Translations under genes and position numbers: made by a program | Shown: one piece after another, positions 1 through 64,000 of the stretch | How positions within the stretch are numbered: the first letter of the stretch is position 1 | How the letters are laid out: every line of letters begins with the position of its first letter | Notes under the pieces: model-generated | Database searches by the model: none | What the model saw: the letters and a program-made list of their open reading frames with translations, nothing else | What the model was told of the DNA's origin: nothing | Assembly: GCA_017454015.1 (NCBI GenBank) | Contig: JAFTDW010000006.1 | Coordinates: 8,452-72,451, forward strand | From: Bacteroidales bacterium | GTDB lineage: Bacteria > Bacteroidota > Bacteroidia > Bacteroidales > P3 | Reading direction: 5' to 3' | Length of the DNA: 64,000 nt

Positions 1-228
1 GTGGAGCAGGCTACGGTGTATATCTACAGCGCGATGGGGCAGCTGGTGCGTACCCTCGCAGTGAGTCCCGACAAAGGCGGCTATGTGGCAGGACCTCTGG
101 CGTGGGATTTGCGTAGCGAGGCAGGCGCTGCGGTGGCTCCGGGCTTGTACCTTGCCCGCGCGGTAATAAGACATTCCAACGGAAGAGAACACACAGCAAC
201 TACAAAAATAGTTGTCCGTTTCCAATAA
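1..228 (+). CDS. 3' end of a secreted protein ending in a T9SS (Por) C-terminal sorting domain; the 5' part lies outside the window
   Basis: The ORF is open to the window edge. The last ~70 aa (VYIYSAMGQLVRTL...GLYLARAVIRH...TKIVVRFQ) follow the same pattern as the C-termini of four other proteins in this window. Confidence 0.6.
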   Translation: MEQATVYIYSAMGQLVRTLAVSPDKGGYVAGPLAWDLRSEAGAAVAPGLYLARAVIRHSNGREHTATTKIVVRFQ

Positions 229-334
229 TTCGGGCTTAACGTTAATTACCATTGATTAATCATTAAATATCAGCCTCTTGATTGACAGTCATAACGGGAA
301 GTCAGCGAAAAATAATGTTTATTAGAGGTTACAA

Positions 335-3300
335 ATGGTAGTCGTAATAGGTAGCGGACTCGGAGGATTGGCTACGGCAGCCATCCTCGCCCGTCAGGGT
401 ATGCATGTGACCGTGGTGGAGCAGGCTCAACGTATAGGTGGTTGTCTGCAATGTTTTACTCGCGACGGCATGTGCTTCGACACGGGTATGCACATAGTAG
501 GCAGCGCCGACACAGGGCAGGTGCTCGACGGCTACCTCCGCTATCTCGGCATACGCGAAAACTTACAACTCTCGCGGCTCGACACACAGGCCTACGACAT
601 AGTGTCCCTCGACGGTGCCTGCTATCGTTTTGCCAACGGCCACGAGGCAGCCACCGAGGCTTTGCTGCGCCATTTCCCATCGAGTGCCGCAGCTCTCCAA
701 CGCTACTGGGATGCTGTTGACAGTGTGACGAGTGCCGCGCCGCGTTATGATGCAAAGGGGCTCGTCGATGGTGGCTGCATCCCGCCGGACCTGGCTTGGG
801 CGGCTGCGAGCGATGTGCTCAGCGCCATTGCCGGCGATGAACGTCTGGCCAATGCACTGGCAGGTAATATAGCCCTCTATGCCGCCTGTCGCGGCACAAC
901 GCCGTTTGCCACACATGCTTTTGTGTCGCAGCTATATAATCAGAGCGCATTCCGCATAGTGGGAGGGGGAGAGGCTCTTGCCGGCGCACTTTCGCGGCAG
1001 ATAGAGGCGTGTGGAGGCACTATAGTCAAAGGCTGTCGTGCCACCCGTGTGGTATGCGACGGAGGCAAGGCGACAGCTGTGGAATGTGTCAAAGACGGCC
1101 AGCCGGTTACTTTTGAGGCCGACACAGTGGTGGGCGACATGCACCCGGCGCTGTTGCGTGGCCTCTTCGACCAAGGTCTGCTCAAACCCTCTTACCTCAC
1201 CCGCATTGAGGGTTTGCGCAACACCACGTCGGTCTTTGCGCTCTTTCTAAGATTTAAGCCCAACACGGTGCCTTATCTCAACTCCAACTACCATGCCTTC
1301 CGCCAGCCTACGGTGTGGGGTATGGAGCACTACTCTCAAACCTCATGGCCGCTCGGATACCTCTATATGCACCATGCCCACGAGCTCTATCCGCGCTATG
1401 CATCGACAGGTGTCGTTCTGGCCTATATGAACTGGGACGAAGTGCTACGTTGGTCCAATACTACCGTAGGGCATCGTGGCACCGACTATGAGGAGTGGAA
1501 AGAGCAGAAAGCCCGGCAGCTCCTCGATGCAGTGACACAGGATTTCCCAGATTTGCAAAGCTCCATAGCCGCATATTATACAGCCACCCCCTTGACTTAC
1601 CGCGACTATACCCTGACACCGCAGGGCTCCATGTATGGCATAGCCAAGGATATACGCCAGGGCATGGCGGGGCGGGTCTCGTTCCGTACCAAGATACCCA
1701 ATTTCTTGCTGACAGGCCAGAACATCACGGCCCACGGCATCATGGGGGTGTTGATAGGCGCATTCAATGTGTGTAACAATATTTTGTCCATGCCGCAGAC
1801 TGCGATCACAAATAGAAACAAAAAAATGGAAAGCGAGCCCCCCACCCCCCTTAACACCCTTCCCCCCGATGTGGTTATCATGGGCGGAGGCTTGGGCGGT
1901 CTGCTCTGCGGTGCCTTGCTTTCCAAAGAGAAAAAACGTGTGGTGGTGCTCGAAGCCGGTGCCACGGCAGGTGGCGGTCTTGCCACTTTCCGCCGCGGCA
2001 ATGTGGCATTCCCCACCGGTATGCATGTGTTTGGCGGTTTTGGTGACAATTCTCCGCTTAGCTATCAAACTGCCACTGGCAGTTATTCACTTCGCCCTTT
2101 GATGCGCTACCTCGGCGTAGAATCCGAGGTGCTAAGTCTTCTCGAACCCACCAACGACAGTTGCGGCGACCAGATTGTCGACATCGCCACGGGAAACACC
2201 CTTGATCTCCCCCATGGGCGCAAGGCTTTTGTCGACTACCTCTCCGCGCGGTATCCAGACAGCAAAGACGACATCGCCGCCTATGTCGATGCAATCTACC
2301 GCCTCGCCGCCGAGGAAACCAACCTCTTCATGTCCGACGGGCAAACGTTCACGGTCAGCGAGCAGTTCCTTTGGCCTCTCGACAAATTCATGAGGCATTA
2401 TGTAAAAGACGCGGACCTGCATCGCCTGCTCACATATATTTCGCCCCTATATGCCGGCGTAGGCAGCTGCACACCGGCATATATCCATGCCATCGTGGCC
2501 ACACTCCACATTGAGGGCACCTACCTTTTCAAGCAACCCTCCAGCCATTTGGCCGACTTGCTCTCGGGTATCATCACCGAGGCGGGCGGCAGTGTGCGCA
2601 CCGGCGACGCCGTCACCAATTTCTCGGTACACAGCCACAACATTGTCAGTGTGCGCACAGCCAGCGGCATGCAGTATGAGGCGGCGTGCTATGTCAGCGA
2701 CTTGCCCACCAACGTGTTGCTCCGTGTGGCGCCCGCCAATGCTTTTACCCGCAGTTTCGTGTCGCGGCTGCGCGAAGCGCCGGTTACCTATTCGGCTTTT
2801 AAAATCTTTGTGACATTAAAGCCCGGCATTTTCCGCCATTTGGATCACCCTGTGTACTTTGTAGGCGACCAGCCGTCCGGAGCGGTGCCGCAGTCGCTGA
2901 TGCTCACTACGATACCAGCCACTGCCAACGGTTCTTCCGCATCGGCACTTACCGCCATAGCCCCTATGTCGTGGCAGGCGGTGGAGCGGTGGGCCGACAC
3001 CTCGCACCATAACCGCCCCGACGACTATAAAGCATGGAAAAAAGCCTGTTGTGACAGGCTTCTCGACATTATTGCCACCGCGTTCCCCGGCTTCCGTGAC
3101 AGTGTCGCCGCCGTCGAGTGTGCCACGCCCCTCACGCTGCGCGACTGGACGGGCAACGCCTGCGGCAACCTCTATGGTCTGCTGCGCGACGCAAACAACA
3201 TCCTAGCCTCGCAACTGTCGCCGCGCACCAAGCTCAGCAACCTCTTCCTTACTGGCCAGGATGTGAATATCCATGGCATGGTGGGTGTGGCCATGACAGC

Positions 3301-3373
3301 CATGCTAACGGTCGAAGCCCTGCTTGGCACTTCCGAGCTCCACAAAAAAATACTCACTTTCGCGCGCGAATAA
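335..3373 (+). CDS. Fused tandem FAD/NAD(P)-dependent oxidoreductase (two phytoene-desaturase/CrtI-like modules in one 1012-aa ORF)
   Basis: There are two GxGxxG N-termini (VVVIGSGLGGLATA, and VVIMGGGLGGLLCG from about nt 1872). Each half ends with a CrtI-family-like motif (LLTGQNITAHGIMGV; FLTGQDVNIHGMVGV). No stop codon lies between the halves. Confidence 0.75.
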   Translation: MVVVIGSGLGGLATAAILARQGMHVTVVEQAQRIGGCLQCFTRDGMCFDTGMHIVGSADTGQVLDGYLRYLGIRENLQLSRLDTQAYDIVSLDGACYRFANGHEAATEALLRHFPSSAAALQRYWDAVDSVTSAAPRYDAKGLVDGGCIPPDLAWAAASDVLSAIAGDERLANALAGNIALYAACRGTTPFATHAFVSQLYNQSAFRIVGGGEALAGALSRQIEACGGTIVKGCRATRVVCDGGKATAVECVKDGQPVTFEADTVVGDMHPALLRGLFDQGLLKPSYLTRIEGLRNTTSVFALFLRFKPNTVPYLNSNYHAFRQPTVWGMEHYSQTSWPLGYLYMHHAHELYPRYASTGVVLAYMNWDEVLRWSNTTVGHRGTDYEEWKEQKARQLLDAVTQDFPDLQSSIAAYYTATPLTYRDYTLTPQGSMYGIAKDIRQGMAGRVSFRTKIPNFLLTGQNITAHGIMGVLIGAFNVCNNILSMPQTAITNRNKKMESEPPTPLNTLPPDVVIMGGGLGGLLCGALLSKEKKRVVVLEAGATAGGGLATFRRGNVAFPTGMHVFGGFGDNSPLSYQTATGSYSLRPLMRYLGVESEVLSLLEPTNDSCGDQIVDIATGNTLDLPHGRKAFVDYLSARYPDSKDDIAAYVDAIYRLAAEETNLFMSDGQTFTVSEQFLWPLDKFMRHYVKDADLHRLLTYISPLYAGVGSCTPAYIHAIVATLHIEGTYLFKQPSSHLADLLSGIITEAGGSVRTGDAVTNFSVHSHNIVSVRTASGMQYEAACYVSDLPTNVLLRVAPANAFTRSFVSRLREAPVTYSAFKIFVTLKPGIFRHLDHPVYFVGDQPSGAVPQSLMLTTIPATANGSSASALTAIAPMSWQAVERWADTSHHNRPDDYKAWKKACCDRLLDIIATAFPGFRDSVAAVECATPLTLRDWTGNACGNLYGLLRDANNILASQLSPRTKLSNLFLTGQDVNIHGMVGVAMTAMLTVEALLGTSELHKKILTFARE

Positions 3374-3449
3374 GTAATAAAATACCCCAACAACGCGTTA
3401 TGATAAAAACCATAAAACCTTCCAACCCTCGAACCATCCAACCATCCCA

Positions 3450-4745
3450 ATGGATACTGTAAAAATGAAACTCATCTACCCCCGCTGGCAGAAGCTTAGG
3501 GGGCAGACTACCTTCAATCTTCCCCCTCACGGCCCGGTGGCCTACGCCGCCTCGCTGCCAGAGTACGTTGACATCGACTTCGTTGACGAGAATGTTGAGG
3601 AACTCAATTTCGACGACCCATGCGACGTGGTCTCCATCTCCACCATGCTCTCCACTCAGGTCAAGCGTGCATGGGAGATTGCCGCCGAGTACCGCCGTCG
3701 CGGTATCAAAGTGCTTGCCGGTGGCATCAGTGCCATGCTCCACGCCGAGGAGTATGTCAACCATGTCGACAGCCTCACCCTCGGCGAGAGCGAAGGCCGA
3801 ATGGAGCAGATCATGGACGACTGGCGCAACGACCGCCTCAAGAAAGTCTACAACTACCTCGGCAACCAGCCCGACATCAGCCTTGTGGGTCCCTGTCGCC
3901 GCGACCTCTACAAGCGGCACCTCTACAACCACAAAGGAGTCCAGATGGTCGACCTCTTCCATGCTTCGCGTGGCTGCCGCTTCAGCTGCTACCCCTGCGC
4001 CGTCTCCTACCTCGGCGGCCGCAAGTTCCGCCCTCGTCCTATCGACAAGGTTGTTGAGGACATGGCCTCTATCGACAACAACCGCCTCTTCATCGTCGAC
4101 AACTCACTGGCGCAGGACAAAGAGTGGGAAAAAGAGCTTTTCCGCGCCATAGCCCCGCTCAAGAAGAAGTGGATAAGCCATACCATAGAAGACGACCCCG
4201 AGGTGCTGCGCCTCGCCGCCGAAGCCGGTGCGTGGTATGTCTATCAGGCTGTATACGACACCTCCGACTATATCAAGGAGCGTGTCAAACGCTACCACGA
4301 CAACGGCATTGGCGTGGAAGGCACCATACTGCTCGGCCTCGACAACCAGACTGTCGACGACTGCAAGCGTCTTATCGACTTCCTCGGCGAGATTGACCTC
4401 GACCTTGCCGAGTTCACAGTGATGACCCCGTTCCCACACACCAAAGCCTACGACGACCTGCTGCGTCAGGGGCGCATCTTCGACTTCGACTGGAACCACT
4501 ACAACGCCGGACAGGTGGTCTTCAAACCCGCCCAGATGACGCCCGACGAGCTGCAGGATGTCTACGAGTATGCATGGAAAAGCTTCTACGCCTCCGAAAG
4601 TCAGGAGCAGAAAATGTTCCGTCTCTTCTGCAATGTCGCTCTCCGCGAGATGAACGACGGCACCTACCGTCCGCGAGACCGCTCCCTCGCCAACCAGTCC
4701 TTCGGCCACAAAGTGGACCGCTCCGCCCCTCACACCAACCAATAA
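3450..4745 (+). CDS. B12-binding-domain-type radical SAM protein
   Basis: A CxxxCxxC cluster motif (GCRFSCYPC) sits at nt 3975-3998. The N-terminus has a Rossmann-like B12-binding-type segment (DVVSISTMLST...GIKVLAGGI). Confidence 0.8.
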   Translation: MDTVKMKLIYPRWQKLRGQTTFNLPPHGPVAYAASLPEYVDIDFVDENVEELNFDDPCDVVSISTMLSTQVKRAWEIAAEYRRRGIKVLAGGISAMLHAEEYVNHVDSLTLGESEGRMEQIMDDWRNDRLKKVYNYLGNQPDISLVGPCRRDLYKRHLYNHKGVQMVDLFHASRGCRFSCYPCAVSYLGGRKFRPRPIDKVVEDMASIDNNRLFIVDNSLAQDKEWEKELFRAIAPLKKKWISHTIEDDPEVLRLAAEAGAWYVYQAVYDTSDYIKERVKRYHDNGIGVEGTILLGLDNQTVDDCKRLIDFLGEIDLDLAEFTVMTPFPHTKAYDDLLRQGRIFDFDWNHYNAGQVVFKPAQMTPDELQDVYEYAWKSFYASESQEQKMFRLFCNVALREMNDGTYRPRDRSLANQSFGHKVDRSAPHTNQ

Positions 4746-4885
4746 TTCCCTGAAATAATAATTCTTCCATTTCATCTAACCTATAACTCTCGCAGAAATC
4801 TCAGACGCCGCAGAAAGCTTCAGTTGGTGGTCAGGTCCCCAAGCCATAAAACCCTTAACCCTTTTAACCCTCCAGCCTTTCGATA

Positions 4886-5245
4886 ATGAAAGTTTCAGAA
4901 AAATACTACGACGAGATATTCAATTTCAAAGGTCAGTGGGACATGCCCTCCTCCTGCGGTCTCAAGATACGCACCGTCGGCGGCAAGACCTATGTGATAG
5001 TCACCGAGCTCTATCAAGACAACCCCGGCACTTCGGTCACCTATGCAGGGCAGTCTCTTGCCGAGCAGATATGCCAGTACAAAGGTCTCGACCTTTCCGA
5101 CATAGTCTACCTCGAATGCAACCCCGACACCAACTCCAAACTCTCGTTCTACGACGAGGAGTATTTTGAGGTGGACTTCAATGCCGACCCGCAGCACCGT
5201 TACCGCCAGCTGTCCCCAGAAGAGGTGAAAAACATAATAAACTAA
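4886..5245 (+). CDS. Hypothetical protein (119 aa)
   Basis: Clean ORF in the same direction as its neighbours, preceded by a G-depleted leader tract. No motif recognised. Confidence 0.45.
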   Translation: MKVSEKYYDEIFNFKGQWDMPSSCGLKIRTVGGKTYVIVTELYQDNPGTSVTYAGQSLAEQICQYKGLDLSDIVYLECNPDTNSKLSFYDEEYFEVDFNADPQHRYRQLSPEEVKNIIN

Positions 5246-5290
5246 CCCCCATAAACCCTTCCAACCCTAAAACCCTTTAACCCTCCCCCG

Positions 5291-6109
5291 ATGCCCTCCT
5301 CCAACCTCAAGCCACTGTTGTTATTGCTGCTGCTCTTGTCGGCCTTGTCGCTGAGAGGTCAGCAGGTGGTGCCCCTTGCCGGTACCCCTGCAACCCTTGA
5401 GAGCTACGCTGCGCCGCAGTTGGGATGCGCCGTCATCGTGTGTCCTGGCGGTAGCTACTGCTGGCTCGACTATCAGCATGAGGGGGTCGAAGTGGCACAG
5501 TGGCTCCAGTCCAACGGCATCAGTGCCTATGTGCTGCGCTATCGCGTGGCTGGCTGGTGGGCGTGGGCCACACACTACCGTCTGCTGTTGCGTGGCCACC
5601 GCTACCCCGACCCACTTGTCGATGCACAGGCAGCCGTCTCCTACCTTGCCGACAGCCTGCATTATGCCACCATAGGCATTATGGGTTTTTCTGCGGGAGG
5701 CCATCTGGCGCTGCTCACAGCCATCACCGACAGCCGTCTGGCTTTTGCCGCGCCTATATACCCCGTCGTCTCCATGAGCGCCCCCTGCACCCATAAACGC
5801 TCACGCAGGGCCCTGCTCGGCGAATACCGCCAGTACAGCCAGTCATTGCGCGACAGCCTCTCTCTCGAACGGCGCGTCACCTCGTCGTGTCCGCCGGTGT
5901 TCACCATAGGCTGTAAAGACGACCCCGTGGTGGATTACCATAACTTCATGCTCCTCGACAGTGCTCTCACCGTCCACGGCGTCTCCCATTATTTCAACCT
6001 CTACGAGCGCGGCGGGCACGGCTTCGCCGTGCGCCGCGACAAAGGCTCTCCCCAGTGCCAGCAATGGCCACCCCAGTTCCTGCAATGGCTAAACCGTCTA
6101 CCCAAATAA
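5291..6109 (+). CDS. Secreted alpha/beta hydrolase (esterase/lipase-like)
   Basis: Signal peptide (LLLLLLLLSALSLRGQQ), GxSxG nucleophile elbow (GFSAGGH), and a C-terminal GGHGF typical of the catalytic His region. Confidence 0.7.
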   Translation: MPSSNLKPLLLLLLLLSALSLRGQQVVPLAGTPATLESYAAPQLGCAVIVCPGGSYCWLDYQHEGVEVAQWLQSNGISAYVLRYRVAGWWAWATHYRLLLRGHRYPDPLVDAQAAVSYLADSLHYATIGIMGFSAGGHLALLTAITDSRLAFAAPIYPVVSMSAPCTHKRSRRALLGEYRQYSQSLRDSLSLERRVTSSCPPVFTIGCKDDPVVDYHNFMLLDSALTVHGVSHYFNLYERGGHGFAVRRDKGSPQCQQWPPQFLQWLNRLPK

Positions 6110-6192
6110 TCATATCAGAGTAATCATAATGTAGAATAAAGTTAGAAATAATTTCTGCGGTATCTGCGAGAAAAAACTCAGCCAGCAAATAA

Positions 6193-6367
6193 TTAATGAA
6201 AAATGAATACTAAATTCTTTACCTAATTATTCAGGAATGCCCTGTAAGGGCATAAATCCAACAGCCCAGGGCACCGCCCTGGGTATAAATGGCATCAAAG
6301 TATATGCGCCCTGTAAGGGCAAAATCAATTTTTGGTATAACATTTAGCAATCATTTAATGAAAAATT
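6193..6367. repeat. MITE/REP-like intergenic element, copy A (imperfect terminal inverted repeats plus three internal hairpins)
   Basis: Near-identical to 28805-28976. Ends are AAATGAATACTAAAT and ATTTAGCAATCATTT. Hairpins are gccctgtaagggc (twice) and cccagggcaccgccctggg. Confidence 0.75.
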
Positions 6368-6390
6368 TCACCAACAATTAATGGGAATTA

Positions 6391-7701
6391 ATGTCAGATA
6401 TAATTAAAGATATAGAATTCGCCACCTCGGCCGAGATAAAGACTTACCAGGAGAAGCGCCTCCACGAGGCCCTGGGCTACCTTGCGCAGCATTCGCCCTA
6501 CTACCAGAGGCTTTTCAAGAGCTACCGCATAGATATCAACAAGATAGCAACCCTCGACGACCTTGTGAAGATTCCCTTCACCGAGAAGAAAGACCTCCAA
6601 CTTTTCAACAACGACTTCCTCTGCTGCCCTAAGCACAAGATTGTCGACTATATCACAACCTCCGGCACCCTTGGCGACCCCGTTACCTTTGCCTGCACCG
6701 AGCAGGACCTGCAGCGCCTGGCCTACAACGAGAAGAAGTCGTTTGAGTGTGCGGGCTTGTGCCCGGGCGACATAGTGCAGCTTATGACCACCCTCGACAA
6801 GCGTTTCATGGCCGGCCTCGCCTATTTTCTCGGTCTCCGCGAGATGGGCGCCTCTGTCATTCGCGTGGGCAACGGCATACCCGAGCTGCAGTGGGACACC
6901 ATTCAGCGCATACAGCCCGACACGGTGATGTGTGTGCCGTCGTTCATACTCAAGCTGATACAATATGCCGAGGATCACGGCATCGACTACCACAGCTGCT
7001 CGGTGAAACGTGTCATAGGCATTGGCGAGGGCCTGCGCCAACAGGATTTCTCGCTCAATTTGCTGGGACAGCGCATCCACGACAAGTGGCCCGAAGTGCA
7101 GCTCTTCGCCACCTATTCCTCTACCGAGATGAGCGCCACCTTCAGTGAGTGCACCTATGGCCTTGGCGGCCATGTGCATCCCGAGCTTATCATTGTCGAG
7201 ATAATAGGCGACGACGACTTGCCGGTGCCCGACGGGCAGCCCGGCGAGATAGTGGTTACCACCCTCGGCGTGGAGGGTATGCCGCTGCTGCGTTTCCGCA
7301 CAGGCGACATAGCCGCTAAGTGCGTCGACCCGTGCCCTTGTGGTCGCAACTCCTACCGCCTCACACCGCTCATAGGGCGCAAAAACAACATGATAAAGCT
7401 TAAAGGCACCACGCTCTACCCGCCGGCTATCAACGACGTGCTCGACAACACCGAGTACGTGGAGAACTACGTCATAGAGGTCTCGACCAACGACACCGGT
7501 ACCGACGACGTGCTGCTCAAGATAGGACTCAAGAAGTCGGCACCCGCCGATGCCGTGAAAGAGCTCAAAGACCGCTTCCGCTCGCGCATACGCGTGGCAC
7601 CGCAGATAGCAATATTGCCCGTCGACGACATACGCGCCATTAACTACCCCTCTCAAAGCCGCAAACCAGTGAAATTTATCGACCTCAGAAAACATCGTTA
7701 A
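6391..7701 (+). CDS. Phenylacetate-CoA ligase-like adenylate-forming enzyme (PaaK / F390-synthetase family)
   Basis: AMP-binding motif TSGTLGDP at nt 6658-6681. The length (436 aa) and the YSSTE and RTGD motifs are typical of the family. Confidence 0.8.
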   Translation: MSDIIKDIEFATSAEIKTYQEKRLHEALGYLAQHSPYYQRLFKSYRIDINKIATLDDLVKIPFTEKKDLQLFNNDFLCCPKHKIVDYITTSGTLGDPVTFACTEQDLQRLAYNEKKSFECAGLCPGDIVQLMTTLDKRFMAGLAYFLGLREMGASVIRVGNGIPELQWDTIQRIQPDTVMCVPSFILKLIQYAEDHGIDYHSCSVKRVIGIGEGLRQQDFSLNLLGQRIHDKWPEVQLFATYSSTEMSATFSECTYGLGGHVHPELIIVEIIGDDDLPVPDGQPGEIVVTTLGVEGMPLLRFRTGDIAAKCVDPCPCGRNSYRLTPLIGRKNNMIKLKGTTLYPPAINDVLDNTEYVENYVIEVSTNDTGTDDVLLKIGLKKSAPADAVKELKDRFRSRIRVAPQIAILPVDDIRAINYPSQSRKPVKFIDLRKHR

Positions 7702-7861
7702 ACTGCATTAGTCTTTTTATAACCACCGTCATACATATTTGGTGGTCGCTACGCTGACTCGCAATATATTTATTTATCAATCGGTGCTCGCAGGCTTTGC
7801 CACAAAATCCTTCAAAATCATATTCAAAATCATTTTCCTGAGATTTTATATCATAAATCCC

Positions 7862-8992
7862 GTGCTTCCTTCAAATTTCGACGACATACGCCCCTACAAC
7901 GACGCCGAGCTGCCCGCGGCGCTGGCTCGCATGGTCCGCACGCCTCTTTTTGCGCAGATGGCGGCATTTCTCTATCCCGACCAGAAATCCGAGGCGGTGG
8001 CCAAGAGCCTGATGGCTGTAACCTCCATCGACCAGCTGCAGATGACTCTTATGCGCGACCTTATAGAGCGTATAAAAGCCACAACCATCTCGCAGTTCAC
8101 CTTCTCGGGTCTCGACAATATCAGCACCGCCGAGCCGCACCTCTTTGTCTCCAACCACCGCGATATAGTGCTCGACGCCTTCCTGCTACAGTTCGTGCTG
8201 CGCCTCAACGGCCACGGCACCAACTACATCACCTTCGGCGCCAACCTTATGCAGGACCCCTTTGTCGTCGAGCTTGGCAAGTGCAACAAAATGTTCCGTG
8301 TGGAGCGTGGCGGCACGCGTGCGCAGTTCTACAACTCGTTGGTGCATCTCTCTGAGTTTATCAGGTATGTGCTCACGCAGGAGCGCCAGTCGCTCTGGAC
8401 AGCCCAGCGCAACGGGCGTACCAAGGATGGACGCGACCAGACCGACCCCTCCATACTCAAGATGTTTGCCCGCAGCTCCAAGCTGTCGCCTGCCGAGGCT
8501 CTCGCTCCTCTGAATATAACCCCTGTGGCGGTGAGCTACGAGTGGGAGCCGTGCGACCTGCTCAAGACACGCGAGCGGTGCCTCACCGTGAACGGTGTTT
8601 ATCAGAAAGCCCCGGGCGAGGACCTCGAGAGCATACTGACCGGCATACGCCAGTACAAAGGCCAGGTGCATATAGCCATAGGCAAATCGCTCACCCTCGA
8701 CAATCTCTCTGCGTTGCCCAGTGCTGGCTTCTTCGAGGCTGCCGCCCAGCTGCTCGACAGGCAGATTTATCAGAACTACAAACTCTACCCCAACAACTAC
8801 ATAGCCCACGACTTGCGCAGCGGTTCACAACAATATGCGCCGCACTACAACGCCGACCAGCGAAAAATTTTCCTCAAGCGCCTCGTCAAGGTCAGTGAGT
8901 TGCTGCCTGGCAACTCTGCGGCAACCTGCGCCTTTCTCGACATCTACGCCAACCCTGTTGATTGCTCTCGTGCGCGAAATTCGGTGGGGTAG
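7862..8992 (+). CDS. PlsC-like acyltransferase (glycerolipid/lysophospholipid acyltransferase family)
   Basis: Acyltransferase His box SNHRDIVLD. The tracked ORF starts at 7739, but nt 7739-7861 look like AT-rich non-coding DNA. I place the start at the in-frame GTG at 7862 (start uncertain). Confidence 0.65.
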   Translation: MLPSNFDDIRPYNDAELPAALARMVRTPLFAQMAAFLYPDQKSEAVAKSLMAVTSIDQLQMTLMRDLIERIKATTISQFTFSGLDNISTAEPHLFVSNHRDIVLDAFLLQFVLRLNGHGTNYITFGANLMQDPFVVELGKCNKMFRVERGGTRAQFYNSLVHLSEFIRYVLTQERQSLWTAQRNGRTKDGRDQTDPSILKMFARSSKLSPAEALAPLNITPVAVSYEWEPCDLLKTRERCLTVNGVYQKAPGEDLESILTGIRQYKGQVHIAIGKSLTLDNLSALPSAGFFEAAAQLLDRQIYQNYKLYPNNYIAHDLRSGSQQYAPHYNADQRKIFLKRLVKVSELLPGNSAATCAFLDIYANPVDCSRARNSVG

Positions 8993-9813
8993 AGACCTGT
9001 TTCGCGATGGAAGTAGCGGCTGAACACCGACTGGTCTGTGAAACCGAGCATGTCGGCTATGGCCTGTACGGTGAGGTCGCGCCGCATGTGCAGCAGCGTC
9101 TTGGCAGTGCCTACCACATGCGAGTGTATCCACCATGAGGCAGAATGACCAGTCTCATTTTTGACAACAGTACTGAAATGCTTGGACGAAAGGTATACTC
9201 GGGCGGCATAAAAGCCTACGTCGCGGTGCTCGCGGAAGTGTTGGTATAAGTCGTCTTGGAATTGTGAGCTTACGCGTCTGTCTGGAGCATTGTCGTGAAG
9301 TTTGTTGTTTCGGTAATAGCTGATCAGCCTCATAAGTAAGTCAAGCTGGTGCGTTAGCAGCGTGGAACGTTCGGGAATGTCTATACTCGACATTTCGCGC
9401 ATCAACTTTATCTGACTCATGATGACGCCGTATTCATGATTGTCAAGCTCTATTCGTGGATTCGGCTCGTAGCGATGGCGCATCTGGCTAATTATTCGCA
9501 GCATGGGGTCGCCAAGTATAGTGGCGTCGACAGACACTAGAGTCGCGAGGTAGTCGGGACTCGTAGACACCGCCTTGATGTTATGGTTTGGAAATATGAC
9601 TGCCACTACGTGTTCTGACAACTTGTCGGGTTTCTCGTCATACAACAAATCCATTTTGCCGCAGTGGACAATGCAGATGACATAATCCGGCGAGCATAAT
9701 GGCTTGTCACCGGTGGGAAGACCTCGTACATTGTCAAGGATAATTATTCTATTATCCTTGGTCTGTAGGTTGTTATGCTGTGAGAACTGTTGCGTCTGTC
9801 CCGTTGTTTCCAT
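8944..9813 (-). CDS. AraC-family transcriptional regulator
   Basis: C-terminal double HTH typical of AraC/XylS (LTVQAIADMLGFTDQSVFSRYFHRETGLYPTEFR). Confidence 0.8.
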   Translation of the reverse strand: METTGQTQQFSQHNNLQTKDNRIIILDNVRGLPTGDKPLCSPDYVICIVHCGKMDLLYDEKPDKLSEHVVAVIFPNHNIKAVSTSPDYLATLVSVDATILGDPMLRIISQMRHRYEPNPRIELDNHEYGVIMSQIKLMREMSSIDIPERSTLLTHQLDLLMRLISYYRNNKLHDNAPDRRVSSQFQDDLYQHFREHRDVGFYAARVYLSSKHFSTVVKNETGHSASWWIHSHVVGTAKTLLHMRRDLTVQAIADMLGFTDQSVFSRYFHRETGLYPTEFRAREQSTGLA

Positions 9814-9974
9814 ATTGCAAAATTACTGACTTTTTTTGATATTATTGACAAATTCGGTGTTTTTGCAAAATAAATCAGTCATTGTGTTATTGTCAGAATG
9901 ATTGTAAGTTATTAATTTTGCAATAATATTCTTTACTTTTAGTTTGTGTATATAATTCTGTTATACAAATAATT

Positions 9975-11669
9975 ATGAATAAACAAACATTGGCTCTGAT
10001 TGCCGCGTTGCTGGCAGCGGTTGCATTCTCAGCTTGCAACAAAGATGATATAACATTGGTTGATGAGACCGATGTGATTGACAATGGCGGCGGTTCTGGC
10101 AGTGGCTCCGAGCCTATTTACGATGAAGGGGAGTTCGACTATATAGTCAGGGTGGTCTATTCAGGCACAGGAGCCACCGTGGAAGGCACCACCGACAGTA
10201 TCACCGCCGCGAAGTCCGGTGCCCATGTCGTCATTACCAACAGCAGCACCAAGAAGGTGCGCTATCAGCTCAGCGGCTCCACCTCCGACGGCTCCTTCAA
10301 GCTCTACAGCAAGCGCAAGCAGGCCGTGGAGTTAAGCGATGTCACCATCACCAACCCCACGGGCGCCGCCATCAACATACAGAGCGGCAAGACGGCGTAT
10401 GTCATAATGAAAGGCAGCAGCACCCTCAAGGACGGCAGCACCTACACCACCGCTGATGGCGAAGACCAGAAGGCGGCCTTTTTCAGCGAAGGACAGCTGA
10501 TATTCAGCGGCAGCGGCAGTCTCAACGTTGAGGCTGTAGGCGCCAGTGCCATAACCAGCGACGACTACCTGAAGTTCACCGAGGGTTCGGTGAAGGTGTC
10601 GTCGACCAAGGGTCACGGCTTGCGCGGCAAAGACTCGGTGATTGTGGCTGGTGGCATCCTCGATGTCTCGGTCAGCGCCAATAGCCGCAAGGGCATCACT
10701 ACCGACGGTTTCTGCAGCATTGCCGGCGGCGAGATAAACATCACCGTGAGCGGCGGCACGGCAGCCGACGACGACGGCTCGTACAGCGGTTCGGCAGGCA
10801 TAAAGTCCGACAGCGTTTTCACTATCACTGCAGGCCAGCTGACTATAAGCAACAGCGGCCAGGGCGGCAAGGGTATCAGCGGCGACAATGACGGTTTCTT
10901 CTATGGCGGCAAGGTCACCATAAATGTCGCCGGCACCAACTATGGCTCGTCGGGTGGCGGCGGTGGCCCGTGGGGTGGGGGAGGCGGCTCCTCGGAAAAC
11001 AGCGTGGGTGCCAAAGGCATCAAGTTCGACGGCAACCTCACCTTTGCAGGCGCCGAGGTGTATGTCAATGCCACAAGCCATGAGGGAATAGAGGCTAAGA
11101 AAACACTCACCATAAGCAGCGGCATAGTATATAGCTATTCCAAGTCGGACGACGCCATCAACTCAGGCTCACATCTTACTATCTCCGGCGGCTACGTCTA
11201 CGGCCATTCGGCAGGCAACGACGGCATCGACGCCAACGGCAATATGTACATACGCGGTGGTCTGGTATACGCCATAGGCAAGTCGTCGCCCGAGGTGGCG
11301 CTGGATGCCAATACCGAGGAACGGTATAAACTCTATGTGGAGGGTGGTACGCTTATAACCATCGGCGGTCTGGAGAACGGCGCTTCGCTGACACAGTCGT
11401 GCTATTCGGCCTCGTCGTGGAACAAAAACACATGGTACGGCATGACCGTGGGCGGCAACAGCTATTGCTTCAAAACCCCGTCGAGCGGTGGCTCAAAGCT
11501 TGTGGTCTCAGGGGCGTCAACCCCAACGCTCTACAGCGGCGTCACATCGGGCACGGGCACCATATACTTCAACAACACATTGATTGAGGGGGCGGAAGCG
11601 TACAGCGGCGGCACTCGTGTAAACCTCTCCTCCTACACTGGTGGTGGCGGCGGTCCCGGCGGCCATTAA
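9975..11669 (+). CDS. Lipoprotein with Gly-rich beta-helix-type repeats (resembles the Cthe_2159-type carbohydrate-binding family)
   Basis: Lipobox (AAVAFSAC). Repeated ...S.G.L.I.GG... segments and SDDAINSG / GNDGIDANG motifs. The family assignment is from memory and unverified. Confidence 0.55.
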   Translation: MNKQTLALIAALLAAVAFSACNKDDITLVDETDVIDNGGGSGSGSEPIYDEGEFDYIVRVVYSGTGATVEGTTDSITAAKSGAHVVITNSSTKKVRYQLSGSTSDGSFKLYSKRKQAVELSDVTITNPTGAAINIQSGKTAYVIMKGSSTLKDGSTYTTADGEDQKAAFFSEGQLIFSGSGSLNVEAVGASAITSDDYLKFTEGSVKVSSTKGHGLRGKDSVIVAGGILDVSVSANSRKGITTDGFCSIAGGEINITVSGGTAADDDGSYSGSAGIKSDSVFTITAGQLTISNSGQGGKGISGDNDGFFYGGKVTINVAGTNYGSSGGGGGPWGGGGGSSENSVGAKGIKFDGNLTFAGAEVYVNATSHEGIEAKKTLTISSGIVYSYSKSDDAINSGSHLTISGGYVYGHSAGNDGIDANGNMYIRGGLVYAIGKSSPEVALDANTEERYKLYVEGGTLITIGGLENGASLTQSCYSASSWNKNTWYGMTVGGNSYCFKTPSSGGSKLVVSGASTPTLYSGVTSGTGTIYFNNTLIEGAEAYSGGTRVNLSSYTGGGGGPGGH

Positions 11670-11728
11670 TAAGGTAGTAGGTTGTCTATAATTCTATTCC
11701 GTTCATCCTCTCTATCCCTCCTCATCCC

Positions 11729-12562
11729 ATGAAACCCGCCGTAGCCTTCTTTCTCCCCCTGTTGCTCCTGCTGCCACTTGTTGCTGCAGGCCAGACCCAT
11801 AGCGAGCTGCCGTTTGAATATGGAGGCAGGTTTGAGTTCGAACTCGACAAGAAGATATCCAAAGGTCTGCATCTCTCCCTCTCCGAGGAATTGCGTTTTG
11901 CCGACAACTTCACCGCCTTCAACAGGTTGCATACCACCGTGGCCATGAGCTACAAGCTCAATGGCAACCTGCGGGTGGGTGTGGGCTACGCTTTGATAAA
12001 CCCATACAACACTTCCGACAAGGCTTTTGCCAACAGTCGGCACCGTGTCATGGCCGACGCCATAGCGACACTACCCTTGGGCAACTGGCAACTCTCGCTC
12101 AAAGAGCGTTTCCAGTCCACCTACCGCACCGGTGCGATGAACGAGTATCAGAACCCCCGCACTGCCCTCACCCTTAAGAGCAGGCTCAAGGTGAGCTACT
12201 GCGGTCTGGGGCGCCTCAAGCCTTTTGCATACGTCGAGCTGCGCCACATGCTCAACGCCCCGGTGATAAAAGCCAACTACAACGCCGCGACCAGCCAGTA
12301 CATTACCGACGAGGGTTCGCGCACCGGCGAGGCAGGCTGGTTCCTCGACGGCTTCAATGGCAGCTACCTCAACCGACTGCGTGGCGCTCTGGGAGCCGAC
12401 TACCGCATAGACAAACGCAACAGCATCAACGTCACTATACTCGCCGACCGTGTCAGCGACAAGGAGGTCGACGCCAACGCCGAAGGCACCAAGCTTAAGT
12501 CCTACACCCAACAAACCGGCTTCAAGACCTGGCTGGCCTGCACCTATAAATACGCCTTCTAA
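11729..12562 (+). CDS. Outer-membrane beta-barrel-like protein (DUF2490-like)
   Basis: Signal peptide, alternating amphipathic strands, and a C-terminal aromatic residue (YKYAF). The family name is unverified. Confidence 0.45.
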   Translation: MKPAVAFFLPLLLLLPLVAAGQTHSELPFEYGGRFEFELDKKISKGLHLSLSEELRFADNFTAFNRLHTTVAMSYKLNGNLRVGVGYALINPYNTSDKAFANSRHRVMADAIATLPLGNWQLSLKERFQSTYRTGAMNEYQNPRTALTLKSRLKVSYCGLGRLKPFAYVELRHMLNAPVIKANYNAATSQYITDEGSRTGEAGWFLDGFNGSYLNRLRGALGADYRIDKRNSINVTILADRVSDKEVDANAEGTKLKSYTQQTGFKTWLACTYKYAF

Positions 12563-12592
12563 CCCTCACAGATAATCATCACCGTCTATATT

Positions 12593-13015
12593 TTGTCACT
12601 CGTTATAAAAAAGTATATATTTCTGCTATCCCTCTGCACCCTCTTTGCCGCAACCCTCTCGGCACAGGACAACCCCTCTAAGCGCGAACGCAAGAAAAAC
12701 CTTGTCGTCAAGGAGTGGAACACCAAGGTTGGCTCCAAGACTCCCTATCTCGACAACATGGTGACCTACGACGGGCAGGGCCGCAAGATAGAGGAGATAG
12801 AATATGCCTCATACGGCCAGCGCAAGCGCACGGTATACGAGTATGAGGGCACCTCCAGCCGCTGCTCGCGCCAGATAGAGTACGACGACAAGAACAAGCC
12901 GGTGCGTATACGCAAGTTTGAATACAACGCCGACGGTACCAAAGCCAAGCAGTACAACTACAAACCCGACGGCAAGCTTGTAAGCACCAAGACCTTCGAG
13001 TACTCCTACCGATAG
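12593..13015 (+). CDS. Small secreted protein with YD-like repeats
   Basis: Signal peptide followed by repeated Y(E/D)Y..G/K motifs (YEYEG, EYDDKNKP, FEYNADG, YNYKPDGK, FEYSY). Confidence 0.4.
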   Translation: MSLVIKKYIFLLSLCTLFAATLSAQDNPSKRERKKNLVVKEWNTKVGSKTPYLDNMVTYDGQGRKIEEIEYASYGQRKRTVYEYEGTSSRCSRQIEYDDKNKPVRIRKFEYNADGTKAKQYNYKPDGKLVSTKTFEYSYR

Positions 13016-13119
13016 AATAAAGCAAAACCAAGCCGTGAGAGAGCTTATTCGCACAATTCGTGTAATTCGTGGTAAAAAACGCGTGATAAATAGAGAAACA
13101 ATTAGTGTTATTGTGAGTC

Positions 13120-13947
13120 ATGCCACTGTCGATACTTGATACCATGCAACCCATAGGCCTCGACGACATGAAAGCCGTGCGCCTTATGAAGCGTGTGGAT
13201 CAGAAATATATAGCGTCTGCCGCCATCCTGCCCCACCTGCTTGCCGCCGTGGCTGGTGACTATTATGTGCAGCAGATAGAGGGCAACCCCATAGCGCCAT
13301 ACCATACGCTCTACTTCGACACCTGCGACCTTGCCATGTACACCATGCACCACAACCGCAAGCTTAACCGCCAGAAGCTGCGCGTGCGGTGTTACCGCTC
13401 TACCCAGACAACTTTCTTCGAGATAAAGAACAAGGACAACAAGCGCAAGACCTCCAAGGTGCGCATCCCCATCGACTCGGCGCAGTTCGACACCTGCCTC
13501 GCGCTGCCCGAGGTGTCGGCATTCGTCAACGCCAACACCCCTTACGGCATAGCTCATGAAGTGGCGGGTCGGCAACGTGTTGCAGCGGACCTGCAGTCCG
13601 CCAACAGAAACCTCCTCTTTCCATGCCTTGAAAACTTCTTCTGCCGCATAACACTCGTCGACAAAGCCATGCACGAGCGTGTGACCATCGACCAAGGCAT
13701 ATCGTTCCACAACAGAGCAACCGGTCGCGACGCCGACATAGGCCATATCCTTGTCATCGAGGTGAAGCATGAGCAGGGAGCCCCACAGTCGGACATGGAG
13801 CAGGCGCTCCACGCCCTTCATGTCCTGCCTCGCCGCATGAGCAAGTATTGCATAGGCACAGCGCTCACCAACCAGGCGGCAAAGTCCAACCGCTTCAAGC
13901 CCAAACTGCTGTATATAGACAGATGCCGCTCAATCAGTATGCCATAA
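13120..13947 (+). CDS. VTC-domain (triphosphate-tunnel / polyphosphate-polymerase-like) protein
   Basis: R.D.KY near the N-terminus (KRVDQKYI) and LRVRCYR...FFEIKNK, resembling the tunnel-fold ExK-type strands of VTC/CYTH proteins. Confidence 0.6.
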   Translation: MPLSILDTMQPIGLDDMKAVRLMKRVDQKYIASAAILPHLLAAVAGDYYVQQIEGNPIAPYHTLYFDTCDLAMYTMHHNRKLNRQKLRVRCYRSTQTTFFEIKNKDNKRKTSKVRIPIDSAQFDTCLALPEVSAFVNANTPYGIAHEVAGRQRVAADLQSANRNLLFPCLENFFCRITLVDKAMHERVTIDQGISFHNRATGRDADIGHILVIEVKHEQGAPQSDMEQALHALHVLPRRMSKYCIGTALTNQAAKSNRFKPKLLYIDRCRSISMP

Positions 13948-14012
13948 CGTTGTGACATCACACCACAAATAACGATATAACGTTATAACGAAATAACAAC
14001 AGGTAACCTCTA

Positions 14013-14109
14013 AAAATTGCCCTGAAAGGGCATAAATCAATCAGCCCAATGGCAACGCCTTGGGTAAATCAGTAAGTTACAATTGCGCCCTGTAAGGGCA
14101 AAATCATTA
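14013..14109. repeat. Three-hairpin core of the same repeat family (copy C, no terminal inverted repeats)
   Basis: gccctgaaagggc, cccaatggcaacgccttggg and gccctgtaagggc occur in the same order and spacing as in copies A and B. Confidence 0.55.
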
Positions 14110-14150
14110 AAGACGAATTAATAGGACTCACCAACAAAAGAACTTATAAA

Positions 14151-14864
14151 ATGCTTTTACTCCAATCCGATTTCGACAGCAGCATAGCTGCCGAGTTCCA
14201 GCAAGGCGACCACTCCATCGACATCCTTGGTGTCCCCGTGTTCGACGGCCCGGGTCTTTGGGAGATGCTGATACGCTTCGGCATCAACCTGCTTGTCTGC
14301 TGGATAATCACCCACTTCCTTTATTACCGCAAGAGCCGCCGTCGCGACTACTACTTCACCTACATGCTCTTCAGCACTGCCATCTTCTTCATACTCTACC
14401 AGCTGCAGAACATGAAGATAGAGGTCGGCATTGCCCTGGGTCTCTTTGGTATCTTCAGCATGATACGCTACCGCACCGAGCAGCTGCCAATACGTGAGAT
14501 GACCTACCTCTTCGTGCTCATAGCAATAAGCATCATCAACGGGGCCGGCCTCACTTCGAGCTACACGGCATTCATAGTCACCAATCTGCTCTTTGTGTTG
14601 ATCATCACCTTGCTTGAGCTCTTGGGCTTCAGCAGCCGGAAAGCCACCAAGATCATCACCTACGAGAAGATAGAACTCATCAAGCCCGACCGCCGCGACG
14701 AGCTCATGGCCGACCTCCGTGCCCGCACCGGCCTCGACATCACCAAGATACAGATAGGCTCCATCGACTTCCTAAAAGACACCGCCTTCCTTAAAGTCAC
14801 CTACATCAGCGACGACCCCGAGCCCAACGACATCGACATGATAACCAAGTTCAAGAAGAAGTAA
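14151..14864 (+). CDS. Polytopic membrane protein (DUF4956-like, usual partner of bacterial VTC-domain genes)
   Basis: Several hydrophobic helices followed by a soluble C-terminal domain, immediately downstream of the VTC gene. The family name is unverified. Confidence 0.5.
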   Translation: MLLLQSDFDSSIAAEFQQGDHSIDILGVPVFDGPGLWEMLIRFGINLLVCWIITHFLYYRKSRRRDYYFTYMLFSTAIFFILYQLQNMKIEVGIALGLFGIFSMIRYRTEQLPIREMTYLFVLIAISIINGAGLTSSYTAFIVTNLLFVLIITLLELLGFSSRKATKIITYEKIELIKPDRRDELMADLRARTGLDITKIQIGSIDFLKDTAFLKVTYISDDPEPNDIDMITKFKKK

Positions 14865-15673
14865 TGCTTCAGGGAGGTATCAAAATGGAATCTGATAATA
14901 ATACTATATCCTTTTTAGGTAAGACCGACATTGGTCTGCAACGAGCAAACAATGAAGATGCTTTTGTTGTGCAACGGCTTGATGACAGCGCCGTTCTTGC
15001 TGTTGTCATTGACGGTGTCGGTGGATACGAGGGTGGAGAGGTTGCTGCTGAGATAGCGCAGAATGAGATACGTAATTACATGAAAGAGTTTACCAGCGGA
15101 GAGAAAATGGAGTTGTTGAAACAGGCAGTTGTCTGTGCCAACAATGCCATATATGAGCGTCGTCGGTTCGATTTCGCACGGCAAAATATGGGCTGTGTTC
15201 TTACGGCTATAGTAGTTGACTCTGCATGTGAAGTTGTATACATGGCGCATGTTGGCGATACTCGCTTATATCAGTACCGTTATGGTGAACTCTGTAAACT
15301 CTCGCACGACCATTCTTTGGTTGGTCAACTTGAGGATAGCGGCGAGTTGACAGAGGAGCAAGCCATGAAACATCCCCGACGCAACGTAATAAGTCGAGTG
15401 ATAGGCTCGGAATACCATACTGTTGACGATTCGGATTTTATTGAAGCGAACCAGTTTCGGTTGTTGCCCAACTCAATATTTATGCTTTGTTCCGATGGGT
15501 TGACAGATTTAATAACGTCACATCAGATAGCCTCTATATTGGAACGGGATCTAACCCTTGACGAGAAAGTGCAAACGCTTGTCAATTCAGCCAACGAGGC
15601 AGGCGGTAAGGACAATACGACGGTCGTTTTGGTGCAATACAATACCAAGGTGACCTCTAAAAATAGCCTCTGA
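14864..15673 (+). CDS. PP2C-family Ser/Thr protein phosphatase
   Basis: Ordered PP2C motifs: RANNEDAF, IDGVGGYEGGEVAA, HVGDTRLY, LCSDGLTD, GGKDNTTVVLV. The start overlaps the upstream stop (TAATG). An alternative start is the ATG at 14885. Confidence 0.9.
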   Translation: MLQGGIKMESDNNTISFLGKTDIGLQRANNEDAFVVQRLDDSAVLAVVIDGVGGYEGGEVAAEIAQNEIRNYMKEFTSGEKMELLKQAVVCANNAIYERRRFDFARQNMGCVLTAIVVDSACEVVYMAHVGDTRLYQYRYGELCKLSHDHSLVGQLEDSGELTEEQAMKHPRRNVISRVIGSEYHTVDDSDFIEANQFRLLPNSIFMLCSDGLTDLITSHQIASILERDLTLDEKVQTLVNSANEAGGKDNTTVVLVQYNTKVTSKNSL

Positions 15674-15702
15674 GAGGCTAACTCTCAATTGCTTATGCCA
15701 TG

Positions 15703-15794
15703 AACTGAGGTCATGAGCACCTATGAAATAAAAACAAGGATAGCGAATAACTGAGGTCATGAGCACCTATGAAATGTAGACAAGGATAGCGAAT
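15703..15794. repeat. Tandem direct repeat, 2 x 46 bp
   Basis: Units 15703-15748 and 15749-15794 differ at 3 of 46 positions. Each begins with the hairpin catga-actgagg-tcatg. Confidence 0.85.
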
Positions 15795-15846
15795 AACGGG
15801 CATAATCAAAACAATGAATATTCAGAACCCGCTATAAAACTGTTGT

Positions 15847-16509
15847 ATGAAAACAAAATTGGAGCAAATCAGCAAGAACTCAGGAGTTGTCGCTGTCAAT
15901 GCGATAAAGTCGAACATTCTGTTAAAGCGGCTAATCAGAAGTAGTCTTGACATAGTATTGTTATGCGTTGTGCTGTGTCTTTGTTTCTCTTGCGGAACCT
16001 CTGTGGATAACAGTGGTGATAGTGTCGGGGATTTTGAGGATAGCGACTTGTCGGTCGTCGACTATCAGGTTCCAGATGGGTTGGAAGGTGAGTCCGACAG
16101 TGACACAGACTGTCCAATGGGTTGTTTTTTGAGCGAGGATTCCAACTATGTCTTGACATTGCAACGTTTGTCCAGTGACTCACCTGATAGTGCATACAGA
16201 GCCGTGATATATGACCGTGAAAGGTGGTATAAAGGGGAATGGATATGTGAACCGCTGTCGGTTCCTGCATATATTGGTTATGGTACGGTCTGCAGGTCGT
16301 CCTCTTTGTTGGAGTTCACATTCGACAATGGCTATATTGATTCTGATGGTATATGGCTACATCTAAGTTGCAGTGTTCCATGTGATTCTTTGATTATTGC
16401 TGCCGAAATACCTTTTTCGTATAGAGAGAAAGATGTTAATGTGCGTTTCAAGTCCTGTTCATGGGACAGTCTTAAACGATGGTGGCGCAACCCGATATGT
16501 GGAAACTGA
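15847..16509 (+). CDS. Acidic, Cys-rich putative lipoprotein (220 aa)
   Basis: Hydrophobic segment ending in the lipobox-like LCFSCG. AT-rich codon usage like the rest of the island. No motif recognised. Confidence 0.5.
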   Translation: MKTKLEQISKNSGVVAVNAIKSNILLKRLIRSSLDIVLLCVVLCLCFSCGTSVDNSGDSVGDFEDSDLSVVDYQVPDGLEGESDSDTDCPMGCFLSEDSNYVLTLQRLSSDSPDSAYRAVIYDRERWYKGEWICEPLSVPAYIGYGTVCRSSSLLEFTFDNGYIDSDGIWLHLSCSVPCDSLIIAAEIPFSYREKDVNVRFKSCSWDSLKRWWRNPICGN

Positions 16510-16618
16510 TATTTTTCCTACCATATAAAAAAAAAGTTGTAACTTTGTACGGATTAACATAAAATAGCATATATGGCGTAATACAGCAGAAACGTAATAA
16601 AATAAAGGACTAACCGCT

Positions 16619-16763
16619 CTTTATTCTCGCAGTAAGAATCTGGAAAATTCTAATGAATATGGGAATAAGTACGTGTGAGTTCACGCCTTGGGCGTGAGTT
16701 ATTCGCATTCTTATCTATATTCAGGGTATTCCAGAACCTTTACTGCAGATAAGGAGCATAAAG
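16619..16763 (+). other. Long imperfect palindrome (about 145 nt) in the leader of the vWA-like gene
   Basis: The centre is tcacgcc-ttg-ggcgtga at 16681-16697. Outer arms are ctttat...gcagtaa...tctggaa versus ttccaga...ttactgc...ataaag. Confidence 0.55.
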
Positions 16764-16815
16764 AATAATTCAGCGCCTTTTCTTTTTTTTGTCAAAATTC
16801 AAATAATTATCTGGT

Positions 16816-18303
16816 ATGAAAACACAAAGTTGCTTATGTCTGAAAAGACTCATGGTTTTCCTTATCGTAAACGCCATGCTGTTTATATCCTGTAGCAATG
16901 AACTGGATAAAACTATCCGTTCTGCTATAAGTGATGGTGTTATATCGAATGATGAATGGGAGAAGTTAAAAACTGAATCTCTCTCAACAGACCAATTCAT
17001 AGGTGAAGACGGTGGCATTGATACAGTAGAACTGAAAAACCATGTTGTGGAATATGCAAAAAGTCTGCGAGGTGTAGATAGTATTGTTTTTTCGAGTGAA
17101 GGAGAATCGGGATCCCCTATTTCTCCGATCTTGTTCAAATTTTTCCTTGAAAGAAGTGGTAGCATGATACCATACGATGCACCGAGTACAAATGGGTATT
17201 TTAAGATTGCTATAGCGGATTTGTTGTCTGCGGTGCCAAATAGTTGCGACGAAAACAACCTGATGTTTATTGTCAATAATAAGGTGACTCCTTTCCATAA
17301 AACATTCAAAGATTTTGTGCAGAGCTCTGATATAATGAAGGAGACAGATGGCTATGGAGATCCCAAATACACGGATTTCTCATGTATATTCGACTCTGTA
17401 TTGAACCGAACAAAAGATAACGAGGTAAGTATCCTTGTATCGGATATGATATACTCCGATAAGAACTATCAAAATAAGAGTCCGGAACGCATAACTGAGG
17501 AGGCCTCTCTTCTGACAAAAAAAATATTTCGTGGGCATGAGGATAAGGACATACTGATTATTAAGTTGAATTCTGGTTACAATGGTCAATATTATCCATA
17601 TAACAATCCCATTAAAGGAAACGTTTATCTTGGTAACCGACCGTATTATATGATGATAGTCGCTAAATCTGATGTTATGCATAGATTGTTCAATCTGCCC
17701 GAGTATAGTAGGTTCTGTGATTTTAAGCACCTAAAGGGATATGAAAACTATTATTGTTTTACCCGCCAGTCCGACAATCCCAAATATTCCATTCTGTTCA
17801 AGGGCAGTAGCCGTTTTAAGGCTGAGAAACAAAAAAAGACGGAGATACATAGTATCAAAAGACTTACTGCTGACCGCTCAGGGGAGACAAAATTAGTTGT
17901 TGCTGTTGACATGAGCTCCATTATTACAGAACCAGAATACTTGACAAATGTCCAAAACTATCAGGTCCAGTCAAAATCAGGCTTCGTTGTGTCTGATGTT
18001 AAAGCCATTGACAAGGCAGATATGCCTGGGGACATTTATCATTATGTTCCTACTGCGACACATCTGCTTGAACTGACGACAACAGAGGGAATAGTAAACG
18101 AAACAGTCAGTGTAAGTCTTATGAATAAGTTCCCTTTGTGGATAGAGAAATCATCAACAAACGACGACAGGAATACAAAAACACCAAGCTTTGCCAATAC
18201 TACCTTTGGCTTCAAAAGTATGATGTATGGAATATATGAAGCCATATACCCTACCATTAAGCCTCCTGTTTATTATGAACTGATACTGAATGTCAAAAAG
18301 TAA
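16816..18303 (+). CDS. vWA-like lipoprotein (495 aa)
   Basis: Lipobox (LFISCS). MIDAS-like ERSGSM at nt 17149-17166, with downstream T (YTDFSC) and SD (ILVSDMIY) at vWA-like spacing. Confidence 0.5.
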   Translation: MKTQSCLCLKRLMVFLIVNAMLFISCSNELDKTIRSAISDGVISNDEWEKLKTESLSTDQFIGEDGGIDTVELKNHVVEYAKSLRGVDSIVFSSEGESGSPISPILFKFFLERSGSMIPYDAPSTNGYFKIAIADLLSAVPNSCDENNLMFIVNNKVTPFHKTFKDFVQSSDIMKETDGYGDPKYTDFSCIFDSVLNRTKDNEVSILVSDMIYSDKNYQNKSPERITEEASLLTKKIFRGHEDKDILIIKLNSGYNGQYYPYNNPIKGNVYLGNRPYYMMIVAKSDVMHRLFNLPEYSRFCDFKHLKGYENYYCFTRQSDNPKYSILFKGSSRFKAEKQKKTEIHSIKRLTADRSGETKLVVAVDMSSIITEPEYLTNVQNYQVQSKSGFVVSDVKAIDKADMPGDIYHYVPTATHLLELTTTEGIVNETVSVSLMNKFPLWIEKSSTNDDRNTKTPSFANTTFGFKSMMYGIYEAIYPTIKPPVYYELILNVKK

Positions 18304-18336
18304 TAATTATTAATCTAAATTAAAAACTTAAATATC

Positions 18337-18795
18337 ATGAAAAATCCCAAGAATTCAAAAAAAACAGACTGGATATGGCTGATGGCAGGTCTTACAGTCA
18401 CTGCCTTGTTCTTGATTTTTAGTACAAGTGTCTATGAATTGTTATATTACGATGGGGAATTTTCCAATGAAATGTATAATAAAAATATGTATCTTGTTGT
18501 TGCTGGGTTAACCTCCCTTGTCGTATGGTCTACGGCTATTCTGTATTATTGGATCATTGATCATTTCGAAAGGTGGTATCATTGGTTGGTCGCCGTTGTA
18601 TTGGTGGTTGTACTATCTCCAGTTGTTGTGTTTTCACATTGTGCTGGCTACTTCTATGATAGCAACCTCGATGAACTTATATCGCCATTGGTTAATTTCA
18701 ATATCATTAATACAATAGTGGCGTTAGTGCTCTTTTTTATTGTTTGTCTCTCAGTAAAGCATCTTAGCCGCCATTGTTCATCAACCCCATTTTAA
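18337..18795 (+). CDS. Small membrane protein with four predicted TM helices (152 aa)
   Basis: Four hydrophobic stretches of about 20 aa (WIWLMAGLTVTALFLIF; LVVAGLTSLVVWSTAILYYWII; WLVAVVLVVVLSPVVVF; IINTIVALVLFFIVCLSV). Confidence 0.6.
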   Translation: MKNPKNSKKTDWIWLMAGLTVTALFLIFSTSVYELLYYDGEFSNEMYNKNMYLVVAGLTSLVVWSTAILYYWIIDHFERWYHWLVAVVLVVVLSPVVVFSHCAGYFYDSNLDELISPLVNFNIINTIVALVLFFIVCLSVKHLSRHCSSTPF

Positions 18796-18845
18796 TCAAT
18801 AGTGACATCAACGTTTTTAATAGCATAACTTAAAACATTAACAAT

Positions 18846-20435
18846 ATGAGATTATTTGTATTTGCAATAGGTGGCACAGGCTCGCGAGTACTCACCTCCT
18901 TGATAATGATGCTGGCAGCTGGTGCCAGACCTAAAGACAACAATGGAAGATCTATAAATAATTTGTCCATTGTCCCAATTATCATCGATCCGCACGAAAC
19001 CAACGATGCCCTAACTAAAGTTGAAGAACTTTTGAGAAGGTATCGTACCATGCACCGCAGAATCCACGGGGATAATCCAAACAATGAAGGCTATTTTGGC
19101 GTAAAAATAGAAACGCTCCAAGAAGTCGAGCCCCAACGCGTTAATAATGACACTTTCTTTTTCAAAATGACAAAAGTCAGTGAAAGTGCATTTAGTAAAT
19201 TCATCGACATAGAGACAATGGAACTAACTAATAAGCTTTTTGCCAAGATGCTATTTTCACAGGATGAATTAAACACAAAGATGGAAGAGGGCTTTTATGG
19301 TTCGCCAAATATCGGGTGCATTGCGTTAAACGAGTTCAGAAAGTCTCCTGACTTTAATGCTTTCAGAGCTGCTTATAGTGAAGGGGACAGGATTTTCTTC
19401 ATCGGTTCTATTTTTGGTGGTACTGGGGCGTCGGGTTTGCCACTATTCATTTCATCTATTCGAGAACTTGTCAATCTTGATAATGGCGACGGTGCCGCCG
19501 ATGGCAGGGTCAACTGTGCAGAAGCTCCTATCGGAGCTCTTATTGTCATGCCATATTTCAGTATTGCCAATAATAATGGTGGAGCAGCTGGCGGAACCCA
19601 AATAAGAGATAGCGAATTTATTGTGAAAACTAAATCTGCTTTGCGCTACTACCACTCCAATCTCAATAGATACATCAACAGGACATACTACATATCCGAC
19701 CCGAAGGGTACTGCAGGATTTACTTATGATCCAGGTGGAGAAGGGCAAAGAGAAAACAAAGCACACATTGTAGAATTTGCTGGTGCATTAGCCATGTTCG
19801 ATTTTCTTGCTATAAATGACGATGGTTTAAACGTCAATAATCCAGATGGCGGTGAAAGAATAACCGCAGTGGCGCCACTATATAAGAGTTATGGATTGAA
19901 CACAGATGATGCATATATTCATTTTGCTGGTTTGTCTAGACAAACCAACCGGGTGATATTGAATGCAATGATGGGTTTCTATATGTTAAGGCAATTTATG
20001 AAGAATCACATGGGGGATATGCTTACTAAACCCTTTGCAAATCAATACGATAAGAATCTTACAGAAGCCTTATATAGAGAAGATGAAATAACTGGGATAT
20101 TTAATATGTTTGACGAATGGATTAGTCAAATGAAGGCTCATGGCAATGGAGCTAACAATCTCCAACTGTATGGTGATTATAGCGCACAAGATAAGGATTT
20201 CTCTAACTTGTTCTTTGGCTCGCCAGAAACCAAAACATCACGTCTTTTGGGACTCAAAGGCTCTGTGAAAATAAATGATGTTGTAAAAGCTCTAAACGAG
20301 GCCGCAGAAATCATAGGCAATATGGATTCGCCTAATAATGGTGAGGTTGCGTATGCTAGGTGGTATAATGTCGCCTACAGGGCAATGAATAACATAATTG
20401 ACAATAAATTTGATATAACAACTCTAATACAATAA
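18846..20435 (+). CDS. Divergent tubulin/FtsZ-superfamily-like GTPase (529 aa)
   Basis: N-terminal AIGGTGSRV (GGTGS = nt 18870-18884) and FGGTGASG (nt 19416-19436) match the T1 loop and the [SAG]GGTG[SA]G T4 signature. Confidence 0.55.
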   Translation: MRLFVFAIGGTGSRVLTSLIMMLAAGARPKDNNGRSINNLSIVPIIIDPHETNDALTKVEELLRRYRTMHRRIHGDNPNNEGYFGVKIETLQEVEPQRVNNDTFFFKMTKVSESAFSKFIDIETMELTNKLFAKMLFSQDELNTKMEEGFYGSPNIGCIALNEFRKSPDFNAFRAAYSEGDRIFFIGSIFGGTGASGLPLFISSIRELVNLDNGDGAADGRVNCAEAPIGALIVMPYFSIANNNGGAAGGTQIRDSEFIVKTKSALRYYHSNLNRYINRTYYISDPKGTAGFTYDPGGEGQRENKAHIVEFAGALAMFDFLAINDDGLNVNNPDGGERITAVAPLYKSYGLNTDDAYIHFAGLSRQTNRVILNAMMGFYMLRQFMKNHMGDMLTKPFANQYDKNLTEALYREDEITGIFNMFDEWISQMKAHGNGANNLQLYGDYSAQDKDFSNLFFGSPETKTSRLLGLKGSVKINDVVKALNEAAEIIGNMDSPNNGEVAYARWYNVAYRAMNNIIDNKFDITTLIQ

Positions 20436-20442
20436 TCAAGTC

Positions 20443-23400
20443 ATGACAACACTAGAGTATCGTGAAAATGGCAATCCGGGATGGACTGCATGCAATGAAT
20501 ATACAGAACAACAGATAAATGCTATTCTAAACCCCAATAAGGTGGATTCCACAAAGATTTCTGTTCCATCGCCTTTTGCGCGGTTCGATTTGGTTCAGAA
20601 GGCTTTCTCTTGTCTGGCGGGAAATGCAAATGGATCTGAGCCCGACGACATAAAGCGTGTCTCCAATGCTCTCGATATGTATGAACTTTTTTATGAGAGT
20701 GCCGGTGGCGGGAACTTAAATATAGTAGAATGGCAAAAAAACGTAGCCATCGGCGAATTGCTTGACGGAAAATCCCTCCAGCATGAATTATATGGTGATG
20801 CCTTGAACCTATACATGGGTTTTGAGAATTATGGTTTCAGAGGAGATAATGTGGTAATTCACATAATTACTGATGAAAATGGGGATCCTATTGGCTGTAC
20901 ATCACCAACGTCAATGTTCTTGTCTGCCCCAGAATATGATTGTAAGCCGTTGGATAGGATAAGAATTGAGGGTGATAAGCCACTGTTTGGAGGTCCTCGC
21001 ATGTTGTGGGAACGTGACAATGACTTCATTCTGTACGTTTACCGGCAAGAGGCATATATGAGGGGTTGTGGAATCCAAATGGAAACACTACAGTCTTTCT
21101 TTACATACCTCGCAAGCCAGCGTGAAGTGATTAAGACTAAAAAGCTGGATATATACAGGATAATTAATAATCTTGTGTACGGCGAGAATGAAATGGAAGC
21201 GGATTATGAAAGAACAGATTGCTATGTTTTAGGTTGTGGGTTGTTCACCCGTAGAAGACAAAATGTTGCTGACAGGATTCGTAATACAAGTGACTTTACC
21301 ATACATTCAGACAAAACCAATAGTAGACCGTTGGTCTTGACCAATAGTAGCGCGGCTACATATAATGGTTGGAACTATCTTTCAGAAACTATCAGGTTCG
21401 ATAGCAACGAACATAAGATAAATTATCAGCAAATAAGATTAGATGAGACCCGTCATAAGTTGCCTGGTACAAATGTTGATTATGATGAAGGTTGGCTTTG
21501 TGAATGTGATTTTTTGTCTGATGTACTGGTTCAATTGCCATACCCCTTGGATTGTACCCATTTCTTCAATGGCAATATGGATACACCAATCAGACAGACT
21601 AAATATTATCTGCCACCAATCCGTTCAAAATATTTTGAGTTTTTCAATGTGGATACCCTTTATGATTCCCAAAATAGAAATGACAGAAATGGTAATGCAA
21701 AAAAACTAGAAATCAAAGAGGTTGAGAAAAATGGGAAACTCGAAAAGGTGGTGGTTAGTCTATTGATTCCTGTATCCCAAGGCCGCAGAATGGTTAAGCT
21801 TGTTAGAGAATATTTACCTGGTGAATTTGAATTAAACACAGCCGGTAGTCTCAGAAATGATTCTGCTGTGGGTCATATCGCCAAGTGTCCTATTGTTGTT
21901 AATATCTTTCCTTTTGTGCGTCTGGAAACCAACAATTATTACAAAATCCAGATGATTGATTTATTCAATAATGGAAAAGGTGTAATTGTAACGATGCATG
22001 CCGTTGGTAATGGTGAAATTGAATGGCAAAGTGAATATAATCGTTCAGCAAAAAATACTTATAAAACTTATTATTACGCTTTGAATGAGGCGTTTGACTA
22101 TTTGCGGCTAAAAATAACTAATGGCCAAGTTTGCCACGAATCCATTTTAATTCCTAAGTGGGAAGGTGCTGTTGATCAGGGGAATATTAGGTATAAGTTT
22201 GCATTTGACTTTGGTACAACCAACACCCATATCGCTGTCCGAAATATGGATAATGGTGAATTTATGGATTTCGCTATTGGGAGGTCTATGGTGTCAACAT
22301 TCAACCAAAACCAGGCAAGGAGGAATGTTTATAATCAGGAAGAACAGAAGAATTTTGATTTTTTTGAAATATTGCAGAAACAAGAATTCGTTCCTAATGA
22401 AATAGCAAATGGGGCTATATGCAAGTTCCCAATCAGGACTGTGGCTATGCGTAATAGAAACCTTGAAATAGATGGAACTGTACCAGAGGCCTTGGTGCAT
22501 GTAAATATTCCTTTTATATATGGTATAGAAGACTATGGCACTCAAGAGAATTTTCTTGTACCGAATCTGAAATGGGCAAGAGAAGATGCTGCCAATAAGT
22601 TATCCAGCGCGTTCATTGAGGAGTTGGTTGTTTTGGCAAGGATTTTTGCTTTAGAGCATGATGGCAATTTGGCTGCGTGTTCATTTGTGTGGACGTATCC
22701 ATTAAGCATGGTTTCGGGAGTAGTCAATAGGTTTAATGAAAAATGGCAAAGATATTTTGGGAAATATTTCTTGGGTAAGGAAAGAGCAGTCCCAAATAAT
22801 TGTGTGAAGAAAATGTCGGAATCTATAGCCCCAGTTTTCTACTACATGGATGATGGAGAGACATTAGAGAATATGACCTTGTCAATAGATATAGGTGGGG
22901 GAACATGTGATGTTGTCATAAAAAATGGTGACAAGATTAGTTTTACATCGTTCCAATTCGCGGCTGATGTAATCTTTGGTGCAGGGAAAGTCGGCAATAA
23001 CCCGATGATAAAAAAACACTATCATTCTGGAGACTTAAAAGGTATCTGTGAAAAGAAAATGCCAGAGGAGGCGTATAATTCCATTTTAGCAGATGATAGT
23101 GATTCCTCAGAAGCAAATTCATTTTTGTTCGGCCTTGAGAGCAATCCGCGGCTTGCAAACGAACCACTCGAGAGAAAGTCGTACAATGCAAAACTTAATG
23201 GTGATAATTATCGCAAAGTTATTTTCCTCTATTTTTATGCGTCGATTATTTATTATTTGACTAAGTTATTACAGGACTACAGATATCCGCAACCATGCAC
23301 TTTTATGTTTAGTGGCACGGGATCAAAAATACTGAGCATTATTGGGAATAATGATAATATAAGAAAATATACCACTGATTTGTTGAACTTGTTTTCAGAA

Positions 23401-23946
23401 GGAGAGTTCAAGTATACTCGTAATATAGATATCTTGATAGAGAGCGAAGAACCTAAGCAAATCACCGCAAAAGGTGCTCTCCATGAAGTGGCCGCTGATG
23501 ATAAACAAGACCCCGCAACTTTCTTTGCGGATCCTGATAATGTTGAAAGAGCGACTATTCACTACTCGTTGTACTATAATGAAGATAAGGATGGTGGGCC
23601 TATTCCATTGAATAATAAAGATTTGAAAAATGATGATCTTTTGAAAAATGTTTGCGAAAAAGTCAAAGCCTTCAATGAGGTGTTTTTAAATTGTATCAAT
23701 AATTTGAGCTTTGAAGATAAATATCTTTGCGATAAAAAAGGTATAAGTAAAATGTCTGAAATCCTCCGAGCTGAAAATGACAGGTTGCTTGACTATATGA
23801 AAACAGAAATAGAAAAAGAAGATAGAGTCATAATTCAAACTGATCCCCAAAGTATGTTTAAGGGGGCACTCTTCTTCTATCCAATAAAACAATTAATACA
23901 GCGCACAATAATGCCTAATTTTAATGAAGACCTTGCAGAAAATTAA
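20443..23946 (+). CDS. 1167-aa protein: unrecognised N-terminal half plus C-terminal Hsp70/actin-fold (ASKHA) ATPase-like domain
   Basis: Phosphate-1 AFDFGTTNTHIAV (nt 22201-22239), phosphate-2 LSIDIGGGTCDVVI (nt 22879-22920) and adenosine-like FMFSGTGSKIL (nt 23302-23334) occur in canonical order and spacing. Confidence 0.7.
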   Translation: MTTLEYRENGNPGWTACNEYTEQQINAILNPNKVDSTKISVPSPFARFDLVQKAFSCLAGNANGSEPDDIKRVSNALDMYELFYESAGGGNLNIVEWQKNVAIGELLDGKSLQHELYGDALNLYMGFENYGFRGDNVVIHIITDENGDPIGCTSPTSMFLSAPEYDCKPLDRIRIEGDKPLFGGPRMLWERDNDFILYVYRQEAYMRGCGIQMETLQSFFTYLASQREVIKTKKLDIYRIINNLVYGENEMEADYERTDCYVLGCGLFTRRRQNVADRIRNTSDFTIHSDKTNSRPLVLTNSSAATYNGWNYLSETIRFDSNEHKINYQQIRLDETRHKLPGTNVDYDEGWLCECDFLSDVLVQLPYPLDCTHFFNGNMDTPIRQTKYYLPPIRSKYFEFFNVDTLYDSQNRNDRNGNAKKLEIKEVEKNGKLEKVVVSLLIPVSQGRRMVKLVREYLPGEFELNTAGSLRNDSAVGHIAKCPIVVNIFPFVRLETNNYYKIQMIDLFNNGKGVIVTMHAVGNGEIEWQSEYNRSAKNTYKTYYYALNEAFDYLRLKITNGQVCHESILIPKWEGAVDQGNIRYKFAFDFGTTNTHIAVRNMDNGEFMDFAIGRSMVSTFNQNQARRNVYNQEEQKNFDFFEILQKQEFVPNEIANGAICKFPIRTVAMRNRNLEIDGTVPEALVHVNIPFIYGIEDYGTQENFLVPNLKWAREDAANKLSSAFIEELVVLARIFALEHDGNLAACSFVWTYPLSMVSGVVNRFNEKWQRYFGKYFLGKERAVPNNCVKKMSESIAPVFYYMDDGETLENMTLSIDIGGGTCDVVIKNGDKISFTSFQFAADVIFGAGKVGNNPMIKKHYHSGDLKGICEKKMPEEAYNSILADDSDSSEANSFLFGLESNPRLANEPLERKSYNAKLNGDNYRKVIFLYFYASIIYYLTKLLQDYRYPQPCTFMFSGTGSKILSIIGNNDNIRKYTTDLLNLFSEGEFKYTRNIDILIESEEPKQITAKGALHEVAADDKQDPATFFADPDNVERATIHYSLYYNEDKDGGPIPLNNKDLKNDDLLKNVCEKVKAFNEVFLNCINNLSFEDKYLCDKKGISKMSEILRAENDRLLDYMKTEIEKEDRVIIQTDPQSMFKGALFFYPIKQLIQRTIMPNFNEDLAEN

Positions 23947-24016
23947 GAGCCGTTTGAAGCAGAAAATGCAAGATTTGTCAAGTTATAAGATGTGTCATTA
24001 ATAAACCACAAAGATA

Positions 24017-24814
24017 ATGAAAAGAATAGTTGTTTTATTGCTGGCTGCATTTTTGGTAAACATCAATGTTTGTTGCAAGGATTTGCACAGACCATCCTCG
24101 CGCAATGTGGATAGCGTGCAAGCCGTTGAAACAGATAGTTCAAACGATCATCCCTCCCAAGATAGAGACAATAAAAATAAGAATAAGAGTTTCCCCAATT
24201 TGTCCTTTATAACTGCAATACTGGCTTTGGCGTTTTCCATATATCTCTTTTCGGAACTTAATAAATTGAAAAATGACGTACAGGCAAAGTTTAAACGTAG
24301 AAAAGAGGCTCATGTCTTATTGGAAAATAAAATGTCGAAATTTGAGAACGATTTGGAAAAGAATAGGGGCGTGATTACCGAGCTTAAGCGGCAAATGGCC
24401 GAAAGCGTCAGCCATATTAAAGAAAGCCAGAGCAATACGGTTTCGGAAAACAGTCACATGGATATTCCTCAGCCATCGGATAGTGTAAATAAAAAACAGG
24501 AAAAAAGACCAAGTGAGCTATATTGTGGGGCACCCGTCTCCAGCTGTTTTGAAGTCTCTGAAAGTTACTATCCAGGAGCACTGTATAAAATTGTAGTAAA
24601 TGGTAGTGGTACTGGAGATTTTGAGTTTGTTGATAGCATTGAAGCACTGGAGTGTGCGCAGATGTCTAGAACATCGTTTCTTGAGCCAGCTTGCAATGTT
24701 ATTAACAATGATATAGCGCGCTTTGACCACATATATACAGAGCGCAATGGAAAAGTTAAGAAAACTAACGATGGATGGGTGATTGTTGAGAAAGCTGTTG
24801 TACGCCTCGTATAA
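24017..24814 (+). CDS. Membrane protein with signal/TM segments, a coiled-coil stretch and a Cys-containing C-terminal domain (265 aa)
   Basis: N-terminal hydrophobic segment, a second TM (FITAILALAFSIYLF), then a heptad-like KLKNDVQAKFKRRKEAHVLLENKMSKFENDLEKNRGVITELKRQM. Confidence 0.5.
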   Translation: MKRIVVLLLAAFLVNINVCCKDLHRPSSRNVDSVQAVETDSSNDHPSQDRDNKNKNKSFPNLSFITAILALAFSIYLFSELNKLKNDVQAKFKRRKEAHVLLENKMSKFENDLEKNRGVITELKRQMAESVSHIKESQSNTVSENSHMDIPQPSDSVNKKQEKRPSELYCGAPVSSCFEVSESYYPGALYKIVVNGSGTGDFEFVDSIEALECAQMSRTSFLEPACNVINNDIARFDHIYTERNGKVKKTNDGWVIVEKAVVRLV

Positions 24815-24863
24815 TAAATCTGTACCAGAGGAGTAAGTTGATTTTAGTCAAATGGAATGATAC

Positions 24864-26018
24864 ATGAAACAAACTTGTAGAAATTGCAAGACTGTTATTG
24901 AGATAGACGAAAGCGAGCACAAAGAGGGCGAAACTGTTTTGGTGAAGTGTTCAGTATGTGGTACAATGACTGAATTTAACATACCAGTGTCGCAACCGGA
25001 TGATTCGAAAAAGTCTGATAACAATGGTATGGCTGTTATTGTATCGGAAGGGGTGCCTATTGCGCCGAATGGTAAAGACAAGAAAAATGATAACGGCAAG
25101 CAAAAGAAGGGTTCAGTTGAAACAAAGGTGAATGATAAGAGCCATAAGCCTGAAGTAAAAGAACAGAGTGCAGATTCTGCCATGTCAGGGAAAGGTGGCT
25201 GGACTCTGGGAGAAGGAAAGAACTCAGGCCACGTTCCCCCGCGCCCCCCCACCCCAAAAAATTTTTTGATAGTGTCAATTGTTATTACTGGTTTAGCACT
25301 TATTGTGGGAGGTTTCTTTCTCTACAAAAACGTATTCCTTCCCCGGAAGATTGATGCAGAGGCTCCAAGATATTATACTATAGCAGAACCATACCTTGCA
25401 CTACGTTCCACCCCATCTGCGGGAGGAGTTTACAATAAAGTTGACGAACTCTATTATGGCACGGAACTAATAACATATGATGTCGACTCAAAATGGTTGA
25501 AAGTCAAAACGGAAAAGACTTTTGACAAAAAGGAACAAAAAAGTGGTTACGTTGCTGCTGAACATGCTTTAAGCAAGCGTGATTTTTTCATTTTAAACAG
25601 CATCTGGGGCGATTATGAAAGTAAAAAAGTGATCGAGACAACAAAATGCAGAAAGGCAATTCTAAACTATTATAATAAGAACGGCTATATTGGTTCAATA
25701 TCCAAAGAAGAATTGGAGGCAGCTGAAATAGGAATAACCCCCAGCCCGGCAAATCAATGGCAGATTTTTAGCAAGAGTCCTAAGTCCCCCAACAACACCA
25801 CATATTTTAAAAGGCTGATAAATCCCAATTCAAAATTCACTGATTTCGCTGTCATTATACAAAACATTAATACAGGGAGAAGAAAACTTCTTTATTTCTA
25901 CTTTCTGGATGACGAGACGCCTGTTCTGTATCGTGACATATATGCGCCCAGAACTGGCTATATCAAACAAATAAAGCTTTTACCTAATCAAGAACTCTCT
26001 GTCGAATATACACCATGA
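24864..26018 (+). CDS. Zn-ribbon / Lys-rich linker / single TM / SH3b-like domain protein (384 aa)
   Basis: CRNC...(19 aa)...CSVC at nt 24879-24968, TM FLIVSIVITGLALIVGGFFLY, and an SH3b-like ALRSTPS...GTELITYDVDSKWLKVKT...GYVAAEH. Confidence 0.55.
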   Translation: MKQTCRNCKTVIEIDESEHKEGETVLVKCSVCGTMTEFNIPVSQPDDSKKSDNNGMAVIVSEGVPIAPNGKDKKNDNGKQKKGSVETKVNDKSHKPEVKEQSADSAMSGKGGWTLGEGKNSGHVPPRPPTPKNFLIVSIVITGLALIVGGFFLYKNVFLPRKIDAEAPRYYTIAEPYLALRSTPSAGGVYNKVDELYYGTELITYDVDSKWLKVKTEKTFDKKEQKSGYVAAEHALSKRDFFILNSIWGDYESKKVIETTKCRKAILNYYNKNGYIGSISKEELEAAEIGITPSPANQWQIFSKSPKSPNNTTYFKRLINPNSKFTDFAVIIQNINTGRRKLLYFYFLDDETPVLYRDIYAPRTGYIKQIKLLPNQELSVEYTP

Positions 26019-26590
26019 GCAAGAGAATTATAAGAATTGGCCTGTTTGTATTTTTTTTCATGGTTGTTGTTGCGCCGTATGTTGGTCTATATTATGTTGC
26101 AGGTTGGTACAAAAACAAACTGAAAACAGTGGAACGAGCATCTGTAGTGATTGTTAATAAAGAGACAATGACATTGTCTGTTATTGACTATAGGGGTGTA
26201 GAGAAGTCGCGATACCAGATGGCATGTGGGCAGAATTATGGAAACAAAAAAGCAATCGGCGACAAGAGGACTCCAGAAGGGGTGTTCCACGTTGACGGTA
26301 TACGTGATGCGTCAACTTGGACACATGACTTTAAAGATGGCAATGGAGAAATTCAGGGGGCATATGGTCCATGGTTTATTCGTTTGGATACACCTGGTTT
26401 TAATGGCATAGGCATACATGGCACCCATCAGCCAGAGTCCATCGGTAATAGAGCTACAGAAGGCTGTATAAGATTGAAAAACGAAGATGTCAGCGCCCTT
26501 AAAGAGATTGTTTATATAGGCATGCCTGTTATAATTATTCCTTCAACACATGATGCTGTTGCAATGTTAGATAAAAATGAATGCAATTAA
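26015..26590 (+). CDS. L,D-transpeptidase (YkuD-domain) protein with N-terminal membrane anchor
   Basis: Catalytic motif GIHGTHQPESIGNRATEGCIRL at nt 26411-26476. There is a 4-nt overlap with the upstream gene. Confidence 0.85.
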   Translation: MSKRIIRIGLFVFFFMVVVAPYVGLYYVAGWYKNKLKTVERASVVIVNKETMTLSVIDYRGVEKSRYQMACGQNYGNKKAIGDKRTPEGVFHVDGIRDASTWTHDFKDGNGEIQGAYGPWFIRLDTPGFNGIGIHGTHQPESIGNRATEGCIRLKNEDVSALKEIVYIGMPVIIIPSTHDAVAMLDKNECN

Positions 26591-27206
26591 ACATAAAACG
26601 TCATTGTTAGTTACGGTGCTTTCACTGCTAATAGCATGCACCAACTGTCTGTATTCATGTGTAAGTTGCCATGATCCCAAGCAGTTAGAACGTGATCTGC
26701 GGCTTATTTCACAATGTATAGAAGATGAATACGCAACAGAAAACACTCAGTCGCACAATAGCTATGACGATAAAGGGAATAGACGTAGACGTGCAAGAGG
26801 AAGGCGCGTGAAATGCAATCGAGAAGGAAAGTGGTTATTAGTGTTTTATGCTTGGGGTTCGGGCCATCAAATAGCAGGCCATAAAAGTACTTTTGGGCAT
26901 GCGTTTGTGGATATACCAACAATAGGGCCTGTCGGGTATTCGGGCAAGGTGACGAACCATGCAGAAGAAGTAAAGTATGCAACATACCGTTGTGTAGTTC
27001 CTGTGTCGGATGACCAGCTACAACGTGCAATAAACAAATACTGGGATTGGGTGAATAATACGCCTGAATATGAGTTAATGAATTACGATTGCACCACATT
27101 CACACTTGACATAGCTGATGCTGCTGGTGTGAAGTATGGCCTCAGAGCAGTGACTTGGTCTCCAGCTGGTTTTTTGCGAGCGTTGATAGAACACAATCCA
27201 CAATAA
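26577..27206 (+). CDS. Putative lipoprotein with a possible His...Cys hydrolase (permuted NlpC/P60-like) signature
   Basis: Signal/lipobox region. GHAFVDIPTIG followed about 70 aa later by NYDCTTFTLDIADAAG. The enzymatic call is inference only. Confidence 0.4.
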   Translation: MNAIKHKTSLLVTVLSLLIACTNCLYSCVSCHDPKQLERDLRLISQCIEDEYATENTQSHNSYDDKGNRRRRARGRRVKCNREGKWLLVFYAWGSGHQIAGHKSTFGHAFVDIPTIGPVGYSGKVTNHAEEVKYATYRCVVPVSDDQLQRAINKYWDWVNNTPEYELMNYDCTTFTLDIADAAGVKYGLRAVTWSPAGFLRALIEHNPQ

Positions 27207-27224
27207 ACAAACACTTTATAGAAT

Positions 27225-28235
27225 ATGAAAACAGGTGATAATGGGTTGTGTTTGTGCTTGTTTGCATTTGTTTTGTCGATTTCGGCCTGCACACATCCTG
27301 AACAAGATGGATGTATGGTCGCATTGAAATACAACAAATGCCAAGACGATTTCGTTGCCAAACTGCGAAATGATAGAGATGCATTTGTGAATGGATTTGA
27401 TTATCGTCAGTACGATAATAGGGAAGCGGCAGAAAACGAATTGAGAGAGATTCTTAGTGAAAATATCTCATTGTATGAGCATCAGATAATGTCCGCAAAT
27501 AAGGTCTACGATGAGTACCGTAGAAGATATACGAAAAACGCCCGGAAAAAATTCCAGTTCAATAATTCCTATTTGTTGGCGATAAATGATGTCGATTTTA
27601 ATCCAGAGAGAGTTATCTGTCAAATAATGGAGAGTGATAAGGTGTTAGCCTGCATGAGGCATTTGATGCCTCTGCGCCCCAAGATAGCTCAGATGTGCCG
27701 CGACCTCAAAGGTCGTGAACTGGTAGAACGCGGAGATTCCAGATATTTTAACGATGACTGGAAGTTGGTTATCGGTGAAGAGTGTGTGGATAAACTTATT
27801 GTGACAGACTCGTCAAAAAACAATGATAAGTGGAAATATTATGTGAAAATGCGTGTTAGAGATGGAGGTCATTATTTTAATGCTGTGGCAGAGATTGTAT
27901 ATACAGCAAGCGGATTAGACAAGGAATGGACATTGACAGATGTGATCAGCCAGAACCTGTCAATATACAAGACTCATATATATCGCAGCTCAATACCTCC
28001 GCCCAAGATTGAAGTTGTAAAGGACTATTGGGGGGATCCAATAAATAAAGATGTTACCATAAGTAGTACATGTGATTCGCCCTTGATAGTGGGTGGTGAA
28101 ATGTGGGTGGATGATGACATAGGATGGAAAAAGTTCGTCTTGACTCTAAGTTCGTTAGGTTCCTTTACAATACATTGTGGTTACCGTGTTGACCCCCTGC
28201 CGGTAATTCGTCTTGATTTTGTGGAAAAGAAATAA
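27225..28235 (+). CDS. Hypothetical lipoprotein (336 aa)
   Basis: Lipobox (LSISACT). Last tightly spaced gene of the island operon. No motif recognised. Confidence 0.5.
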   Translation: MKTGDNGLCLCLFAFVLSISACTHPEQDGCMVALKYNKCQDDFVAKLRNDRDAFVNGFDYRQYDNREAAENELREILSENISLYEHQIMSANKVYDEYRRRYTKNARKKFQFNNSYLLAINDVDFNPERVICQIMESDKVLACMRHLMPLRPKIAQMCRDLKGRELVERGDSRYFNDDWKLVIGEECVDKLIVTDSSKNNDKWKYYVKMRVRDGGHYFNAVAEIVYTASGLDKEWTLTDVISQNLSIYKTHIYRSSIPPPKIEVVKDYWGDPINKDVTISSTCDSPLIVGGEMWVDDDIGWKKFVLTLSSLGSFTIHCGYRVDPLPVIRLDFVEKK

Positions 28236-28510
28236 CCTATAGTCTGTCATTGGATTTTGATTCTAATATATGTATTGTTGGTGTTTATGCACATCATGTG
28301 TGCGGACGGGATGTCCTGTGCAACATACTTAGTATTCGTTTTGGTTCCAGCGCATTAGGAAAAGGTAGGACACGGCGTAGGTAGCGGCTTCTTTGGTCGA
28401 CGCCTCTTCTAGTGAATAGGTGGTGTAATGGGCTTTCTGCAATGGGCGTATGTTTTTTGCTGTAATTATCGAAAAACAATTATTTGGTTTAACATAATTG
28501 GATATCTTTA

Positions 28511-28807
28511 ATGTTAATTTGGAATACCACACCAATAATAGTTTTGGCAGACGAAATTTCTGTCAAGGTACGGCAGATAGATGCTGCAATAGACTGGGAG
28601 AACTTATCTCCTGAAAAGAATGAAGCATTGACAAAAGCCAAGATGGAGTTGCTTTCTAAAATATCCTTTTCAAAACTTGAGGCAGAGAGTGGCCGTGTCG
28701 GTCATTATGTTGATGTTCAGGAAATCACGAATAAAATTTGCCATGCTTTTGGCACTTATCTATCTGTTGTTGAACAGACGTTTCCATATTGGAACGTTAA
28801 TTATTAA
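28511..28807 (+). CDS. Hypothetical small protein (98 aa)
   Basis: AT-rich ORF. Its stop codon lies inside the first bases of repeat copy B. No motif recognised. Confidence 0.3.
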   Translation: MLIWNTTPIIVLADEISVKVRQIDAAIDWENLSPEKNEALTKAKMELLSKISFSKLEAESGRVGHYVDVQEITNKICHAFGTYLSVVEQTFPYWNVNY

Positions 28808-28976
28808 TGAAAATGAATACTAAATTCTTTACCTAATTATTCTGGAATGCCCTGCAAGGGCATAAATCCAACAGCCCAGGGCACCGCCCTGGGTATAAAC
28901 GGCATCAAAATATATGCGCCCTGTAAGGGCAAAATCAATTTTAGGTATAACATTTAGCAGTCATTTAATGAAAAAT
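28805..28976. repeat. MITE/REP-like intergenic element, copy B, at the right edge of the AT-rich island
   Basis: Aligns end to end with 6193-6367, with a handful of substitutions and one 1-nt indel. Same orientation. Confidence 0.75.
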
Positions 28977-29118
28977 TAATGTGGTATTTGCGGGGATTAA
29001 TGTTCTTTTAAGTAGATACGAAAGATACGCGCGATATGTGGGGGCTCATTCGTGATATTCGTGCGATTAGTGTTCTTAAAAAAGTAAGAGAGATACGAGG
29101 AAGGAGGTGTGGGGGCGG

Positions 29119-30996
29119 CTACTCTATGTGGTATTCGTAGAGGCGTTCCACGGGTTCGCCCATGTAGTGGCACTGGGCTTTGAGCGTGCTGCCTGAGGGT
29201 ACGCTGAAGGGCTTGGTGTAGCGCAGCATCTCGGGATGGTAGGCTGTGTCGCTCGCTTGCTGGTTGCTGAGCACGGTGTAGTACACCTCAGTGCCTTCGC
29301 GTTCCCAGTCGATGGTGACATGGCAGTTGCCGTTGGCGTCGGCTTGGTGGTATACCACTATGGGTTTCTGGCTTGTGGAGCCTATGTGGTAGCCGAGGTT
29401 GCGGAGACGAGCTTCCTGGCTCACGAGTTTGGCGCGGAAATGGGGCCAGCTCTTGGCGTCGCGCGGCGACCACAGGCATTCGGCTGTGGCCAGCAGACGC
29501 GGCAGGAGCATGTACTCGGCTTGGTCGTAGGTCTCTATGTATTCGGCCCATAGGTTGCACTGCCCGCCGATGATGTTCTCCGCCCAGCGGCTGTTGAGCT
29601 CAAGGGGCACGGGATCGAAGGAGTAGGCGTGGTGCAGCGTTATCTGCGCCGGGAAGGCTGGCGGCTGGTAGTCGGCTTCGCCTTGGTAGAAGTTGAGGTA
29701 GCAGTATTCGCAGGGCGACATGATGACGCGGTAGCCACGGCGTGCCGCCTCCATGCCGCGCGAGATGTTCTGCCATGCCATGACAGTGGCCGACAGGGTG
29801 GCCCCACCATCGATAATCTCGTCCCAGCCTATGATGGTCTTGTCGTGCTGGGCGAGGTGCTCGGCCACGCGGTCTATCATCCAGGCCTGTAGCGGCTCTA
29901 CGTTAGAGAGCCCGAGCTGGCGCATGCGCGCCTGACAGCGTGGACAGCGTTGCCAGTTGTCCTTGAGAGCCTCGTCGCCGCCTATGTGTATGTATTGCGA
30001 CGGGAAGAGGGGGATGATCTCGTCGAGTATGTCGAAGAGGAACTGCATCACCGAGTCGCTGCCGGCGCAGAGTATGGCGCGCGGGGGCCAGTAGTTGCCC
30101 ACCTGCACCTGGTAGGAGGTGTCGTCGCCCTGACATCCCAGCTCGGGGTAAGAGGCGAGTATTTCGGCGCAGTGTCCGGGTATCTCTATCTCCGGGATCA
30201 CCTCTATGTGGCGTTCGGCGGCGTAGGCCACCACTTCGCGTATCTCGTCTTTGGTGTAGTAGCCGCCGTATGACTGCCGCTCGTCGCCGGTGTTGGGCTG
30301 GGTCTGGTCCCACGGCACGCCGGTGCGGTCGGCGCGCCACGAGCCCACGTCGTTGAGGCGCGGGTAGCGCTCGCTGGCTATGCGCCAGCCGTGGTCGTCG
30401 GTGAGGTGCCAGTGGAAGCGGTTGAGCTTGAAAGCCGCCATGATGTCGAGGTGTCGTTTCACATCTTTGATGCTGAAGAAATGGCGCGACACGTCGAGGT
30501 GGCTGCCTCGCCACGCGAAGCGCGGCGAGTCGAGGATGGTGCAGGCCGGAAGGTTGATGCGTGTGTAGCGGCGTTGCGACACATCGTCGGGCAGCATCTG
30601 CACCAGAGTCTGGTAGCCGTAGAAGAGCCCCGCCTCGGTGTTGGCGGTGATGTGTATGCCGTCGCTGCGCACTTCGAGCAGGTAGCCCTCGTCGCCAAGC
30701 TCGCTGTTAAGGGTGTCGTTGATGGTGAAGAGCATGCAGTCGGTGGTGGCGTTGCCCGACATGTTGGGGCGCAGGTGCAGCTGGCGCAGGCTGCCGAGCA
30801 CATATTTCACCGTGGGGTTGTTCTGCTCAAGGTTGGTGAAGCAGATACTGGTGGAGCCTGTCAGTGCGTAGCCGCCGTCTTTCATGACCATGAACGAAGG
30901 CTCGGGGACTATGCTGTAGTCGTGTATGTCTGCTCTGCGGCCGCAGCCGCAGAGCAGAACCACGATGGCACACAGAAGGCTGTACAGTCTTCGCAT
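29119..30996 (-). CDS. GH20 beta-N-acetylhexosaminidase
   Basis: Motifs HWHLTDDHGWR and HIGGDEA, with an N-terminal lipoprotein-type signal (LLCGCG). Confidence 0.9.
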   Translation of the reverse strand: MRRLYSLLCAIVVLLCGCGRRADIHDYSIVPEPSFMVMKDGGYALTGSTSICFTNLEQNNPTVKYVLGSLRQLHLRPNMSGNATTDCMLFTINDTLNSELGDEGYLLEVRSDGIHITANTEAGLFYGYQTLVQMLPDDVSQRRYTRINLPACTILDSPRFAWRGSHLDVSRHFFSIKDVKRHLDIMAAFKLNRFHWHLTDDHGWRIASERYPRLNDVGSWRADRTGVPWDQTQPNTGDERQSYGGYYTKDEIREVVAYAAERHIEVIPEIEIPGHCAEILASYPELGCQGDDTSYQVQVGNYWPPRAILCAGSDSVMQFLFDILDEIIPLFPSQYIHIGGDEALKDNWQRCPRCQARMRQLGLSNVEPLQAWMIDRVAEHLAQHDKTIIGWDEIIDGGATLSATVMAWQNISRGMEAARRGYRVIMSPCEYCYLNFYQGEADYQPPAFPAQITLHHAYSFDPVPLELNSRWAENIIGGQCNLWAEYIETYDQAEYMLLPRLLATAECLWSPRDAKSWPHFRAKLVSQEARLRNLGYHIGSTSQKPIVVYHQADANGNCHVTIDWEREGTEVYYTVLSNQQASDTAYHPEMLRYTKPFSVPSGSTLKAQCHYMGEPVERLYEYHIE

Positions 30997-30999
30997 TGG

Positions 31000-31848
31000 C
31001 TATTTGAGCACAACAGTGGCTTTGCAGCCGGTGAGTATCTCCTGATGGCTCTCGGTGACGAAGGCTATCACTTCAAGGTCTTCAAGCACCATGTCCACGT
31101 CGGATATTTGGGCAGGGATGGTGTAGGTATAGGTCTTGGTGAAGAGGCTTCCCTTTGTAGTGGTGCGTATGAAGTCGCCCCACTGTCCGCTCAGCAGGGT
31201 GCGCAGCATGTGCATGTGGCGGTACTGCGAGCCTTCCATCTGGCTGGGGTTGTAGGTGGAGCCGCCGTTCTGCCTGCCGAGGATGTTGTTCTGCAGCACT
31301 GCCACGTTGAGATAGTTCATCTCTGCGCTGCTGTTGTCGGTATAGTAGGCTTCCACGTCCACGGTCATCACGCGAGTGCTGCGGTTTATGGTGCAACGGG
31401 CTGCCACGTTCACTGGAGCAGGCTGTGCCATAATCTGGCTGGCTGCCGAATTCCATAGGTTGCGGTTGAGGGCTGTCTTGGAGCCACTAAACACATGGCG
31501 GTTAACGGTTCCGGCTGGGTATCCCGTGAGACCGGTCTGCGCGGCAAGAGCCGACCCCCACTCAGTGGAGTACAACACTGCGTATTGGCCGGTGTGGATG
31601 TTGATGCCCCACACCCGGCCGGGGTTGGCTTCCATGAGCTCGTTGACAATGCGGTGACCGTCGGGGCAGTAGCCGCAGTTCACGCCAGTATACTCCTCAA
31701 TGATGACGTTTTTGTTGCTTGGAGTCTTCGACACAAAGTGTTGCGGTTCGGGCTCTTTTTCGGGTTCATCTTCTTTGGTGCACGACACGGCGAGCGTGGC
31801 TGCCGCAAATATGGCTGCAATGGCCATCAGTCTGAAATTTGTTTTCAT
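31000..31848 (-). CDS. Omp28-related lipoprotein
   Basis: EEYTGVNCGYCPDGHR motif and a lipobox (LAVSCT). Paralogous to the N-terminal half of 31903..33603. Confidence 0.65.
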   Translation of the reverse strand: MKTNFRLMAIAAIFAAATLAVSCTKEDEPEKEPEPQHFVSKTPSNKNVIIEEYTGVNCGYCPDGHRIVNELMEANPGRVWGINIHTGQYAVLYSTEWGSALAAQTGLTGYPAGTVNRHVFSGSKTALNRNLWNSAASQIMAQPAPVNVAARCTINRSTRVMTVDVEAYYTDNSSAEMNYLNVAVLQNNILGRQNGGSTYNPSQMEGSQYRHMHMLRTLLSGQWGDFIRTTTKGSLFTKTYTYTIPAQISDVDMVLEDLEVIAFVTESHQEILTGCKATVVLK

Positions 31849-31902
31849 TTTGTTAATTATTTGATATTTATTTGTATGGTTTTGTTTCAGTTATGTGCCG
31901 GC

Positions 31903-33603
31903 TTATTTTTTCACCACTTTCTTGAGGGTTACGCCGCTCTCGGTGGTCACACGCACCATGTATATGCCTGCTGCGAGTGTGGTGATGTCGACCTGTGCAT
32001 TGTTGGCGTTCACCACGGTGCGGCCGCTCATGTCGAGTATCTCAACGCGGCGCAGCTCCGGTGCAACGATATTGAGCACATCCTCGGCAGGGTTGGGGTA
32101 TATATGGACGTTGGATGCCTCTGCTCCATAGATGCTTTCCGACGAGCCGCCGCCGTTGGTGAATTTGAGGTAGTAGCGAGCCAGGGCACCATAGGTACCA
32201 TTGTCGCGCACTATCAGTCCGTCGGCGTTGGAGAGTGTGAAGTAGCCATTGCCGTAGTTGCTGCTGCTAATGCCGTCGCCGTAGGCGTCGTACACTTCGA
32301 GCACATAGCACCCGGCCTCGGCAGGGTCGAAGGTGAGGTTGACGTCCTGCTCCGAGCCGTTGGTGCCGGGGCCCCACGACTTGATTACGGTGCCGTCGGC
32401 TTTCATGAACTTAAGGGTGGTCTCGCTGGCATACTTGTCGGTGTGGAGCAGCATGTTGACGGGCCCCTGCACCGTGTAGCTACTCTTGCTCAGTGTGGTT
32501 TGTGCGCCTGCATCGCTCACTGCCTGGCCATTGACCTGCGAGAGGTTGACGCTGAGGGTGTAGCTGGTGCCGTTGGTGAAGGAGCCGTTGATTGTCGGCA
32601 TGGCCACTTCGGATATGGAGCCTGCTGCGATGTTGCCGCTCCAGTTGTAGGTGTTGGTGTTGCCGTCTATGGTGTAGCTGAACACTGCGCTTGTGATGGC
32701 ATTTTCGCCGAGGTTCTTCACAGTGGCTTTGACGTTGAAGCTCATGTCGCAGTTGTAGGTGTCGTTGTTCTCGGTAACGGCGCTGACTTTGGGCTGGGCG
32801 CCGATGATCAGCATGTCGGCCTCGCAGCCGGTGAGTATCTCCTGATGGCTTTCGGCAACAAAAACAATAACTTTGAGGTCCTCGGGTACCACGGTCTCGT
32901 TGGAGATGGTGGCGGGGATGGTGTAGTTGTAGGTCTTGGTGAAGAAGCTGCCCTGTGTGGTGCTGCTTATGGTGTCGCCCCACTGGCCGCTGAGCATGTC
33001 GCGCAGCATGTGCATGTGGCGGTATTGGGTACCGACCATCTGCGTCGGGTTGAGGCTTGCACCGCCGCTCTGGGGACCGAGGATGTTGTCCTGCAGCAGC
33101 ATCACGTTGAGGAAGTTGTTAGAGGTGTTGCTGTTGCCTGTGTAGTAGGCCTCGACAATGAGGGTGAGTTGGCGCGTATGGTAGTCGATGGTGCAGCGGG
33201 CCGCCACGTTGACGGGCGACTGCTGGTTGAGGATGGTGTTGGAGGCTGCCGACCACTGCCCTCTATTCAAAGCTGTTGCCGAACCACTGCTGAAGGCATG
33301 GCGGTTGACGGTGCCAGCGGGATAGCCCGTGAGGCCTGTCTGGGCGGCGATGGCGGCTCCCCAGTTGGTGCTGTATTGCACAGCATATTGGCCGGTGTGG
33401 ATATTGACGGCCCAGAGACGGTTGGGGTGCGCGGCCATGAGCTCGTTGGCAATACGGTGACCATCAGGACAGTAGCCGCAGTTCACACCTGTGAACTCCT
33501 CAATGATGACGTTCTTGTTCGACGGTGTGGTCGATACAAATGTCTGTGCCATGCCAGTGCCAAAAAGCATGATGGCAAATGCCAAAATGATATTTTTTTT
33601 CAT
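31903..33603 (-). CDS. Omp28-related protein with extra domains and a T9SS C-terminal sorting domain
   Basis: EEFTGVNCGYCPDGHR. C-terminus IYPNPAEDVLNI...GIYMVRVTTESGVTLKKVVKK. Confidence 0.7.
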   Translation of the reverse strand: MKKNIILAFAIMLFGTGMAQTFVSTTPSNKNVIIEEFTGVNCGYCPDGHRIANELMAAHPNRLWAVNIHTGQYAVQYSTNWGAAIAAQTGLTGYPAGTVNRHAFSSGSATALNRGQWSAASNTILNQQSPVNVAARCTIDYHTRQLTLIVEAYYTGNSNTSNNFLNVMLLQDNILGPQSGGASLNPTQMVGTQYRHMHMLRDMLSGQWGDTISSTTQGSFFTKTYNYTIPATISNETVVPEDLKVIVFVAESHQEILTGCEADMLIIGAQPKVSAVTENNDTYNCDMSFNVKATVKNLGENAITSAVFSYTIDGNTNTYNWSGNIAAGSISEVAMPTINGSFTNGTSYTLSVNLSQVNGQAVSDAGAQTTLSKSSYTVQGPVNMLLHTDKYASETTLKFMKADGTVIKSWGPGTNGSEQDVNLTFDPAEAGCYVLEVYDAYGDGISSSNYGNGYFTLSNADGLIVRDNGTYGALARYYLKFTNGGGSSESIYGAEASNVHIYPNPAEDVLNIVAPELRRVEILDMSGRTVVNANNAQVDITTLAAGIYMVRVTTESGVTLKKVVKK

Positions 33604-33733
33604 ATTAATGATATCAAATATAGTTTAACTTTCTTGTTTATAGATAAAAAAACAACTTGAACAGAAACCTGCTCAAGTTGCAAATATAGTAATTATTTTT
33701 CAATAATTGACAACTCTTTATTATATATTTTTT

Positions 33734-33875
33734 ATGAATACTAAATGTTATACCTAAAAAAGACGCTGTTTGGAAAATTGCCCCGGAGTGGCAAACTCTC
33801 AATTGCCGAGGCTATGACCTCAGTTATTGAGAGCATGTGTCTCCGACACATTTAGGTAAAGAATTTATCAATCAT
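33734..33875. repeat. Element with the same terminal inverted repeats as copies A/B but a different hairpin cargo (copy E)
   Basis: Ends are ATGAATACTAAATGTTATACCTAA and TTAGGTAAAGAATTTATCAATCAT. Internal stems are tgcc/ggca, ctctcaat/attgagag and gtgt/acac. Confidence 0.5.
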
Positions 33876-33997
33876 ATTAATTTTATGCCAACCTCAAATA
33901 ATATTATCTCCGAGGCAATTCCTGCGCGTTTTTGGGTGTTGTCTTTAATGATTTTTATTGGTTTATGCGGTGGAGGGCTGTGTGTCTTTGGTCCGTC

Positions 33998-35419
33998 TCA
34001 GGGTAAGAACAGGTCGTCGAGGCACACTTGGTATTGCACGTCGTAGGAGTACTCGTTGCGCAGGAGTCCGTAGGGGGTTATCCATGTGGGGATGATGCCG
34101 CTGCGGGTCTTGCTCTCGCGGGTGAACGCCGCTATGCGGTTTCGGAGCTTCAGGTCCTCGCTGGAGGTTATGGCATACTCCGACTGAGTGTATTTTATCT
34201 CGCAGAGGTTGATGAGGCGGTCGGCGCGGTCGATAATCATGTCCACCTGCGCTTTGGGTGTGGTGTTGCTGCGCCATGAGTAGCACTCCACCGCTATGCG
34301 GTCGAGCCCGAGAGTGTGGCGTATCTGGTTGATATGCACCATACAGACGTGCTCGAAGGCAAGACCAAGCCAGGTGTTGACGACAGGTGTGTTGACGCGC
34401 TGCTCCCAGTAGTCGCCAGTGGTGAGCTTCTTGAAGAATGTGAGATGGAACAGCGTGAAGAGGTCGACCAGCTGGTAGTAGGCGTCGTTGGTCTTGGGCT
34501 TGCCTCCCACCTTGGTGATGTAGCGGCGTATGATGTCGCAGTATTCCAGGTTCTCAAGCTGTTTGCTTAGCGTGCCGCTCGACGACACTTTGAGCTTCTC
34601 GGCGATCTCTTTTCGCGTGAGCCCCTGCTTGTTCTTGCCAAGGACTTCGACGATGCGAATGTAGGGGTCTGGCGACTTGAACAGCGAGGCATATAGGCGC
34701 CGGTATTCCTGGCCGAGTTCGGCGTTTTTGCCGAAGTATATGCGGTCGATGTTTTGGGCAAGGCTCTCTTTGCTGTTGAGCAGGCTAAGGTAGTAGGGGA
34801 TGCCGCCCAGTATCATGTATGCCTCGACAATAGTATGGCGTGGCCACGGGATTTTCATGCTCTTAAGGTACGCCTCGGTCTCGGCCAGCGTGAACTGCCG
34901 CAGGTAGAGCCTGTGCGTGGTGCGGTTGTGCAGCCCGCCGTGGTTGTTGACGATGTTTTCTATCATCCACGAGGTGGCGGAGCCGCATACGATAAGGATG
35001 ACATTGTCACGCAGCGACGCCCATGTGTTCCAGAAGTGGCCAAGGGCTCTGATGAAGCCCGATTTCGGGGTATCGAAACAAGGCAGTTCGTCGATATAAA
35101 TGACCTGCCGCCCCTTGCCCTTGTGCTTGTCGAGGAGCGTCTTGAGCGCATCGAAGGCTTCGAGCCATGTGTTGGGTTGCGGGCCAGTATAGCCAATGCC
35201 TATCATGGCACTTGTGAATGCGTAGAGCTCTTCCTCGCGGGTGCCGTCGATGACACCGGTGGAGGAAAAGGCAAAGCGGTTGTTGAAGAATTGCTGTATC
35301 AGGTAGGTCTTGCCAACGCGCCGCCGCCCGTAGATTGCTACAAACTCGGCTCTGCCTGAGTTTGTGATGTCTTGCAATATCTTGATTTCTTGCTCTCTGC
35401 CAATGAATTTCTTATTCAT
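33998..35419 (-). CDS. AAA-type ATPase (archaeal-ATPase/DUF234-like)
   Basis: Walker A YGRRRVGKTY and Walker B VIYIDELP, with a C-terminal winged-helix-like and nuclease-like tail typical of this family. Confidence 0.75.
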   Translation of the reverse strand: MNKKFIGREQEIKILQDITNSGRAEFVAIYGRRRVGKTYLIQQFFNNRFAFSSTGVIDGTREEELYAFTSAMIGIGYTGPQPNTWLEAFDALKTLLDKHKGKGRQVIYIDELPCFDTPKSGFIRALGHFWNTWASLRDNVILIVCGSATSWMIENIVNNHGGLHNRTTHRLYLRQFTLAETEAYLKSMKIPWPRHTIVEAYMILGGIPYYLSLLNSKESLAQNIDRIYFGKNAELGQEYRRLYASLFKSPDPYIRIVEVLGKNKQGLTRKEIAEKLKVSSSGTLSKQLENLEYCDIIRRYITKVGGKPKTNDAYYQLVDLFTLFHLTFFKKLTTGDYWEQRVNTPVVNTWLGLAFEHVCMVHINQIRHTLGLDRIAVECYSWRSNTTPKAQVDMIIDRADRLINLCEIKYTQSEYAITSSEDLKLRNRIAAFTRESKTRSGIIPTWITPYGLLRNEYSYDVQYQVCLDDLFLP

Positions 35420-35464
35420 CTACCGTTTGTTTTACGATGTTGCAAAGTTACGAAATTTATCTGG

Positions 35465-35620
35465 ATAAATCGCCAAAACTGATATTTTTTTTATAAAATG
35501 GCGAAATATAGGTGTTATAAATCGCCAAAACTGATATTTTTTTTGTAAAATGGCGAAATATGGGTGATATAAATCGCCAAAACTGATGTTTTTTTTGTAA
35601 AATGGCGAAATATAGACAGT
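35465..35620. repeat. Tandem direct repeat, 3 x 52 bp, just upstream of the ATPase gene
   Basis: Units start at 35465, 35517 and 35569. Each contains tcgcca...T8...tggcga. Confidence 0.85.
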
Positions 35621-35721
35621 GCGGTGTTGTCCTGGTTTCAGCTTTATGGAAAGGTGCTGCTTTTTGACATACAGTGTGTTATGCTGTTGTCAAAATGCGT
35701 GGCGCAGGGCGACTCTCGTTG

Positions 35722-38043
35722 TCAGAACTTGTAGTCGATACCGGCACTAATGAGTATGGGCAGCTGGTTTACGCGCTCGGCGCTGAGACGGTCGAAGTAG
35801 AAGATGTTGTCGCGGTTGTAGAGGTTGGTGACGCCGAGGTCCACTTCGATTAGGCCGCGTTTGCCCACGGAGAACTTGCGTTTTACGCCCACATCGAGGC
35901 GGTGGTATGTGGGCAGGCGTCCGCCATAGAGCTCACCGTAGTGTACACCATACACGCCGTTGTCCGACACGTAGCCGTTGCCTATGCGTCCGTCGAGGTT
36001 GAGCAACTCGTAGACGCCTTGGGTCTGTGTGTAGGGAAATCCGCTGCCAAAGCTCCAGCGTCCGCTGAGCTCCCACTGGTGTTGGTCGCCGAGGGCGTAG
36101 GTGGTGAGCAGGTTGATGGTGTGGCGGCGGTCGTAGTGGGGTGTGTAGGTCTGCACTTCGTCGTGGCGTTTGACATAGCCGAGAGAGTAGGTGGCCCATA
36201 TATAGAGCCTGTCGCCGTCGTAGCACACGCTGATGTCCGTGCCTGCGGCGTAGCCTTTCTCGATGATATAGTCCGTTAGGTAGTACTGCGGTTTCTCGTA
36301 TACCCCTCCTACGAGGTAGGCGGGGTCGGTGCGGTCGTATATCTGGTTGTGGTTGGCGCCGAGGAGCTGGTTGAAGTACTTGAAGTAGCCTTCGAGGTTG
36401 ACGGTGAGGTGGCGGGAGATGTCGTATTCGGCGCCCACCACGAGGTGAGTGGCTTTCTGCACGCACGACTCCACCGGCTCGTCGCGGTACATGGTGGGCA
36501 GGTTGAGGCTGCCGGAGCCGGTAAGGAAGCCGTTGAAGAGGTTGACGATGTCGTTGTCGGGGCGGGCGTCGAGGAGTATCTGGCTGTAGAGGCCGCTGGC
36601 GAGTTTGATGCGCAGGTGGTCGCTGGCGTTGAACTTGGCGGCGAGGCGCGGCTCCAGCCGCGCCTCCTGTAGCGAGGCGTAGTACACGAAACGCAATCCC
36701 GGGTCGACAAGCCATTTACCTGCCGACGCGTTGTAGTTGAGGTAGGCCGAGAACTGGGTGGTGTTCTCTTTGTCTTGCTTGCGCGAGATGTTGTATTGGT
36801 TCACGTAGCGGTATTCGGTGGAGTAGCCTTCCATGCTGAGGCCGAATTTGAACTTGTTCTTGCCTATGAAGTTGGTGACATTGAGCCCCATGTTGAAGCC
36901 GCCTATGGTGCTGTGGTTGTCCTGTCCGCTGCCGTCGTCGAGGTTGAGGTTGTAGTTGGAGTAGGCCACGGCGCCGTCGACCACTGCCGACTCGCGGGTG
37001 AGGAGCACGAAGTTGGAGCCCAGTCCGTAGTTGTGCCAGTGGTAGTCGGCAATGGCGCGGTAGTTGTCCACGCGGTCGTCGAAGTTGAAACCGTAGGCGT
37101 TGATTTTGCTGCCGTTGCCCGAGTTGAAGCTTATCTTGCCGTAGATGTCGGTATAGTCGAAAGGCAGGCCGCCGTCGATGTAGGGGTATATGATTTTAGA
37201 GCTGCGCGAGAGGTAGGAGTTCTTGGCTGTGAGCAGGTAGCTTATTGTCGAGGCGTTTGAGGGACTTTCGCGTTTGAGGGGGCCTTCGAGGGTGAGGTTG
37301 GCTCCAAAGGTGTTGAGGCCTACCTTGCCGGTGTGGCGTTTTTTGTTGCCGTCGCGCGTGGTGATGTCCATCACCGACGAGAGGCGCCCGCCGTACTCGG
37401 CGCCGAAGGCTCCGGTGTAGATGTTGGCGTTGAGTATGACGTCGGTCTCGAAGATGGAGTAGAGGCCTATGGAGTGGAAGGGGTTGTATACCACCATGCC
37501 GTCGAGAAGGCATAGGTTCTGTATCATGGAGCCGCCGCGTATGTAGAGTTGGCCGCCCTGGTCGCCGGTGGAGTTGATGCCGGGCAGCACCTGCAGGTAT
37601 TGCGCCAGGTCGGCAATGCCGCCTATGGAGGGCATCTGCTGTATCTGTGTGGCGGTGATTTTCTCCACGGAGACCTGTGTCTGTATCTTCATCTCTTCGT
37701 TGCGGCTCTCGCGCACCACTACGGTCTTGAGTTGTTGGCTTGCCGGTTTGAGGTGCAGGTTGCGGGTGAGCACCTTGTGGCCCGCGAGGCTTACCGCCTC
37801 GCGGTACTCATCGTAGCCTATGCAGCGCACCACTATGGTGTAGTTGCCGTCGGGTATCTTGTTGATAAGGAAGATGCCGTTGAGGTCGGTGGCGGCTCCG
37901 TAAGAGGTGCCTTCAAGCTGCACGGCGGCAAAGGGTATGGCTTCGCCGTTGGCGTCGTCGTAGAGCACTCCCTTCAGGGTGTTTTGGGCTTGTGCGGCAA
38001 ATGTCAGCAGTGTGAGCAGCAGGAGCTGTATATAGCGTTTCAT
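35722..38043 (-). CDS. TonB-dependent receptor with N-terminal CarboxypepD_reg-like domain
   Basis: Signal peptide from the ATG at 38043 (MKRYIQLLLLTLLTFAAQAQ), LKGVLYDDANGEAIPFAAV...GNYTIVVRCIGYD, a plug-like region, and a terminal ...IDYKF. Confidence 0.85.
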   Translation of the reverse strand: MKRYIQLLLLTLLTFAAQAQNTLKGVLYDDANGEAIPFAAVQLEGTSYGAATDLNGIFLINKIPDGNYTIVVRCIGYDEYREAVSLAGHKVLTRNLHLKPASQQLKTVVVRESRNEEMKIQTQVSVEKITATQIQQMPSIGGIADLAQYLQVLPGINSTGDQGGQLYIRGGSMIQNLCLLDGMVVYNPFHSIGLYSIFETDVILNANIYTGAFGAEYGGRLSSVMDITTRDGNKKRHTGKVGLNTFGANLTLEGPLKRESPSNASTISYLLTAKNSYLSRSSKIIYPYIDGGLPFDYTDIYGKISFNSGNGSKINAYGFNFDDRVDNYRAIADYHWHNYGLGSNFVLLTRESAVVDGAVAYSNYNLNLDDGSGQDNHSTIGGFNMGLNVTNFIGKNKFKFGLSMEGYSTEYRYVNQYNISRKQDKENTTQFSAYLNYNASAGKWLVDPGLRFVYYASLQEARLEPRLAAKFNASDHLRIKLASGLYSQILLDARPDNDIVNLFNGFLTGSGSLNLPTMYRDEPVESCVQKATHLVVGAEYDISRHLTVNLEGYFKYFNQLLGANHNQIYDRTDPAYLVGGVYEKPQYYLTDYIIEKGYAAGTDISVCYDGDRLYIWATYSLGYVKRHDEVQTYTPHYDRRHTINLLTTYALGDQHQWELSGRWSFGSGFPYTQTQGVYELLNLDGRIGNGYVSDNGVYGVHYGELYGGRLPTYHRLDVGVKRKFSVGKRGLIEVDLGVTNLYNRDNIFYFDRLSAERVNQLPILISAGIDYKF

Positions 38044-38056
38044 CAGAAACTGTTTC

Positions 38057-39100
38057 TTAGTGTATGATTTTGAATATGAGTTCGCGGAGTAGTTCTCCAT
38101 CGCTTGTTGTCGAGGGGTTGTTGCCCATGCCTTTGCTTTTGATGTCGGCTTCGTGGAGGTAGCGTATGCAGCTGGCTAGCTTGGGCAGCGTGTAGTTGTT
38201 GGCGGCGGTCTCGTAGTCGCGCAGGAAGTAGGGGCTTACGCCAATTGCTGCCGCAGCGTTGCTCTTGTCGGGCTCTTGGAGGTATATCATCACTTTGATG
38301 AAGTAGTTGTAGAGGTTGGGCAGTATGAGTTGTATGGGGTTTTCCTTAGGGTTGGCTGCGAAGTGGTTTATTATGCGGTTGCACTTCACCACGTCGCGGC
38401 GGCCTATGGCGTTTTGCAGCTCGAAGATGTTGAAGTCCTTGCTGATGCCAATATTGACCTCTACGTCGTTGTCGGTTATGGTGCCGCCCTGCGGCTTGGC
38501 GGCATAGAGTTTCTCCAGCTCGTTGGTGACTTTGGAGAGGTTGTTGCCTATGCAGTTGGCCATCAGCGTGGCGCTGCGCTCTGTTATGGCGTAGCCGTGT
38601 TCGCGTGCGTGGGTGGCTATCCATGCCGGCAGCTCTTGGTCGCGCAGCTTTTTCGACTCATAGAACACCCCGCACTTGTCTATGGCGTTGTGGACCTTGG
38701 TGCGTTTGTCCCATTTCTTGCGGTTGCGCTGGCGGTAGCAGAACACCAGCACGGTGCTCGGCGGTGCTATCTCCAGGTATTTGAGCAGGAGCTCCCATTC
38801 CGCCGTTTTCTTCTTGCCGGCGTTTTTCAAGCCTATGTCCTGCGCTTCGCGCACCACTATGAGCTGGCGTTCCGACATCATGGGTAGCCGCTGTGCCATG
38901 GATATGACTTCGGCCATGGTCACGTCGCGGCCATATACTATTGTCTGGTCAAAGTCGCGACTCTCTTCGGGTACCACGCTGGCCTCAATCTTGCTGTCCA
39001 GACGGTCTATATAGTAGTCTTCTTCGCCCGTGAGCAGGTATACAGGTAGGAATACGCCGTTGTCGATGTCTTTAATTATCTGACTTTCTGTCTTTGCCAT
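38057..39100 (-). CDS. holA: DNA polymerase III delta subunit
   Basis: N-terminus ...VYLLTGEEDYYID, and the size and pattern are typical of HolA. I prefer the ATG at 39100 over the longer tracked ORF. Confidence 0.75.
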   Translation of the reverse strand: MAKTESQIIKDIDNGVFLPVYLLTGEEDYYIDRLDSKIEASVVPEESRDFDQTIVYGRDVTMAEVISMAQRLPMMSERQLIVVREAQDIGLKNAGKKKTAEWELLLKYLEIAPPSTVLVFCYRQRNRKKWDKRTKVHNAIDKCGVFYESKKLRDQELPAWIATHAREHGYAITERSATLMANCIGNNLSKVTNELEKLYAAKPQGGTITDNDVEVNIGISKDFNIFELQNAIGRRDVVKCNRIINHFAANPKENPIQLILPNLYNYFIKVMIYLQEPDKSNAAAAIGVSPYFLRDYETAANNYTLPKLASCIRYLHEADIKSKGMGNNPSTTSDGELLRELIFKIIH

Positions 39101-39258
39101 AGCGGTGGGGTAAATATGCAAGTGTACAAAATTACCAAAAAAAAATGAATTGTCAATCATCTTTTTCTATTTTTAGAGTTATTGGTATTCGATAAGAGTT
39201 TCGTTATACCGTTATATCGTATTGTCGTTATAACACCCTTTTGTCCCTCAAAAAAACT

Positions 39259-40860
39259 ATGAAGGCTCCGCTTGCGCTGACAGTGATACCGCTTGCTTTG
39301 GGCATCGTCATGGCCGATGCCTTGCCTTTCGGCATTCCCTTGTGGCTTGTCTTTGTGGCTGCTGTTATGCTGCTGGCTCTCTACGGTTTTTTGCTGTGGC
39401 TTGAGCGCAGGCGTGCTGTCGGATGGTGGCTTGGCGTTGTGGTTCTTGAGGTTGCCATGTTGCTGGTGGGCTACGGTCTCTATGCCGGTCGCCGTCCCGA
39501 GTTGCGCAGCAGTCATTACACCCGCTATCTGTCGCGCGCGAACTCCCTGCAAGGCTTCGGCCAGCGCTGCGGTCTGCGCGGCACTGTGGTCGAGAGCCCT
39601 TCCGAAAGGCCGCGTTCATACAAGGTGTTGCTCAGCCTTTGCAGCATGGAGGACAGCGCCGGTGTGTGGCACCGTTGCGACGGCAGGATTTTGGCATACG
39701 TGCAGAAGAGTGCCGTGGCTGCAGCTCTGCGGCAGGGCGACACCGTGTCGGCCTGCGCCGCTGTGGGTTTGGCCGCGGACTCCATAGGCAGGGATGGCTT
39801 TGACTACCGCCGCTACCTGCACCGCAATGGTATTGAGCGGCAGTGCTATATCGACAGCCTTTCATTGGTTGTTGCACCGCGCCCCGGCTCCGGTATTCTT
39901 TCGGTGGGGCAGTGGTTCGCCGCCCTGCGCGGCAGCATGCTGTCGCGCATCCGTTGCACATCGCTCACCGACAGCCAGAAAGGCGTGGCCGAAGCCATGC
40001 TGCTGGGGTGGAAGGAGGATGTCGACGAGGCTACGCGCCGACAGTTCCAGCAGGCAGGCATATCCCATCTGCTGTGTGTCTCGGGGCTCCACGTGGGTAT
40101 AGTGGCATGGTTGGCGGGAGTGGCTCTTTCGTGGATGGGCAGGCGCCGCTGGGAGCGGGCTGCCAGGAGCGTGGCGCAGCTCGCGGTGGTGTGGTTCTTT
40201 GTGATGCTCACCGGTGCGGCTCCCTCGGCGATGCGTGCAGGCTTGATGTTTTCGTTCATCATTGTCGGCAACAACCTTTCCGATGGCTACAACATCTACA
40301 ACAATCTGTTCCTCTCGGCTTTGGTACTATTGCTGATAAATCCCTCGGTGCTGTTCAGCGTAAGTTTCCAACTCTCGTACTGCGCCGTGTTTGGCATTGC
40401 CGCAGTGCGTCCGTTGCTGTATCCCCGTTTCCTGATGTCACAGACGCAAGGCCGCAACCTCCTCAAGCGTTCTGCCTTGTGGCTCTGGCAACTCTGCTTG
40501 GTGAGCGTTGCCGCGCAGACAGCAACGCTGCCTCTGGTGCTCTACTATTTTCACACGCTGCCACTCTATTTCTTGATAGCCAATGTCGTGGTGGTGCCGT
40601 TTGCCGGGCTGCTGTTGGCCACGCTGCTTGTCATGGCGTTGCTGGTGGGGGTTGGGCCGCTGGGCGGTTGGGCGGCGCGGCTTGCCTCGCTGGAGCTCAA
40701 CGCCATTGACGCCATAACCTCGTGGGTGGGACGGCTGCCGCATGCAGTGGTCGACAACATCTACTGCACGCCGCTGGCCACGGTGCTGCTCGCTGCCGCC
40801 GTGGCGGCGCTCGCAATAGCCGTGGACAAGTTCTCGGCAAAAGATTTTCCGGCAATTTGA
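39259..40860 (+). CDS. comEC: ComEC/Rec2-family membrane protein (no C-terminal metallo-beta-lactamase domain)
   Basis: GISHLLCVSGLHVGIV motif and many TM helices. ATG at 39259, in frame with the tracked TTG at 39241. Confidence 0.8.
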   Translation: MKAPLALTVIPLALGIVMADALPFGIPLWLVFVAAVMLLALYGFLLWLERRRAVGWWLGVVVLEVAMLLVGYGLYAGRRPELRSSHYTRYLSRANSLQGFGQRCGLRGTVVESPSERPRSYKVLLSLCSMEDSAGVWHRCDGRILAYVQKSAVAAALRQGDTVSACAAVGLAADSIGRDGFDYRRYLHRNGIERQCYIDSLSLVVAPRPGSGILSVGQWFAALRGSMLSRIRCTSLTDSQKGVAEAMLLGWKEDVDEATRRQFQQAGISHLLCVSGLHVGIVAWLAGVALSWMGRRRWERAARSVAQLAVVWFFVMLTGAAPSAMRAGLMFSFIIVGNNLSDGYNIYNNLFLSALVLLLINPSVLFSVSFQLSYCAVFGIAAVRPLLYPRFLMSQTQGRNLLKRSALWLWQLCLVSVAAQTATLPLVLYYFHTLPLYFLIANVVVVPFAGLLLATLLVMALLVGVGPLGGWAARLASLELNAIDAITSWVGRLPHAVVDNIYCTPLATVLLAAAVAALAIAVDKFSAKDFPAI

Positions 40861-40929
40861 AAAATATTGTGTATTTTTGCAAAACGATTTGGTTGCAGAG
40901 AGAGTGTGTTAATGTTGTTGCAAACAGCT

Positions 40930-41095
40930 GAGATACACACTTGTGAGCATCAAAAGGGAAGTACGGTGCAAGTCCGTCGCAGTCCCGCTGCTGTAAGCTC
41001 CGCAAGCAACGTCGCCGAGTAACGCCACTGTGTGCCGCCACAGGCACATGGGAAGGTTTCGGGGACGGGAGCAAGCCAGAAGACCTGCCAAGTCG
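40930..41095 (+). promoter_or_regulatory. Cobalamin (B12) riboswitch
   Basis: Conserved core aaagggaagtacggtgcaagtccgtcgcagtcccgctgctgtaag, then gccactg, gggaagg, and the B12 box agccagaagacctgcc (ends at 41089). Boundaries are approximate. Confidence 0.8.
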
Positions 41096-41285
41096 CGTCT
41101 TATGAGCTTTCGAGGAAAAAGCACGGGACAAGGCTGCTGTCGGCTTGCTTGGTCATTATGCAAGTGCAGCCGCTGTTTCCTTGGTCTTTCTCTCGTCAGC
41201 TCTGTAGTGGCAGGATATGCCAATGCAGCGTCGTGCTGTAACTGAACAAAAGAGAGAAAAACAACATATAAAAAACATAAAAGCC

Positions 41286-43220
41286 ATGATTAAAAAACTA
41301 TTATCTGTTGCCATTGTTTTGTTGGCAGCTACAGTCCTTAACGCTCAACCCATGCAGGGTACCAGCGGAAACGGCTCCCATAAGGACAATAGGGGAGGAG
41401 CCAAGAATGTAACCTTCAGAGCGTCCGATGTTCTCTTCTGGACAGGCTCGGGCAGCGACTCGGCAGTGGTGGTGATAGGCTGGGACGACCAGTCGGCCCC
41501 CTACACGCCTACGGCCTTGGTGTGGGGCGTGCGTTTCAGCGGCTCCGTGACGGCCAAGAACATGCTCGACACAATTGCGGCCTACGACCCACGCTTCACC
41601 TTCTCGTTCACCGGTCAGCTCCTCGCAACTATACAGTATATAGACAGCGCTGCGTCACTTTATCTCACCCCCTCAGCCAACGGCGACTGCTACTATGTCA
41701 ACGGCACGTGGGCTCCCGATGTGTACGCCAACTATCCCATTCATTGCGGCGACCTCATGGAAATCTCGGAGACTTGCTACTTCACCCTTACCAATGCCAC
41801 ACCGGTCACGCCGGTCAGCGGCGGCGGGAATGCAGCTCCTACCGACGCCACCATTGCCGCCTCCGACATTCTCTATTGGATAGGCACTGGCAGCAAGCAG
41901 CTTGTGTTTGTGGTCAACTGGGCCGACACCGCACTGGCTTGGGGCTACAAGTTCTCCGCCGACAGCGTGTCGCTCACCACCGTGATGGACAATATCGCTG
42001 CAGCCGACCCCCGTTTCGACTACACCACTGCCGGCGGCTACCTCACCGACATCACATTCCTCGCCGGCACCGACACCCTGCGCATCACCCCGGGCAACTA
42101 CTGGAGCCAGTATGTCAACGGCTATGAGGGCATGGGTCTTTCCCAGGTGCTTCACGACGGCGACCTCAACCGCTGGGCCGACCCTGCCGCAGGTGTTGTC
42201 GTCGACAGTGTCTACTACGACCCGTGGGGCTGGTTCTACACCTACGTCTATCCCGGCAACATCACAGCGGTGAGCATCCCCGCCAACACCAGCGGCCCGT
42301 TCTGCGGTCCCGTAGGCTCCGAAGGCTGCAACGCTGTGGCTCACAACAGCTCGTCAATCAAGGCTTGGGCTACGGCTTGCACCATAGTGCGCGGTTCGCA
42401 AGACCTCTCCAACTCCGGTGCACCGCTCGTGACCTATGGCACTGAGACCGAGGCCGTGGGCCCTGCTGGCGACAACACCATGAACGTGGTGAGTCTTGGC
42501 GACGGCGGCTCGGCTACCCTCACTTTTGCCAAACCTATCATGAACGGCCCTGGCGCCGACTTCGCGGTGTTCGAGAACTCGTTCAACGACAGCTTCCTTG
42601 AGCTGGCTTTTGTGGAGGTCAGCTCCGACGGACAGCGTTTTGTGCGTTTCCCAGCCACCTCACTCACGCAGACCTACATGCAGATTGGCGGCAACGGCTC
42701 TGTCGACCCCACTTTCATCAACAACCTCGCCGGCAAGTTCCGTGTGGGCTATGGCACCCCCTTCGATCTCAACGAACTTCGCGACAGCACCGGCCTCGAC
42801 ATCAACAACATCACCCATGTGCGCATTGTCGACGCGGTGGGCAGCATCGACCCGCAATACGGCACCTACGACGCATTCGGCCACATAGTCAACGACCCGT
42901 TCCCCACTGTGAGCTACTCGTCGGGCTTCGACCTCGACGGAGTGGGTGTCATAAACCCCAAGAGCGAAGGCATCGATGCATCGGATGAGCAGGCAGTGGC
43001 TGTCTACCCCAATCCCGCCAACAGCTATGTCACAGTGATGGCGGGTGCCGCCAGTGGCTCGCAGGCCACGCTCTACGACATGACAGGGCGTGTAGTCGCC
43101 TCGCAGAGCCTCTCGGCAGGACAGCGTGAGGTGCGTATCTCCACCCAGTCGCTGCCCGACGGTGTGTATATGCTGCGCATAGGCGAGCTCAATGCAAAAA
43201 TTGTCGTCGCACACAGATAA
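41286..43220 (+). CDS. Secreted protein with an internally duplicated N-terminal domain and a T9SS C-terminal sorting domain
   Basis: Signal peptide from the ATG at 41286 (MIKKLLSVAIVLLAATVLNAQ). Repeats start around nt 41407 and 41843 (ASDVLFWTGSGS.. / ASDILYWIGTGS..). C-terminus VYPNPANSYVTV...GVYMLRIGELNAKIVV. Confidence 0.7.
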   Translation: MIKKLLSVAIVLLAATVLNAQPMQGTSGNGSHKDNRGGAKNVTFRASDVLFWTGSGSDSAVVVIGWDDQSAPYTPTALVWGVRFSGSVTAKNMLDTIAAYDPRFTFSFTGQLLATIQYIDSAASLYLTPSANGDCYYVNGTWAPDVYANYPIHCGDLMEISETCYFTLTNATPVTPVSGGGNAAPTDATIAASDILYWIGTGSKQLVFVVNWADTALAWGYKFSADSVSLTTVMDNIAAADPRFDYTTAGGYLTDITFLAGTDTLRITPGNYWSQYVNGYEGMGLSQVLHDGDLNRWADPAAGVVVDSVYYDPWGWFYTYVYPGNITAVSIPANTSGPFCGPVGSEGCNAVAHNSSSIKAWATACTIVRGSQDLSNSGAPLVTYGTETEAVGPAGDNTMNVVSLGDGGSATLTFAKPIMNGPGADFAVFENSFNDSFLELAFVEVSSDGQRFVRFPATSLTQTYMQIGGNGSVDPTFINNLAGKFRVGYGTPFDLNELRDSTGLDINNITHVRIVDAVGSIDPQYGTYDAFGHIVNDPFPTVSYSSGFDLDGVGVINPKSEGIDASDEQAVAVYPNPANSYVTVMAGAASGSQATLYDMTGRVVASQSLSAGQREVRISTQSLPDGVYMLRIGELNAKIVVAHR

Positions 43221-43268
43221 TATCGCTCAGCCTCGCAATTTAGCATTCGCAATAACGTTATTAAACTA

Positions 43269-43352
43269 TATGAATACTAAATTCTTTACCTAATTGTTTT
43301 GGAAAGCCCTGTAAAGGCGAAATCAATTTTAGGTATAACATTTAGCAATCAT
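43269..43352. repeat. Short (internally deleted) member of the repeat family (copy D)
   Basis: It keeps both terminal inverted repeats (atgaatactaaattctttacctaa ... ttaggtataacatttagcaatcatt) and one degenerate hairpin. Confidence 0.55.
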
Positions 43353-44030
43353 TTTAAACTAAAACGTTATTGCGCTATCTTAGAAATTAAAAAAATATAT
43401 CACAGCTGCTTCCTTGTGGAGAGCGACGATGCGCTCTTGGTGTTCGATTATTGGCGTGACCCTGCGGGGTTGCTTCACCAAGCCATCGCCTCCACGCGGA
43501 AGCAGTTGTATTTTTTTGTCTCGCATTTCCATCAGGACCACTACAATCCCGAAATCCTTGAGTGGCCGGCCTCTTCCGACAAGCCACACCGCCTGTTGGT
43601 CTCCTACGACACTGTGCGTCGTCGCCGTGTACCCAAGGAGCGTCTTGCCGCGGTGATGCGCCCGGGCCACCCCTACGAGGACAGCCTCATCGAGGTGCAT
43701 CCCTTTCGCAGCAGCGACATAGGCGTATCTGTGGGGGTTACAGTGAAAAGCAGCGGCGCGACGCTTTTCCATGCCGGCGACCTCAACAACTGGTATTTCG
43801 CCGACAGCCCCGATGAGCACCTCAAGGTGTCGCCGCAGCAGATGGAGGCTCTGTACCTCTCCATACTGCGCGAGATAAAGCAGGTCTACCCTCGGTTCGA
43901 CCACGTGATGTTTCCCGTTGACCCGCGCCTCGGCTCAGAGATGATGCGAGGCCCGCGGCAGTGGCAGGACAGCATCCCCACCGCCCATTTCCATCCCATG
44001 CACCAATGGGAAGAGGGTTTCAACGTGTAA
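43299..44030 (+). CDS. Metallo-beta-lactamase-fold hydrolase
   Basis: HxHxDH motif (SHFHQDHY). The tracked TTG start lies inside repeat copy D, so the true start is probably further downstream (uncertain). Confidence 0.6.
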   Translation: MESPVKAKSILGITFSNHFKLKRYCAILEIKKIYHSCFLVESDDALLVFDYWRDPAGLLHQAIASTRKQLYFFVSHFHQDHYNPEILEWPASSDKPHRLLVSYDTVRRRRVPKERLAAVMRPGHPYEDSLIEVHPFRSSDIGVSVGVTVKSSGATLFHAGDLNNWYFADSPDEHLKVSPQQMEALYLSILREIKQVYPRFDHVMFPVDPRLGSEMMRGPRQWQDSIPTAHFHPMHQWEEGFNV

Positions 44031-44155
44031 TTCTTTTCCCCACGCGGAGAATATAATTGCCGTATAATCTGCGGAGAATTATAGTGCTATTAAGCGCAAT
44101 ATAATTCTACATTTTATGTCAGATGTTTCTAATTGGTAACCTCTATTATGGGTAC

Positions 44156-45544
44156 TCAAGAACATCGGTTTGCCATCTCTTGCTGCAGGTCGTCGAGGTG
44201 TTGCAGCTCAGCGTTGTGGCGCAGGCGCAGCATGCGGTAGCGCCAGTTTTCCCATAGGTCGCGCATGGTGCCGAGGAGTGACGCGGCGCAGCGTGCGCAT
44301 ACAAACGTCATGACGTAGAACGCCAGTGCGTACCACCATCCCATGACAAAGCCCACCACTATGGTGAGTATCAAGCTAAGCAGACGCCCTGCGAGGAAGT
44401 GTATGCCGTAGTTCACCGAGCTGCGGAACTGGGGGTCTTTTACTGTGCGTCGAGGAATGAGGTGCAAAGGGAAGTATACGAGGGGCTGGCACAGGAACCA
44501 TGCCAGGGCAAAATAGCGGGCGTGGAGTCCCGCCGTGCCGCAGCTGCAGAGCAGTGCCACGGCGGCAAGCACCACGGCAGAGGTGAGCAGCAGTCGCCAC
44601 CACGGCCACCGTTCGGCGACAAGCTTTTCGCGGAGCTTGTATTTGCGGCAGATGGCGGCATACTCGTCGGCTTTCCCAACCATGGAGGGCAGTGCAGCGG
44701 CTTGCTCATTCTCCATGGCGTCGAGTCTGCGCGATATTATCTGGCGAGCGCGGAAACGTCCCCATGCGTTGCACGGCAGTTTCTCTTGTTTGCGTACGGC
44801 TTTGTTGAGCACGTTGCTCATGGTGTAGAACTGGTCGTAGTAGGTCTTGCTGCGTATGTCGTGCATCATTTCCAGCAGCCCTGCGGCAAGGGCGTCGCGC
44901 ATGCGGTTGAGTGCCACGGCCTCGTTCTCGTCCATCAGCTCCATGAACTGTTTCACAGGTATAGGCTTGCCTATGTTGACCACAAGGTCGGCGTAGGGCC
45001 GTTCGTATTCGTCAAAGTCTATGCCGGTGGGCACTATGTAGAGAGGCTTGTCGCCCATGGCGCGCTGCGCTTCGGCGGCGATGCGGAACATGCCTTTCAC
45101 CAGTGGCAGCAACTGGTGGCGGTCGTTGTGGCGCCCCTCGGCCATGAGGCACAGCGGGGTTCCCGACAGCAGCACGTCGCGGCTGCGGTCGAAAATCTCG
45201 TTGTTCTTTGACAGGTTGCTTTTGCCGTCGCGTATGCGGTATACGGGCATGATTTTGAGGAACGTGAGGAAGAAACGTGCCACGGGGTTCTGGAATATGT
45301 CGGCTCTGGCAAGGTAAACCACCGGGCGTGTGCGCATCATGTAGAGTATGGCGAGGGGCTCCATGAGGGCGTTCTGGTGGCATGGCGCGATGATGTAGTT
45401 GCCGTCGGTGGGCAGGTTGTCGCGCCCCTTGATGGCCACATGCCGGTAGTGGAACCGCGCGTAGATGGATACTATGGGGTTTAGGATAAAGTAGAAGAAG
45501 TCAAAGTCCTGTATCTGCCGTTTGTTTTTCTTTTCCCGTGGCAT
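44156..45544 (-). CDS. PlsC-like acyltransferase with a C-terminal membrane domain
   Basis: His box IIAPCHQNALMEP, then several C-terminal hydrophobic helices. Confidence 0.6.
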   Translation of the reverse strand: MPREKKNKRQIQDFDFFYFILNPIVSIYARFHYRHVAIKGRDNLPTDGNYIIAPCHQNALMEPLAILYMMRTRPVVYLARADIFQNPVARFFLTFLKIMPVYRIRDGKSNLSKNNEIFDRSRDVLLSGTPLCLMAEGRHNDRHQLLPLVKGMFRIAAEAQRAMGDKPLYIVPTGIDFDEYERPYADLVVNIGKPIPVKQFMELMDENEAVALNRMRDALAAGLLEMMHDIRSKTYYDQFYTMSNVLNKAVRKQEKLPCNAWGRFRARQIISRRLDAMENEQAAALPSMVGKADEYAAICRKYKLREKLVAERWPWWRLLLTSAVVLAAVALLCSCGTAGLHARYFALAWFLCQPLVYFPLHLIPRRTVKDPQFRSSVNYGIHFLAGRLLSLILTIVVGFVMGWWYALAFYVMTFVCARCAASLLGTMRDLWENWRYRMLRLRHNAELQHLDDLQQEMANRCS

Positions 45545-45662
45545 AGGCTGTTGGTGATGTATGGTTTGTTTTTTTTCGTTTATTAACGAAATATAGTTGT
45601 CCTTATTGCATTGTTGAACTCCATTTCATTGACAATAATTTCATGGCGGTATAATATTTTTT

Positions 45663-46280
45663 TTGCAACATGGTTATTTTAATGTGATTTGTCGCCGTGT
45701 ATTGTATATAGCTTTGTTCACTGTGTGTGCCGTACTGTCTGTTGTCAAGGCATCGGCGCAGCGGCCGTTGGTGCAGCTGTGCTATATAGTCGATGGCGAC
45801 ACTCTGCCACATTACGACCTGCCCGCCGTGGTGGTCGCGGCTCCCTATGCGCTGCTCACCGCCGAGGAGATACGCCGCAACCAGAAGCTTATACGCAATG
45901 TGCGCAAGACGCTCCCCTACGCTCGCATGGCCAAGTCGCGCCTCGACGAGCTGGAGAAGCGTGCCTCCGGCATGACGCCCAAGCAGCGCAAGGAGGTGAT
46001 GAAGCAGACCGAGAAGGAGATACTCGATGAGTTCAGCGAAGAGCTGAAGAAACTTACCTTTTCACAGGGCAAGGTGTTGCTGAAACTTATTGACAGGGAG
46101 ACAGGCACCACCTCGTATGTCCTGGTGGGCGAGTTGCGCGGCAAGATGCGTGCCTCGTTCTACCAGACGTTTGCGCGTATCTTCGGCTATAACCTCAAAG
46201 CCCATTTCGACCCGAAGCACAACAAGGAGGACGACCTGATAGACCGCATAGTGCGTGCCATAGAGCTCGGGCGGCTATGA
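45663..46280 (+). CDS. Secreted hypothetical protein (DUF4294-like)
   Basis: Signal peptide followed by a Lys/Glu-rich helical protein. The family name is from memory and unverified. The start (TTG at 45663 or GTG at 45684) is uncertain. Confidence 0.4.
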   Translation: MQHGYFNVICRRVLYIALFTVCAVLSVVKASAQRPLVQLCYIVDGDTLPHYDLPAVVVAAPYALLTAEEIRRNQKLIRNVRKTLPYARMAKSRLDELEKRASGMTPKQRKEVMKQTEKEILDEFSEELKKLTFSQGKVLLKLIDRETGTTSYVLVGELRGKMRASFYQTFARIFGYNLKAHFDPKHNKEDDLIDRIVRAIELGRL

Positions 46281-46961
46281 TGCTTGGTAGAGTCGGCAGA
46301 CTCCTAAGGTGAGGCTTGTGTCATTTATGTTGCTGAACCCTGCCTTCATGAGGCGAGGGGAGAGCTCTTCGGGCTTTGGAAACCGCAATATGGAGTGTGG
46401 CAGGTAGCGGTAGGCTTTGCGGTTGCCCGAGAGGAGTCCGCAGGCCAGCGGTATTATGTGCAGGGCGTAGAGCTTGTAGAGGGCTGTCAGCACAGGGCTG
46501 TCGGGGTAGGAGAGTTCGAGAGCCACCAGCTTGCCGCCTTTGCGCAGCACCCGTCGCATCTCGCGCAGGCCTGCGTCGAGGTCGTCGAAGTTGCGCATGC
46601 CAAAGGCCACGCACACTGCGTCGGCCACGCCGTCGGGCATGGGCAGCGACATGGCGTCGCCTTCTTTCATTATTATCTGTCCGTCGAGTCCCGCGGCGTG
46701 GACTTTCTCACGTCCTACCTGCAGCATGGCGGGCGACAGGTCTATGCCTACAACCTTGCTGTCGGGCTGAGCCTTGGCTATGGCTATTGCCATGTCGGCG
46801 GTGCCTGTGGCCACGTCGACAACGGTGGCGCCCTGCGTCAGGCCGTCACAAAGTTGTTTCACCGCCTTCCTGCGCCACCGCAGGTCCTGCCACAGCGACA
46901 TAAGCCTGTTGAGGCGGTCGTAGTTGGGGGCTATGTCGTTGAAGAGCTCGGTGGTGGGCAT
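46275..46961 (-). CDS. ubiE: Demethylmenaquinone methyltransferase (UbiE/MenG)
   Basis: N-terminal YDRLNRLMSLWQDLRWRR and the SAM motif VVDVATGTADMA. Adjacent to menA. Confidence 0.85.
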   Translation of the reverse strand: MPTTELFNDIAPNYDRLNRLMSLWQDLRWRRKAVKQLCDGLTQGATVVDVATGTADMAIAIAKAQPDSKVVGIDLSPAMLQVGREKVHAAGLDGQIIMKEGDAMSLPMPDGVADAVCVAFGMRNFDDLDAGLREMRRVLRKGGKLVALELSYPDSPVLTALYKLYALHIIPLACGLLSGNRKAYRYLPHSILRFPKPEELSPRLMKAGFSNINDTSLTLGVCRLYQAS

Positions 46962-47029
46962 TGGGTGGAGGGGTTTTAGGGATATAAGGTTTAGAGGTTG
47001 TAAGGTTTTAGGGTTTAAAGGTTATAAGG

Positions 47030-47935
47030 TTATAAGGTTATGCTGATGAGCAGGGCGAGTAGGAAGGTGCTAATTACGAGCAGTGGCAGCATGGCGTCGA
47101 GGGCGCGCTCCTCGCGGTGCCAAACCCCGTGGAGATGCATCGTGTAGAGCGGCATGGTGAGCAGGCATAGCCACTGGTGCCATGTCGTGGCGGTCAGTGC
47201 TATGTATATTATGACAAGAGCCCACCCCGTGGTGATGAGCAAGGTTTGGTATATCCTGGCTTTGCGGACGCCTATGAGCAGCGGCACTGTGAGGCGTGTG
47301 GCGCGGTCGGTGGCCATGTCGCGTATGTTGTTGACGTTGAGTACTCCCACGCTGAACAGCCCTATTGCTGAGGCAGGCAATAGCATCTGCGCCTCCAAGC
47401 GGTGGGCGACAACGAAATAGCTGCCGCATACCGCTACCAGTCCAAAGAAGATGAATACAAAAATGTCGCCGAGGGCTCGGTAACCGTAGGGGTGTTTGCC
47501 GAGGGTGTAGTGCATGGCGGCCCATATAGCGGCGGCGCCGAGGAGCAGCATGAGGAGCGGGGTGGGGGTGAGCAGTGTGCCCCAAGAGAGCCACACCATG
47601 ATGGCGCCGCTAAGTGCGCACAGGACGGCCACCACGCCAATGCAGCGTTTGAGCTGGTCAGGGGTGAGGTCGCCGCGTTGCAGGCTGTAGGCAGGGGCTT
47701 GCCGCTGCTGGGTGTCGGTGCCGTGCAGGTAGTCGCCGAGTTCGTTGCTCATGTTGGAGAGCACCTGAAGCAGCACGGTGGTGAGGTAGAGCGTCACCAA
47801 CAGCCACAGGCAACTTGTAGGGCAGGTGTGAAGGGTGTTGGCCTTCAAGGCAAGCAAGGAGCCCAGAAGTACTCCGGCAAGGGAGAGCGGCAGGGTGCGT
47901 AGCCGCATGGATTTCAGTATGGCTGAGGCTGTCAT
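47030..47935 (-). CDS. menA: 1,4-dihydroxy-2-naphthoate polyprenyltransferase
   Basis: UbiA-family Asp-rich motifs (NELGDYLHGTD; NNIRDMATD). The start ATG at 47933-47935 overlaps the upstream TGA (ATGA). The longer tracked ORF (to 48220) is rejected. Confidence 0.8.
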   Translation of the reverse strand: MTASAILKSMRLRTLPLSLAGVLLGSLLALKANTLHTCPTSCLWLLVTLYLTTVLLQVLSNMSNELGDYLHGTDTQQRQAPAYSLQRGDLTPDQLKRCIGVVAVLCALSGAIMVWLSWGTLLTPTPLLMLLLGAAAIWAAMHYTLGKHPYGYRALGDIFVFIFFGLVAVCGSYFVVAHRLEAQMLLPASAIGLFSVGVLNVNNIRDMATDRATRLTVPLLIGVRKARIYQTLLITTGWALVIIYIALTATTWHQWLCLLTMPLYTMHLHGVWHREERALDAMLPLLVISTFLLALLISITL

Positions 47936-49215
47936 GCTTCGAGGCAGGCGTCGAGTTTGCGGATGATGTCCTCTTTGTCCATGTGTTGGCCTATGAAGAC
48001 AATCTTCTGCATGCGGTCGCCGTAGTACTCGTCCCAGTCGTGGGCAAGGCCTGCGTCGCGCTGCAGCATGAACTGCAGCTGGTCGTCGGGCATGGTGGCG
48101 TACCATTGCCCCGCCTCGACAAACTTGACCTGCACGCCTGCTTGGTCGAAGAGGTACGACATGTCGGTGTCGTGGGAAAAGTAGCACACGCCTTTGGCGC
48201 GTATAACCCCTTTGGGCCATTGCAGGTTGACAAAGCGGTCGAATTTGTCTATGTCGAACGGCTGTCGCCGGTAGTAGAGGAAGGTGCTTATGCCGTATTC
48301 CTCCACTTCGCCGCCATCATGGTCGTGGTGGTGATGATGGTGATGGTGGCCGTGCTCGTGCTCATCGTCATCGTCGTCGTCATCATCGTGGTGATGGTGT
48401 TCGTGGTGGTGGTCGTGCTCATCCTCATCATCTTCGTGGTGGTGATGGTCGGCTCTGGCTTCGCGATCCTCCTCCTCGGAGGTGAGCCTCTCCACGCCAC
48501 GCACCCATCCGGCGGCTCCCGAGGTCTCGTTGTAGTCGAACTTGCCGGTGTCGACAATTGCATTGATAGGCACCATGCCGTAGTCGGTCTCGATAATTTC
48601 CACGCCAGGGTTGAGCTGGTCTATGATACGGCACAGACGTTGGGCATCATCGGCGTTTACTTCAGATATTTTGTTGAGCACCACTTTGTTGCAGAACTCT
48701 ATCTGTTGTATCAGCAGGTTCTCTATGTCCTCCTCGCCTATTGTCGACCCCAGCAGCTTGTCGCCGTTGTCAAACTCGCTCTGCATGCGCAGGGCGTCGA
48801 CCACGGTGACTATGCAGTCGAGGCGCACGGTGCCCCCTTGGTTGTATTGTTCGCCCATAGTGGGTATTGAGCAGATGGTGCGTGCTATAGGCTCAGGTTC
48901 GCAGATGCCGCTGGCCTCTATGACAATGTAGTCGAAACGCCCAATACGCTGTATGTCGTTGAGCTGTTCCACGAGGTCCATCTTGAGGGTGCAGCAGATG
49001 CAGCCGTTTTGCAATGCCACGAGGCTTTCGTCTTTCTTGCCCACCACGCCGCCGCGCTCTATGAGGGAGGCGTCGAGGTTGACTTCGCCGATGTCGTTGA
49101 CTATCACGGCGAAGCGGATGCCGTGGTTGTTGGAGAGTATGTGGTTGACCATCGTGGTCTTGCCACTGCCGAGGTAGCCGGTGAGGAGCAGTATTGGGGT
49201 GATTCGTTCAGGCAT
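47932..49215 (-). CDS. COG0523-family (CobW/ZigA-like) metallochaperone GTPase with a long His/Asp-rich insert
   Basis: P-loop GYLGSGKTT, a CICC metal motif, and a run of more than 50 aa of H/D/E (about nt 48290-48450). Confidence 0.85.
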   Translation of the reverse strand: MPERITPILLLTGYLGSGKTTMVNHILSNNHGIRFAVIVNDIGEVNLDASLIERGGVVGKKDESLVALQNGCICCTLKMDLVEQLNDIQRIGRFDYIVIEASGICEPEPIARTICSIPTMGEQYNQGGTVRLDCIVTVVDALRMQSEFDNGDKLLGSTIGEEDIENLLIQQIEFCNKVVLNKISEVNADDAQRLCRIIDQLNPGVEIIETDYGMVPINAIVDTGKFDYNETSGAAGWVRGVERLTSEEEDREARADHHHHEDDEDEHDHHHEHHHHDDDDDDDDEHEHGHHHHHHHHDHDGGEVEEYGISTFLYYRRQPFDIDKFDRFVNLQWPKGVIRAKGVCYFSHDTDMSYLFDQAGVQVKFVEAGQWYATMPDDQLQFMLQRDAGLAHDWDEYYGDRMQKIVFIGQHMDKEDIIRKLDACLEA

Positions 49216-49295
49216 GGTTGGTGTTGGTAGTTTTCTTTTTTTTGCTCGTTATTACGTTATCACGAAATCACGTAATTACGAAATCGCGATATTTG

Positions 49296-51923
49296 TTATT
49301 CAGTGGTGGTGCTGTAGTCGGTTCCGTCGGTGCGGGCTTGGCGTTCGAGTTCCATCTTGCCGAAGCGCAGTGTGATACCGGCGGCAATGTAGCGGCTGTT
49401 GAGGTTGCGGCTGTTGCTGCTGGAGAGGAAGTAGGGGTTGGTGTTGCCGCTGGTGGAGCCGTAGCGTCCGCCCCAGTTGAAGATGTCCTGCACGTTGAGG
49501 AACACCGAGAGTTTGCGCTTGAAGAAGTCGCTGCGCACACCCATGTTGAGCGAGTAGCGCTCGCCCCTCACGCTCATCAGGCCGAGCGACTTGGAGTTGT
49601 AGTTGGCGCTCATGGTGAACTGGTACTGGTCGAATATCTTTGCCCAGGCGTTGACGCGGATACTCCACGACACCATGTCGTTCTGGTCGGTCTTCTGCAC
49701 GCCGCCGCGCATATATTCCATGCGGTAGCCGTAGTCGTAGACGTTGGCGTACATACGCACGTTGAAGAAGCCTGTGGGGCGGTAGGTCATGTTGATGGAG
49801 CTGCCGTAGCGCCACGAGGTGCCCATATTATAAGGTATGGAGTAGCTCACTATGCGCTCCAGGTAGTCGTCGTATTCGGCATCGGTGAGCGAGCTTATCT
49901 CGTTGGTGCTCAGTCTGCCGTAGCCTTCAATGCCAATGTTGCCGAAACGCTCGAAGAACTTCTGCCAGCCAGCCTCCACGTTGTGGGTGTAGCAGGGCTT
50001 CAGGCCGTCGCGGTTGCCCGTGCGGTAGCTGTCCTCGCCGTAGATGCGCATCTTGGTGACATCCATCTCGCCTGGGTGCGACATGCGCATGGAGTAGTTG
50101 AGCTTGAGGTTGTGCATGGACTGGGTGCGGTAGCTTAAGTGGATGGATGGGCGCAGCGAGTGGGTGAAGAAGGTGCTGTCGTCGACAAATGGAGTCTCGC
50201 TGTAACTGTAGTAGGTGCGTCCGAGGCCGTAGCCGAGGCCGCTGCTGAGGGTGAAGCCGCCCCAGCGGTGGGTCCAGTTGACGTCGGCGTTGACGGAGGT
50301 CTCAGCTCCGCGGAAATTGTATTGGCGCAGTGCGTCGACGCTGTCGTAGCTCTTTCCGCCGTCGGTGGAGTAGGAGCGCTGGTAGCTGTTGTTGGTCTGC
50401 CCATGGTCGGCGCGGAGGCCGTAGCTCATCTCGCCGTCCTTGGAGTAGGGGCGGTTGTAGCGTGCGTCGAAGCTGATGCCGTAGTTTTTGTTGTCAGTGA
50501 GCAGGTAGCGGTTCTCGTCGAGGTCTGTGTAGCGTGTGTAGAGGCGGTCGTACCACTCGTTGCTGTAGTTGTGGGAGTTGCGGGCATTCAGACCCAAGCG
50601 CAGGTTGTGCCCCTCGTTGTCGAACTTCTTGGTGTAGTCAAGGCCGGCATGGGTGAACATCGAGCGCGACCGTGTGGAGTCGCCTATGCCGTAGGCCAGT
50701 ATGCTGTCTATGTCGAGGGGATAGTATATCTGCTCCACGTTGCGCTCTGACAGGCTGTAGCCCCTGTTGGCGAAGCCTCCCATGTTGGCGGAAATCTCGC
50801 TGGAGGAGTCTATCTCGTAGTTGACGCTCATGAAGAAGTTGCCGCCGAGGGAGCGGTTCTTTGACGTGCTGCTGTCGGTCTGGTGCAGCGTGGTGTCGTA
50901 TTCGCCCTGTGTGCTGCCATCCTTGCGCTGTATGGACCACGAGTTGGTGGCGTTGTTGCGGTAGGTGTAGCGCCCTGCGGCAAAGAGGTTGAAACTCAGG
51001 CGCTCCTTGGCCCACATGTAGCTCACCCACGGCCCTACAAAGGGCTGGTTGCTGCCGTTGACACCAAAGGAGACAAACTGGTTGCTCTTGATATGGGCCT
51101 CGGTGACTATGTTGATGACCGCCTCGGCGTCGGTGGCGTATTTCGCCGACGGGTTGGTGATGGTCTCTATGCGTGCCAATGCGTTGGCGGGCAGTGTCTG
51201 CAGGTAGGTCTTGAGGTTCTCTTCGGTGAGTTTGGAGGGTTTGTCGTTGATCCATATCTCCACGCTGCTCACTCCGCGCAGCGTGATGTTGCCTTCCACG
51301 TCAACTTCCACGCCAGGCGCGTTCTGGAGCGCGTCCTCGGTGGTTCCAGTCTGTATTGAGGGGTCTTCGCTCACGTTGTACACCATCTTCTCGCCATCCA
51401 TCGCGTAGAGCGGCTTCTCGGCCGTCACCACCACCGTGCGCAACTGCTGGGAGCCTTTGCTCAGCTTTATGGTGCCAAGGGCTGTGTTGTTGGTGACCTC
51501 AAAGACTTTCCATAGGCTTTGGTAGCCTATGCTCGACACGCGGAGGAAGTACTTTCCGGCGGGCACGCCGTCGATTTCAAAGTATCCGCGCTCGTCGCTG
51601 GAGCCGCCTTTCACAAAACTGCTGTCCTCAAAGTTGAGCACGGCGGCATTGACAAACATAAGGCTTTCGCCGCTGACGCTGTCGCGCAGCTGTCCCGTGA
51701 CTTTGAAGGTGGTGCCGCTTTTCACCACTTTCTTTTGCTTCACCTGTTGGGCACGCGGGTCGCCCGACATGTCGCCGCGGTTCCATCCGCCGGGGCGTTC
51801 GCCTCCCGGAGGCGGTCCGCTTGGGCGTCCGCCGGGAAATCCGCCGGGTCGGCCTGGTTGGGCTACACATACGACAGTGGCTATAATCATTATCCACAAC
51901 ACTGAAAGGCTTCTTTTGCTCAT
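49296..51923 (-). CDS. TonB-dependent-receptor-like outer-membrane beta-barrel protein with CarboxypepD_reg domain
   Basis: Signal peptide, Pro/Gly-rich linker, FKVTGQLRDSVSGESLMFVNAAV...GKYFLRVSSIGYQ, and a plug-like NAPGVEVDVEGNITLRG. Confidence 0.75.
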   Translation of the reverse strand: MSKRSLSVLWIMIIATVVCVAQPGRPGGFPGGRPSGPPPGGERPGGWNRGDMSGDPRAQQVKQKKVVKSGTTFKVTGQLRDSVSGESLMFVNAAVLNFEDSSFVKGGSSDERGYFEIDGVPAGKYFLRVSSIGYQSLWKVFEVTNNTALGTIKLSKGSQQLRTVVVTAEKPLYAMDGEKMVYNVSEDPSIQTGTTEDALQNAPGVEVDVEGNITLRGVSSVEIWINDKPSKLTEENLKTYLQTLPANALARIETITNPSAKYATDAEAVINIVTEAHIKSNQFVSFGVNGSNQPFVGPWVSYMWAKERLSFNLFAAGRYTYRNNATNSWSIQRKDGSTQGEYDTTLHQTDSSTSKNRSLGGNFFMSVNYEIDSSSEISANMGGFANRGYSLSERNVEQIYYPLDIDSILAYGIGDSTRSRSMFTHAGLDYTKKFDNEGHNLRLGLNARNSHNYSNEWYDRLYTRYTDLDENRYLLTDNKNYGISFDARYNRPYSKDGEMSYGLRADHGQTNNSYQRSYSTDGGKSYDSVDALRQYNFRGAETSVNADVNWTHRWGGFTLSSGLGYGLGRTYYSYSETPFVDDSTFFTHSLRPSIHLSYRTQSMHNLKLNYSMRMSHPGEMDVTKMRIYGEDSYRTGNRDGLKPCYTHNVEAGWQKFFERFGNIGIEGYGRLSTNEISSLTDAEYDDYLERIVSYSIPYNMGTSWRYGSSINMTYRPTGFFNVRMYANVYDYGYRMEYMRGGVQKTDQNDMVSWSIRVNAWAKIFDQYQFTMSANYNSKSLGLMSVRGERYSLNMGVRSDFFKRKLSVFLNVQDIFNWGGRYGSTSGNTNPYFLSSSNSRNLNSRYIAAGITLRFGKMELERQARTDGTDYSTTTE

Positions 51924-52096
51924 GGTTATTGTTTTAGAGGGTTTAAAGGTTATAAGGTTTAATGGTTATGGGGTTTTTATGGATGGTGGCTATTGTTTGA
52001 TGTTGGATTTATGATTATTTAAAAACTATATTTAAAAAAAAAAATTGTGTGCTGACAGATAAAAAAAACTATTTGTTGCGTTAATTATATTCACCT

Positions 52097-53338
52097 ATGC
52101 TTGAATACACCGAACACTGTCTCGACAACGGCTTGCGATTGATATTGCACCGCGACGTCACCACGCCGCTTGTCTCCGTCAACCTGCTGTATGATGTGGG
52201 CTCGCGCGACGAGGACCCTGACCTCACGGGCTTTGCACACCTTTTTGAGCACCTTATGTTCAGCGGCACCCCCGACAACCCCTCTTACGACACCGTTGTC
52301 AACAGCCTTGGCGGCGAGTCCAATGCCTTCACGGGCAACGATTATACCGACTACTATATCACCGTGCCGGCTCAGGCCCTGCCACAGGCGTTGGCCCTTG
52401 AGGCCGACCGTATGCGCAACCTCGACGTGTCGCAGCATAACCTCGACGTGCAGCGTCAGGTGGTTACCGAGGAGTACACCCAGCGCTACATCAACCAGCC
52501 CTACGGCGACGCCTGGCTGCGGCTGCGCGCCCTTGCCTACACTGTGCATCCGTACCGCTGGTGCCCCATAGGGCGCGACATAGCCCATGTGCAGAACGCC
52601 ACCCTCGGGCAAGTGCGCAGTTTCTACGACACCTACTACCGCCCCAATAACGCCATACTCGCCATTGCCGGCAATTTCGACCCCGTCGAGGCAACCGCGC
52701 TGGTGCATGAACTCTTTGCGCCCATAGCCCCGGCAGCGCGCCCCGTGCGCCACCTGCCCGTGGAGCCCGACATGGCCGAGGACCGCCGCCTGGTGCTGTG
52801 TCGCGACTACCCGTCGGATGCCGTATACATGGCTTTTCTCACCCCTGAGCGGCTGCACCCTCACTTCGTGGCGTGCGACCTGCTGAGCGACATACTCGCC
52901 TCCGGCACCTCCTCCTACCTGCACGAGCGTCTTGTGCGACAGTCGGCTTGTTTCTCCGAGATTGACTGCTGTGTCACCGCCGACGCCGACAGAGGGATGC
53001 TGCTTGTATACGGCAAGGTGTCGGATGACAAAGACCATGCCACCGCCGAGCGCGAACTGCACAATGCGCTGCTCCATTTTGTAGACAGACCTCTCGACGA
53101 AGTTACACTGCAGAAGGTCAAGAACAAGTTCGAGGCCAACCTGTTGCTGCAGCATTACAAAGCCCTCGACAGGGCTGTCGCGCTCTGCCAGTGCGCTTCC
53201 CTCGGCGACACCTCGCTGATCAATACCGAGCCCAAGCGCCTGCTTGCCGTTACCCACGACGAGGTTATGGATATGGCTCGCAGGTTGTTTGCCTCCCATT
53301 CCGCTACAGTGGTATATGAGAGGAAGAAAGGGGTTTGA
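52097..53338 (+). CDS. M16-family (pitrilysin-like) zinc peptidase
   Basis: HxxEH motif (AHLFEHLMF) near the N-terminus, and a typical 413-aa length. Confidence 0.85.
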   Translation: MLEYTEHCLDNGLRLILHRDVTTPLVSVNLLYDVGSRDEDPDLTGFAHLFEHLMFSGTPDNPSYDTVVNSLGGESNAFTGNDYTDYYITVPAQALPQALALEADRMRNLDVSQHNLDVQRQVVTEEYTQRYINQPYGDAWLRLRALAYTVHPYRWCPIGRDIAHVQNATLGQVRSFYDTYYRPNNAILAIAGNFDPVEATALVHELFAPIAPAARPVRHLPVEPDMAEDRRLVLCRDYPSDAVYMAFLTPERLHPHFVACDLLSDILASGTSSYLHERLVRQSACFSEIDCCVTADADRGMLLVYGKVSDDKDHATAERELHNALLHFVDRPLDEVTLQKVKNKFEANLLLQHYKALDRAVALCQCASLGDTSLINTEPKRLLAVTHDEVMDMARRLFASHSATVVYERKKGV

Positions 53339-53418
53339 GGGTTGGAAGGTTAAAAGGTTTGAGGGTTTTAAGGTTAAAGGGTTGGAATGATAAATGATAG
53401 CGATTAAATAGCAATAAG

Positions 53419-54540
53419 ATGGATAGCAATAATACCGGTCGCAATATCAACAAATGGCTTGCCTCCAATAAAATGGGGCAGTTGGTTATAAAACTTTTCA
53501 CCATACTGGGCAATGTTCTCCATGCCATACTCTTCGGGCTGCTTCTTCCCAAGCGCCACCGAGGTCTTACGCGCAAGGACATCTACACAATCATTTTCAA
53601 GTCCGACTCCCCGGAGGGGCGCAAGTTCGACCTCTGGCTACTCGGCCTGATAGGTTTTAACCTGCTGCTTATAATACTCGACAGCGTTCCCAAGCTGCAC
53701 GACAACATAGGCCTGGTTCTCCGTATCCTCGAATGGTGCTGCACCATAGTCTTCACCTTTGAATACTACCTCCGTATATACTGTCTCCGCTATCCGTGGA
53801 AGTATATCTTCTCCTTTTACGGCATCATCGATTTCCTCTCCATCTTTCCCGTCTATCTCAGCATTTTTGTGTCGGCCACGCAGACCCTCTCTGTGCTGCG
53901 CCTGTTGCGTCTGCTGCGCCTTTTCCGCATCCTCAAGCTGCAACGGTTCATCGACGAGAGCGGACGCATACTCTCCGCTCTGCGTCGCAGCATGTACAAG
54001 ACGTTGATATTTATGCTCTTCGTGTTTATCACCGCTGTCATTCTCGGTGCCATAGTCTACACTATAGAGGAGGGCAAGAACCCCAACATCACAAGCATCC
54101 CCCTCGGTGTCTACTGGGCTGTCGTCACACTCACCACCGTGGGCTACGGCGACATATCGCCCGTCACGCCTGTGGGTCAGTTTATCTCCATGGTGGTGAT
54201 GTTGCTCGGCTACTCCATCATAGCGGTGCCTACTGGCATAGTGACTGGCGAGGTGGTCAACGCCCACAACGAGGCCAAGAGCGGCAAGGCGCGCGCCGAG
54301 GCTGCCGAGCAACGGGATTACAAAAAGGAAGACGACGCCGGCGAGGAGACCGTGCAGGAAACGCAGGCCCCCGAGTCCATCGGCGAGCAGCCACACGGCG
54401 GAACGCTCGAGCCAGTGTCGCACTGCCCCCACTGCGGACACGACGAGTTTGATGCCGACGCCATATACTGCAAGCACTGCGGCACTCGCCTCGACCGCAT
54501 CAACAACCGCTCATGGATCAGCGACTTCTTCGCCCAATAG
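53419..54540 (+). CDS. Voltage-gated-type K+ channel with a C-terminal zinc ribbon
   Basis: S4-like VLRLLRLLRLFRILKL, selectivity filter TTVGYGD, and a C-terminal HCPHCGH...(10 aa)...YCKHCG. Confidence 0.85.
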   Translation: MDSNNTGRNINKWLASNKMGQLVIKLFTILGNVLHAILFGLLLPKRHRGLTRKDIYTIIFKSDSPEGRKFDLWLLGLIGFNLLLIILDSVPKLHDNIGLVLRILEWCCTIVFTFEYYLRIYCLRYPWKYIFSFYGIIDFLSIFPVYLSIFVSATQTLSVLRLLRLLRLFRILKLQRFIDESGRILSALRRSMYKTLIFMLFVFITAVILGAIVYTIEEGKNPNITSIPLGVYWAVVTLTTVGYGDISPVTPVGQFISMVVMLLGYSIIAVPTGIVTGEVVNAHNEAKSGKARAEAAEQRDYKKEDDAGEETVQETQAPESIGEQPHGGTLEPVSHCPHCGHDEFDADAIYCKHCGTRLDRINNRSWISDFFAQ

Positions 54541-54822
54541 AAACTTTTGACATATAATTGCCGTTAATTAAGTCATTAATAAATAATTACACTAACAATT
54601 AACGGATATTAATGTTTAGGTTTGACAAATAAACGTTAAATACGTTATGTTTGTTTTAAAAATTAATTTTTAGTGGTCACCCACGTGATTGCGTTTAATT
54701 GGTGATTTTTATGTAAATTTGCATATTGCATATTTGCAGTGCGGTTGCTTTTAAGTGGCTGTATTGTAGTTGTATGTGTCGTAATAAAATAATTATAAAA
54801 CAATAAAAAACAACACCAAGCT

Positions 54823-56997
54823 ATGAAAATTCGTACAATACTGGCGGCACTGCTGTTGATGGCCGTTGCCGCAGTGCCGGCACGCGCCGACGAGGGTATG
54901 TGGCTCCTCTCCCTGCTGGGCCGCAACTACGCCGACATGCAGAAGGCAGGCCTCAAGCTCAGCCCCGAGGATATCTATTCCATCAACCAGAACTGCCTCA
55001 AGGATGCCATTGTGGGTCTCGGCAACGAGGGTTCGCCGTTCAGCCACTTCTGCACCGGCGAGATTATCAGCACACAGGGTCTCATGTCGACCAACCACCA
55101 CTGCGGCTATGGCAAGCTGCAGGAGCATTCCACGGTGGAGCACGACTACCTGCGCGACGGCTTCTGGGCTTACAGCAAAGACCAGGAATTGCCCAACCCG
55201 GGTCTCACCGCCTCCATCCTGGTGCGCATGGAGGATGTCACCGACCGTATACAGAAAGGTCTGAGCGACGACATGTCGGAGGGCGACCGTGCCAAGGCCA
55301 TTGAGCGCCTCTCCAAAGAGATAGCCTCCGAGGCTGCTGCCAAGACAGGCTACGCCGCACGCGTGAAGCCTATGTTCAACGGCAACCAGTTCTTCCTCTT
55401 CATCCATATCATCTACAAGGATGTGCGCCTGGTGGGTGCTCCTCCCTCGTCGATGGGCAAGTTTGGCGGTGACACCGACAACTGGTCGTGGCCGCGCCAC
55501 ACCTGCGACTTCTCGCTCTTCCGTATCTACACAGCCCCCGACGGCTCGCCGGCGGAGTACAGCAAGGACAACATACCCCTCAAGCCCAAGCACTCGCTGC
55601 CCGTGAGCATACGCGACCTCCATGCCGAGGATTTCGCTATGGTGATGGGCTTCCCCGGCACCACAGACCGCTTCCTCACCTCCTACGGGCTTAAGGAGAC
55701 TATGGACATCAACAACACCATAGTCTATCGCGTCCGCAGCGTCAAAATCCGCGTGCTCAAGAAACAGATGTCGGCTTCGCGCGCTGTGCGTATCAAGTAT
55801 GCCTCCAAATATGCCTCCTGCTCCAACTACTGGAAATATTCCAACGAGCAGAACAAAGCCCTCACCAACCTCGGCATCATGAAGGTGAAACAGGACATAG
55901 AGGCACAGTACCTTGAGTGGGCCAAGGACAAAGACCCCAAATACACTCGCGCCCTCGACCTGCTGCGCGAGGCCTACGAGTACCGCGCACCTCACCAGAC
56001 GGCAATGACCTACATCGCCGAGGGTCTGCTCTCGGGCACCGAGCTGCCCTTCCAGTCCTTCAAGCTCGGCTACAACCTGCTGCCATATCTTAAGAAAGGT
56101 GTCGACGAGGATGACCGCCTCAACGCCATCGAGAAAACACGCAAGCGCGGCATGACTTTCTACAAGGACTACGACATGGAGACCGAGCGTGAGATATTCT
56201 CCTCTATGTGCAGCTATGTCTACAGCCATATAGAGTCGCGCTACTGCCCCAAGTTCCTCGAGGATGCCCACACCAAGTACAAAGGCGACTTCAAGCAGTA
56301 TGCCAGCTACGTCTTCTCCCGTTCCGTCTTCGCCACGCAGGCCTCCTTCGAGGCTTTCATGCAAAAACCCGATGCCAAAAGGCTTGAGAGCGACCCGCTC
56401 TATCAGGCCGGCAAGGGTGCCTACGAGGCTTACCGCCAGATTTATGAGTCGATACCCAGCCAGCAGAACGACAACCTTGAGCGCGGCCAGCGCGACTTTG
56501 TCGACGGCATCATGCAGATCAACCAAGGCAAGAAACTGCTCTGCCCCGACGCCAACTCCACCATACGTTTCACCTACGGCAACGTGCGTCCCTACGACCC
56601 GCGCGACGCTGTGAGCTACTCATTCTACACTACCCTGCGCGGTGTCATGGAGAAGGAGAACCCGCGCGACGACGAGTTCAACGTCCCTGCGCGTCTTAAA
56701 GAGCTTTACAAAGCCCATGACTTCGGCCAGTATGCCAACCCCAAAGGCGAGCTTCCCACCTGCTTCCTCACCACCAACGACATCACCGGTGGCAACAGCG
56801 GCTCTCCGGTCATCAGCGCCGACGGATGCCTCATCGGCCTGGCTTTCGACGGCAATGGCGAAGCTATGTCGGGCGACATCAACTTCGAGACCAACCTGCA
56901 GCGCTGCATCTGTCTCGACAGCCGCTACATGCTCTTTGTCATCGACAAGTTTGCCGGTGCACAGAACCTCATCGACGAGATGAACATAGTGCGGTAG
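54823..56997 (+). CDS. S46-family dipeptidyl-peptidase (DPP7/DPP11-like)
   Basis: N-terminal ADEGMWL after the signal peptide, HHCGY (catalytic His region), and GGNSGSPV (catalytic Ser). Confidence 0.85.
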   Translation: MKIRTILAALLLMAVAAVPARADEGMWLLSLLGRNYADMQKAGLKLSPEDIYSINQNCLKDAIVGLGNEGSPFSHFCTGEIISTQGLMSTNHHCGYGKLQEHSTVEHDYLRDGFWAYSKDQELPNPGLTASILVRMEDVTDRIQKGLSDDMSEGDRAKAIERLSKEIASEAAAKTGYAARVKPMFNGNQFFLFIHIIYKDVRLVGAPPSSMGKFGGDTDNWSWPRHTCDFSLFRIYTAPDGSPAEYSKDNIPLKPKHSLPVSIRDLHAEDFAMVMGFPGTTDRFLTSYGLKETMDINNTIVYRVRSVKIRVLKKQMSASRAVRIKYASKYASCSNYWKYSNEQNKALTNLGIMKVKQDIEAQYLEWAKDKDPKYTRALDLLREAYEYRAPHQTAMTYIAEGLLSGTELPFQSFKLGYNLLPYLKKGVDEDDRLNAIEKTRKRGMTFYKDYDMETEREIFSSMCSYVYSHIESRYCPKFLEDAHTKYKGDFKQYASYVFSRSVFATQASFEAFMQKPDAKRLESDPLYQAGKGAYEAYRQIYESIPSQQNDNLERGQRDFVDGIMQINQGKKLLCPDANSTIRFTYGNVRPYDPRDAVSYSFYTTLRGVMEKENPRDDEFNVPARLKELYKAHDFGQYANPKGELPTCFLTTNDITGGNSGSPVISADGCLIGLAFDGNGEAMSGDINFETNLQRCICLDSRYMLFVIDKFAGAQNLIDEMNIVR

Positions 56998-57040
56998 CGC
57001 TGCTGCTATGCTCAATGACAGCTTAGGCTGCGAATAGCGC

Positions 57041-57071
57041 GGGGGTGTCTCAAAAGTTTTGAGACACCCCC
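57041..57071. terminator. Strong hairpin between convergent genes (likely bidirectional intrinsic terminator)
   Basis: gggggtgtctc-aaaagtttt-gagacaccccc, an 11-bp perfect stem followed by gttt. Confidence 0.55.
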
Positions 57072-57311
57072 GTTTAATAGAACAGCGTTTTATTATTGCA
57101 GCCGCTCTCTTGCTATCCGCGATAGAGTGGCTATGTTTATTGCCTCAAGCTCCACATCCTCAGTCTGGTGTCGCTTCGTGGAAACCTACGTACCTCTCGC
57201 CGAGCTGCCGCAAATAGAAAGCAACCTGCGCGGAAGCCGCAGGCTGCTCCACAGACCAATAGCGAGTTACAAAAAATGCTGGACGTGCGTGGCACAGTCC
57301 AGCAATGTGGA

Positions 57312-60300
57312 TTACATTACTACCAGCTTGCCCACTGCCGTCTTGTTTTCGGTGTTTACTTTTATGAAGTATGTACCTCTCGGCACGCCGTCCAGATTGA
57401 ACTGCATAGTGCAACCGTCCTGACAATGCTTGCTGAAGCGGCGCAGAGCCTGGCCCGTCACAGAAAAGAGTGATAGTTGCACGTCGCCGCACGCTCCTGT
57501 TACAACCACCGTTGCGTCAGCATTGCTGTTGGCAGGGTTTGGGTATACAAGCATCGTCAGCCTGTCGTTCTCCGTCTCAGGGGCTATCAGTCCGGAGTTG
57601 GTGTCTGGCAGCGTGCTGAAGCACACCGTGTCGCTCCACTCGCTGACACTGGAGTCGTCGCATATCAGGCGCAGGGCCACACAGTAGTTGGCATTGGCTG
57701 CGAGTCCACTCAGAGTGGCCGGTGGACGGCCTACCACGGTGTCCTTGCGAACATACCCCATCTGCAACAGCTGCCAGCGGCTCTCGCCGTCGTAGGCCTG
57801 CCAGTGTACCGTGGCGGAGTGTGTGCCGGTGTCTGTCACCGTTGGATCTCCGGGGCGGCGGCATGGTGCCTCTGGTGTGGTGAATGTGGCGGTTGCCCAA
57901 TCGCTGAGGTTGTGGCGGCACACGCGGCGCACCTGCCATTCGTAGGCTGTCACGCTGCGGAGTCCTTGCTCGTAATAGGCTGTCGCCGTGTCGCGTCTGG
58001 GCAACGGCCATGCTGTGGACCCTGCGGCCTTGAAGCGATAGTCGAACAGTCCAGTGTCGCTCCACCGCAGCGTAGCCGTGGCCCATGTGGTGTCACCCAC
58101 AGCGAGGCCTGTGGGCGCGGGGCACGCAGGCGGCATTGTGTCGAGGCACGTGGCATGAAGCTCGAACCCGTAACTGTGGTATAAACCGTCTGATACAAAA
58201 CTTATGGTCAGTGCACCGTTGGGGTTCGTAGCCGTGAATGGACCTACGTTGAAATCGCTTCTTGAGTTGGAGTGGAATATGCAGGAGTCCGCCGTGCTCA
58301 TGCCATCGTATATTGCCATCGAGTCTATGTATGCGTGAACCTTGCCCGTGCCGCTCAGCGACACGTAGGTGCCGTTGGCTAGGGGCAGCAGTGTCAGGGT
58401 GGAGTGTTGTAGAAAACTGTAGTCGAGGCTGGGCCCCCCGTCGTCGTAGAGCATGACGTCGCAGATACGCAGTGTGTCTGTCGCCGACGTGTGCATGTGC
58501 CACTCGCCAGTGATTGCGCTGACAGGGCCTGTAAGGCGCGAGGTGTCTCCCGTGCCGCATAGCCGCCTCACATAGAAGTCGTAGGTGGTGCCGGTTGTGA
58601 GACCGGCTATTGTAATGCTGTCAGCCGTGGTCTGTAGTGTGGTGCCATTACCGGGTGCGAAGCCCCCGGGACCGTACTCTACAAGTGCCGTGCCTCCGCC
58701 TTGCCCATTGAGCCACTTGAGGGTAACCGAGTTAGATGTCAGTTCGGTCACCTTTAGGCGCTTGTGGCGTGGGCATGGGTTGTAGTAGTCCAGCTCTATG
58801 TCGTCGATATAAGCTTCTATCGCGCCCTGCCGTGGGGTTGCGAGAGCCACATAATGCCCGCTGCCGATATAAGATGAGAAAGGCACGTCTATCTGCTCCC
58901 ATTCGCCTACCCTGGTTACCGACACCGTCTGCACCGGTGTGAAGGTGGCATAGTTGTCGGGGTCGCTCATCACGCCTACCATCACCTCTGCCAGCGACTT
59001 GGCACCGCCTCGCTTCGCCATGGCAAACAATGTGTCGATGCGCAGCAGGTTGAACGAAAGATGCAGCTCGCTCACGTCGGCATCCACGGCAGGCAGTACA
59101 AGGTACGACATATTCAGTCTTGGCGACGATAGGCACAGCGACTGGTTGCCAGAATAGGCATGTCCGCTAAGGGTTTGTCGTGACGACACATAGATGTAGT
59201 GGCGTCCGGGGTCGTGTACATCGTCGTATCTGTGCCAGCAGTCTTGAAACTGCGCATGGCTGTTGCCTTGTCTCCATGTCTCGAAATTCTCGTGCAGCGG
59301 CAACCCTGCGGGGTGGCAACTGGTTTTGACTGTCACGGTGTCGCTGCGCCTCCGGTGCGTCGAGTCGTCGCACAGCGCCGTAATCCGGAAACGGTACTCC
59401 ACGTCGGCGTTCAATCCTGTGTAGAGATGGCGTTGCGCCGTGGTTGCTGAATCGTCAACAATCCATACTCCCGAGGTGTCGCAGTGTTCGAGTCTCCATG
59501 CCGTTTCACCCGTCCCGTGCGACCATCTGACAAGCACGGTGGTGGCAAAGGCACTGTCTACATACAGCACCGGCTTGCCGCAGATACCGGCACTGTCGCA
59601 GTCACCATAAAACACTATGTCTGGGCGTATACTCAGGCGGCTGCGGCGTCCGCGGCAGGTGTCGGGATTTATGTTCTCGCCGTAGCGTAGCGAGTCGCGG
59701 AAGACAACCAGCGACACCGTGTCGCGCATCGGCACGTAGGGCGAGTAGAACCGGGTAATGGTGCCTGCCGCCATCGTCGGCTCGGCCATCATTACCGACA
59801 TCACTATATTCGACTGTCCGTCCCAATAGAAAGGGGTGCTGAAATCAAAGCGTTCCTCACCCATCGCATCCCATCTATGCGTCTTCTTGCAATAGCGTTT
59901 TGTTGTGTCTATAGGAATCCATCTCCTGTTGTCAGCGCTGCCTTGGTAGGCCATGCGCGATGTGGTGTCGAGATATATTGATATGATCTTGCCTCGGGGG
60001 TATGGCATAACGGCAAATATATAAGGATACCACCTGAAAGCGCAGGCATACAAGTTGCCCGGTGCAACGCCCATGTGGTAAAGCTCGTCGCGAGTGTATA
60101 TGGTTTGTGTAATCGAGTTGTCCCATCCGGGGTGAATAGGCACAGAGGGTACGTTGCTCACCCATGCAACTATCGCTCCGTCGTCCCATTCTGTTTTGCC
60201 TCCACGCAGGCACAGAGGCTTGAGCATCACCGTGTCGACAGGACCATACAGCCCGTTGCAGTCGGGAGTAATCTGCACAAGATAGTCCTCGCCAGGTTGC

Positions 60301-61862
60301 AGCGAGTCGAGCAACAGGTGCATGTCGGTCGTCGTAACGGTGTTGCTTTGGTGGCTGTCCTCACAGGTTATGTGGTAATAATCTGCGGCTATGCCGGCAC
60401 CTGGCATCATGTCCCATGTGAGCAGTGCCGAGGTCGTGCCAAGCTTTGCCGCTCTCAGCTGCGTAACGGGGGGGCATTCGGGCACAACCTCCAGAACCAC
60501 ATCGTCAATATAGTTGGTGTTGCCCGACTTGATAACAACATATCCGCTGCCATGGTATCCGCTGAAACCTACTCTGAATGTGTGCCACTCCCTGTCGTTG
60601 GCATCGATGGAGAGGGTGGCAATATGTCTGAACGAGTTTAGGTTGTGATAATTGTCAATCACGCCCACAGCTATAATACCTTCTTCCAAAAAATTGTCAT
60701 TCAAGGCTTTGAATGTAAGCATGAGTTGCGACAAGTCACCATTGTACCGTGGCAGCCTCAGGCTTTGGCTGCTTTCCATTTTTATGAATCCGTGCCTGAA
60801 TGTTGCGCTGTCGGTGTTTGGGCGCAGTCGGCGGTTCAAGGTACAACACGACACTAGCGAGCCTCCGGGTATGCCTGTGACACCGTCGCCGAAACTGGCA
60901 ATGAATGGCAGGTCGCTGCTGGTCAAGGGGGAGCATATAGTGTGAAACGTGTCGCACACGCTCATAGAAGTGACACTGCTACATTCCGACCTTACACACA
61001 CCGTGTAGCGCGTGTCGCCGCCCAGTCCGGCAATAGTAATGTGTGGCGTTGATGTGCGTACCACGGTGCCTGTATCTGTCTCAAGACTCCCCTCGCCATA
61101 TTCCACTATCCAATGCCTCGCTGTGCCTTGCCGCGCCCAAGAAACCCTGCAGCTCGTGTCCGTTATCGAATCAAACGTTATAGTGCCAGGCCGTTGGCAG
61201 TTGTGTACCTCTATCGACACATTGTCCACGCAGGCCGCCCATCGAGCAGCAGTGTCGGCATTGTTGAGCCATATAAAAATAAGGCGGTACGAGCCACCTG
61301 CAATATTGCACTCCTTGTCCGCGTGTCGCCAGTCAATGGCACCGGTGTCTTGCCTCGTTTCGGCAAAATTTATCTCCCCCCTCCACAGGTCGATCCATTC
61401 GTTTGGTGGAGTTGGCAACGGACCACTGTCCAGTGACCAGTCGTTGGGAAAACGTCCTGCAACAAGAGGTGTCTGGGGGACCGGTGCCAGATAGGCAAGC
61501 ATACAGTCCGAGAATTGGTATCCGCACAAGCCGTAGTCGAACGATACGTTGCAGATGCCGCCCTGCGTCGTGAAATCGTAGTAGGCATACACAATGCTCG
61601 AGTCCGAAACGTAGGAGTTGTCCCTTCCTGACGTTCCCGACACATAAAGTCCGTATGAACCGTTTCGGGATGCTCCTGTGCCTATGCACCATCTGTTGGG
61701 TTCACTGCCGTTCTCCATCATCCACCCGAATGCCTCTCCCAGTGTCTCAAAGCCGCAGCGGTAGCTCACCTGTTGAGCCATAAGCCCGCCGCACTGGCTT
61801 AGTGCAATGAGCATGGCCGCTGCATACAGAACATTTTTATTTGCTGTCCGAGTCTTCCACAT
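57312..61862 (-). CDS. 1516-aa secreted protein with about six Cys-bracketed FN3-like modules and a T9SS C-terminal sorting domain
   Basis: Repeated pattern C.(R/P)P..L.V...T..SA.L.W......(Y/W).VEYG.....Y.F.VR..C. C-terminus VYPNPANSNADATV...GTYFIKVNTENKTAVGKLVVM. Confidence 0.75.
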   Translation of the reverse strand: MWKTRTANKNVLYAAAMLIALSQCGGLMAQQVSYRCGFETLGEAFGWMMENGSEPNRWCIGTGASRNGSYGLYVSGTSGRDNSYVSDSSIVYAYYDFTTQGGICNVSFDYGLCGYQFSDCMLAYLAPVPQTPLVAGRFPNDWSLDSGPLPTPPNEWIDLWRGEINFAETRQDTGAIDWRHADKECNIAGGSYRLIFIWLNNADTAARWAACVDNVSIEVHNCQRPGTITFDSITDTSCRVSWARQGTARHWIVEYGEGSLETDTGTVVRTSTPHITIAGLGGDTRYTVCVRSECSSVTSMSVCDTFHTICSPLTSSDLPFIASFGDGVTGIPGGSLVSCCTLNRRLRPNTDSATFRHGFIKMESSQSLRLPRYNGDLSQLMLTFKALNDNFLEEGIIAVGVIDNYHNLNSFRHIATLSIDANDREWHTFRVGFSGYHGSGYVVIKSGNTNYIDDVVLEVVPECPPVTQLRAAKLGTTSALLTWDMMPGAGIAADYYHITCEDSHQSNTVTTTDMHLLLDSLQPGEDYLVQITPDCNGLYGPVDTVMLKPLCLRGGKTEWDDGAIVAWVSNVPSVPIHPGWDNSITQTIYTRDELYHMGVAPGNLYACAFRWYPYIFAVMPYPRGKIISIYLDTTSRMAYQGSADNRRWIPIDTTKRYCKKTHRWDAMGEERFDFSTPFYWDGQSNIVMSVMMAEPTMAAGTITRFYSPYVPMRDTVSLVVFRDSLRYGENINPDTCRGRRSRLSIRPDIVFYGDCDSAGICGKPVLYVDSAFATTVLVRWSHGTGETAWRLEHCDTSGVWIVDDSATTAQRHLYTGLNADVEYRFRITALCDDSTHRRRSDTVTVKTSCHPAGLPLHENFETWRQGNSHAQFQDCWHRYDDVHDPGRHYIYVSSRQTLSGHAYSGNQSLCLSSPRLNMSYLVLPAVDADVSELHLSFNLLRIDTLFAMAKRGGAKSLAEVMVGVMSDPDNYATFTPVQTVSVTRVGEWEQIDVPFSSYIGSGHYVALATPRQGAIEAYIDDIELDYYNPCPRHKRLKVTELTSNSVTLKWLNGQGGGTALVEYGPGGFAPGNGTTLQTTADSITIAGLTTGTTYDFYVRRLCGTGDTSRLTGPVSAITGEWHMHTSATDTLRICDVMLYDDGGPSLDYSFLQHSTLTLLPLANGTYVSLSGTGKVHAYIDSMAIYDGMSTADSCIFHSNSRSDFNVGPFTATNPNGALTISFVSDGLYHSYGFELHATCLDTMPPACPAPTGLAVGDTTWATATLRWSDTGLFDYRFKAAGSTAWPLPRRDTATAYYEQGLRSVTAYEWQVRRVCRHNLSDWATATFTTPEAPCRRPGDPTVTDTGTHSATVHWQAYDGESRWQLLQMGYVRKDTVVGRPPATLSGLAANANYCVALRLICDDSSVSEWSDTVCFSTLPDTNSGLIAPETENDRLTMLVYPNPANSNADATVVVTGACGDVQLSLFSVTGQALRRFSKHCQDGCTMQFNLDGVPRGTYFIKVNTENKTAVGKLVVM

Positions 61863-61968
61863 CTCTTGTTATTCGTTTACAGGTTTTAGGTCTACAGGTC
61901 ATAAGGTTGGAAGGTAATAGGGTATATTGTATCTCTCCCATCTATACTGGTACGCGTGAGTCGTCCTG

Positions 61969-63234
61969 TCACTCCACGACGACCTTGCGCAGTAGGGTCT
62001 CTTTGTGTGTACGCACCGAGAGTAGGTACACGCCTGCGGGCAGGTGCGACACGCTGAATGTCGCCGTCTTGGCGTTGGGCGACAGCTGTAGCACTGTGCG
62101 GCCCGAGGCGTCGCTAAGCGTTATCGAGGTCATAGCCTTTTCACACCCCACGTTAAGTTCTGTGCGCGTGGGGTTGGGCGACACCGTCAGCAGAGGTTCC
62201 TGCGCATCAGCGGGTTGTGCAATTGCATTGGGCGTGTCCAGAGAATCGAAATAGGCCACGAAAGTGGTGTCTTGCATTAGCAGCACTTGGCGTGGGTTGT
62301 TGGTGTCACCATCGCTCCAGTGGCTGAAGGCAAAACCCTCGTTGGGCACTGCGCTGAACTCTATGGTGTGCCCGTGTGGATGGTACCCCGCCCCGAGGGT
62401 ATGGCCTTGCATACCGTTAGCCGCAACCACCGAGAGAGAGTCGTTGTCGACTATAGGCAGATAAAAGCCATAGACATTGGGATAATGGTAATTGCCCCAA
62501 ACAACTCTATTGCCAACAGTGATTTTTTCCAGTGCCCAATCTGTAGGTTGGCAACAGCCACCAGCGCTTTCTCTTGAGGCGTAGTGGGTGGGTCTATAAA
62601 GATAAGCATTTTGTCGCTCAGGGTCTATAACATTGCTGTTAGCCGTTCCACCTATGTAGAATACAGAGTCGACGGTTACCGGTTTGTCAAAATACACATC
62701 ATACGCTTCTATCGACAAATACTGGTTGCTGTTTGGATGCATGCTGAAGCGCATTACATGTGGGTTATGCACAGTGTCCCATCGTATCGAATCAAGCAAA
62801 ATCATAGCGCCAGAAACTGTATCGGACCACCCTATAAGACTGGGGAAAATACCTTTTTGATATAGATATAGATATTCAGGCAAACGGATTGTGTCGTTAG
62901 AAACAGGTCTATCGGAATAATTAAAGACAAGAGCAGTGAGACCTTTTATCTTCAGTGGCTCTTTGGTGTACATCCGTTTAAAAATAAGAGTGCCTTGCCC
63001 CCAACTGATGGGGTCGTGTATTTCTGACATTCCATCGCAGCAGTCAGTAAAATTCGAGTTTGTGTCAAGGTAACAGCTACATGTGTCAAACCATGATTCC
63101 CCATAATAATACCTGCGGTGCCGGTCGGTTATAGTGTCAGAATAAGTGTTATTTGGATTCACCTGCGCATTTATGTCAGCAGTTAACGCCGTCAACAAGA
63201 ATAACAATAGACAAAATTTGTGATATGATTTCAT
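61969..63234 (-). CDS. Secreted protein with a T9SS C-terminal sorting domain (421 aa)
   Basis: Signal peptide, a Listeria-Bacteroides-repeat-like segment (EFSAVPNEGFAFSHWSDGDT), and C-terminus VSPNPTRTELNV...GVYLLSVRTHKETLLRKVVVE. Confidence 0.65.
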   Translation of the reverse strand: MKSYHKFCLLLFLLTALTADINAQVNPNNTYSDTITDRHRRYYYGESWFDTCSCYLDTNSNFTDCCDGMSEIHDPISWGQGTLIFKRMYTKEPLKIKGLTALVFNYSDRPVSNDTIRLPEYLYLYQKGIFPSLIGWSDTVSGAMILLDSIRWDTVHNPHVMRFSMHPNSNQYLSIEAYDVYFDKPVTVDSVFYIGGTANSNVIDPERQNAYLYRPTHYASRESAGGCCQPTDWALEKITVGNRVVWGNYHYPNVYGFYLPIVDNDSLSVVAANGMQGHTLGAGYHPHGHTIEFSAVPNEGFAFSHWSDGDTNNPRQVLLMQDTTFVAYFDSLDTPNAIAQPADAQEPLLTVSPNPTRTELNVGCEKAMTSITLSDASGRTVLQLSPNAKTATFSVSHLPAGVYLLSVRTHKETLLRKVVVE

Positions 63235-63284
63235 GGCTATTTTGTATTATTGGTTTTTAATTGTTATAATATCACTATCCGTAA

Positions 63285-63995
63285 TCATTCGGAACATATG
63301 GTTATATTGGTAACAGGAACTTGATTAATTAATATTGAAGTAACTGGATACGCAATAGGGTTATGTGGATACCTATTCCAAATGCCATAATTATAACCAT
63401 ATATAGCTGTGCATTCAATGCTGGCGTTTGGTATATTGACAACGTTTGTATAAAAACAATCAGGATATTGCAGTGCATTAAAATATTTGTGACGTAACAG
63501 ACTTAGTTCATCGTTGCTATTAACTTCCGAACTCCCGATGTGAAGGAACTGGTTTACACCATATGCACCGATATATGTATCTATTGATTTAAGGGAACCT
63601 ACGGTATATGTTAAGGCAAATAATGGGAAGTTATTCGATAATGGATTGGTTCCCCATTCTATAGTCGGAATATAGTATTGAGAACTTGCATTCAAGGTCA
63701 ATGATACAGATGCCCAAGGGGATGTATACCTACTAACATCAATCAGCATAGTTGCTGCGGTATTCTGCGCCCCCATTATTGCATTAGGCGTATTGCCTAA
63801 TCTCAACACATAAGAGAATAACCCTAGATTCTGCGATGTTGTTCCGTTTTTTGCTATAAAAGACAATATACCACTTTCCATACTGAATGCGCATATTCTT
63901 AATGGCTTTTGGAAATATGTTGTTTGGGGATTTGGTAATGTGGTCCCATTGACAGATATCGTGTTTAAATAGAATGGGTATATTTTATTAGACAA
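63285..63995 (-). CDS. Hypothetical protein (AT-rich ORF; the N-terminus may extend beyond the window)
   Basis: ORF of 236 aa with composition unlike the neighbouring GC-rich genes. No motif recognised. Confidence 0.35.
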   Translation of the reverse strand: MSNKIYPFYLNTISVNGTTLPNPQTTYFQKPLRICAFSMESGILSFIAKNGTTSQNLGLFSYVLRLGNTPNAIMGAQNTAATMLIDVSRYTSPWASVSLTLNASSQYYIPTIEWGTNPLSNNFPLFALTYTVGSLKSIDTYIGAYGVNQFLHIGSSEVNSNDELSLLRHKYFNALQYPDCFYTNVVNIPNASIECTAIYGYNYGIWNRYPHNPIAYPVTSILINQVPVTNITICSE

Positions 63996-64000
63996 TTGCA

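Follow-up and report, generated by a model that had tools for sequence, protein, structure and literature searches.

The window analysed here, a 64,000-nt stretch of a Bacteroidales contig, carries an operon of five genes on the + strand (16816-24814; Table 1). The original prediction, made from the sequence alone, had described four ORFs with gaps of 33, 50 and 7 nt between them. ORF calling reproduced these ORFs and gaps, and every motif quoted in that prediction was recovered by translation at its position. However, the conserved unit consists of five genes, the fifth of which had been overlooked.

Table 1. Coordinates of the genes, motifs and island in the window
Feature	Position	Strand	Basis
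Core gene 1, 495-aa periplasmic lipoprotein, MIDAS-like motif	16816-18303	+	signal peptide, Cys26, alignment
MIDAS-like motif ERSGSM of the lipoprotein	17149-17166	+	translation; invariance in alignment
Core gene 2, 152-aa inner-membrane protein, four TM helices	18337-18795	+	hydropathy; alignment
Core gene 3, 529-aa tubulin/FtsZ-superfamily GTPase, Tubulin_2 (FtsZl1-like)	18846-20435	+	AF2, Foldseek, Pfam
T1 loop AIGGTGSRV	18864-18890	+	translation; alignment
T4 signature GGTGASG	19416-19436	+	translation; alignment
Core gene 4, 1167-aa cytoplasmic protein, C-terminal ASKHA ATPase domain	20443-23946	+	AF2, Foldseek, profiles
ASKHA phosphate-1 motif AFDFGTTNTHIAV	22201-22239	+	translation; alignment
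ASKHA phosphate-2 motif LSIDIGGGTCDVVI	22879-22920	+	translation; aligned to Hsc70 DLGGGTFD
ASKHA adenosine motif FMFSGTGSKIL	23302-23334	+	translation; alignment
Core gene 5, 265-aa bitopic coiled-coil membrane protein	24017-24814	+	C-terminal-domain HMM; alignment; hydropathy
Lineage-variable accessory gene, zinc ribbon-TM-SH3	24864-26018	+	Pfam below cut-off; TIGR02098; hydropathy
Island-specific non-core cargo (YkuD gene, two putative lipoproteins)	26015-28235	+	Pfam; hydropathy
Membrane-anchored YkuD L,D-transpeptidase	26015-26590	+	Pfam YkuD 1e-17
Two putative lipoproteins	26577-27206, 27225-28235	+	hydropathy
AT-rich island, module-bearing in this genome	16500-29000	.	GC 0.33-0.43

Proteins of the five-gene core

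The lipoprotein call for the first gene is supported by a signal peptide and a conserved Cys26 (hydropathy, alignment). Its MIDAS-like set, E112-x-S114-x-S116, T186 and D210, is invariant across 35 sequences, as are G115 and M117 in the family alignment, and the Gloeothece orthologue carries a canonical DGSGSM. Of the vWA-like core that had been proposed, the MIDAS-like motif and its register stood: in an hhalign comparison of the family with 10 vWA domains (30.6% probability, P=5e-4), the MIDAS and the beta4 Asp are in register. Support from Pfam or PDB did not follow, with no vWA match among 35+49 family members. The protein possibly comprises a divergent vWA-type domain and then a beta-rich C-terminal part, the vWA assignment being unproven. 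The gene lies upstream of the tubulin-like gene in 78 of the 80 loci fetched for synteny.

The second gene, also present in 78 of the 80 loci, encodes the small polytopic membrane protein that had been predicted, with four hydrophobic segments in 152 aa (hydropathy). Its cytoplasmic C-terminal tail is conserved (family consensus RWWSSNCRHTPxP, window copy SRHCSSTPF) in an alignment of 31 orthologues that includes cyanobacterial and mobile-element copies.

For the third gene, AlphaFold with Foldseek and profile searches agree on the tubulin/FtsZ fold originally suggested. The AF2 model (pLDDT 86.8, pTM 0.90) is composed of a GTPase domain and an alpha-helical C-terminal domain without coiled coil, and each of the 50 PDB matches listed by Foldseek is a tubulin chain or a tubulin complex (E 6e-5 to 8e-4; ~310 aligned columns, TM 0.2-0.38). 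The window protein itself is below every Pfam threshold; among its relatives, 26 of 37 match Tubulin_2 and 17 of 37 match Tubulin, and the cyanobacterial (Gloeothece) orthologue scores 40.7 bits against a Tubulin_2 cut-off of 27. The T1, T3-like and T4 motifs are invariant in the family alignment (G9-G12 and G191-G197). No FtsZ_C or Tubulin_C domain is detected in the protein by Pfam. The alignment shows no conserved T7-type catalytic loop, so canonical GTP hydrolysis coupled to polymerisation cannot be demonstrated.

The same methods agree on the Hsp70/actin fold that had been assigned to the C-terminal half of the giant fourth protein. Residues ~580-1060 form an ASKHA ATPase domain with all nucleotide-binding motifs, preceded by an alpha/beta plus beta-rich N-terminal half (residues ~40-580), for which no PDB relative was found, and followed by a helical C-terminal tail. 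With the AF2 model (pLDDT 83.3), Foldseek retrieves viral Hsp70s (5.5e-8), MreB (3e-7) and also DnaK, BiP and actin, at target TM up to 0.50, and the profile matches Hsc70 in the PDB (1.9e-5). In Pfam, the family matches the clan members FtsA, EutA, MreB and HSP70 weakly, and its best matches are FtsA (13 of 31) and MreB. The family comprises 2567 clusters at 50% identity, the best 150 of which are nearly all full length, and D589/G591/N594, D816-T821/D823 and G958/S961 are invariant in the alignment. SrfB proteins (PF07520) are bacterial virulence-associated proteins of ~1000 aa with a proposed actin/Hsp70-like ATPase inside. This lead of the original prediction failed, and membership was rejected: one of 31 giant-family members matches PF07520, at E=0.15.

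By hydropathy, a signal or first hydrophobic segment of the fifth protein is followed by a TM helix at residues 59-82 and a cytoplasmic coiled coil; the family alignment delimits a conserved C-terminal domain of ~100 aa (residues 167-264). An HMM of this domain matches 72 of the 80 loci and the window, where the gene starts a median of 22 nt after the giant gene, and additionally matches loci L081, L082 and L087. Because it is present in 72 of 80 loci, this gene belongs to the core. Profile searches found no relative of the family in Pfam or PDB, and the domain is new.

Conservation, mobility and genomic context

At least 588 species genomes hold a relative of the module. As for the co-occurrence beyond this genome that had been proposed as a check, the four-gene order is kept in 78 of the 80 independent loci. 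Because the motifs are, in addition, invariant in the family alignments, the motifs and gene order are more than chance. The module is conserved across hundreds of Bacteroidales species, and its order is also kept in Fibrobacterota and Cyanobacteria. Distant copies of 24-28% identity retain it as well.

The GC profile places the AT-rich island where it had been predicted: GC is 0.33-0.43 inside ~16500-29000 and 0.51-0.63 outside, with a sharp right edge (~29000) and a gradual left one (15000-16500). Its flanks yielded neither repeats nor a tRNA gene, and no integrase adjoins it. The same kind of island is seen in L001 at a different genomic position. Across 70 loci, the median GC difference between module and flanks is +0.018, and therefore AT-richness is not a property of the module.

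The module moves horizontally: it lies in the AT-rich island here, on five cyanobacterial plasmids, and in integrase/relaxase-flanked cargo elsewhere. In L087, L088 and L090 it directly follows a tyrosine integrase and a MobA relaxase and is extended by a ZorA-like gene, a pair of ZorB/MotB-like genes and a trypsin-like protease akin to a defence-associated RT-protease. Its flanking genes in L095 encode a NERD+UvrD helicase (1e-31) and a PDC-S14-like protein (1.6e-24). The module does not differ from its flanks in GC in most of the 80 loci; there it is surrounded by housekeeping genes (trmD, nusA and nuo, for example), and no integrase lies within 10 kb. Phage records hold no relative of the tubulin-like gene. 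Population variants of the window's contig have the giant gene broken in two (461+692 aa), a sign that it may be dispensable.

Of the neighbouring genes, the YkuD gene is conserved in L001 and L002 only among the 80 loci, and GH25 lysozyme/MORN genes occur near the module in 7. A PP2C gene 1.1 kb upstream (Pfam PP2C_2 1.2e-14; PADLOC PDC-M21C 1e-9) is found in 0 of 80 related loci, is broken in one population variant, and is not part of the module.

Relation to described systems

None of the window-module proteins matches any of the 5027 PADLOC models, the module is absent from NCBIfam and from the searched literature, and no phage family is matched; in PHROGs the giant protein has a weak match, around the phosphate-2 motif, to a partition protein of the ParM-like kind. 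This agrees with the original prediction, which knew of no named system with this combination, but the module is not unrelated to known systems: it forms a compact and previously undescribed branch of the computationally predicted FtsZl1/Tubulin_2-vWA systems (PMC2875224).

Makarova and Koonin (2010; PMC2875224) predicted a 'membrane remodelling system' from operons of FtsZl1 (Pfam Tubulin_2, PF13809) and vWA genes, some with MotA/ExbB and OmpA. Both groups have a divergent tubulin/FtsZ GTPase without recognisable T6-H7/T7 elements or FtsZ_C/Tubulin_C domains, an adjoining, exported or membrane-bound (putative) vWA/MIDAS protein, several small membrane proteins, and variants with MotA/ExbB and OmpA/MotB (Deinococcus and cyanobacteria there; L087 here). 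One operon in their supplementary table, Magnetospirillum amb2957-2961, ends with a 1626-aa DnaK-like gene, and the Gloeothece orthologue of the module passes the Tubulin_2 cut-off. However, the tubulin-like protein of the module has ~500-530 aa and no coiled coil, whereas FtsZl1 has ~900-1200 aa and a long one; the vWA partner is not recognisable by COG2304 or Pfam; and the module lacks kinases and P-loop GTPases. Its five-gene composition is fixed, with the giant ASKHA, 4-TM and new bitopic families, all three outside their listed families A1-A2 and B1-B9. Their only true Bacteroides example, from B. caccae, is a 913-aa protein that, like its neighbours, differs from the window module, and two 'B. 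capillosus' entries have another neighbourhood.

Kaur, Burroughs, Iyer and Aravind (2020; PMC7159879) described DO-GTPase/GAP1-N2 conflict systems with tubulin+vWA or HSP70+GrpE themes in mobile neighbourhoods, proposed a role in biological conflict near the membrane, and reinterpreted FtsZl1-type systems as NTP-dependent conflict systems. The likeness lies in tubulin-family and HSP70-family NTPases with vWA proteins, some extracellular, and in zinc ribbons, TM segments and SH3-type peptidoglycan-binding domains. Their tubulin and HSP70 themes do not overlap, whereas one operon holds both here, and no P-loop is conserved in any island gene. The HSP70-fold protein here is a 1167-aa fusion without a substrate-binding domain, GrpE or DnaJ partner. 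Those two themes are mainly confined to Firmicutes and Actinobacteria, and the module is from Bacteroidota, Fibrobacterota and Cyanobacteria.

The FtsZ-FtsA(-ZipA) divisome core likewise pairs a tubulin-fold GTPase gene with an adjoining actin-fold ATPase gene and has bitopic membrane anchors, and the giant family finds its best, though weak, Pfam matches in FtsA. There is, however, no orthology at sequence level; the module lacks the T7 loop and the FtsZ C-terminal domain or peptide, its ASKHA protein is far larger, and it includes a periplasmic lipoprotein. The division system is universal and essential, whereas the module is mobile and patchy. With the ZorAB-based anti-phage system Zorya, the module would share the concept of a sensor that is anchored in the envelope and signals to the cytoplasm. 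In the L087 variant, the five core genes are joined by a ZorA-like MotA homologue with a coiled coil and by two genes of the ZorB/MotB type. The likeness is limited to these accessory genes of one variant; MotA/MotB-type genes are missing from the window module, and there are no ZorC/ZorD-type effectors.

Possible functions of the module

Our leading, still tentative reading, with a probability of roughly 0.4, is an NTP-driven assembly that is mobile, spans the envelope and serves surveillance or defence. The five proteins would form one envelope-spanning complex, in which the lipoprotein may act in the periplasm as sensor or ligand binder. The conserved tail of the 4-TM protein and, by a ZipA-like logic, the cytoplasmic domain of the bitopic protein would bring both cytoplasmic NTPases to the inner membrane. 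GTP- and ATP-dependent assembly or remodelling of these NTPases could give a threshold-type response. The role would be conflict or envelope surveillance, i.e. defence against phages or other invaders or containment of envelope damage. We tentatively prefer this to a housekeeping cytoskeletal role. The original prediction of an NTP-driven, membrane-anchored assembly for either conflict or envelope remodelling was reasonable.

Counted for surveillance or defence were, besides the folds, topologies and operon conservation, the AT-rich island here and in L001, the five plasmids, the integrase/relaxase cargo, the defence-related neighbours of the L087 type and L095, the split giant gene, and the FtsZl1-vWA precedent with its reinterpretation (PMC2875224, PMC7159879). 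Counted against it were the lack of PADLOC, phage-family and phage-record matches, the non-conserved T7-type loop and the unproven vWA nature of the lipoprotein. The architecture is also uniform, without swappable enzymatic effector domains, unlike most conflict systems, and no toxic effector was identified. Flank-like GC, housekeeping neighbours and no integrase within 10 kb, as in most of the 80 loci, fit a long-resident cellular machine.

The main rival is such a resident machine, for envelope remodelling or with a cytoskeletal role, in line with the proposal of Makarova and Koonin for FtsZl1 systems (PMC2875224); we consider it rather unlikely. In this reading, the GTPase and ATPase would act as an FtsZ-FtsA-like pair tethered by the membrane proteins. 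The pair would organise local membrane or peptidoglycan remodelling, vesicles or cell shape, with the lipoprotein as periplasmic partner. The FtsA and MreB matches of the giant family, a bitopic partner whose cytoplasmic globular domain recalls ZipA/EzrA-type FtsZ anchors in logic, an architecture uniform over ~1000 divergent clusters, and the ameliorated GC and housekeeping neighbours of most loci are consistent with it. So are the YkuD, SH3 and lipoprotein genes downstream in the island and the GH25/MORN genes, but peptidoglycan-related neighbours are not conserved across the 80 loci. The patchy distribution across phyla, the mobile contexts and AT-rich island, the natural variants with a disrupted giant gene, and the absence of a canonical T7 loop and of an FtsZ_C/Tubulin_C domain argue against it.

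Segregation of plasmids and prophages is a task of TubZ-type (tubulin-like) and ParM-type (actin-like) NTPases. A device for maintenance or partition that stabilises its carrier element would accommodate the five plasmids, the adjoining integrase/relaxase genes and the ParM-like PHROG match, and yet is quite improbable: neither a TubR/ParR-like DNA-binding adaptor nor centromere repeats turned up, three core proteins out of five belong to the envelope, one of them a periplasmic lipoprotein, most copies lie on chromosomes and lack mobile-element genes within 10 kb, and phage records hold no copy. A TerY-P-like phospho-signalling defence triad (vWA, PP2C and kinase), another lead of the original prediction to which the upstream PP2C gene and the MIDAS-like motif would conform, is highly improbable and effectively refuted by synteny, because PP2C is in none of the 80 related loci; further, it is broken in one variant, no kinase domain occurs among the island genes scanned with Pfam, the TerY and vWA models of Pfam gave no match, and the module lipoprotein is exported, whereas TerY is cytoplasmic.

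The accessory gene following the core encodes a cytoplasmic MJ0042-type zinc ribbon, a TM segment and a periplasmic SH3 domain (Pfam Zn_ribbon_4 and SH3_3, both sub-threshold; TIGR02098 match). Among the 80 loci its orthologues are confined to L001-L003, and a related zinc-ribbon TM family lies downstream of the module in 18 loci.

Conservation, reach and mobility of the five-gene unit

The module is a five-gene unit, and nothing else is conserved among the 80 related loci fetched from GTDB species genomes. The original prediction described its first four genes, which are co-directional, separated by gaps of 33, 50 and 7 nt and located exactly at the positions claimed for them, and all of the motifs quoted in it translate as described; as a unit, however, the proposal was incomplete, the fifth gene having been missed. 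The order of the lipoprotein, 4-TM, tubulin-like and giant genes is retained in 78 of the 80 loci, the exceptions including loci cut by contig ends, so that the proposed synteny holds across genomes. The upstream genes of the window (PP2C, DUF4956 and a 220-aa ORF) occur in none of the 80 loci, and zinc-ribbon/SH3 and YkuD genes are found solely in the two or three closest ones.

The fifth family emerged from unbiased clustering of all flanking ORFs. It is located directly downstream of the giant gene, starting at a median of 22 nt after it, and an HMM of its C-terminal domain (~100 aa) detects it in 72 of the 80 loci as well as in the window. In the predicted layout, a signal peptide or first helix is followed by a variable periplasmic stretch, a TM segment, a cytoplasmic coiled coil and the C-terminal domain, a new one with no relative found in Pfam or PDB. 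In other genomes, there are often two to three paralogues of the gene per locus, with variable periplasmic parts.

Coordinates of the core genes in the window and of orthologous modules on other contigs
Feature	Location	Strand	Product or content
Lipoprotein gene	16816-18303	+	495 aa
4-TM gene	18337-18795	+	152 aa
Tubulin-like gene	18846-20435	+	529 aa
Giant gene	20443-23946	+	1167 aa
Fifth core gene	24017-24814	+	bitopic coiled-coil protein; HMM of C-terminal domain
Mobile-element variant (IMG/VR contig L087)	4710-19735		MobA relaxase, tyrosine integrase, five core genes, add-ons
Gloeothece PCC 7822 plasmid Cy782204 module (L085)	6881-16788		orthologous module
Picosynechococcus PCC 8807 plasmid module (L086)	3592-12215		orthologous module

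When each GTDB species was represented by one genome, relatives of the tubulin-like gene were found in at least 588 genomes. The most distant members found, at 24-28% identity, retain the same gene order; one is from a Chitinispirillia MAG, the other from an environmental Bacteroidota-like contig. The module is also carried on plasmids of Gloeothece verrucosa PCC 7822, three Picosynechococcus strains and Synechococcus NIES-970, the cyanobacterial assignment being supported by the giant protein (98.6% hhalign probability), the lipoprotein (73%) and the tubulin-like protein (40.7 bits against Tubulin_2); the lipoprotein gene of Gloeothece is divergently oriented and encodes a canonical DGSGSM. 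Besides Gloeothece PCC 7822 and the Picosynechococcus strains, the cultivable carriers include Prevotella koreensis KCOM 3155, P. phocaeensis SN19 and Prevotella sp. oral taxon 299 F0039.

Twelve IMG/VR contigs carry the module. On L087, L088 and L090, the genes immediately before it are those of a tyrosine integrase and a MobA relaxase, and the add-ons of the L087 type comprise a coiled-coil MotA homologue resembling ZorA, two MotB/ZorB-like genes and a trypsin-like protease akin to the RT-Protease_XI defence model. In L095, the module has a NERD+UvrD helicase on one side and a PDC-S14-like gene on the other. We reject a phage origin: none of 50,697 phage records contains a relative of the tubulin-like gene, and the IMG/VR matches correspond to regions of integrative elements or hosts. 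Of the 80 GTDB loci, most have housekeeping neighbours, no integrase within 10 kb and no deviation in GC.

The AT-rich island described around the module in this genome is evident in the GC profile (0.33-0.43 versus 0.51-0.63 outside), with a sharp right edge at ~29000 and a gradual left edge at 15000-16500. Att-type repeats, a tRNA gene and an integrase were sought at its borders, and none was found. AT-richness is rejected as a trait of the module itself, the median GC deviation from the flanks being +0.018 over the related loci; in one of them (L001) the module also lies within an AT-rich island, at a different genomic site. Two metagenomic variants of the window contig are naturally disrupted: the giant gene is split into 461 and 692 aa in L100 (11598-15105), and no intact PP2C gene is called in L099 (6070-6828), suggesting that both genes are dispensable in nature.

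Folds and conserved motifs of the core proteins

The tubulin-like protein of the window alone yields a sub-threshold match to Pfam Tubulin (E=0.013) and none to Tubulin_2 at E<=1, for which the gathering cut-off is 27 bits. Its homologues exceed 1494 in number, and when relatives were scanned singly, Tubulin_2 was detected in 26 of 37 (best E=1.3e-5) and Tubulin in 17 of 37, with the Gloeothece orthologue scoring above the Pfam cut-off for Tubulin_2. The AF2 model, for which the family alignment served as input, has a pLDDT of 86.8 and a pTM of 0.90, and the 50 PDB matches listed by Foldseek are tubulin chains or complexes throughout (probability ~1.0, E 6e-5 to 8e-4, ~310 columns). Their TM-scores are low (0.2-0.38), implying that the protein is a very divergent member of the superfamily. 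Among its nucleotide-binding motifs, the T1 loop IGGTG (residues 8-12) and the T4 signature GGTGA[SA]G (191-197) are fully or almost fully conserved across 37 sequences, a T3-like GSPNIG is invariant in the family, and T4 aligns with that of CetZ (3zid). The tubulin/FtsZ fold first proposed from the T1 and T4 motifs is thus borne out by the model and by the Pfam matches of relatives, and the 529-aa protein is, as modelled, a very divergent member of the Tubulin/FtsZ superfamily.

The acidic residues of the T7 'synergy' loop are the mark of a polymerisation-activated GTPase. After the putative H7 helix, residues 321-373 of the sequence alignment contain no conserved column and no conserved T7-like acidic loop; the same was noted for FtsZl1 by Makarova and Koonin 2010 (PMC2875224). 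FtsZ_C and Tubulin_C are absent from the Pfam scan, and the last 190 residues of the model are chiefly alpha-helical.

The giant window protein, as a single sequence, matches nothing in Pfam. The profile of its family matches the nucleotide-binding domain of Hsc70/Hsp70 in PDB (E=1.9e-5), aligned at NEPTAA...DLGGGTFD, and Foldseek of the AF2 model (pLDDT 83.3) returns MreB (1jcg, 3e-7) as the best match together with DnaK, BiP, actin and Arp, over ~480 columns and with target TM-scores of at most 0.50; viral Hsp70 homologues are also matched (5.5e-8). The Pfam matches of family members are weak and belong solely to the actin-ATPase clan, namely FtsA in 13 and EutA in 10 of 31 members, along with Ppx-GppA, MreB and HSP70, the last in 2 of 31 (best E=0.016). 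The motifs D589-x-G-T-x-N594, D816-I-G-G-G-T-x-D823 and G958-T-G-S961 show little or no variation in 31 sequences and occur in canonical order. These results agree with the ASKHA (actin/Hsp70/sugar kinase) fold, a duplicated RNase-H-like fold of two lobes, originally assigned to the C-terminal half. The protein is not regarded as an Hsp70/DnaK chaperone proper, given that the HSP70 Pfam cut-off is missed and that the PDB match covers the nucleotide-binding domain only, chaperones of this family also carrying a C-terminal substrate-binding domain. Membership in SrfB (PF07520) is also rejected, with 1 of 31 members matching at E=0.15, and a Walker A-like GELLDGKS (residues 104-111) is taken to be a chance occurrence because it is not conserved.

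The N-terminal ~580 residues of the giant protein are well modelled, and the profile search found no PDB relative for them. In Foldseek of the whole model, matches to the ASKHA half predominate, and the others are solely very weak Ig-like viral ones; C-terminal to the ASKHA domain, the model has ~100 helical residues. At 50% identity, the giant family falls into 2567 clusters, 996 of them at E<=1e-30, and nearly all of the best 150 of the 2567 are full length.

The first protein carries a signal peptide and a conserved Cys26, in line with the lipoprotein predicted. E112-x-S114-x-S116, T186 (+72) and D210 (+96) are invariant in the Bacteroidales lipoproteins with a vWA-like spacing, and the motif varies from the canonical DGSGS in Gloeothece through DKTES in the related locus L082 to a degenerate KNTAN in Chitinispirillia. 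Pfam VWA families match none of 35 family members, 49 homologues have no precomputed Pfam domain, and the family profile gives no vWA match in PDB. Three hhalign runs against vWA yield probabilities of 3.7% (out of register), 12.8% and 30.6% (P=5e-4, in register), the last alignment placing MIDAS over MIDAS and the beta4 Asp over the beta4 Asp. An HMM of six eukaryotic vWA domains matches none of 78 lipoproteins and does match BatA/B-like ORFs of two related loci (L069 and L073). The MIDAS-like motif of the original prediction thus stands, whereas its vWA assignment was over-confident; from the sequence, we consider the protein MIDAS-like and possibly vWA.

The second protein has the four hydrophobic helices expected of it and, in the predicted topology, a conserved cytoplasmic tail. 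At their C-terminal end, the family members share a strongly conserved cytoplasmic peptide with the consensus RWWSSNCRHTPxP, and FxRWYHW is conserved between helices 2 and 3; both are candidate docking sites.

Relation to known systems and possible function

Scans of the window core proteins against Pfam, NCBIfam, PADLOC and PHROGs gave nothing above threshold. As the original prediction had anticipated, no known anti-phage system is matched: against PADLOC-DB v2, the core proteins give chance-level matches alone (E 0.002-0.08, unrelated models), and the core copy of L087 likewise has no credible match. No description of the module was found in the literature searched, and named database copies are annotated as 'hypothetical protein' or, for Gloeothece, 'tubulin-like domain-containing protein'.

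The closest class is that of FtsZl1, the basis of Pfam Tubulin_2, which was defined by Makarova and Koonin 2010 (PMC2875224). Its operons contain many uncharacterised membrane proteins besides vWA proteins, kinases, P-loop GTPases and OmpA, and were predicted to form a membrane-remodelling system; the supplementary table of that work lists operons with MotA/ExbB and OmpA from Deinococcus, operons with MotB-like genes from cyanobacteria, and one from Magnetospirillum that ends in a 1626-aa DnaK-like gene. Such neighbourhoods were reread by Kaur et al. 2020 (PMC7159879) as DO-GTPase/GAP1 conflict systems of Firmicutes and Actinobacteria, in which the themes of tubulin+vWA, HSP70+GrpE and kinase+PP2C+vWA do not overlap. 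The module shares with these neighbourhoods a tubulin, a putative vWA protein and membrane proteins. However, FtsZl1 consists of an N-terminal GTPase, a long coiled coil and an alpha-helical C-terminal domain (~900-1200 aa), whereas the tubulin-like protein of the module is short (494-561 aa across all loci) and its model has no long coiled coil. In contrast to the systems of Kaur et al., the module has a fixed operon in which a tubulin-fold and an Hsp70-fold protein are combined, and it differs from both classes in including three families without any annotation, i.e. the giant protein's N-terminal half, the 4-TM protein and the fifth protein's C-terminal domain. As for a DO-GTPase/GAP1 system, the island proteins have no conserved Walker A and no GTPase Pfam match, and the candidate is rejected on the GTPase side. 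We conclude that the module is an undescribed branch of the FtsZl1/Tubulin_2-vWA class, related but distinct. The class itself, predicted computationally in 2010, has remained purely a prediction, and the literature searched yielded no experiments on it.

The five proteins may form a single envelope-spanning complex. The lipoprotein would be its periplasmic part, with ligand- or metal-dependent binding, the 4-TM tail and the cytoplasmic domain of the fifth protein would dock both NTPases at the inner membrane, and the output would arise from GTP/ATP-driven assembly or remodelling. We assign a probability of about 0.4 to a role in conflict or surveillance, because of the mobility of the module, its carriage on plasmids and integrative elements, the defence-type neighbours and the ZorAB-like and protease add-ons of some variants, its natural disruption and the precedent at family level. 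A resident envelope-remodelling or cytoskeletal machine seems to us an unlikely yet serious alternative, favoured by the uniform architecture, the housekeeping contexts, the ameliorated composition and the fact that no toxic effector could be identified, with the mobility and the defence-type add-ons speaking for conflict. That the module is a partition device of mobile elements appears very improbable. Still more so is signalling of the TerY-P type, a triad reportedly composed of a TerY-type vWA protein, a PP2C phosphatase and a Ser/Thr kinase: this lead of the original prediction, otherwise largely right in folds and synteny, is ruled out by PP2C being syntenic in 0 of 80 loci, no kinase domain was detected in the Pfam-scanned island genes, and the window PP2C has only a generic PDC-M21C match in PADLOC. 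The remaining probability belongs to an explanation not yet conceived.

Within the conflict or surveillance role, we tentatively suppose, as a rather doubtful proposal, that the module is a horizontally mobile, envelope-spanning immune or damage-surveillance system, unrecognised before, with cytoskeleton-type proteins as the effector. The MIDAS lipoprotein would sense an envelope event from the periplasm and thereby set off the joint assembly of the tubulin-family GTPase and the giant Hsp70/actin-family ATPase at the inner membrane, these bacterial 'cytoskeleton' proteins acting by containment, membrane sealing or abortive infection, and ZorAB-like stators and the protease might sometimes boost the core.

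The two great cytomotive families are those of tubulin-fold and of actin/Hsp70-fold NTPases, and here one member of each is coupled with three envelope proteins in a fixed operon. The carriers are Fibrobacterota, cyanobacterial plasmids and, among the Bacteroidales of gut and rumen, hundreds of species (Prevotella, Muribaculaceae). A defence system of this kind would be a mechanistically new class, and an envelope machine would be an unsuspected cell-biological structure in dominant gut bacteria. The five-gene version is ~8 kb, clonable and present in cultivable isolates, with clear targets for point mutation, and therefore the role and polymerisation of these divergent tubulins are directly testable, making the module a good candidate for experiment.

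Local sequence setting

Upstream of the lipoprotein start by ~270 nt, TAACTTTG at 16538-16545 matches TAnnTTTG, which we take to be the consensus of the Bacteroidetes -7 promoter element. The two-box pattern TTTG-N17-21-TAnnTTTG has three matches, none of them upstream of the module, and a sigma-70 promoter scan was uninformative (46 sites versus 44.5 expected). A short GC-rich inverted repeat is found at ~16683-16697, also upstream of the lipoprotein gene, and a tandem pair of 46-nt units, 93% identical, lies at 15703-15794 between the PP2C gene and the 220-aa ORF.

The genes upstream of the island (9975-14864) form a Cthe_2159/DUF2490/VTC/DUF4956 cluster of polyphosphate-related families, which is host backbone outside the island; the DUF4956 stop is overlapped by the PP2C start codon. 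In another lineage, represented by the related loci L102-L105, a DUF3791/DUF3990 gene pair (~5900-6650) is located between the nuo operon and the module, which is followed downstream by five more unannotated co-directional genes and a DUF805 gene. On the reverse strand of the window, 31000-33603 contains two Omp28-family genes, one of which has a T9SS C-terminal sorting domain, showing that the host is a T9SS-bearing member of the Bacteroidota.

Follow-up and report, generated by a model that had tools for sequence, protein, structure and literature searches.

We identified a divergent tubulin-superfamily protein that is encoded together with a giant Hsp70-like protein in a gene set found in hundreds of gut Bacteroidales and in cyanobacteria. 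Our data leave next to no doubt that the 529-aa product is a member of the tubulin superfamily, and just as little that its gene belongs to a conserved multi-gene system that includes the Hsp70-like partner. The best overall explanation, which we hold to be slightly more probable than not, is that the core genes encode an envelope complex in which the tubulin-like GTPase works with the Hsp70-like ATPase. All coordinates (Table 1) refer to the window, the whole 64-kb stretch of DNA that was analysed.

Table 1. Features of the gene set and its surroundings (positions in the window).
Feature	Position (nt)	Strand	Remarks
Low-GC island with the entire gene set	14864..29118	.	GC about 0.39, against 0.553 in the remaining window
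PP2C-type Ser/Thr phosphatase, accessory	14864..15673	+	NCBIfam Stp1/IreP PP2C, E 3.5e-63; Pfam PP2C_2
220-aa island-specific protein	15847..16509	+	one N-terminal hydrophobic segment; no family match; missing from related loci
Core gene 1, 495-aa lipoprotein with MIDAS-like (vWA-like) motif set	16816..18303	+	signal peptide and invariant lipobox Cys26
ERSGS of core gene 1	17149-17163		T186 and D210 further on
Core gene 2, 152-aa membrane protein	18337..18795	+	four predicted TM helices (four hydrophobic segments)
Core gene 3, tubulin/FtsZ-superfamily GTPase	18846..20435	+	AF2 model, Foldseek, hhalign; no TM segment
T1 loop GGTGS (aa 9-13)	18870..18884	+	after strand S1 (aa 2-8), opening helix H1 (aa 9-24) in the AF2 model
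T3-like loop GFYGSPNIG (aa 149-157)	19290..19316	+	G149, F150, G152, P154, G157 invariant
T4 signature loop GGTGASG (aa 191-197)	19416..19436	+	between S4 (aa 182-188) and H4 (aa 194-209) in the AF2 model
T5-like PYF (aa 236-238)	19551..19559	+	directly after strand S5; invariant in 63/63
H7-like core helix region QRENKAHIVEFAG (aa 301-313)	19746..19784	+	invariant Q301, N304, H307, E310
Core gene 4, 1167-aa cytoplasmic partner	20443..23946	+	~570-aa N-terminal part, Hsp70/actin-fold ATPase domain, helical C-terminus
Hsp70/actin-fold ATPase domain (about aa 580-1020)	22180-23502		
ATPase 'phosphate 1' motif DFGTTNT (aa 589-595)	22207..22227	+	D589, G591, N594 invariant; T592 nearly so
ATPase 'phosphate 2' motif DIGGGTCD (aa 816-823)	22888..22911	+	D816 through T821 and D823 invariant
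Putative 'adenosine'-type motif FSGTGSK (aa 956-962)	23308..23328	+	G958, S961 invariant; F956, S957, T959, G960, K962 nearly so
Fifth gene, bitopic protein	24017..24814	+	signal peptide, one TM helix, coiled-coil-like stretch, conserved ~95-aa C-terminal domain
'Zinc ribbon - TM - variable domain' protein	24864..26018	+	MJ0042-type zinc ribbon (nt 24876-24962), one TM (aa 135-153), SH3_3-like domain
Three island-specific envelope genes	26015..28235	+	each with an N-terminal hydrophobic segment; not conserved in related loci
YkuD L,D-transpeptidase-like protein	26015-26590	+	Pfam YkuD, E 1e-17
209-aa island-specific protein	26577-27206	+	N-terminal hydrophobic segment
336-aa island-specific protein	27225-28235	+	N-terminal hydrophobic segment

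Fold and nucleotide-binding loops of the tubulin-like protein

The tubulin-like ORF is open, starts with ATG and encodes a 529-aa protein that is currently annotated as "hypothetical" and scores below every Pfam threshold; it is cytoplasmic and has no TM segment. The original prediction, which took the gene for a highly divergent tubulin/FtsZ-like GTPase, was borne out by an AF2 model of the protein (pLDDT 88.8, pTM 0.91). Tubulin and CetZ make up all of the best 50 Foldseek matches of this model in the PDB (probability 0.96-1.00, E from 1e-4, 300-360 aligned columns), with no Rossmann or GT-B enzyme among them, and the top structural match in BFVD is a phage tubulin. Large inserts and a non-canonical C-terminal half keep the TM-scores to tubulin low (0.22-0.38).

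Sequence comparisons place the protein near the edge of detectable similarity. The query reaches 16.2 bits against the Pfam Tubulin family PF00091 (cut-off 33, E 0.013), and the best of seven further members scanned singly reaches 22.3 bits, also below 33. PF13809 (Tubulin_2) does not match the query at E up to 0.1; it gives sub-threshold matches in 11 of 63 homologues, and the best of seven Bacteroidales members scanned singly scores 26.3 bits against a threshold of 27. Sub-threshold matches to both Pfam families recur through the family, whose members span 269-528 aa among the best 150 representatives. A PDB sequence search with the 529-aa protein alone found no match, and the sole PDB match of the family profile is CetZ, at the T4 loop. 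By tblastn, the query finds a Gloeothece 'tubulin-like' protein (E 8e-11). Gloeothece verrucosa WP_013325769 passes PF13809 (40.8 bits versus 27), and hhalign aligns the family profile with it at a probability of 99.6% (E 8.7e-25, aa 2-323, 285 columns). Taken together, the Foldseek matches to tubulin and CetZ and the hhalign match to a PF13809 protein identify a tubulin/FtsZ-superfamily GTPase on a sister branch of FtsZl1/Tubulin_2.

The Bacteroidota family of ~500-aa proteins is the sister branch of ~500-aa cyanobacterial 'Tubulin_2' (PF13809, FtsZ-like 1 group) proteins. It is not an orphan family, but homologous to the Pfam Tubulin_2/FtsZl1 group of 2010, and for the 529-aa protein itself we consider homology to Tubulin_2 highly probable. 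The sub-threshold Pfam Tubulin match and the empty single-protein PDB search would also suit a Rossmann-type enzyme or glycosyltransferase whose glycine-rich loops are coincidental, a reading to which we give virtually no weight in view of the uniformly tubulin-family structural matches, the hhalign alignment to a Tubulin_2 member and the CetZ match at the T4 loop. A Rossmann/GT-B enzyme with chance glycine loops was rejected at the level of fold prediction.

Both glycine-rich loops named in the original prediction, GGTGS and GGTGASG, are present, and the tetrapeptide GGTG occurs just twice across the six frames of the window, each time inside this ORF. We scored loop conservation in an alignment of 63 homologues with 36-58% identity to the query. 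The T1 residues G9, G10 and G12 are kept in 62 of the 63, and the T4 residues G191, G192, T193, G194, A195 and G197, along with P199, in every one; such near-invariance reflects selection rather than chance. The T4 loop aligns with those of CetZ 3ZID and of FtsZ. The proposed superfamily signature [SAG]GGTG[SA]G held in part: the GGTG loop is present and invariant, but the strict PROSITE-type pattern has no match in the whole window, as the family loop reads F-GGTG-A-[AS]-G, with F before GGTG and one residue more than the signature. The spacing of ~180 aa between T1 and T4, described as longer than in FtsZ, is real and due to family-specific inserts, which in the model separate helix H2 from loop T3 (about aa 75-145). 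Inserts between loops were also noted for FtsZl1/FtsZl2 (Makarova & Koonin, 2010).

Further elements of the nucleotide site can be traced along the protein. Within the T3-like loop, hhalign sets GSPNIG opposite ANPEVG of E. coli FtsZ, a low-probability alignment (E 0.049). PYF may correspond to T5, judging by its position in the model and by analogy with 'PF-FEG' of FtsZ. Strictly invariant residues near the predicted pocket comprise D285 and D295 in addition to the four in the H7-like region, which is the last part that can be aligned with the cyanobacterial Tubulin_2 protein; that alignment ends at aa 323. The first ~320 residues carry the tubulin/FtsZ GTPase fold, with nucleotide-binding loops T1, T3 and T4 intact. 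Beyond them, the stretch where T7 is expected (aa 322-345) varies in length and sequence. The original prediction had proposed looking there for an acidic residue, and none is conserved: neither the family alignment nor the secondary structure of the model reveals an acidic T7 'synergy' motif, and D334, which comes closest, is replaced by a residue other than D or E in all but 67% of homologues. DSSP assigns aa 365-529 of the model mostly to helices, with a few strands of one to three residues.

The missing T7 conservation, and a C-terminal half that in the model is mostly helical, unlike the FtsZ/tubulin activation domain, could also indicate a tubulin-fold scaffold or pseudo-enzyme that binds GTP or GDP constitutively or not at all, neither hydrolyses nor polymerises and serves solely to keep the complex together, a doubt also voiced for FtsZl1 by Makarova & Koonin. 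However, T1, T3, T4 and the pocket residues are strictly invariant at 36-58% identity, the pattern of purifying selection on a working nucleotide site, and we regard a pseudo-enzyme as improbable.

A conserved gene set with an Hsp70-like partner

The next ORF begins 7 nt downstream of the tubulin-like gene, and the suggestion that it encodes a partner is well supported by its genomic context. We collected 84 related loci, 80 of them complete, from at least 570 species genomes. The downstream gene is adjacent to and co-oriented with the tubulin-like gene in 83 of the 84, the single exception being cut by a contig end, and it is the downstream neighbour in cyanobacteria as well, where the 1118-aa protein is homologous to the 1167-aa protein (BLASTP E 4e-8). 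The order lipoprotein, 4-TM protein, tubulin-like GTPase, Hsp70-like giant is found in 80 of 80 loci uncut by contig ends.

No Pfam family matches the 1167-aa protein, which has no TM segment and whose family in Bacteroidales measures 1100-1200 aa, the catalytic motifs of the ATPase domain being intact. Its AF2 model (pLDDT 83.8) matches the nucleotide-binding domains of MreB, DnaK and BiP in Foldseek (E 2e-6, probability 1.0), and the family profile matches the nucleotide-binding domain of Hsc70 (E 9e-6), with DIGGGTCD aligned to DLGGGTFD. PDB sequence matches of the profile are confined to this domain, and the region past aa 1020 is helical in the model. By analogy, FSGTGSK is a candidate for the 'adenosine' motif. 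Members of the DnaJ and GrpE families were not found among the island proteins.

The lipoprotein gene is present in 81 of 84 loci, the missing cases being contig ends. E112, S114, S116, T186 and D210 are invariant in 40 homologues, and the protein is homologous to a cyanobacterial 465-aa lipoprotein with a canonical DGSGSM (hhalign 93%, E 3.4e-7). Pfam and PDB sequence searches with the lipoprotein found no vWA match, and in hhalign comparisons with an integrin I domain nothing beyond the MIDAS loop (E 0.056) or the 'TD' strand (E 0.0011) could be aligned; we call the protein vWA-like by its motif set. The gene for the 152-aa TM protein occupies the same position in 82 of 84 loci, and the matching position in cyanobacteria holds a 156-aa protein without detectable sequence similarity. 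For three of the four core proteins, homology extends across phyla.

Two gene types follow the core. By clustering, 69 of 78 loci have a member of the bitopic-protein family at the +1 position; a simple C-terminal motif of this protein is present in the +1 gene at 47 loci but in none of 335 control neighbours, and F, A, C, G and W are invariant in the C-terminal alignment. In 58 of 78 loci, the core is followed by one to three proteins with CxxC...CxxC in their N-terminal part. These variable membrane proteins have in common an N-terminal zinc ribbon on the cytoplasmic side, and zinc-ribbon families predominate in a census of downstream genes. The zinc-ribbon protein in the window matches TIGR02098, and both Pfam Zn_ribbon_4 and SH3_3 below threshold.

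GC content confirmed that the gene set lies in an accessory island in this window: GC is 0.37-0.45 in the genes between 14864 and about 29118, versus 0.53-0.62 in flanking genes, with an abrupt jump at the GH20 gene. Across 59 other loci the median difference between module and flank is +0.009. The island is a peculiarity of this genome and of loci L005 and L006, its nearest relatives; elsewhere the module is usually compositionally native. We infer that horizontal transfer brought the gene set into this genome. No tRNA was found in the window, no integrase domain in the proteins scanned and no replication or partition gene in the island. PADLOC returned no defence protein and no credible match. 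No island protein matches a P-loop family, and no Walker A motif is conserved among them, the single match, in the 1167-aa protein, not being conserved. The PP2C gene has no homologue in the 84 related loci; locus L003 has a Ser/Thr kinase upstream in its place. Accessory genes here and in other loci encode envelope-type domains (SH3, YkuD, TM2, CarboxypepD_reg).

A proposed envelope-spanning machine

The core combines two NTPases without TM segments, a lipoprotein with signal peptide and lipobox, and a small protein with four TM segments. We propose that the MIDAS lipoprotein would form the extracytoplasmic binding end of an envelope-spanning complex and that the membrane proteins would act as connectors across the envelope. 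On the cytoplasmic face, the tubulin-like protein would bind GTP and act as a GTP-dependent assembly or switch module, together with the Hsp70-like ATPase. That the complex is an envelope-spanning machine with two NTPases is, in our estimate, an even call.

Because the T7 loop is not conserved and the canonical C-terminal domain appears not to be retained, FtsZ-type head-to-tail polymerisation is probably not what drives GTP hydrolysis; the apparent absence of a conserved acidic T7 motif from the family alignment likewise speaks against polymerisation-coupled hydrolysis of that type. Control of hydrolysis by the Hsp70-like partner, or a slow rate, is more likely. The most likely role would be to organise or remodel the inner membrane or cell envelope, and not cell division. 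The non-division part of the original prediction is suggested by gene context and by the canonical FtsZ that Bacteroides has in the tree of Makarova & Koonin (2010), who argued likewise for FtsZl1. A role in envelope remodelling rather than immunity is a tentative assignment, to which we give somewhat less than an even chance.

A more specific proposal, which we put forward as a possibility on the unlikely side, is that the four-gene core is a distinct, so far undescribed envelope-spanning machine in which a tubulin-superfamily GTPase is coupled directly with an Hsp70/actin-superfamily ATPase, and in which the latter protein (or its N-terminal half) replaces the missing T7 loop as regulator of GTP hydrolysis. 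If true, this would be a new joint use of two classical cytoskeletal folds, common to gut Bacteroidales and cyanobacteria.

Comparison with known systems

In common with FtsZ, tubulin and CetZ, the tubulin-like protein has the GTPase-domain fold, glycine loops at T1 and T4, a T3-like GxxGxPxxG and, following S6, a core helix. It differs from them in about 100 additional residues between H2 and T3, in a T4 loop one residue longer, in the absence of an NxDxxD/E T7 motif, and in a C-terminal half that is helical in the model rather than an α/β activation domain (S7-H9-S8-H10-S9-S10); its gene also lies outside the division gene cluster. The 1167-aa protein resembles Hsp70, MreB and actin (ASKHA) in its fold and in its phosphate-1, phosphate-2 and putative adenosine motifs, and its profile covers Hsc70 INEPTAA...DLGGGTFD, whereas the ~570-aa N-terminal extension sets it apart. 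Hsp70 chaperones proper have a C-terminal β-sandwich substrate-binding domain, a helical lid, and J-protein and GrpE co-chaperones. In the 1167-aa protein, by contrast, there is no profile match to the substrate-binding domain and the C-terminus is helical in the model, and no J-domain or GrpE gene lies near its gene.

TubZ of plasmids and PhuZ of phages are, like the protein described here, non-division tubulin folds encoded with dedicated partners. A cytomotive DNA-segregation tubulin of this kind, which would polymerise to move a mobile element's DNA and have a DNA-binding adaptor encoded nearby, would be consistent with a tubulin fold outside the division cluster and a phage tubulin at the top of the BFVD matches, with a homologue in Gloeothece on a 47.5-kb plasmid, and with the FtsK-gamma winged-helix (DNA-binding) domain that 7 of 148 downstream neighbour proteins carry. 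We nonetheless consider it very improbable. A tblastn search of 50,697 phage records found no match, and only three plasmid records matched, one of them a 1.77-Mb replicon; most copies are on long chromosomal contigs. No TubR-like gene and no centromere-like repeat array adjoins the tubulin-like gene. What it invariably has beside it are genes for envelope proteins and for an Hsp70-like ATPase, in an island devoid of replication or partition genes.

The gene set also resembles the NTP-dependent conflict (immune) systems described by Kaur, Burroughs, Iyer & Aravind (2020, eLife), in which constant regulators (vWA proteins, GTPases, tubulin and HSP70 homologues) determine the threshold at which variable components are deployed. 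In such a system, the MIDAS lipoprotein would serve to detect an invader at the envelope, the two NTPases would drive multimeric assembly, and the zinc-ribbon membrane proteins would be sensors or effectors. The theme matches the GAP1-N2 'DO-GTPase' systems, with their tubulin-domain, vWA and HSP70-NBD-only proteins, zinc ribbons, membrane components, kinases or PP2C, and variable partners. The variable zinc-ribbon array downstream, the PP2C here and the kinase in L003, the low-GC islands of this genome, L005 and L006, the Gloeothece plasmid copy, and a patchy spread over Bacteroidota, Cyanobacteria and one Chitinispirillia MAG that suggests transfer are all in keeping with this reading. Yet the constant core in Kaur et al. 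(2020) is one or two TRAFAC-clade P-loop 'DO-GTPases' and a GAP1 protein. The island contains no P-loop DO-GTPase and no conserved Walker A; GAP1 was not found either, in searches of libraries that hold no GAP1 model. Tubulin and HSP70 form an invariant pair here but belong to distinct themes in the systems of Kaur et al., who limit the tubulin-containing version to Firmicutes and Actinobacteria. Neither a nuclease, TIR or caspase domain nor any other recognised effector was found, PADLOC gave no credible match, the variable domains are of envelope type (SH3, TM2, CarboxypepD_reg), and in most genomes the GC of the module equals that of its flanks. We place an immune function on the unlikely side, and an envelope complex of the two NTPases remains our preferred reading.

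Among described families, FtsZl1/Tubulin_2 (PF13809) likewise has a divergent tubulin/FtsZ GTPase domain with big inserts separating T1 from T4, shows neither a T7 loop nor a canonical C-terminal domain that can be recognised, and occurs beside a normal FtsZ. FtsZl1 operons encode vWA-type proteins and membrane proteins, in some cases also kinases and a DnaK-like giant (Magnetospirillum amb2961); the operon neighbour here is a lipoprotein with an invariant ExSxS...T...D motif set (DxSxS in cyanobacteria), its putative vWA fold being suggested by this motif set. The FtsZl1 proteins listed in neighbourhood tables of Makarova & Koonin (2010) have lengths of 909-1393 aa, and the protein is described as having an FtsZ-like domain at the N terminus, a long coiled coil and a helical C-terminal domain. 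The same source lists a 913-aa FtsZl1 of Bacteroides caccae in a different context, in a list that does not include Prevotella. The protein described here, in contrast, has 529 aa and no extended coiled coil in its model, and its gene has an Hsp70-fold giant as invariant partner and neither a P-loop GTPase nor an OmpA protein in the core.

The cyanobacterial ~500-aa 'tubulin-like domain-containing proteins' (e.g. WP_013325769) are the nearest relatives that we identified beyond Bacteroidota. Unlike the Bacteroidales proteins, they pass the Pfam threshold, and some records call them 'tubulin-like'. The lipoprotein gene of the cyanobacterial set (Gloeothece, Richelia, Chondrocystis) is divergently transcribed and encodes a canonical DxSxS in place of the ExSxS of Bacteroidales, and the C-terminal halves and small TM proteins do not align between the two groups. 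The proteins themselves, however, are of equal length and homologous over the N-terminal 320 aa (27% identity), and the genes next to theirs correspond as well, encoding a MIDAS lipoprotein, a 4-TM protein of ~156 aa and an Hsp70-like protein of ~1100 aa.

Fold and anatomy of the tubulin-like protein

The ORF at 18846-20435 (+) is intact and encodes 529 residues, and both glycine-rich loops of the original prediction, GGTGS and GGTGASG, lie within it. GGTG occurs twice in the six-frame translation of the window, both times inside this ORF. Among 63 homologues that are 36-58% identical to the query, G9, G10 and G12 are kept in 62, and G191, G192, T193, G194, A195, G197 and P199 are kept in all 63. 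The superfamily signature had been given as [SAG]GGTG[SA]G; the GGTG loops are near-invariant, but the strict pattern is not matched, as a phenylalanine precedes GGTG and the loop is one residue longer. The unusual distance of ~180 residues between the two loops is real and arises, in an AlphaFold2 model, from inserts between H2 and the T3-like loop; such inserts have already been remarked for FtsZ-like families (Makarova and Koonin, 2010).

The protein is annotated as a 'hypothetical protein' of a Bacteroidales MAG. Its Pfam Tubulin match (E 0.013, 16.2 bits) is below the 33-bit cut-off, scans of NCBIfam and PADLOC gave no match, and a PDB search with the single 529-aa sequence gave none at E up to 10. 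With the family profile, the sole PDB match was CetZ (3ZID, E 0.5). An hhalign comparison of the family with the E. coli FtsZ sequence aligned T3-S4-T4 correctly at low probability and serves as illustration only. The AlphaFold2 model, built from 63 sequences, has a pLDDT of 88.8 and a pTM of 0.91. When it was run through Foldseek against the PDB, as the original prediction had proposed, the best 50 matches were tubulins and CetZ only (probability 0.96-1.00, E from 1.4e-4, 300-360 aligned columns). TM-scores against the PDB matches are low (0.22-0.38), owing to the inserts and to a C-terminal half that is not canonical. Among viral models, a phage tubulin ranks first. Since the best 50 matches are all tubulin or CetZ, a Rossmann or GT-B fold with coincidental glycine-rich loops is excluded at the level of structure prediction.

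Because the nucleotide-loop residues are conserved, GTP binding is a well-supported prediction. We searched the alignment at residues 322-345 for the acidic residue of T7 and found none conserved in this segment, which varies in length and sequence; at D334, in the region of the T7 position, 67% of sequences carry D or E. Hydrolysis of the FtsZ type, activated by the next subunit of a filament, is not supported by these sequences. The last ~200 residues are mostly helical in the model and gave no alignment with the cyanobacterial homologue.

Features of the tubulin-like protein (residue numbers), the window (nucleotides) and related loci in other genomes (L-numbers; L085, L087 and L088 are cyanobacterial)
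Feature	Position	Strand	Detail
S1	aa 2-8		model
T1	aa 9-13 (nt 18870-18884)		GGTGS
H1	aa 9-24		model
S2	aa 41-47		then invariant D48-P49
Long H2	aa 54-74		model
Insert	aa ~75-145		specific to family
T3-like loop	aa 149-157		GFYGSPNIG, 5 invariant positions
S4	aa 182-188		model
T4	aa 191-197 (nt 19416-19436)		GGTGASG
H4	aa 194-209		model
S5	aa 229-234		then invariant P236-Y237-F238
H5	aa 255-272		model
S6	aa 279-283		then invariant D285
H7-like segment	aa ~295-321		invariant D295, G297, Q301, N304, H307, E310
Native-GC run directly upstream of island	9975-14864	+	four genes
Cthe_2159-like gene	9975-11669	+
DUF2490 gene	11729-12562	+
VTC domain gene	13120-13947	+
DUF4956 gene	14151-14864	+
~95-nt intergenic repeat element	14018-14106, 28848-28937		three short hairpins: TGCCCTGnAAGGGCA, GCCCAnnGGCAnCGCCnTGGG, TGCGCCCTGTAAGGGCA
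+1 family member of window	24017-24814
Zinc-ribbon protein of window	24864-26018		SH3-like domain
Cyanobacterial +1 proteins	L085:12947-14194, L087:13852-14730, L088:13918-14850
Notable variable downstream genes, example loci	L053:12088-12717, L039:14134-14670, L003:15948-16520

A conserved gene set and a giant partner protein

A word-indexed search with the tubulin-like protein returned 1494 hits, and an exhaustive search 2090 clusters at 50% identity; among the matches listed, nearly all are full-length, at ~450-530 aa. Taking one genome per GTDB species, we found at least 570 that encode a relative; almost all of these are Bacteroidales (Prevotella, Muribaculaceae, Sodaliphilus, Phocaeicola), and cultured carriers include Prevotella koreensis, P. 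phocaeensis and Leyella lascolaii. A relative was also found in a Cytophagaceae MAG.

We compared every island protein with 84 loci by tblastn. Of these, 81 have a match to the 495-aa protein, 82 to the 152-aa protein, 84 to the tubulin-like protein and 83 to the 1167-aa protein; order and single-strand orientation are the same across these loci, and the four incomplete ones all end at contig edges. The gene that starts 7 nt downstream had been proposed to encode the partner of the tubulin-like protein. It co-occurs with the tubulin-like gene in 83 of the 84 loci, always in the same order. The PP2C, 220-aa, 209-aa and 336-aa island proteins have a match in no other locus, and the YkuD protein in one.

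A Pfam scan of the 1167-aa partner, encoded at 20443-23946, found no family. Three motifs, DFGTTNT (residues 589-595), DIGGGTCD (816-823) and FSGTGSK (956-962), are invariant or nearly so in 42 homologues, and a fold search with an AlphaFold2 model (pLDDT 83.8) finds MreB together with the DnaK and BiP nucleotide-binding domains (E 2e-6, probability 1.0). The family profile also matches Hsc70 (E 9e-6) across INEPTAA...DLGGGTFD. Together, the ATPase motifs, model matches and profile match identify the partner as a predicted Hsp70/actin-fold ATPase with a ~570-aa N-terminal extension. In the model, this extension comprises an α/β part followed by a β-rich part at residues ~420-570, and the C-terminus is helical; a search for an Hsp70 substrate-binding domain in the partner detected none. 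Invariant residues of the partner include R47, D78 and R191. A distant homologue is encoded in a Chitinispirillia MAG.

Other readings of the partner were set aside. A degenerate second tubulin domain in its N-terminal half was rejected after hhalign showed no similarity to the tubulin-like protein. Weak matches to a methyltransferase and DpdK (PADLOC, NCBIfam) are far under any cut-off and were disregarded, and a Walker A match, GELLDGKS, is a chance match that is not conserved.

The 495-aa protein has a signal peptide and an invariant lipobox cysteine. Its E112-x-S114-x-S116, T186 and D210 are invariant with MIDAS-like spacing. No significant match to a vWA fold came from Pfam searches (40 members, trimmed domains and consensus, E up to 10), from searching the PDB with a profile or from an hhalign comparison with an integrin I domain, and we term the lipoprotein 'vWA-like by motif'. 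Four hydrophobic helices are predicted in the 152-aa protein and none in either NTPase.

In 69 of 78 loci, the first gene after the core (+1) belongs to a single family, whose members carry a signal peptide, a single TM helix and a coiled-coil-like stretch, and end in a conserved domain of ~95 aa. After it, 58 of the 78 loci encode between one and three proteins that begin with a CxxC...CxxC zinc ribbon and usually have a TM helix; the rest of each protein is variable. Zinc-ribbon families predominate in a Pfam census of 148 downstream proteins, with FtsK-gamma, retropepsin-like, TM2 and other domains occasional. Seven of the 148 are tail-anchored proteins that join an N-terminal zinc ribbon to an FtsK-gamma winged-helix domain; a membrane-anchored DNA-binding domain is odd in this context. 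Five are retropepsin-like aspartyl proteases, and a TM2-domain protein also occurs. Upstream of the core in a Muribaculaceae locus (L003:5509-6801) lies a Ser/Thr protein kinase where the window has a PP2C phosphatase, along with further zinc-ribbon proteins. This kinase and phosphatase hint at phosphorylation control of the system; kinases are often found in FtsZl1 operons (Makarova and Koonin, 2010).

Genomic setting

The accessory island of the original prediction is evident in base composition: per-gene GC is 0.37-0.45 from 14864 to ~29118, versus 0.53-0.62 in flanking genes, and the low-GC stretch ends abruptly at a GH20 gene. At its upstream end, the DUF4956 stop codon and the PP2C start codon overlap by one base. 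We found no tRNA in the window and no integrase domain in the proteins scanned. Across 59 loci with enough flank, the median difference between module and flank GC is +0.009, and only seven modules lie more than 3 points under their flanks, among them L005 and L006, which are closest to the query. In most genomes the core set is therefore a chromosomal locus of native composition, and the window's lineage was probably transferred into higher-GC Bacteroidales genomes.

Two copies of a ~95-nt element, 14.8 kb apart, enclose the DUF4956 gene and the island. We rejected these direct repeats as an att site: because their 23-nt core has a third copy at 6305-6327, 8 kb upstream, the element is not specific to the island but a hairpin repeat dispersed among intergenic regions. 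It looks like a dispersed REP/MITE-like repeat, which could have acted as a recombination or insertion point. Elsewhere in the window, a 46-nt unit is tandemly duplicated in perfect register (15703-15794, 93% identical) between the PP2C and 220-aa genes. A cobalamin riboswitch at 40898-41106 (+) (Rfam RF00174, 80.3 bits, E 3.7e-18), unrelated to the core, directly precedes a 667-aa ORF (41217-43220).

A segregation role of the TubZ or PhuZ type is unlikely: phage records hold no relative of the tubulin-like protein, and plasmid records hold three, one on a 1.77-Mb replicon. This replicon, NC_022111.1 of Prevotella sp. oral taxon 299 str. F0039, is classed as a plasmid by PLSDB and carries a full-length tubulin-like gene at 33.6% identity; its gene table has one feature, and none under the match. 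Five of the related loci (L014, L031, L057, L066 and L076) hold a typical Bacteroidales-type module at 34-40% identity and in identical gene order. They are filed as Agathobacter rectalis, Wujia chipingensis, Paratractidigestivibacter sp., Eggerthellaceae and Flexilinea sp., in bins assigned to Firmicutes, Actinobacteria or Chloroflexi within a single 'cleanbin' series, and are most likely mis-binned contigs, not true occurrences.

Relation to known systems and proposed role

Sub-threshold Pfam matches among the 63 homologues are to Tubulin_2 (PF13809) in 11 and Tubulin in five; the best individually scanned reach 26.3 of 27 bits and 22.3 of 33 bits, respectively, both under threshold. Among plasmid records, tblastn picked out a 511-aa Gloeothece verrucosa protein on plasmid Cy782204, recorded as 'tubulin-like doman-containing protein' (27% identity, residues 3-321, E 8e-11). 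At 40.8 bits it is a bona fide member of PF13809, and hhalign aligns it with the Bacteroidales family profile at 99.6% probability (E 8.7e-25, residues 2-323). This ~500-aa form is widespread in cyanobacteria (2028 hits, nearly all with PF13809). Given this homology, and since PF13809 corresponds to the 'FtsZ-like' group (Makarova and Koonin, 2010), we assign the tubulin-like protein by sequence to FtsZl1/Tubulin_2, as a short-form and divergent relative.

Gloeothece, Richelia sinica and Chondrocystis share the gene arrangement of the Bacteroidales core, with the lipoprotein gene on the divergent strand: a 465-466-aa protein, a 156-aa protein, the ~500-aa Tubulin_2 protein and a 1082-1118-aa protein, then two more genes, whose Gloeothece products have weak coiled-coil-type Pfam matches. 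The large protein and the window's partner are homologues (BLASTP E 4e-8, residues 584-1011). Homology also links the Bacteroidales 495-aa family to the 465-aa protein (hhalign 93%, E 3.4e-7), a lipoprotein that carries a canonical DGSGSM motif, a 'VTDL' strand and RPFY. The small TM proteins agree in size and position, with no detectable sequence similarity. Cyanobacterial +1 proteins combine an N-terminal CxxC...CxxC zinc ribbon with a C-terminal C...W-L-x-x-KG-L-x-F pattern, which the Bacteroidales +1 C-terminus resembles (C...W-x-I-x-x-KA-x-I); a profile comparison of the Bacteroidales domain with these proteins was not significant (E 0.27).

The core pairs a tubulin fold with an Hsp70/actin fold in the models; both NTPases keep intact nucleotide-site motifs, and their genes are strictly linked across two phyla. 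The predicted topology places the lipoprotein outside, the membrane proteins in the membrane and the NTPases inside. We propose that the gene products may form one envelope-spanning complex, in which the tubulin-like protein would lie at the cytoplasmic face and act there as an assembly or switch element that depends on GTP. It would be remodeled or regulated by the Hsp70-like ATPase, which may also provide the missing hydrolysis-activating element, and the zinc ribbons conserved among the variable proteins could be docking modules.

We favor a role in envelope or membrane organization, since the accessory genes encode envelope proteins, a search of the island proteins recognized no effector or defense domain, and most loci look native. 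An envelope or membrane role was also proposed for FtsZl1 (Makarova and Koonin, 2010). The chief alternative is an NTP-dependent conflict system as defined by Kaur et al (2020), who describe themes of tubulin, HSP70, vWA, zinc ribbons, kinases and PP2C; the defining core of such systems, DO-GTPase and GAP1, was not found among the island proteins.

If the role is membrane or vesicle remodeling, the system matters for how major gut commensals build and maintain their envelope; if it is immunity, the system would be a new class of defense system. Either way, hundreds of 'hypothetical proteins' could be annotated. To our knowledge, tubulin-fold proteins beyond division and DNA segregation are almost unexplored. 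What a tubulin-type GTPase and an Hsp70/actin-type ATPase do jointly at a bacterial membrane is a testable question, as cultured Prevotella and Leyella strains carry the set, which is also widespread in cyanobacteria, a group with model strains amenable to genetics.

Already known were the assignment to the superfamily, the fact that FtsZ-like/Tubulin_2 proteins exist, and the Pfam domain of the cyanobacterial orthologues. FtsZl1 has been known from sequence since 2010, and we found no experimental characterization of FtsZl1/Tubulin_2, nor any description of the Bacteroidales system in the literature searched. In the 2010 account, FtsZl1 proteins are 909-1393 aa in the neighborhood tables consulted, compared with 529 aa here, and are described with a coiled coil and a helical C-terminal domain; the corresponding list has no Prevotella, and its Bacteroides caccae FtsZl1 (913 aa) lies in a different gene context. 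Relative to the literature searched, what is new is the Bacteroidales branch, whose members score below threshold and are annotated as hypothetical, along with its short architecture, its invariant association with an Hsp70-fold giant, and a fixed four- to five-gene core common to Bacteroidales and cyanobacteria. This defines a compact short form of FtsZl1/Tubulin_2, with an invariant partner and a fixed set of envelope proteins, in which the old question of FtsZl1 function becomes experimentally approachable.

Follow-up and report, generated by a model that had tools for sequence, protein, structure and literature searches.

A large, unnamed protein family of Bacteroidota with a predicted actin/Hsp70-like ATPase half, encoded beside a divergent tubulin-like GTPase

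The open reading frame designated F0, located in a 64,000-nucleotide stretch of a Bacteroidales genome (the whole stretch that was analyzed, hereafter the window), encodes a member of a large, unnamed protein family of Bacteroidota, whose second half is predicted to be an ATPase of the ASKHA (actin/Hsp70/MreB-like) type. In the best reading of the available evidence, F0 would be the ATP-driven cytoplasmic partner of a tubulin-like GTPase (F1) within an envelope-anchored machine. It probably serves as the large ATPase subunit, in the cytoplasm, of an envelope-anchored cassette that is conserved and horizontally mobile and occurs in Bacteroidota and related FCB-group bacteria.

The F0 family and its predicted ATPase half

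The open reading frame and the three ATPase motifs previously read from this DNA were confirmed, with coordinates that proved exact (Table 1); the description as a giant protein referred to a real open reading frame but overstated its size, as 1,167 aa is large rather than giant. F0 is predicted to be cytoplasmic, with neither a transmembrane (TM) segment nor a signal peptide. A word index yielded 43 homologues, and the family comprises at least 2,541 clusters (50% identity) whose representatives were detected at E<=1e-3. Nearly all of the best 150 cluster representatives were full-length proteins of ~1,100-1,300 aa, and both length and architecture are near-constant in the family. The earlier note had considered that F0 might belong to a well-annotated family; this was checked, and no model in Pfam, NCBIfam or PADLOC scans covers it, while its relatives are labelled by NCBI as either 'hypothetical protein' or 'acetate and sugar kinases/Hsc70/actin family protein'.

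The phosphate-1 (DxG), phosphate-2 (DxGGGTxD-like) and adenosine (G-rich) motifs of F0 occur in the correct ASKHA order. In both a 40-sequence alignment (members 23-52% identical to the query) and a more diverse 49-sequence set, invariant residues include D589 and G591 of phosphate-1, E793 of the connect-1-like motif, D816, G818-G820 and D823 of phosphate-2, G958 of the adenosine motif, and K1005, T1008 and G1011 of the connect-2-like motif. N594, I817, T821, S961 and P1004 were invariant in the 40-sequence alignment, and most residues invariant there were also invariant in the 49-sequence set. HMMER placed E793 opposite the Glu in the INEPTAA motif of Hsc70, and the connect-2-like motif is one that we take to resemble the Hsp70/MreB 'P..(V/I)A.GA' motif. 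As judged from these alignments, motif conservation in F0 is far beyond chance.

Structure prediction, which the earlier note had proposed as a check, gave an AlphaFold2 model (pLDDT 83.3, pTM 0.73) in which the three motifs fall on a predicted ASKHA fold. Foldseek comparison of this model with the PDB placed MreB (1jcf) at the top (E=1.1e-6, TM-score normalized to target [TMt] 0.49), together with the Hsc70 nucleotide-binding domain (NBD; 6b1n, E=1.6e-6), DnaK, actin and PPX, with overall E values from 1e-6 to 4e-5 and a probability of 1.00. The TMt values against ASKHA structures are moderate (up to ~0.5) because of large insertions in F0, whose core also carries a ~100-aa helical IIB-like insert. 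Similarly, the family profile matched the Hsc70 NBD in the PDB (E=2.8e-5), the match spanning Hsc70 residues 173-272 only, and weak Pfam matches to FtsA, EutA, Ppx-GppA, MreB and HSP70 were detected among family members. The matches to named families were far under curated cut-offs and mostly restricted to the phosphate-2 region, and the FtsA and MreB scores in Pfam/NCBIfam were also far under cut-off. The profile search, the structural comparison and the weak Pfam matches all agree with the Hsp70/actin-like ATPase that had been proposed for this region. Based on motifs and model, the second half of F0 is probably an ASKHA ATPase with a predicted two-lobed, duplicated RNase-H-like fold, and all of its catalytic motifs are intact.

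In the predicted model, the domain order of F0 is a family-specific alpha/beta domain, one or more Ig-like beta-sandwiches, the ASKHA ATPase and a helical tail. The 580-aa N-terminal half is unique to the family and conserved throughout it. As the earlier note had found, this half is unrecognizable by sequence (residues 1-580 in Pfam and NCBIfam scans), and structure adds a similarity to Ig-like beta-sandwiches only: the region of aa ~420-580 gave weak Foldseek matches exclusively to Ig-like domains (best E=8e-4), with a TMt of ~0.5 against targets of beta2-microglobulin size. No structural match to the preceding alpha/beta domain (aa ~40-300) was found by Foldseek in the PDB or among viral structures. 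In that N-terminal domain, P42, S43, P44 and R191 were invariant in both alignments, and R47 and T153-S154-P155 in the 40-sequence alignment only. The suggestion of the earlier note that the N-terminal half may be a sensor or scaffold governed by the ATPase is plausible. The C-terminal tail was also said to be unexplained, which still holds, but its length is ~150 aa rather than ~200 aa, as the ATPase core reaches residue ~1015 and includes the connect-2-like motif.

Table 1. Features of the low-GC island, the cassette and F0 (nucleotide positions in the window; residue numbers refer to F0)
Feature	Position	Strand	Basis or remark
Low-GC island, ~14 kb	14850..28850		GC ~0.36-0.41 vs ~0.55-0.58 in flanks
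PP2C phosphatase	14864-15673	+	NCBIfam Stp1 E=3.5e-63, slightly under curated cut-off
F2 lipoprotein, 495 aa, lipobox LFISC	16816..18303	+	Conserved (E)RSGSM...T...SD pattern
F3 small membrane protein, 4 predicted TM segments	18337..18795	+	Family F8 in other clades
F1 tubulin/FtsZ-superfamily GTPase, 529 aa	18846..20435	+	Pfam, signature alignment
F0, whole ORF, 1,167 aa	20443..23946	+	ATG at 20443, stop ends 23946
PSPFAR motif, aa 42-47	20566..20583	+	Lies in the N-terminal alpha/beta domain (aa ~40-300) specific to the family
Beta-rich region, aa ~421-580, predicted Ig-like beta-sandwich(es)	21703..22182	+	Model secondary structure, weak Foldseek
ASKHA ATPase core (predicted), aa ~584-1015	22192..23487	+	Foldseek, family profile vs PDB
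Phosphate-1 motif AFDFGTTNTHIAV, aa 587-599	22201..22239	+	Alignments
Connect-1-like motif SESIAP, aa 792-797	22816..22833	+	HMMER alignment, invariance
Phosphate-2 motif LSIDIGGGTCDVVI, aa 813-826	22879..22920	+	Alignments
Adenosine motif FMFSGTGSKIL, aa 954-964	23302..23334	+	Alignments
Connect-2-like motif EPKQITAKGAL, aa 1003-1013	23449..23481	+	Alignments
C-terminal tail, aa 1016-1167	23488..23943	+	Helical over aa ~1058-1159; least conserved region
F4 bitopic protein	24017..24814	+	Signal or lipoprotein peptide, one TM segment, conserved C-terminal domain
Zinc-ribbon/TM/SH3 protein	24864..26018	+	Pfam Zn_ribbon_4, SH3_3
YkuD-family L,D-transpeptidase	26015..26590	+	Pfam YkuD E=1e-17

The tubulin-like neighbour and the cassette

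In the window, F0 lies in an island with a GC content of 38% (vs 56%), which contains the whole cassette, a PP2C phosphatase gene that is absent from the related loci compared, and a number of ORFs specific to the window; every one of these genes is on the plus strand. The low GC of the island points to recent horizontal acquisition in the source genome. The genes are transcribed in the order F2 lipoprotein, F3 four-TM protein, F1, F0, F4, zinc-ribbon/SH3 protein and YkuD protein, with small intergenic gaps throughout 16816-28235.

The closest partner of F0 is F1, which is also predicted to be cytoplasmic (neither TM segment nor signal peptide) and is, by its sequence, a divergent member of the tubulin/FtsZ superfamily. 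Among 26 members of its family, 19 matched Tubulin_2 (PF13809; best 1.9e-7) and eight matched Tubulin (PF00091; best 2.3e-8), while the F1 of the window matched PF00091 alone (E=0.013); the GGTG signature of F1 aligns with CetZ (3zid). The stop of F1 is 7 nt upstream of the F0 start codon, and F0 was located directly 3' of F1 in all 25 informative related loci, i.e., those with intact upstream DNA. Such strict adjacency suggests that the two proteins may interact physically. Neither the strictness of this coupling to F1 and the envelope cassette nor the acquired low-GC island had been recognized in the earlier note. The order membrane protein-F1-F0 is kept in Prevotella, Sodaliphilus, Rikenellaceae, Sphingobacterium, Hymenobacter, Solirubrum, Spirosoma, Rudanella, Flavobacterium and Chitinispirillia.

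F2 is present upstream of F3/F1 in most related loci, and its conserved sequence pattern resembles a vWA MIDAS site; its consensus gave a weak DUF58 match in Pfam (E=0.005), no VWA Pfam match was found, and hhalign against two vWA sequences was negative; a vWA fold for F2 is putative. F4 appears by eye to have a coiled coil after its TM segment, and its C-terminal domain appears, again by eye and from consensus sequences, to be common to F12 of the Hymenobacter/Solirubrum loci. In Bacteroidales loci, the zinc-ribbon/SH3 protein has orthologues at the same position (40-41% identical in L025 and L026, 32% in L027), and the YkuD protein has orthologues downstream (48-55% identical in L025-L027). 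Instead of these downstream genes, other clades carry a MotA/MotB (ZorA/ZorB-like) proton-channel pair, F5/F6, which matched MotA_ExbB and, weakly, MotB_plug/OmpA in Pfam, and ZorA (8.6e-9) and ZorB (4.6e-13) in PADLOC, with NCBIfam Zorya scores far under the cut-offs. No OmpA-like protein was detected in the window cassette by Pfam scan, F6 being seen in related loci of other clades, and none of the loci examined showed a connection with dcw or mre genes.

Alternative roles and comparison with known systems

A new anti-phage or conflict system with F0 in its core, which is compatible with the preferred reading as one specific role, is possible if doubtful. In such a system, the lipoprotein and membrane proteins (in some clades a ZorAB-like motor) would sense an invader's envelope perturbation, and the resulting GTP/ATP-dependent assembly of F1 and F0 would stop the infection or cause cell death. 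The low-GC, horizontally acquired island, the ZorA/ZorB-like partners of relatives and the constant core followed by variable accessory genes downstream are consistent with this role, as are neighbours at related loci: nSTAND3-AAA-trypsin, FGE-sulfatase and patatin proteins (L026), a DUF1016_N/YhcG_C protein read as a PDDEXK-type nuclease (L025), and KilA-N and AAA_14/DUF4143 proteins (L001). On the other side, no PADLOC system model matches the window genes, which also counts against the preferred reading; no recognizable toxic effector of a classical type (nuclease, TIR etc.) is present in the cassette, and the flanks of the window are ordinary chromosomal genes (VTC/DUF4956, GH20, Omp28). 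The resemblance to Zorya is that related loci end in MotA-like and MotB/OmpA-like proteins with best matches to ZorA/ZorB models, the MotA-like protein appearing, by eye in the consensus, to have a long coiled-coil tail like that of ZorA. However, these matches are sub-threshold for true Zorya, the pair is missing at the window locus, and PADLOC scans of the window cassette and related loci detected none of the ZorC, ZorD, ZorE, ZorF and ZorG models. In addition, MotAB-type stators power non-defence machines as well.

Precedent for a conflict role comes from predicted conflict systems with tubulin, HSP70 and vWA components, the DO-GTPase/GAP1 systems (Kaur, Burroughs, Iyer and Aravind 2020; PMC7159879), which similarly include tubulin- and HSP70-superfamily NTPases with vWA-type or membrane components and a constant core with variable accessory genes. 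Their tubulin and HSP70 themes are separate, however, and found mainly in Actinobacteria and Firmicutes, and their HSP70s are canonical proteins accompanied by GrpE and DnaJ (PMC7159879), unlike the ~1,150-aa fusion seen here. No P-loop GTPase was found among the cassette genes by Pfam, NCBIfam or PADLOC, and neither DO-GTPase nor GAP1 was recognized, the absence of GAP1 being the less certain as it has no library model.

A non-defence envelope machine, in which a tubulin/actin-like cytoskeletal module would guide local peptidoglycan or membrane remodelling, is considered rather unlikely. The YkuD L,D-transpeptidase and SH3 protein that recur downstream, the OmpA-like peptidoglycan-binding partners in other clades and the lipoprotein and membrane proteins of the cassette argue for it, whereas the lack of a dcw/mre link and the recent acquisition indicated by low GC speak against it, and a core role in morphogenesis fits poorly with the island-like composition and the accessory status of the cassette. 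Makarova and Koonin (2010; PMC2875224) proposed membrane remodelling for operons that combine FtsZl1/Tubulin_2 with genes of the vWA and OmpA-like types, in which, as here, a divergent tubulin/FtsZ-like GTPase is grouped with envelope proteins, OmpA-like partners being found in loci related to the window cassette; in Magnetospirillum, a 1,626-aa COG0443 (DnaK) gene adjoins FtsZl1 and vWA genes (PMC2875224, supplement 5). In contrast, F1 of the window cassette is only marginally detected by PF13809/PF00091, none of the A1-A2 and B1-B9 families resembles the ~1,150-aa ASKHA protein F0, and the Bacteroides example of that study has another neighbourhood (PMC2875224).

It is improbable that F0 is a distant relative of the 'virulence factor' SrfB and works like it, a comparison raised in the earlier note. 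SrfB of the srfABC operon is of similar length (about 1,000 aa), and one 1,133-aa F0 relative from Sphingobacterium zeae (UniProt A0ABU0UAR4) is named 'Virulence factor SrfB'. However, PF07520 was not listed for the query, 40 members, three further relatives including A0ABU0UAR4 (E up to 10) or the family consensus, HMMER speed filters discarding most matches above E ~0.1; no NCBIfam model named for SrfB was listed in the scans, and the NCBI names of F0 relatives do not mention it. The operon context also differs, as F0 is surrounded by genes for a lipoprotein, a four-TM protein, the tubulin-like GTPase and a bitopic protein rather than SrfA and SrfC. Finally, a divergent housekeeping Hsp70 chaperone or MreB/FtsA-type cytoskeletal protein is very improbable: MreB, Hsc70/DnaK and FtsA are the top structural or profile matches, the predicted fold superposes on MreB 1jcf, the Hsc70 NBD and actin, and F0 shares the phosphate-1, phosphate-2, adenosine, connect-1 Glu and connect-2-like motifs of this branch, but sequence scores lie far under every family threshold, the core contains large insertions, the 580-aa N-terminal extension is kept family-wide, and the gene resides in an acquired island, not in a dnaK/grpE, mreBCD or dcw locus. 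The Hsp70/DnaK model (PF00012) was matched by two of 40 F0 members at E>=0.016, and the ATPase core is followed in the model by a ~150-aa tail predicted as a helical bundle and not by a beta-sandwich substrate-binding domain, the lack of which had been correctly anticipated.

A possible mechanism

In the preferred reading, the F1 GTPase and the F0 ATPase might form a nucleotide-driven assembly close to the membrane, in which the part of F0 could be that of an Hsp70-like clamp or else that of an actin-like co-polymer or scaffold, with the N-terminal half of F0 providing the interface to a partner or the membrane. Through the membrane proteins, the assembly could be coupled to periplasmic and peptidoglycan events. 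As to what the cassette does for its hosts, an envelope-triggered conflict or anti-phage role with Zorya-like logic falls a little short of an even chance, and non-defence remodelling of the envelope or peptidoglycan is a tentative, lesser possibility.

The ASKHA protein and its family

The sole long ORF across 20443-23946 (+) encodes a protein of 1,167 aa. It belongs to a large, previously undescribed family of ASKHA (actin/Hsp70-type) proteins whose architecture is unique and which have a tubulin-like protein as obligate partner. The three peptides on which the earlier note had based its ASKHA ATPase assignment occupy residues 587-599, 813-826, and 954-964, and both the ORF and the motifs were confirmed far beyond chance by these positions and by their invariance in the family alignment. 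A word-index search retrieved 43 relatives, nearly all of 1,140-1,200 aa, which were unnamed or 'hypothetical' throughout and in none of which a Pfam domain had been precomputed. In an exhaustive HMMER search, a profile from 40 sequences matched 2,541 cluster representatives with E<=1e-3, of which 990 reached E<=1e-30, and the best 150 matches were nearly all end-to-end and about 1,100-1,300 aa long. With a minimum of 2,500 sequence clusters of ~1,150-aa proteins, the family is frequent in Bacteroidota from the gut, the rumen, and soil. Neither a Pfam or NCBIfam model nor a published function was found for it, and a description of the family or of the cassette (the conserved envelope gene set around it) was not found in the literature on Zorya, tubulin, Hsp70, SrfB, and ASKHA. 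When the ORF was scanned as a single sequence against Pfam, NCBIfam, PADLOC, and PDB, only chance-level matches appeared, one methyltransferase-like at residues 497-551 (E ~2e-3 to 6e-3) and one to PAD2 (E=1.4), and these were set aside as noise.

In the C-terminal half, the family alignment has invariant residues in the phosphate-1 (D589, G591, N594), phosphate-2 (D816-I-G-G-G-T-x-D823), and adenosine (G958, S961) motifs, together with invariant E793, P1004, K1005, T1008, and G1011. The family profile matched Hsc70/Hsp70 nucleotide-binding domains in the PDB (E=2.8e-5), with SESIAP aligned on the INEPTAA motif of Hsc70 and DIGGGTCD on DLGGGTFD. Weak Pfam matches of the 40 members fell on FtsA (14 members), Ppx-GppA, EutA, MreB_Mbl, HSP70, and BcrAD_BadFG, all of which we take to be actin-fold (ASKHA) ATPase families, and the consensus sequence gave similar matches. 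AlphaFold2, proposed in the earlier note as a check, produced a confident model from the 40-sequence alignment (pLDDT 83.3, pTM 0.73), for which Foldseek against the PDB found MreB (1jcf, E=1.1e-6, TMt 0.49), the Hsc70 nucleotide-binding domain, DnaK, BiP, actin, and exopolyphosphatase; thus, profile and model both bear out the ASKHA assignment. The modelled core extends over approximately residues 584-1015, with a helical insert of ~100 aa after phosphate 2, and is followed by a helical tail (~1058-1159) that is the least conserved part of the protein. Neither a transmembrane segment nor a signal peptide was predicted. On sequence and model, the protein is predicted to be cytoplasmic and ASKHA-folded, with its catalytic motif set intact.

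The N-terminal half, which the first reading had found unrecognizable, proved so here as well. Its profile had no match in the PDB, and its separate AlphaFold2 model (pLDDT 78) contained an alpha/beta domain at residues ~40-300 without a structural neighbour by Foldseek in the PDB and BFVD; in the same searches, residues ~420-580 gave only weak matches to Ig-like beta-sandwiches. Invariant residues of the alpha/beta domain are P42-S43-P44 and R191 in both family alignments; the 40-sequence alignment adds R47 and T153-S154-P155. Counting this domain with its invariant residues, over half of each protein has no recognizable relative.

Public names of the relatives include 'acetate and sugar kinases/Hsc70/actin family protein' at NCBI and, for one UniProt entry, 'Virulence factor SrfB'. 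A relationship to SrfB, raised earlier as a lead, was not borne out: no SrfB model was matched in any Pfam or NCBIfam scan of the query, the members, or the consensus, and the UniProt entry so named gave no match to PF07520 with E values up to 10 allowed.

Gene order and partners of the cassette

The tubulin-like gene (18846-20435) stops 7 nt 5' of the ASKHA start codon, and its product carries GGTGS and GGTGASG signatures. Among 26 members of this GTPase family, Pfam detected Tubulin_2, which is the FtsZl1 model, in 19 and Tubulin/FtsZ in eight, and the best PDB alignment was to the GGTG loop of CetZ. Genes for a 4-TM protein and a lipoprotein lie further upstream, the lipoprotein gene after a gap of 306 nt. 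The lipoprotein profile had no vWA match in the PDB, Pfam detected no vWA domain in 25 family members, and hhalign comparisons with the integrin alphaL I-domain and with vWF A1 were negative; the family consensus gave only a weak DUF58 match.

For comparison with the window, the ORFs of 27 related loci (metagenomes, GTDB genomes, and IMG/VR) were clustered. Genes for a lipoprotein-family protein, a small TM protein, the tubulin-like protein, and the ASKHA protein follow one another in this order in Prevotella, Sodaliphilus, and other Bacteroidales as well as in Sphingobacterium, Hymenobacter, Solirubrum, Spirosoma, Rudanella, Flavobacterium, and Chitinispirillia. The tubulin-like gene is missing at two loci, a Rikenellaceae contig that starts at the ASKHA gene and a locus with a Mu-like prophage upstream (L024). 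In the latter, positions 1-6970 are taken up by a transposable, Mu-like Bacteroides phage with 95% identity to MT835523.1; it ends ~1 kb upstream of the ASKHA gene and stands in place of the genes for the lipoprotein, the TM protein, and the tubulin-like protein. A prophage has inserted into the cassette here, which explains the listing of such contigs as viral in IMG/VR.

The downstream part differs between clades. Bacteroidales loci share with the window genes for a bitopic protein, a zinc-ribbon/TM/SH3 protein, and a YkuD L,D-transpeptidase (28-55% identity to the window copies), and the bitopic protein is usually followed by a retropepsin-like aspartyl protease (Pfam Asp_protease_2/gag-asp_proteas), which is absent from the window cassette. 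Cassettes of Cytophagales, Sphingobacteriales, Flavobacteriales, and Rikenellaceae close instead with genes for a MotA-like protein and, at most of these loci, a MotB/OmpA-like partner; besides the tabulated loci, the MotA-like end occurs in L009, L014, L016, L018, L019, L021, L023, and L024. The consensus of the MotA-like protein suggests a long coiled-coil tail. The best library matches of the pair were the Zorya anti-phage components ZorA (PADLOC, 8.6e-9) and ZorB (4.6e-13), with scores far under the NCBIfam Zorya cut-offs, and the tubulin/ASKHA module may have recruited the pair as a Zorya-like stator.

At one locus (L026 1-2548 and 19664-20620), the cassette is adjoined by conflict-system-type genes, which encode a 1,197-aa AAA/nSTAND3/trypsin protein, an FGE-sulfatase-domain protein, and a patatin-like phospholipase.

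Coordinates of cassette partner genes and repeat elements (window positions unless a related locus, L, is named)
Feature	Position	Remark
Lipoprotein	16816-18303	upstream of 4-TM protein gene
4-TM protein	18337-18795	upstream of tubulin-like gene
Bitopic protein	24017-24814	downstream of ASKHA gene, conserved in Bacteroidales loci
Zinc-ribbon/TM/SH3 protein	24864-26018	conserved downstream in Bacteroidales loci
YkuD L,D-transpeptidase	26015-26590	conserved downstream in Bacteroidales loci
Retropepsin-like aspartyl protease	L001 14509-15054; L002 9607-10152; L025 14775-15362; L026 14834-15379; L027 15933-16559	
MotA-like/MotB-OmpA-like region	L008 14208-16529; L010 15024-16951; L011 4043-6363; L013 15320-17824	
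REP-like intergenic element	6305-6327; 14018-14106; 28848-28937	short GC-rich hairpins TGCCCTGnAAGGGCA, TGCGCCCTGTAAGGGCAAAATCA

A low-GC island around the cassette

The ASKHA gene has a GC content of 37.8%, compared with 51.6% for the entire window, and lies in a sharply bounded block from ~14,850 to ~28,850 (0.36-0.41 vs 0.55-0.58 in the flanks). This 14-kb island (about 38% vs about 56% GC), at whose left side the sign of the GC skew switches (~14,800), has all its genes on the + strand and comprises the cassette, a PP2C phosphatase gene, and several ORFs without counterpart in the 27 related loci. It is flanked by ordinary chromosomal genes (VTC/DUF4956, GH20, Omp28, T9SS cargo), and neither an integrase or tRNA gene nor att sites were found for it. 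Based on the low-GC block within these flanks, the cassette looks horizontally acquired. A plasmid origin was dismissed, as the lone 'plasmid' match was a 1.77-Mb Prevotella replicon and the island DNA had no near match among plasmids. A phage-borne origin was dismissed as well: tblastn gave no match among 50,697 GenBank phage records, and in L024, the closely studied one of eight IMG/VR contigs with the cassette, the cassette lies outside the end of the phage.

Direct repeats of 23 and 31 nt at ~14.0 kb and 28.9 kb were considered as att sites and rejected, because another copy occurs at 6305; they belong to a dispersed REP-like element, whose 23-mer has three exact copies in the window against none expected by chance. 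Two of the copies bracket the island by coincidence of position. The PP2C gene, absent from all 27 related loci, is therefore not a core member of the cassette. At 13120-15673, VTC-domain and DUF4956 genes are followed by the PP2C gene with a 1-nt overlap, and GC falls exactly at this junction; PP2C may have been acquired with the island, frame-tight against a native operon. Between PP2C and a 220-aa ORF, a 46-nt unit is duplicated in tandem (15703-15794, 93% identical). The rightmost part of the window (62001-64000) also drops in GC, to 0.43, and is possibly the start of another low-GC segment.

Possible roles and relation to known systems

The ASKHA gene is strictly co-located and tightly spaced with genes for the cytoplasmic tubulin-superfamily GTPase and for membrane and periplasmic partners. 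The two NTPases probably form a membrane-proximal, nucleotide-driven assembly, whose interface to partners or membrane would lie in the conserved N-terminal half of the ASKHA protein. Coupling across the membrane would link this assembly to peptidoglycan-directed components, which are YkuD and SH3 proteins and, in other clades, OmpA-like and MotAB-like proteins.

The cassette may serve as an envelope-triggered conflict or anti-phage system, a role suggested by its location in an island, variable accessory genes, ZorAB-like partners in relatives, conflict-type neighbours at some loci, and the precedent of DO-GTPase/GAP1 systems (PMC7159879). These systems share the tubulin and HSP70 theme with the cassette, but their defining genes, DO-GTPase and GAP1, were not recognized in it. 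Alternatively, it may be a non-defence device for envelope remodelling, consistent with its peptidoglycan enzymes and with the hypothesis advanced for FtsZl1 (PMC2875224). The FtsZl1/vWA/OmpA operons are the nearest described context, and a 1,626-aa COG0443 protein adjoins FtsZl1 in Magnetospirillum (supplement of PMC2875224); however, none of the associated families in that paper resembles the ~1,150-aa ASKHA protein, and the lipoprotein of the cassette is at most a candidate for the vWA protein of these operons. A narrower version of the conflict role, which we consider rather improbable, is that the cassette is an undescribed Zorya-like anti-phage or invader-defence system of Bacteroidota, with the tubulin-fold GTPase and the actin/Hsp70-fold ATPase together as the output, at the inner membrane, of a sensor that spans the envelope. 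A ZorAB-like proton motor would then power the sensor in some clades, and cytoskeletal-type NTPases would act as 'effectors' in place of nucleases. From each of SrfB, Hsp70, and Zorya, the family or cassette differs in at least one defining test; for MreB/FtsA, Pfam and NCBIfam scores fall far short of the cut-offs, and MreB is the top Foldseek match.

The family and its partner place prokaryotic tubulin-fold and actin/Hsp70-fold NTPases together as an obligate pair within an envelope cassette. The FtsZl1 membrane-remodelling system predicted in 2010 (PMC2875224) and the tubulin and HSP70 conflict system predicted in 2020 (PMC7159879) are now directly testable in cultured carriers of the cassette, such as Sphingobacterium and Hymenobacter. 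If the defence role is true, the cassette would be a mechanistically new addition to the sparsely charted immune repertoire of Bacteroidota. This experimentally tractable system could represent a mechanistically new envelope or defence machine.
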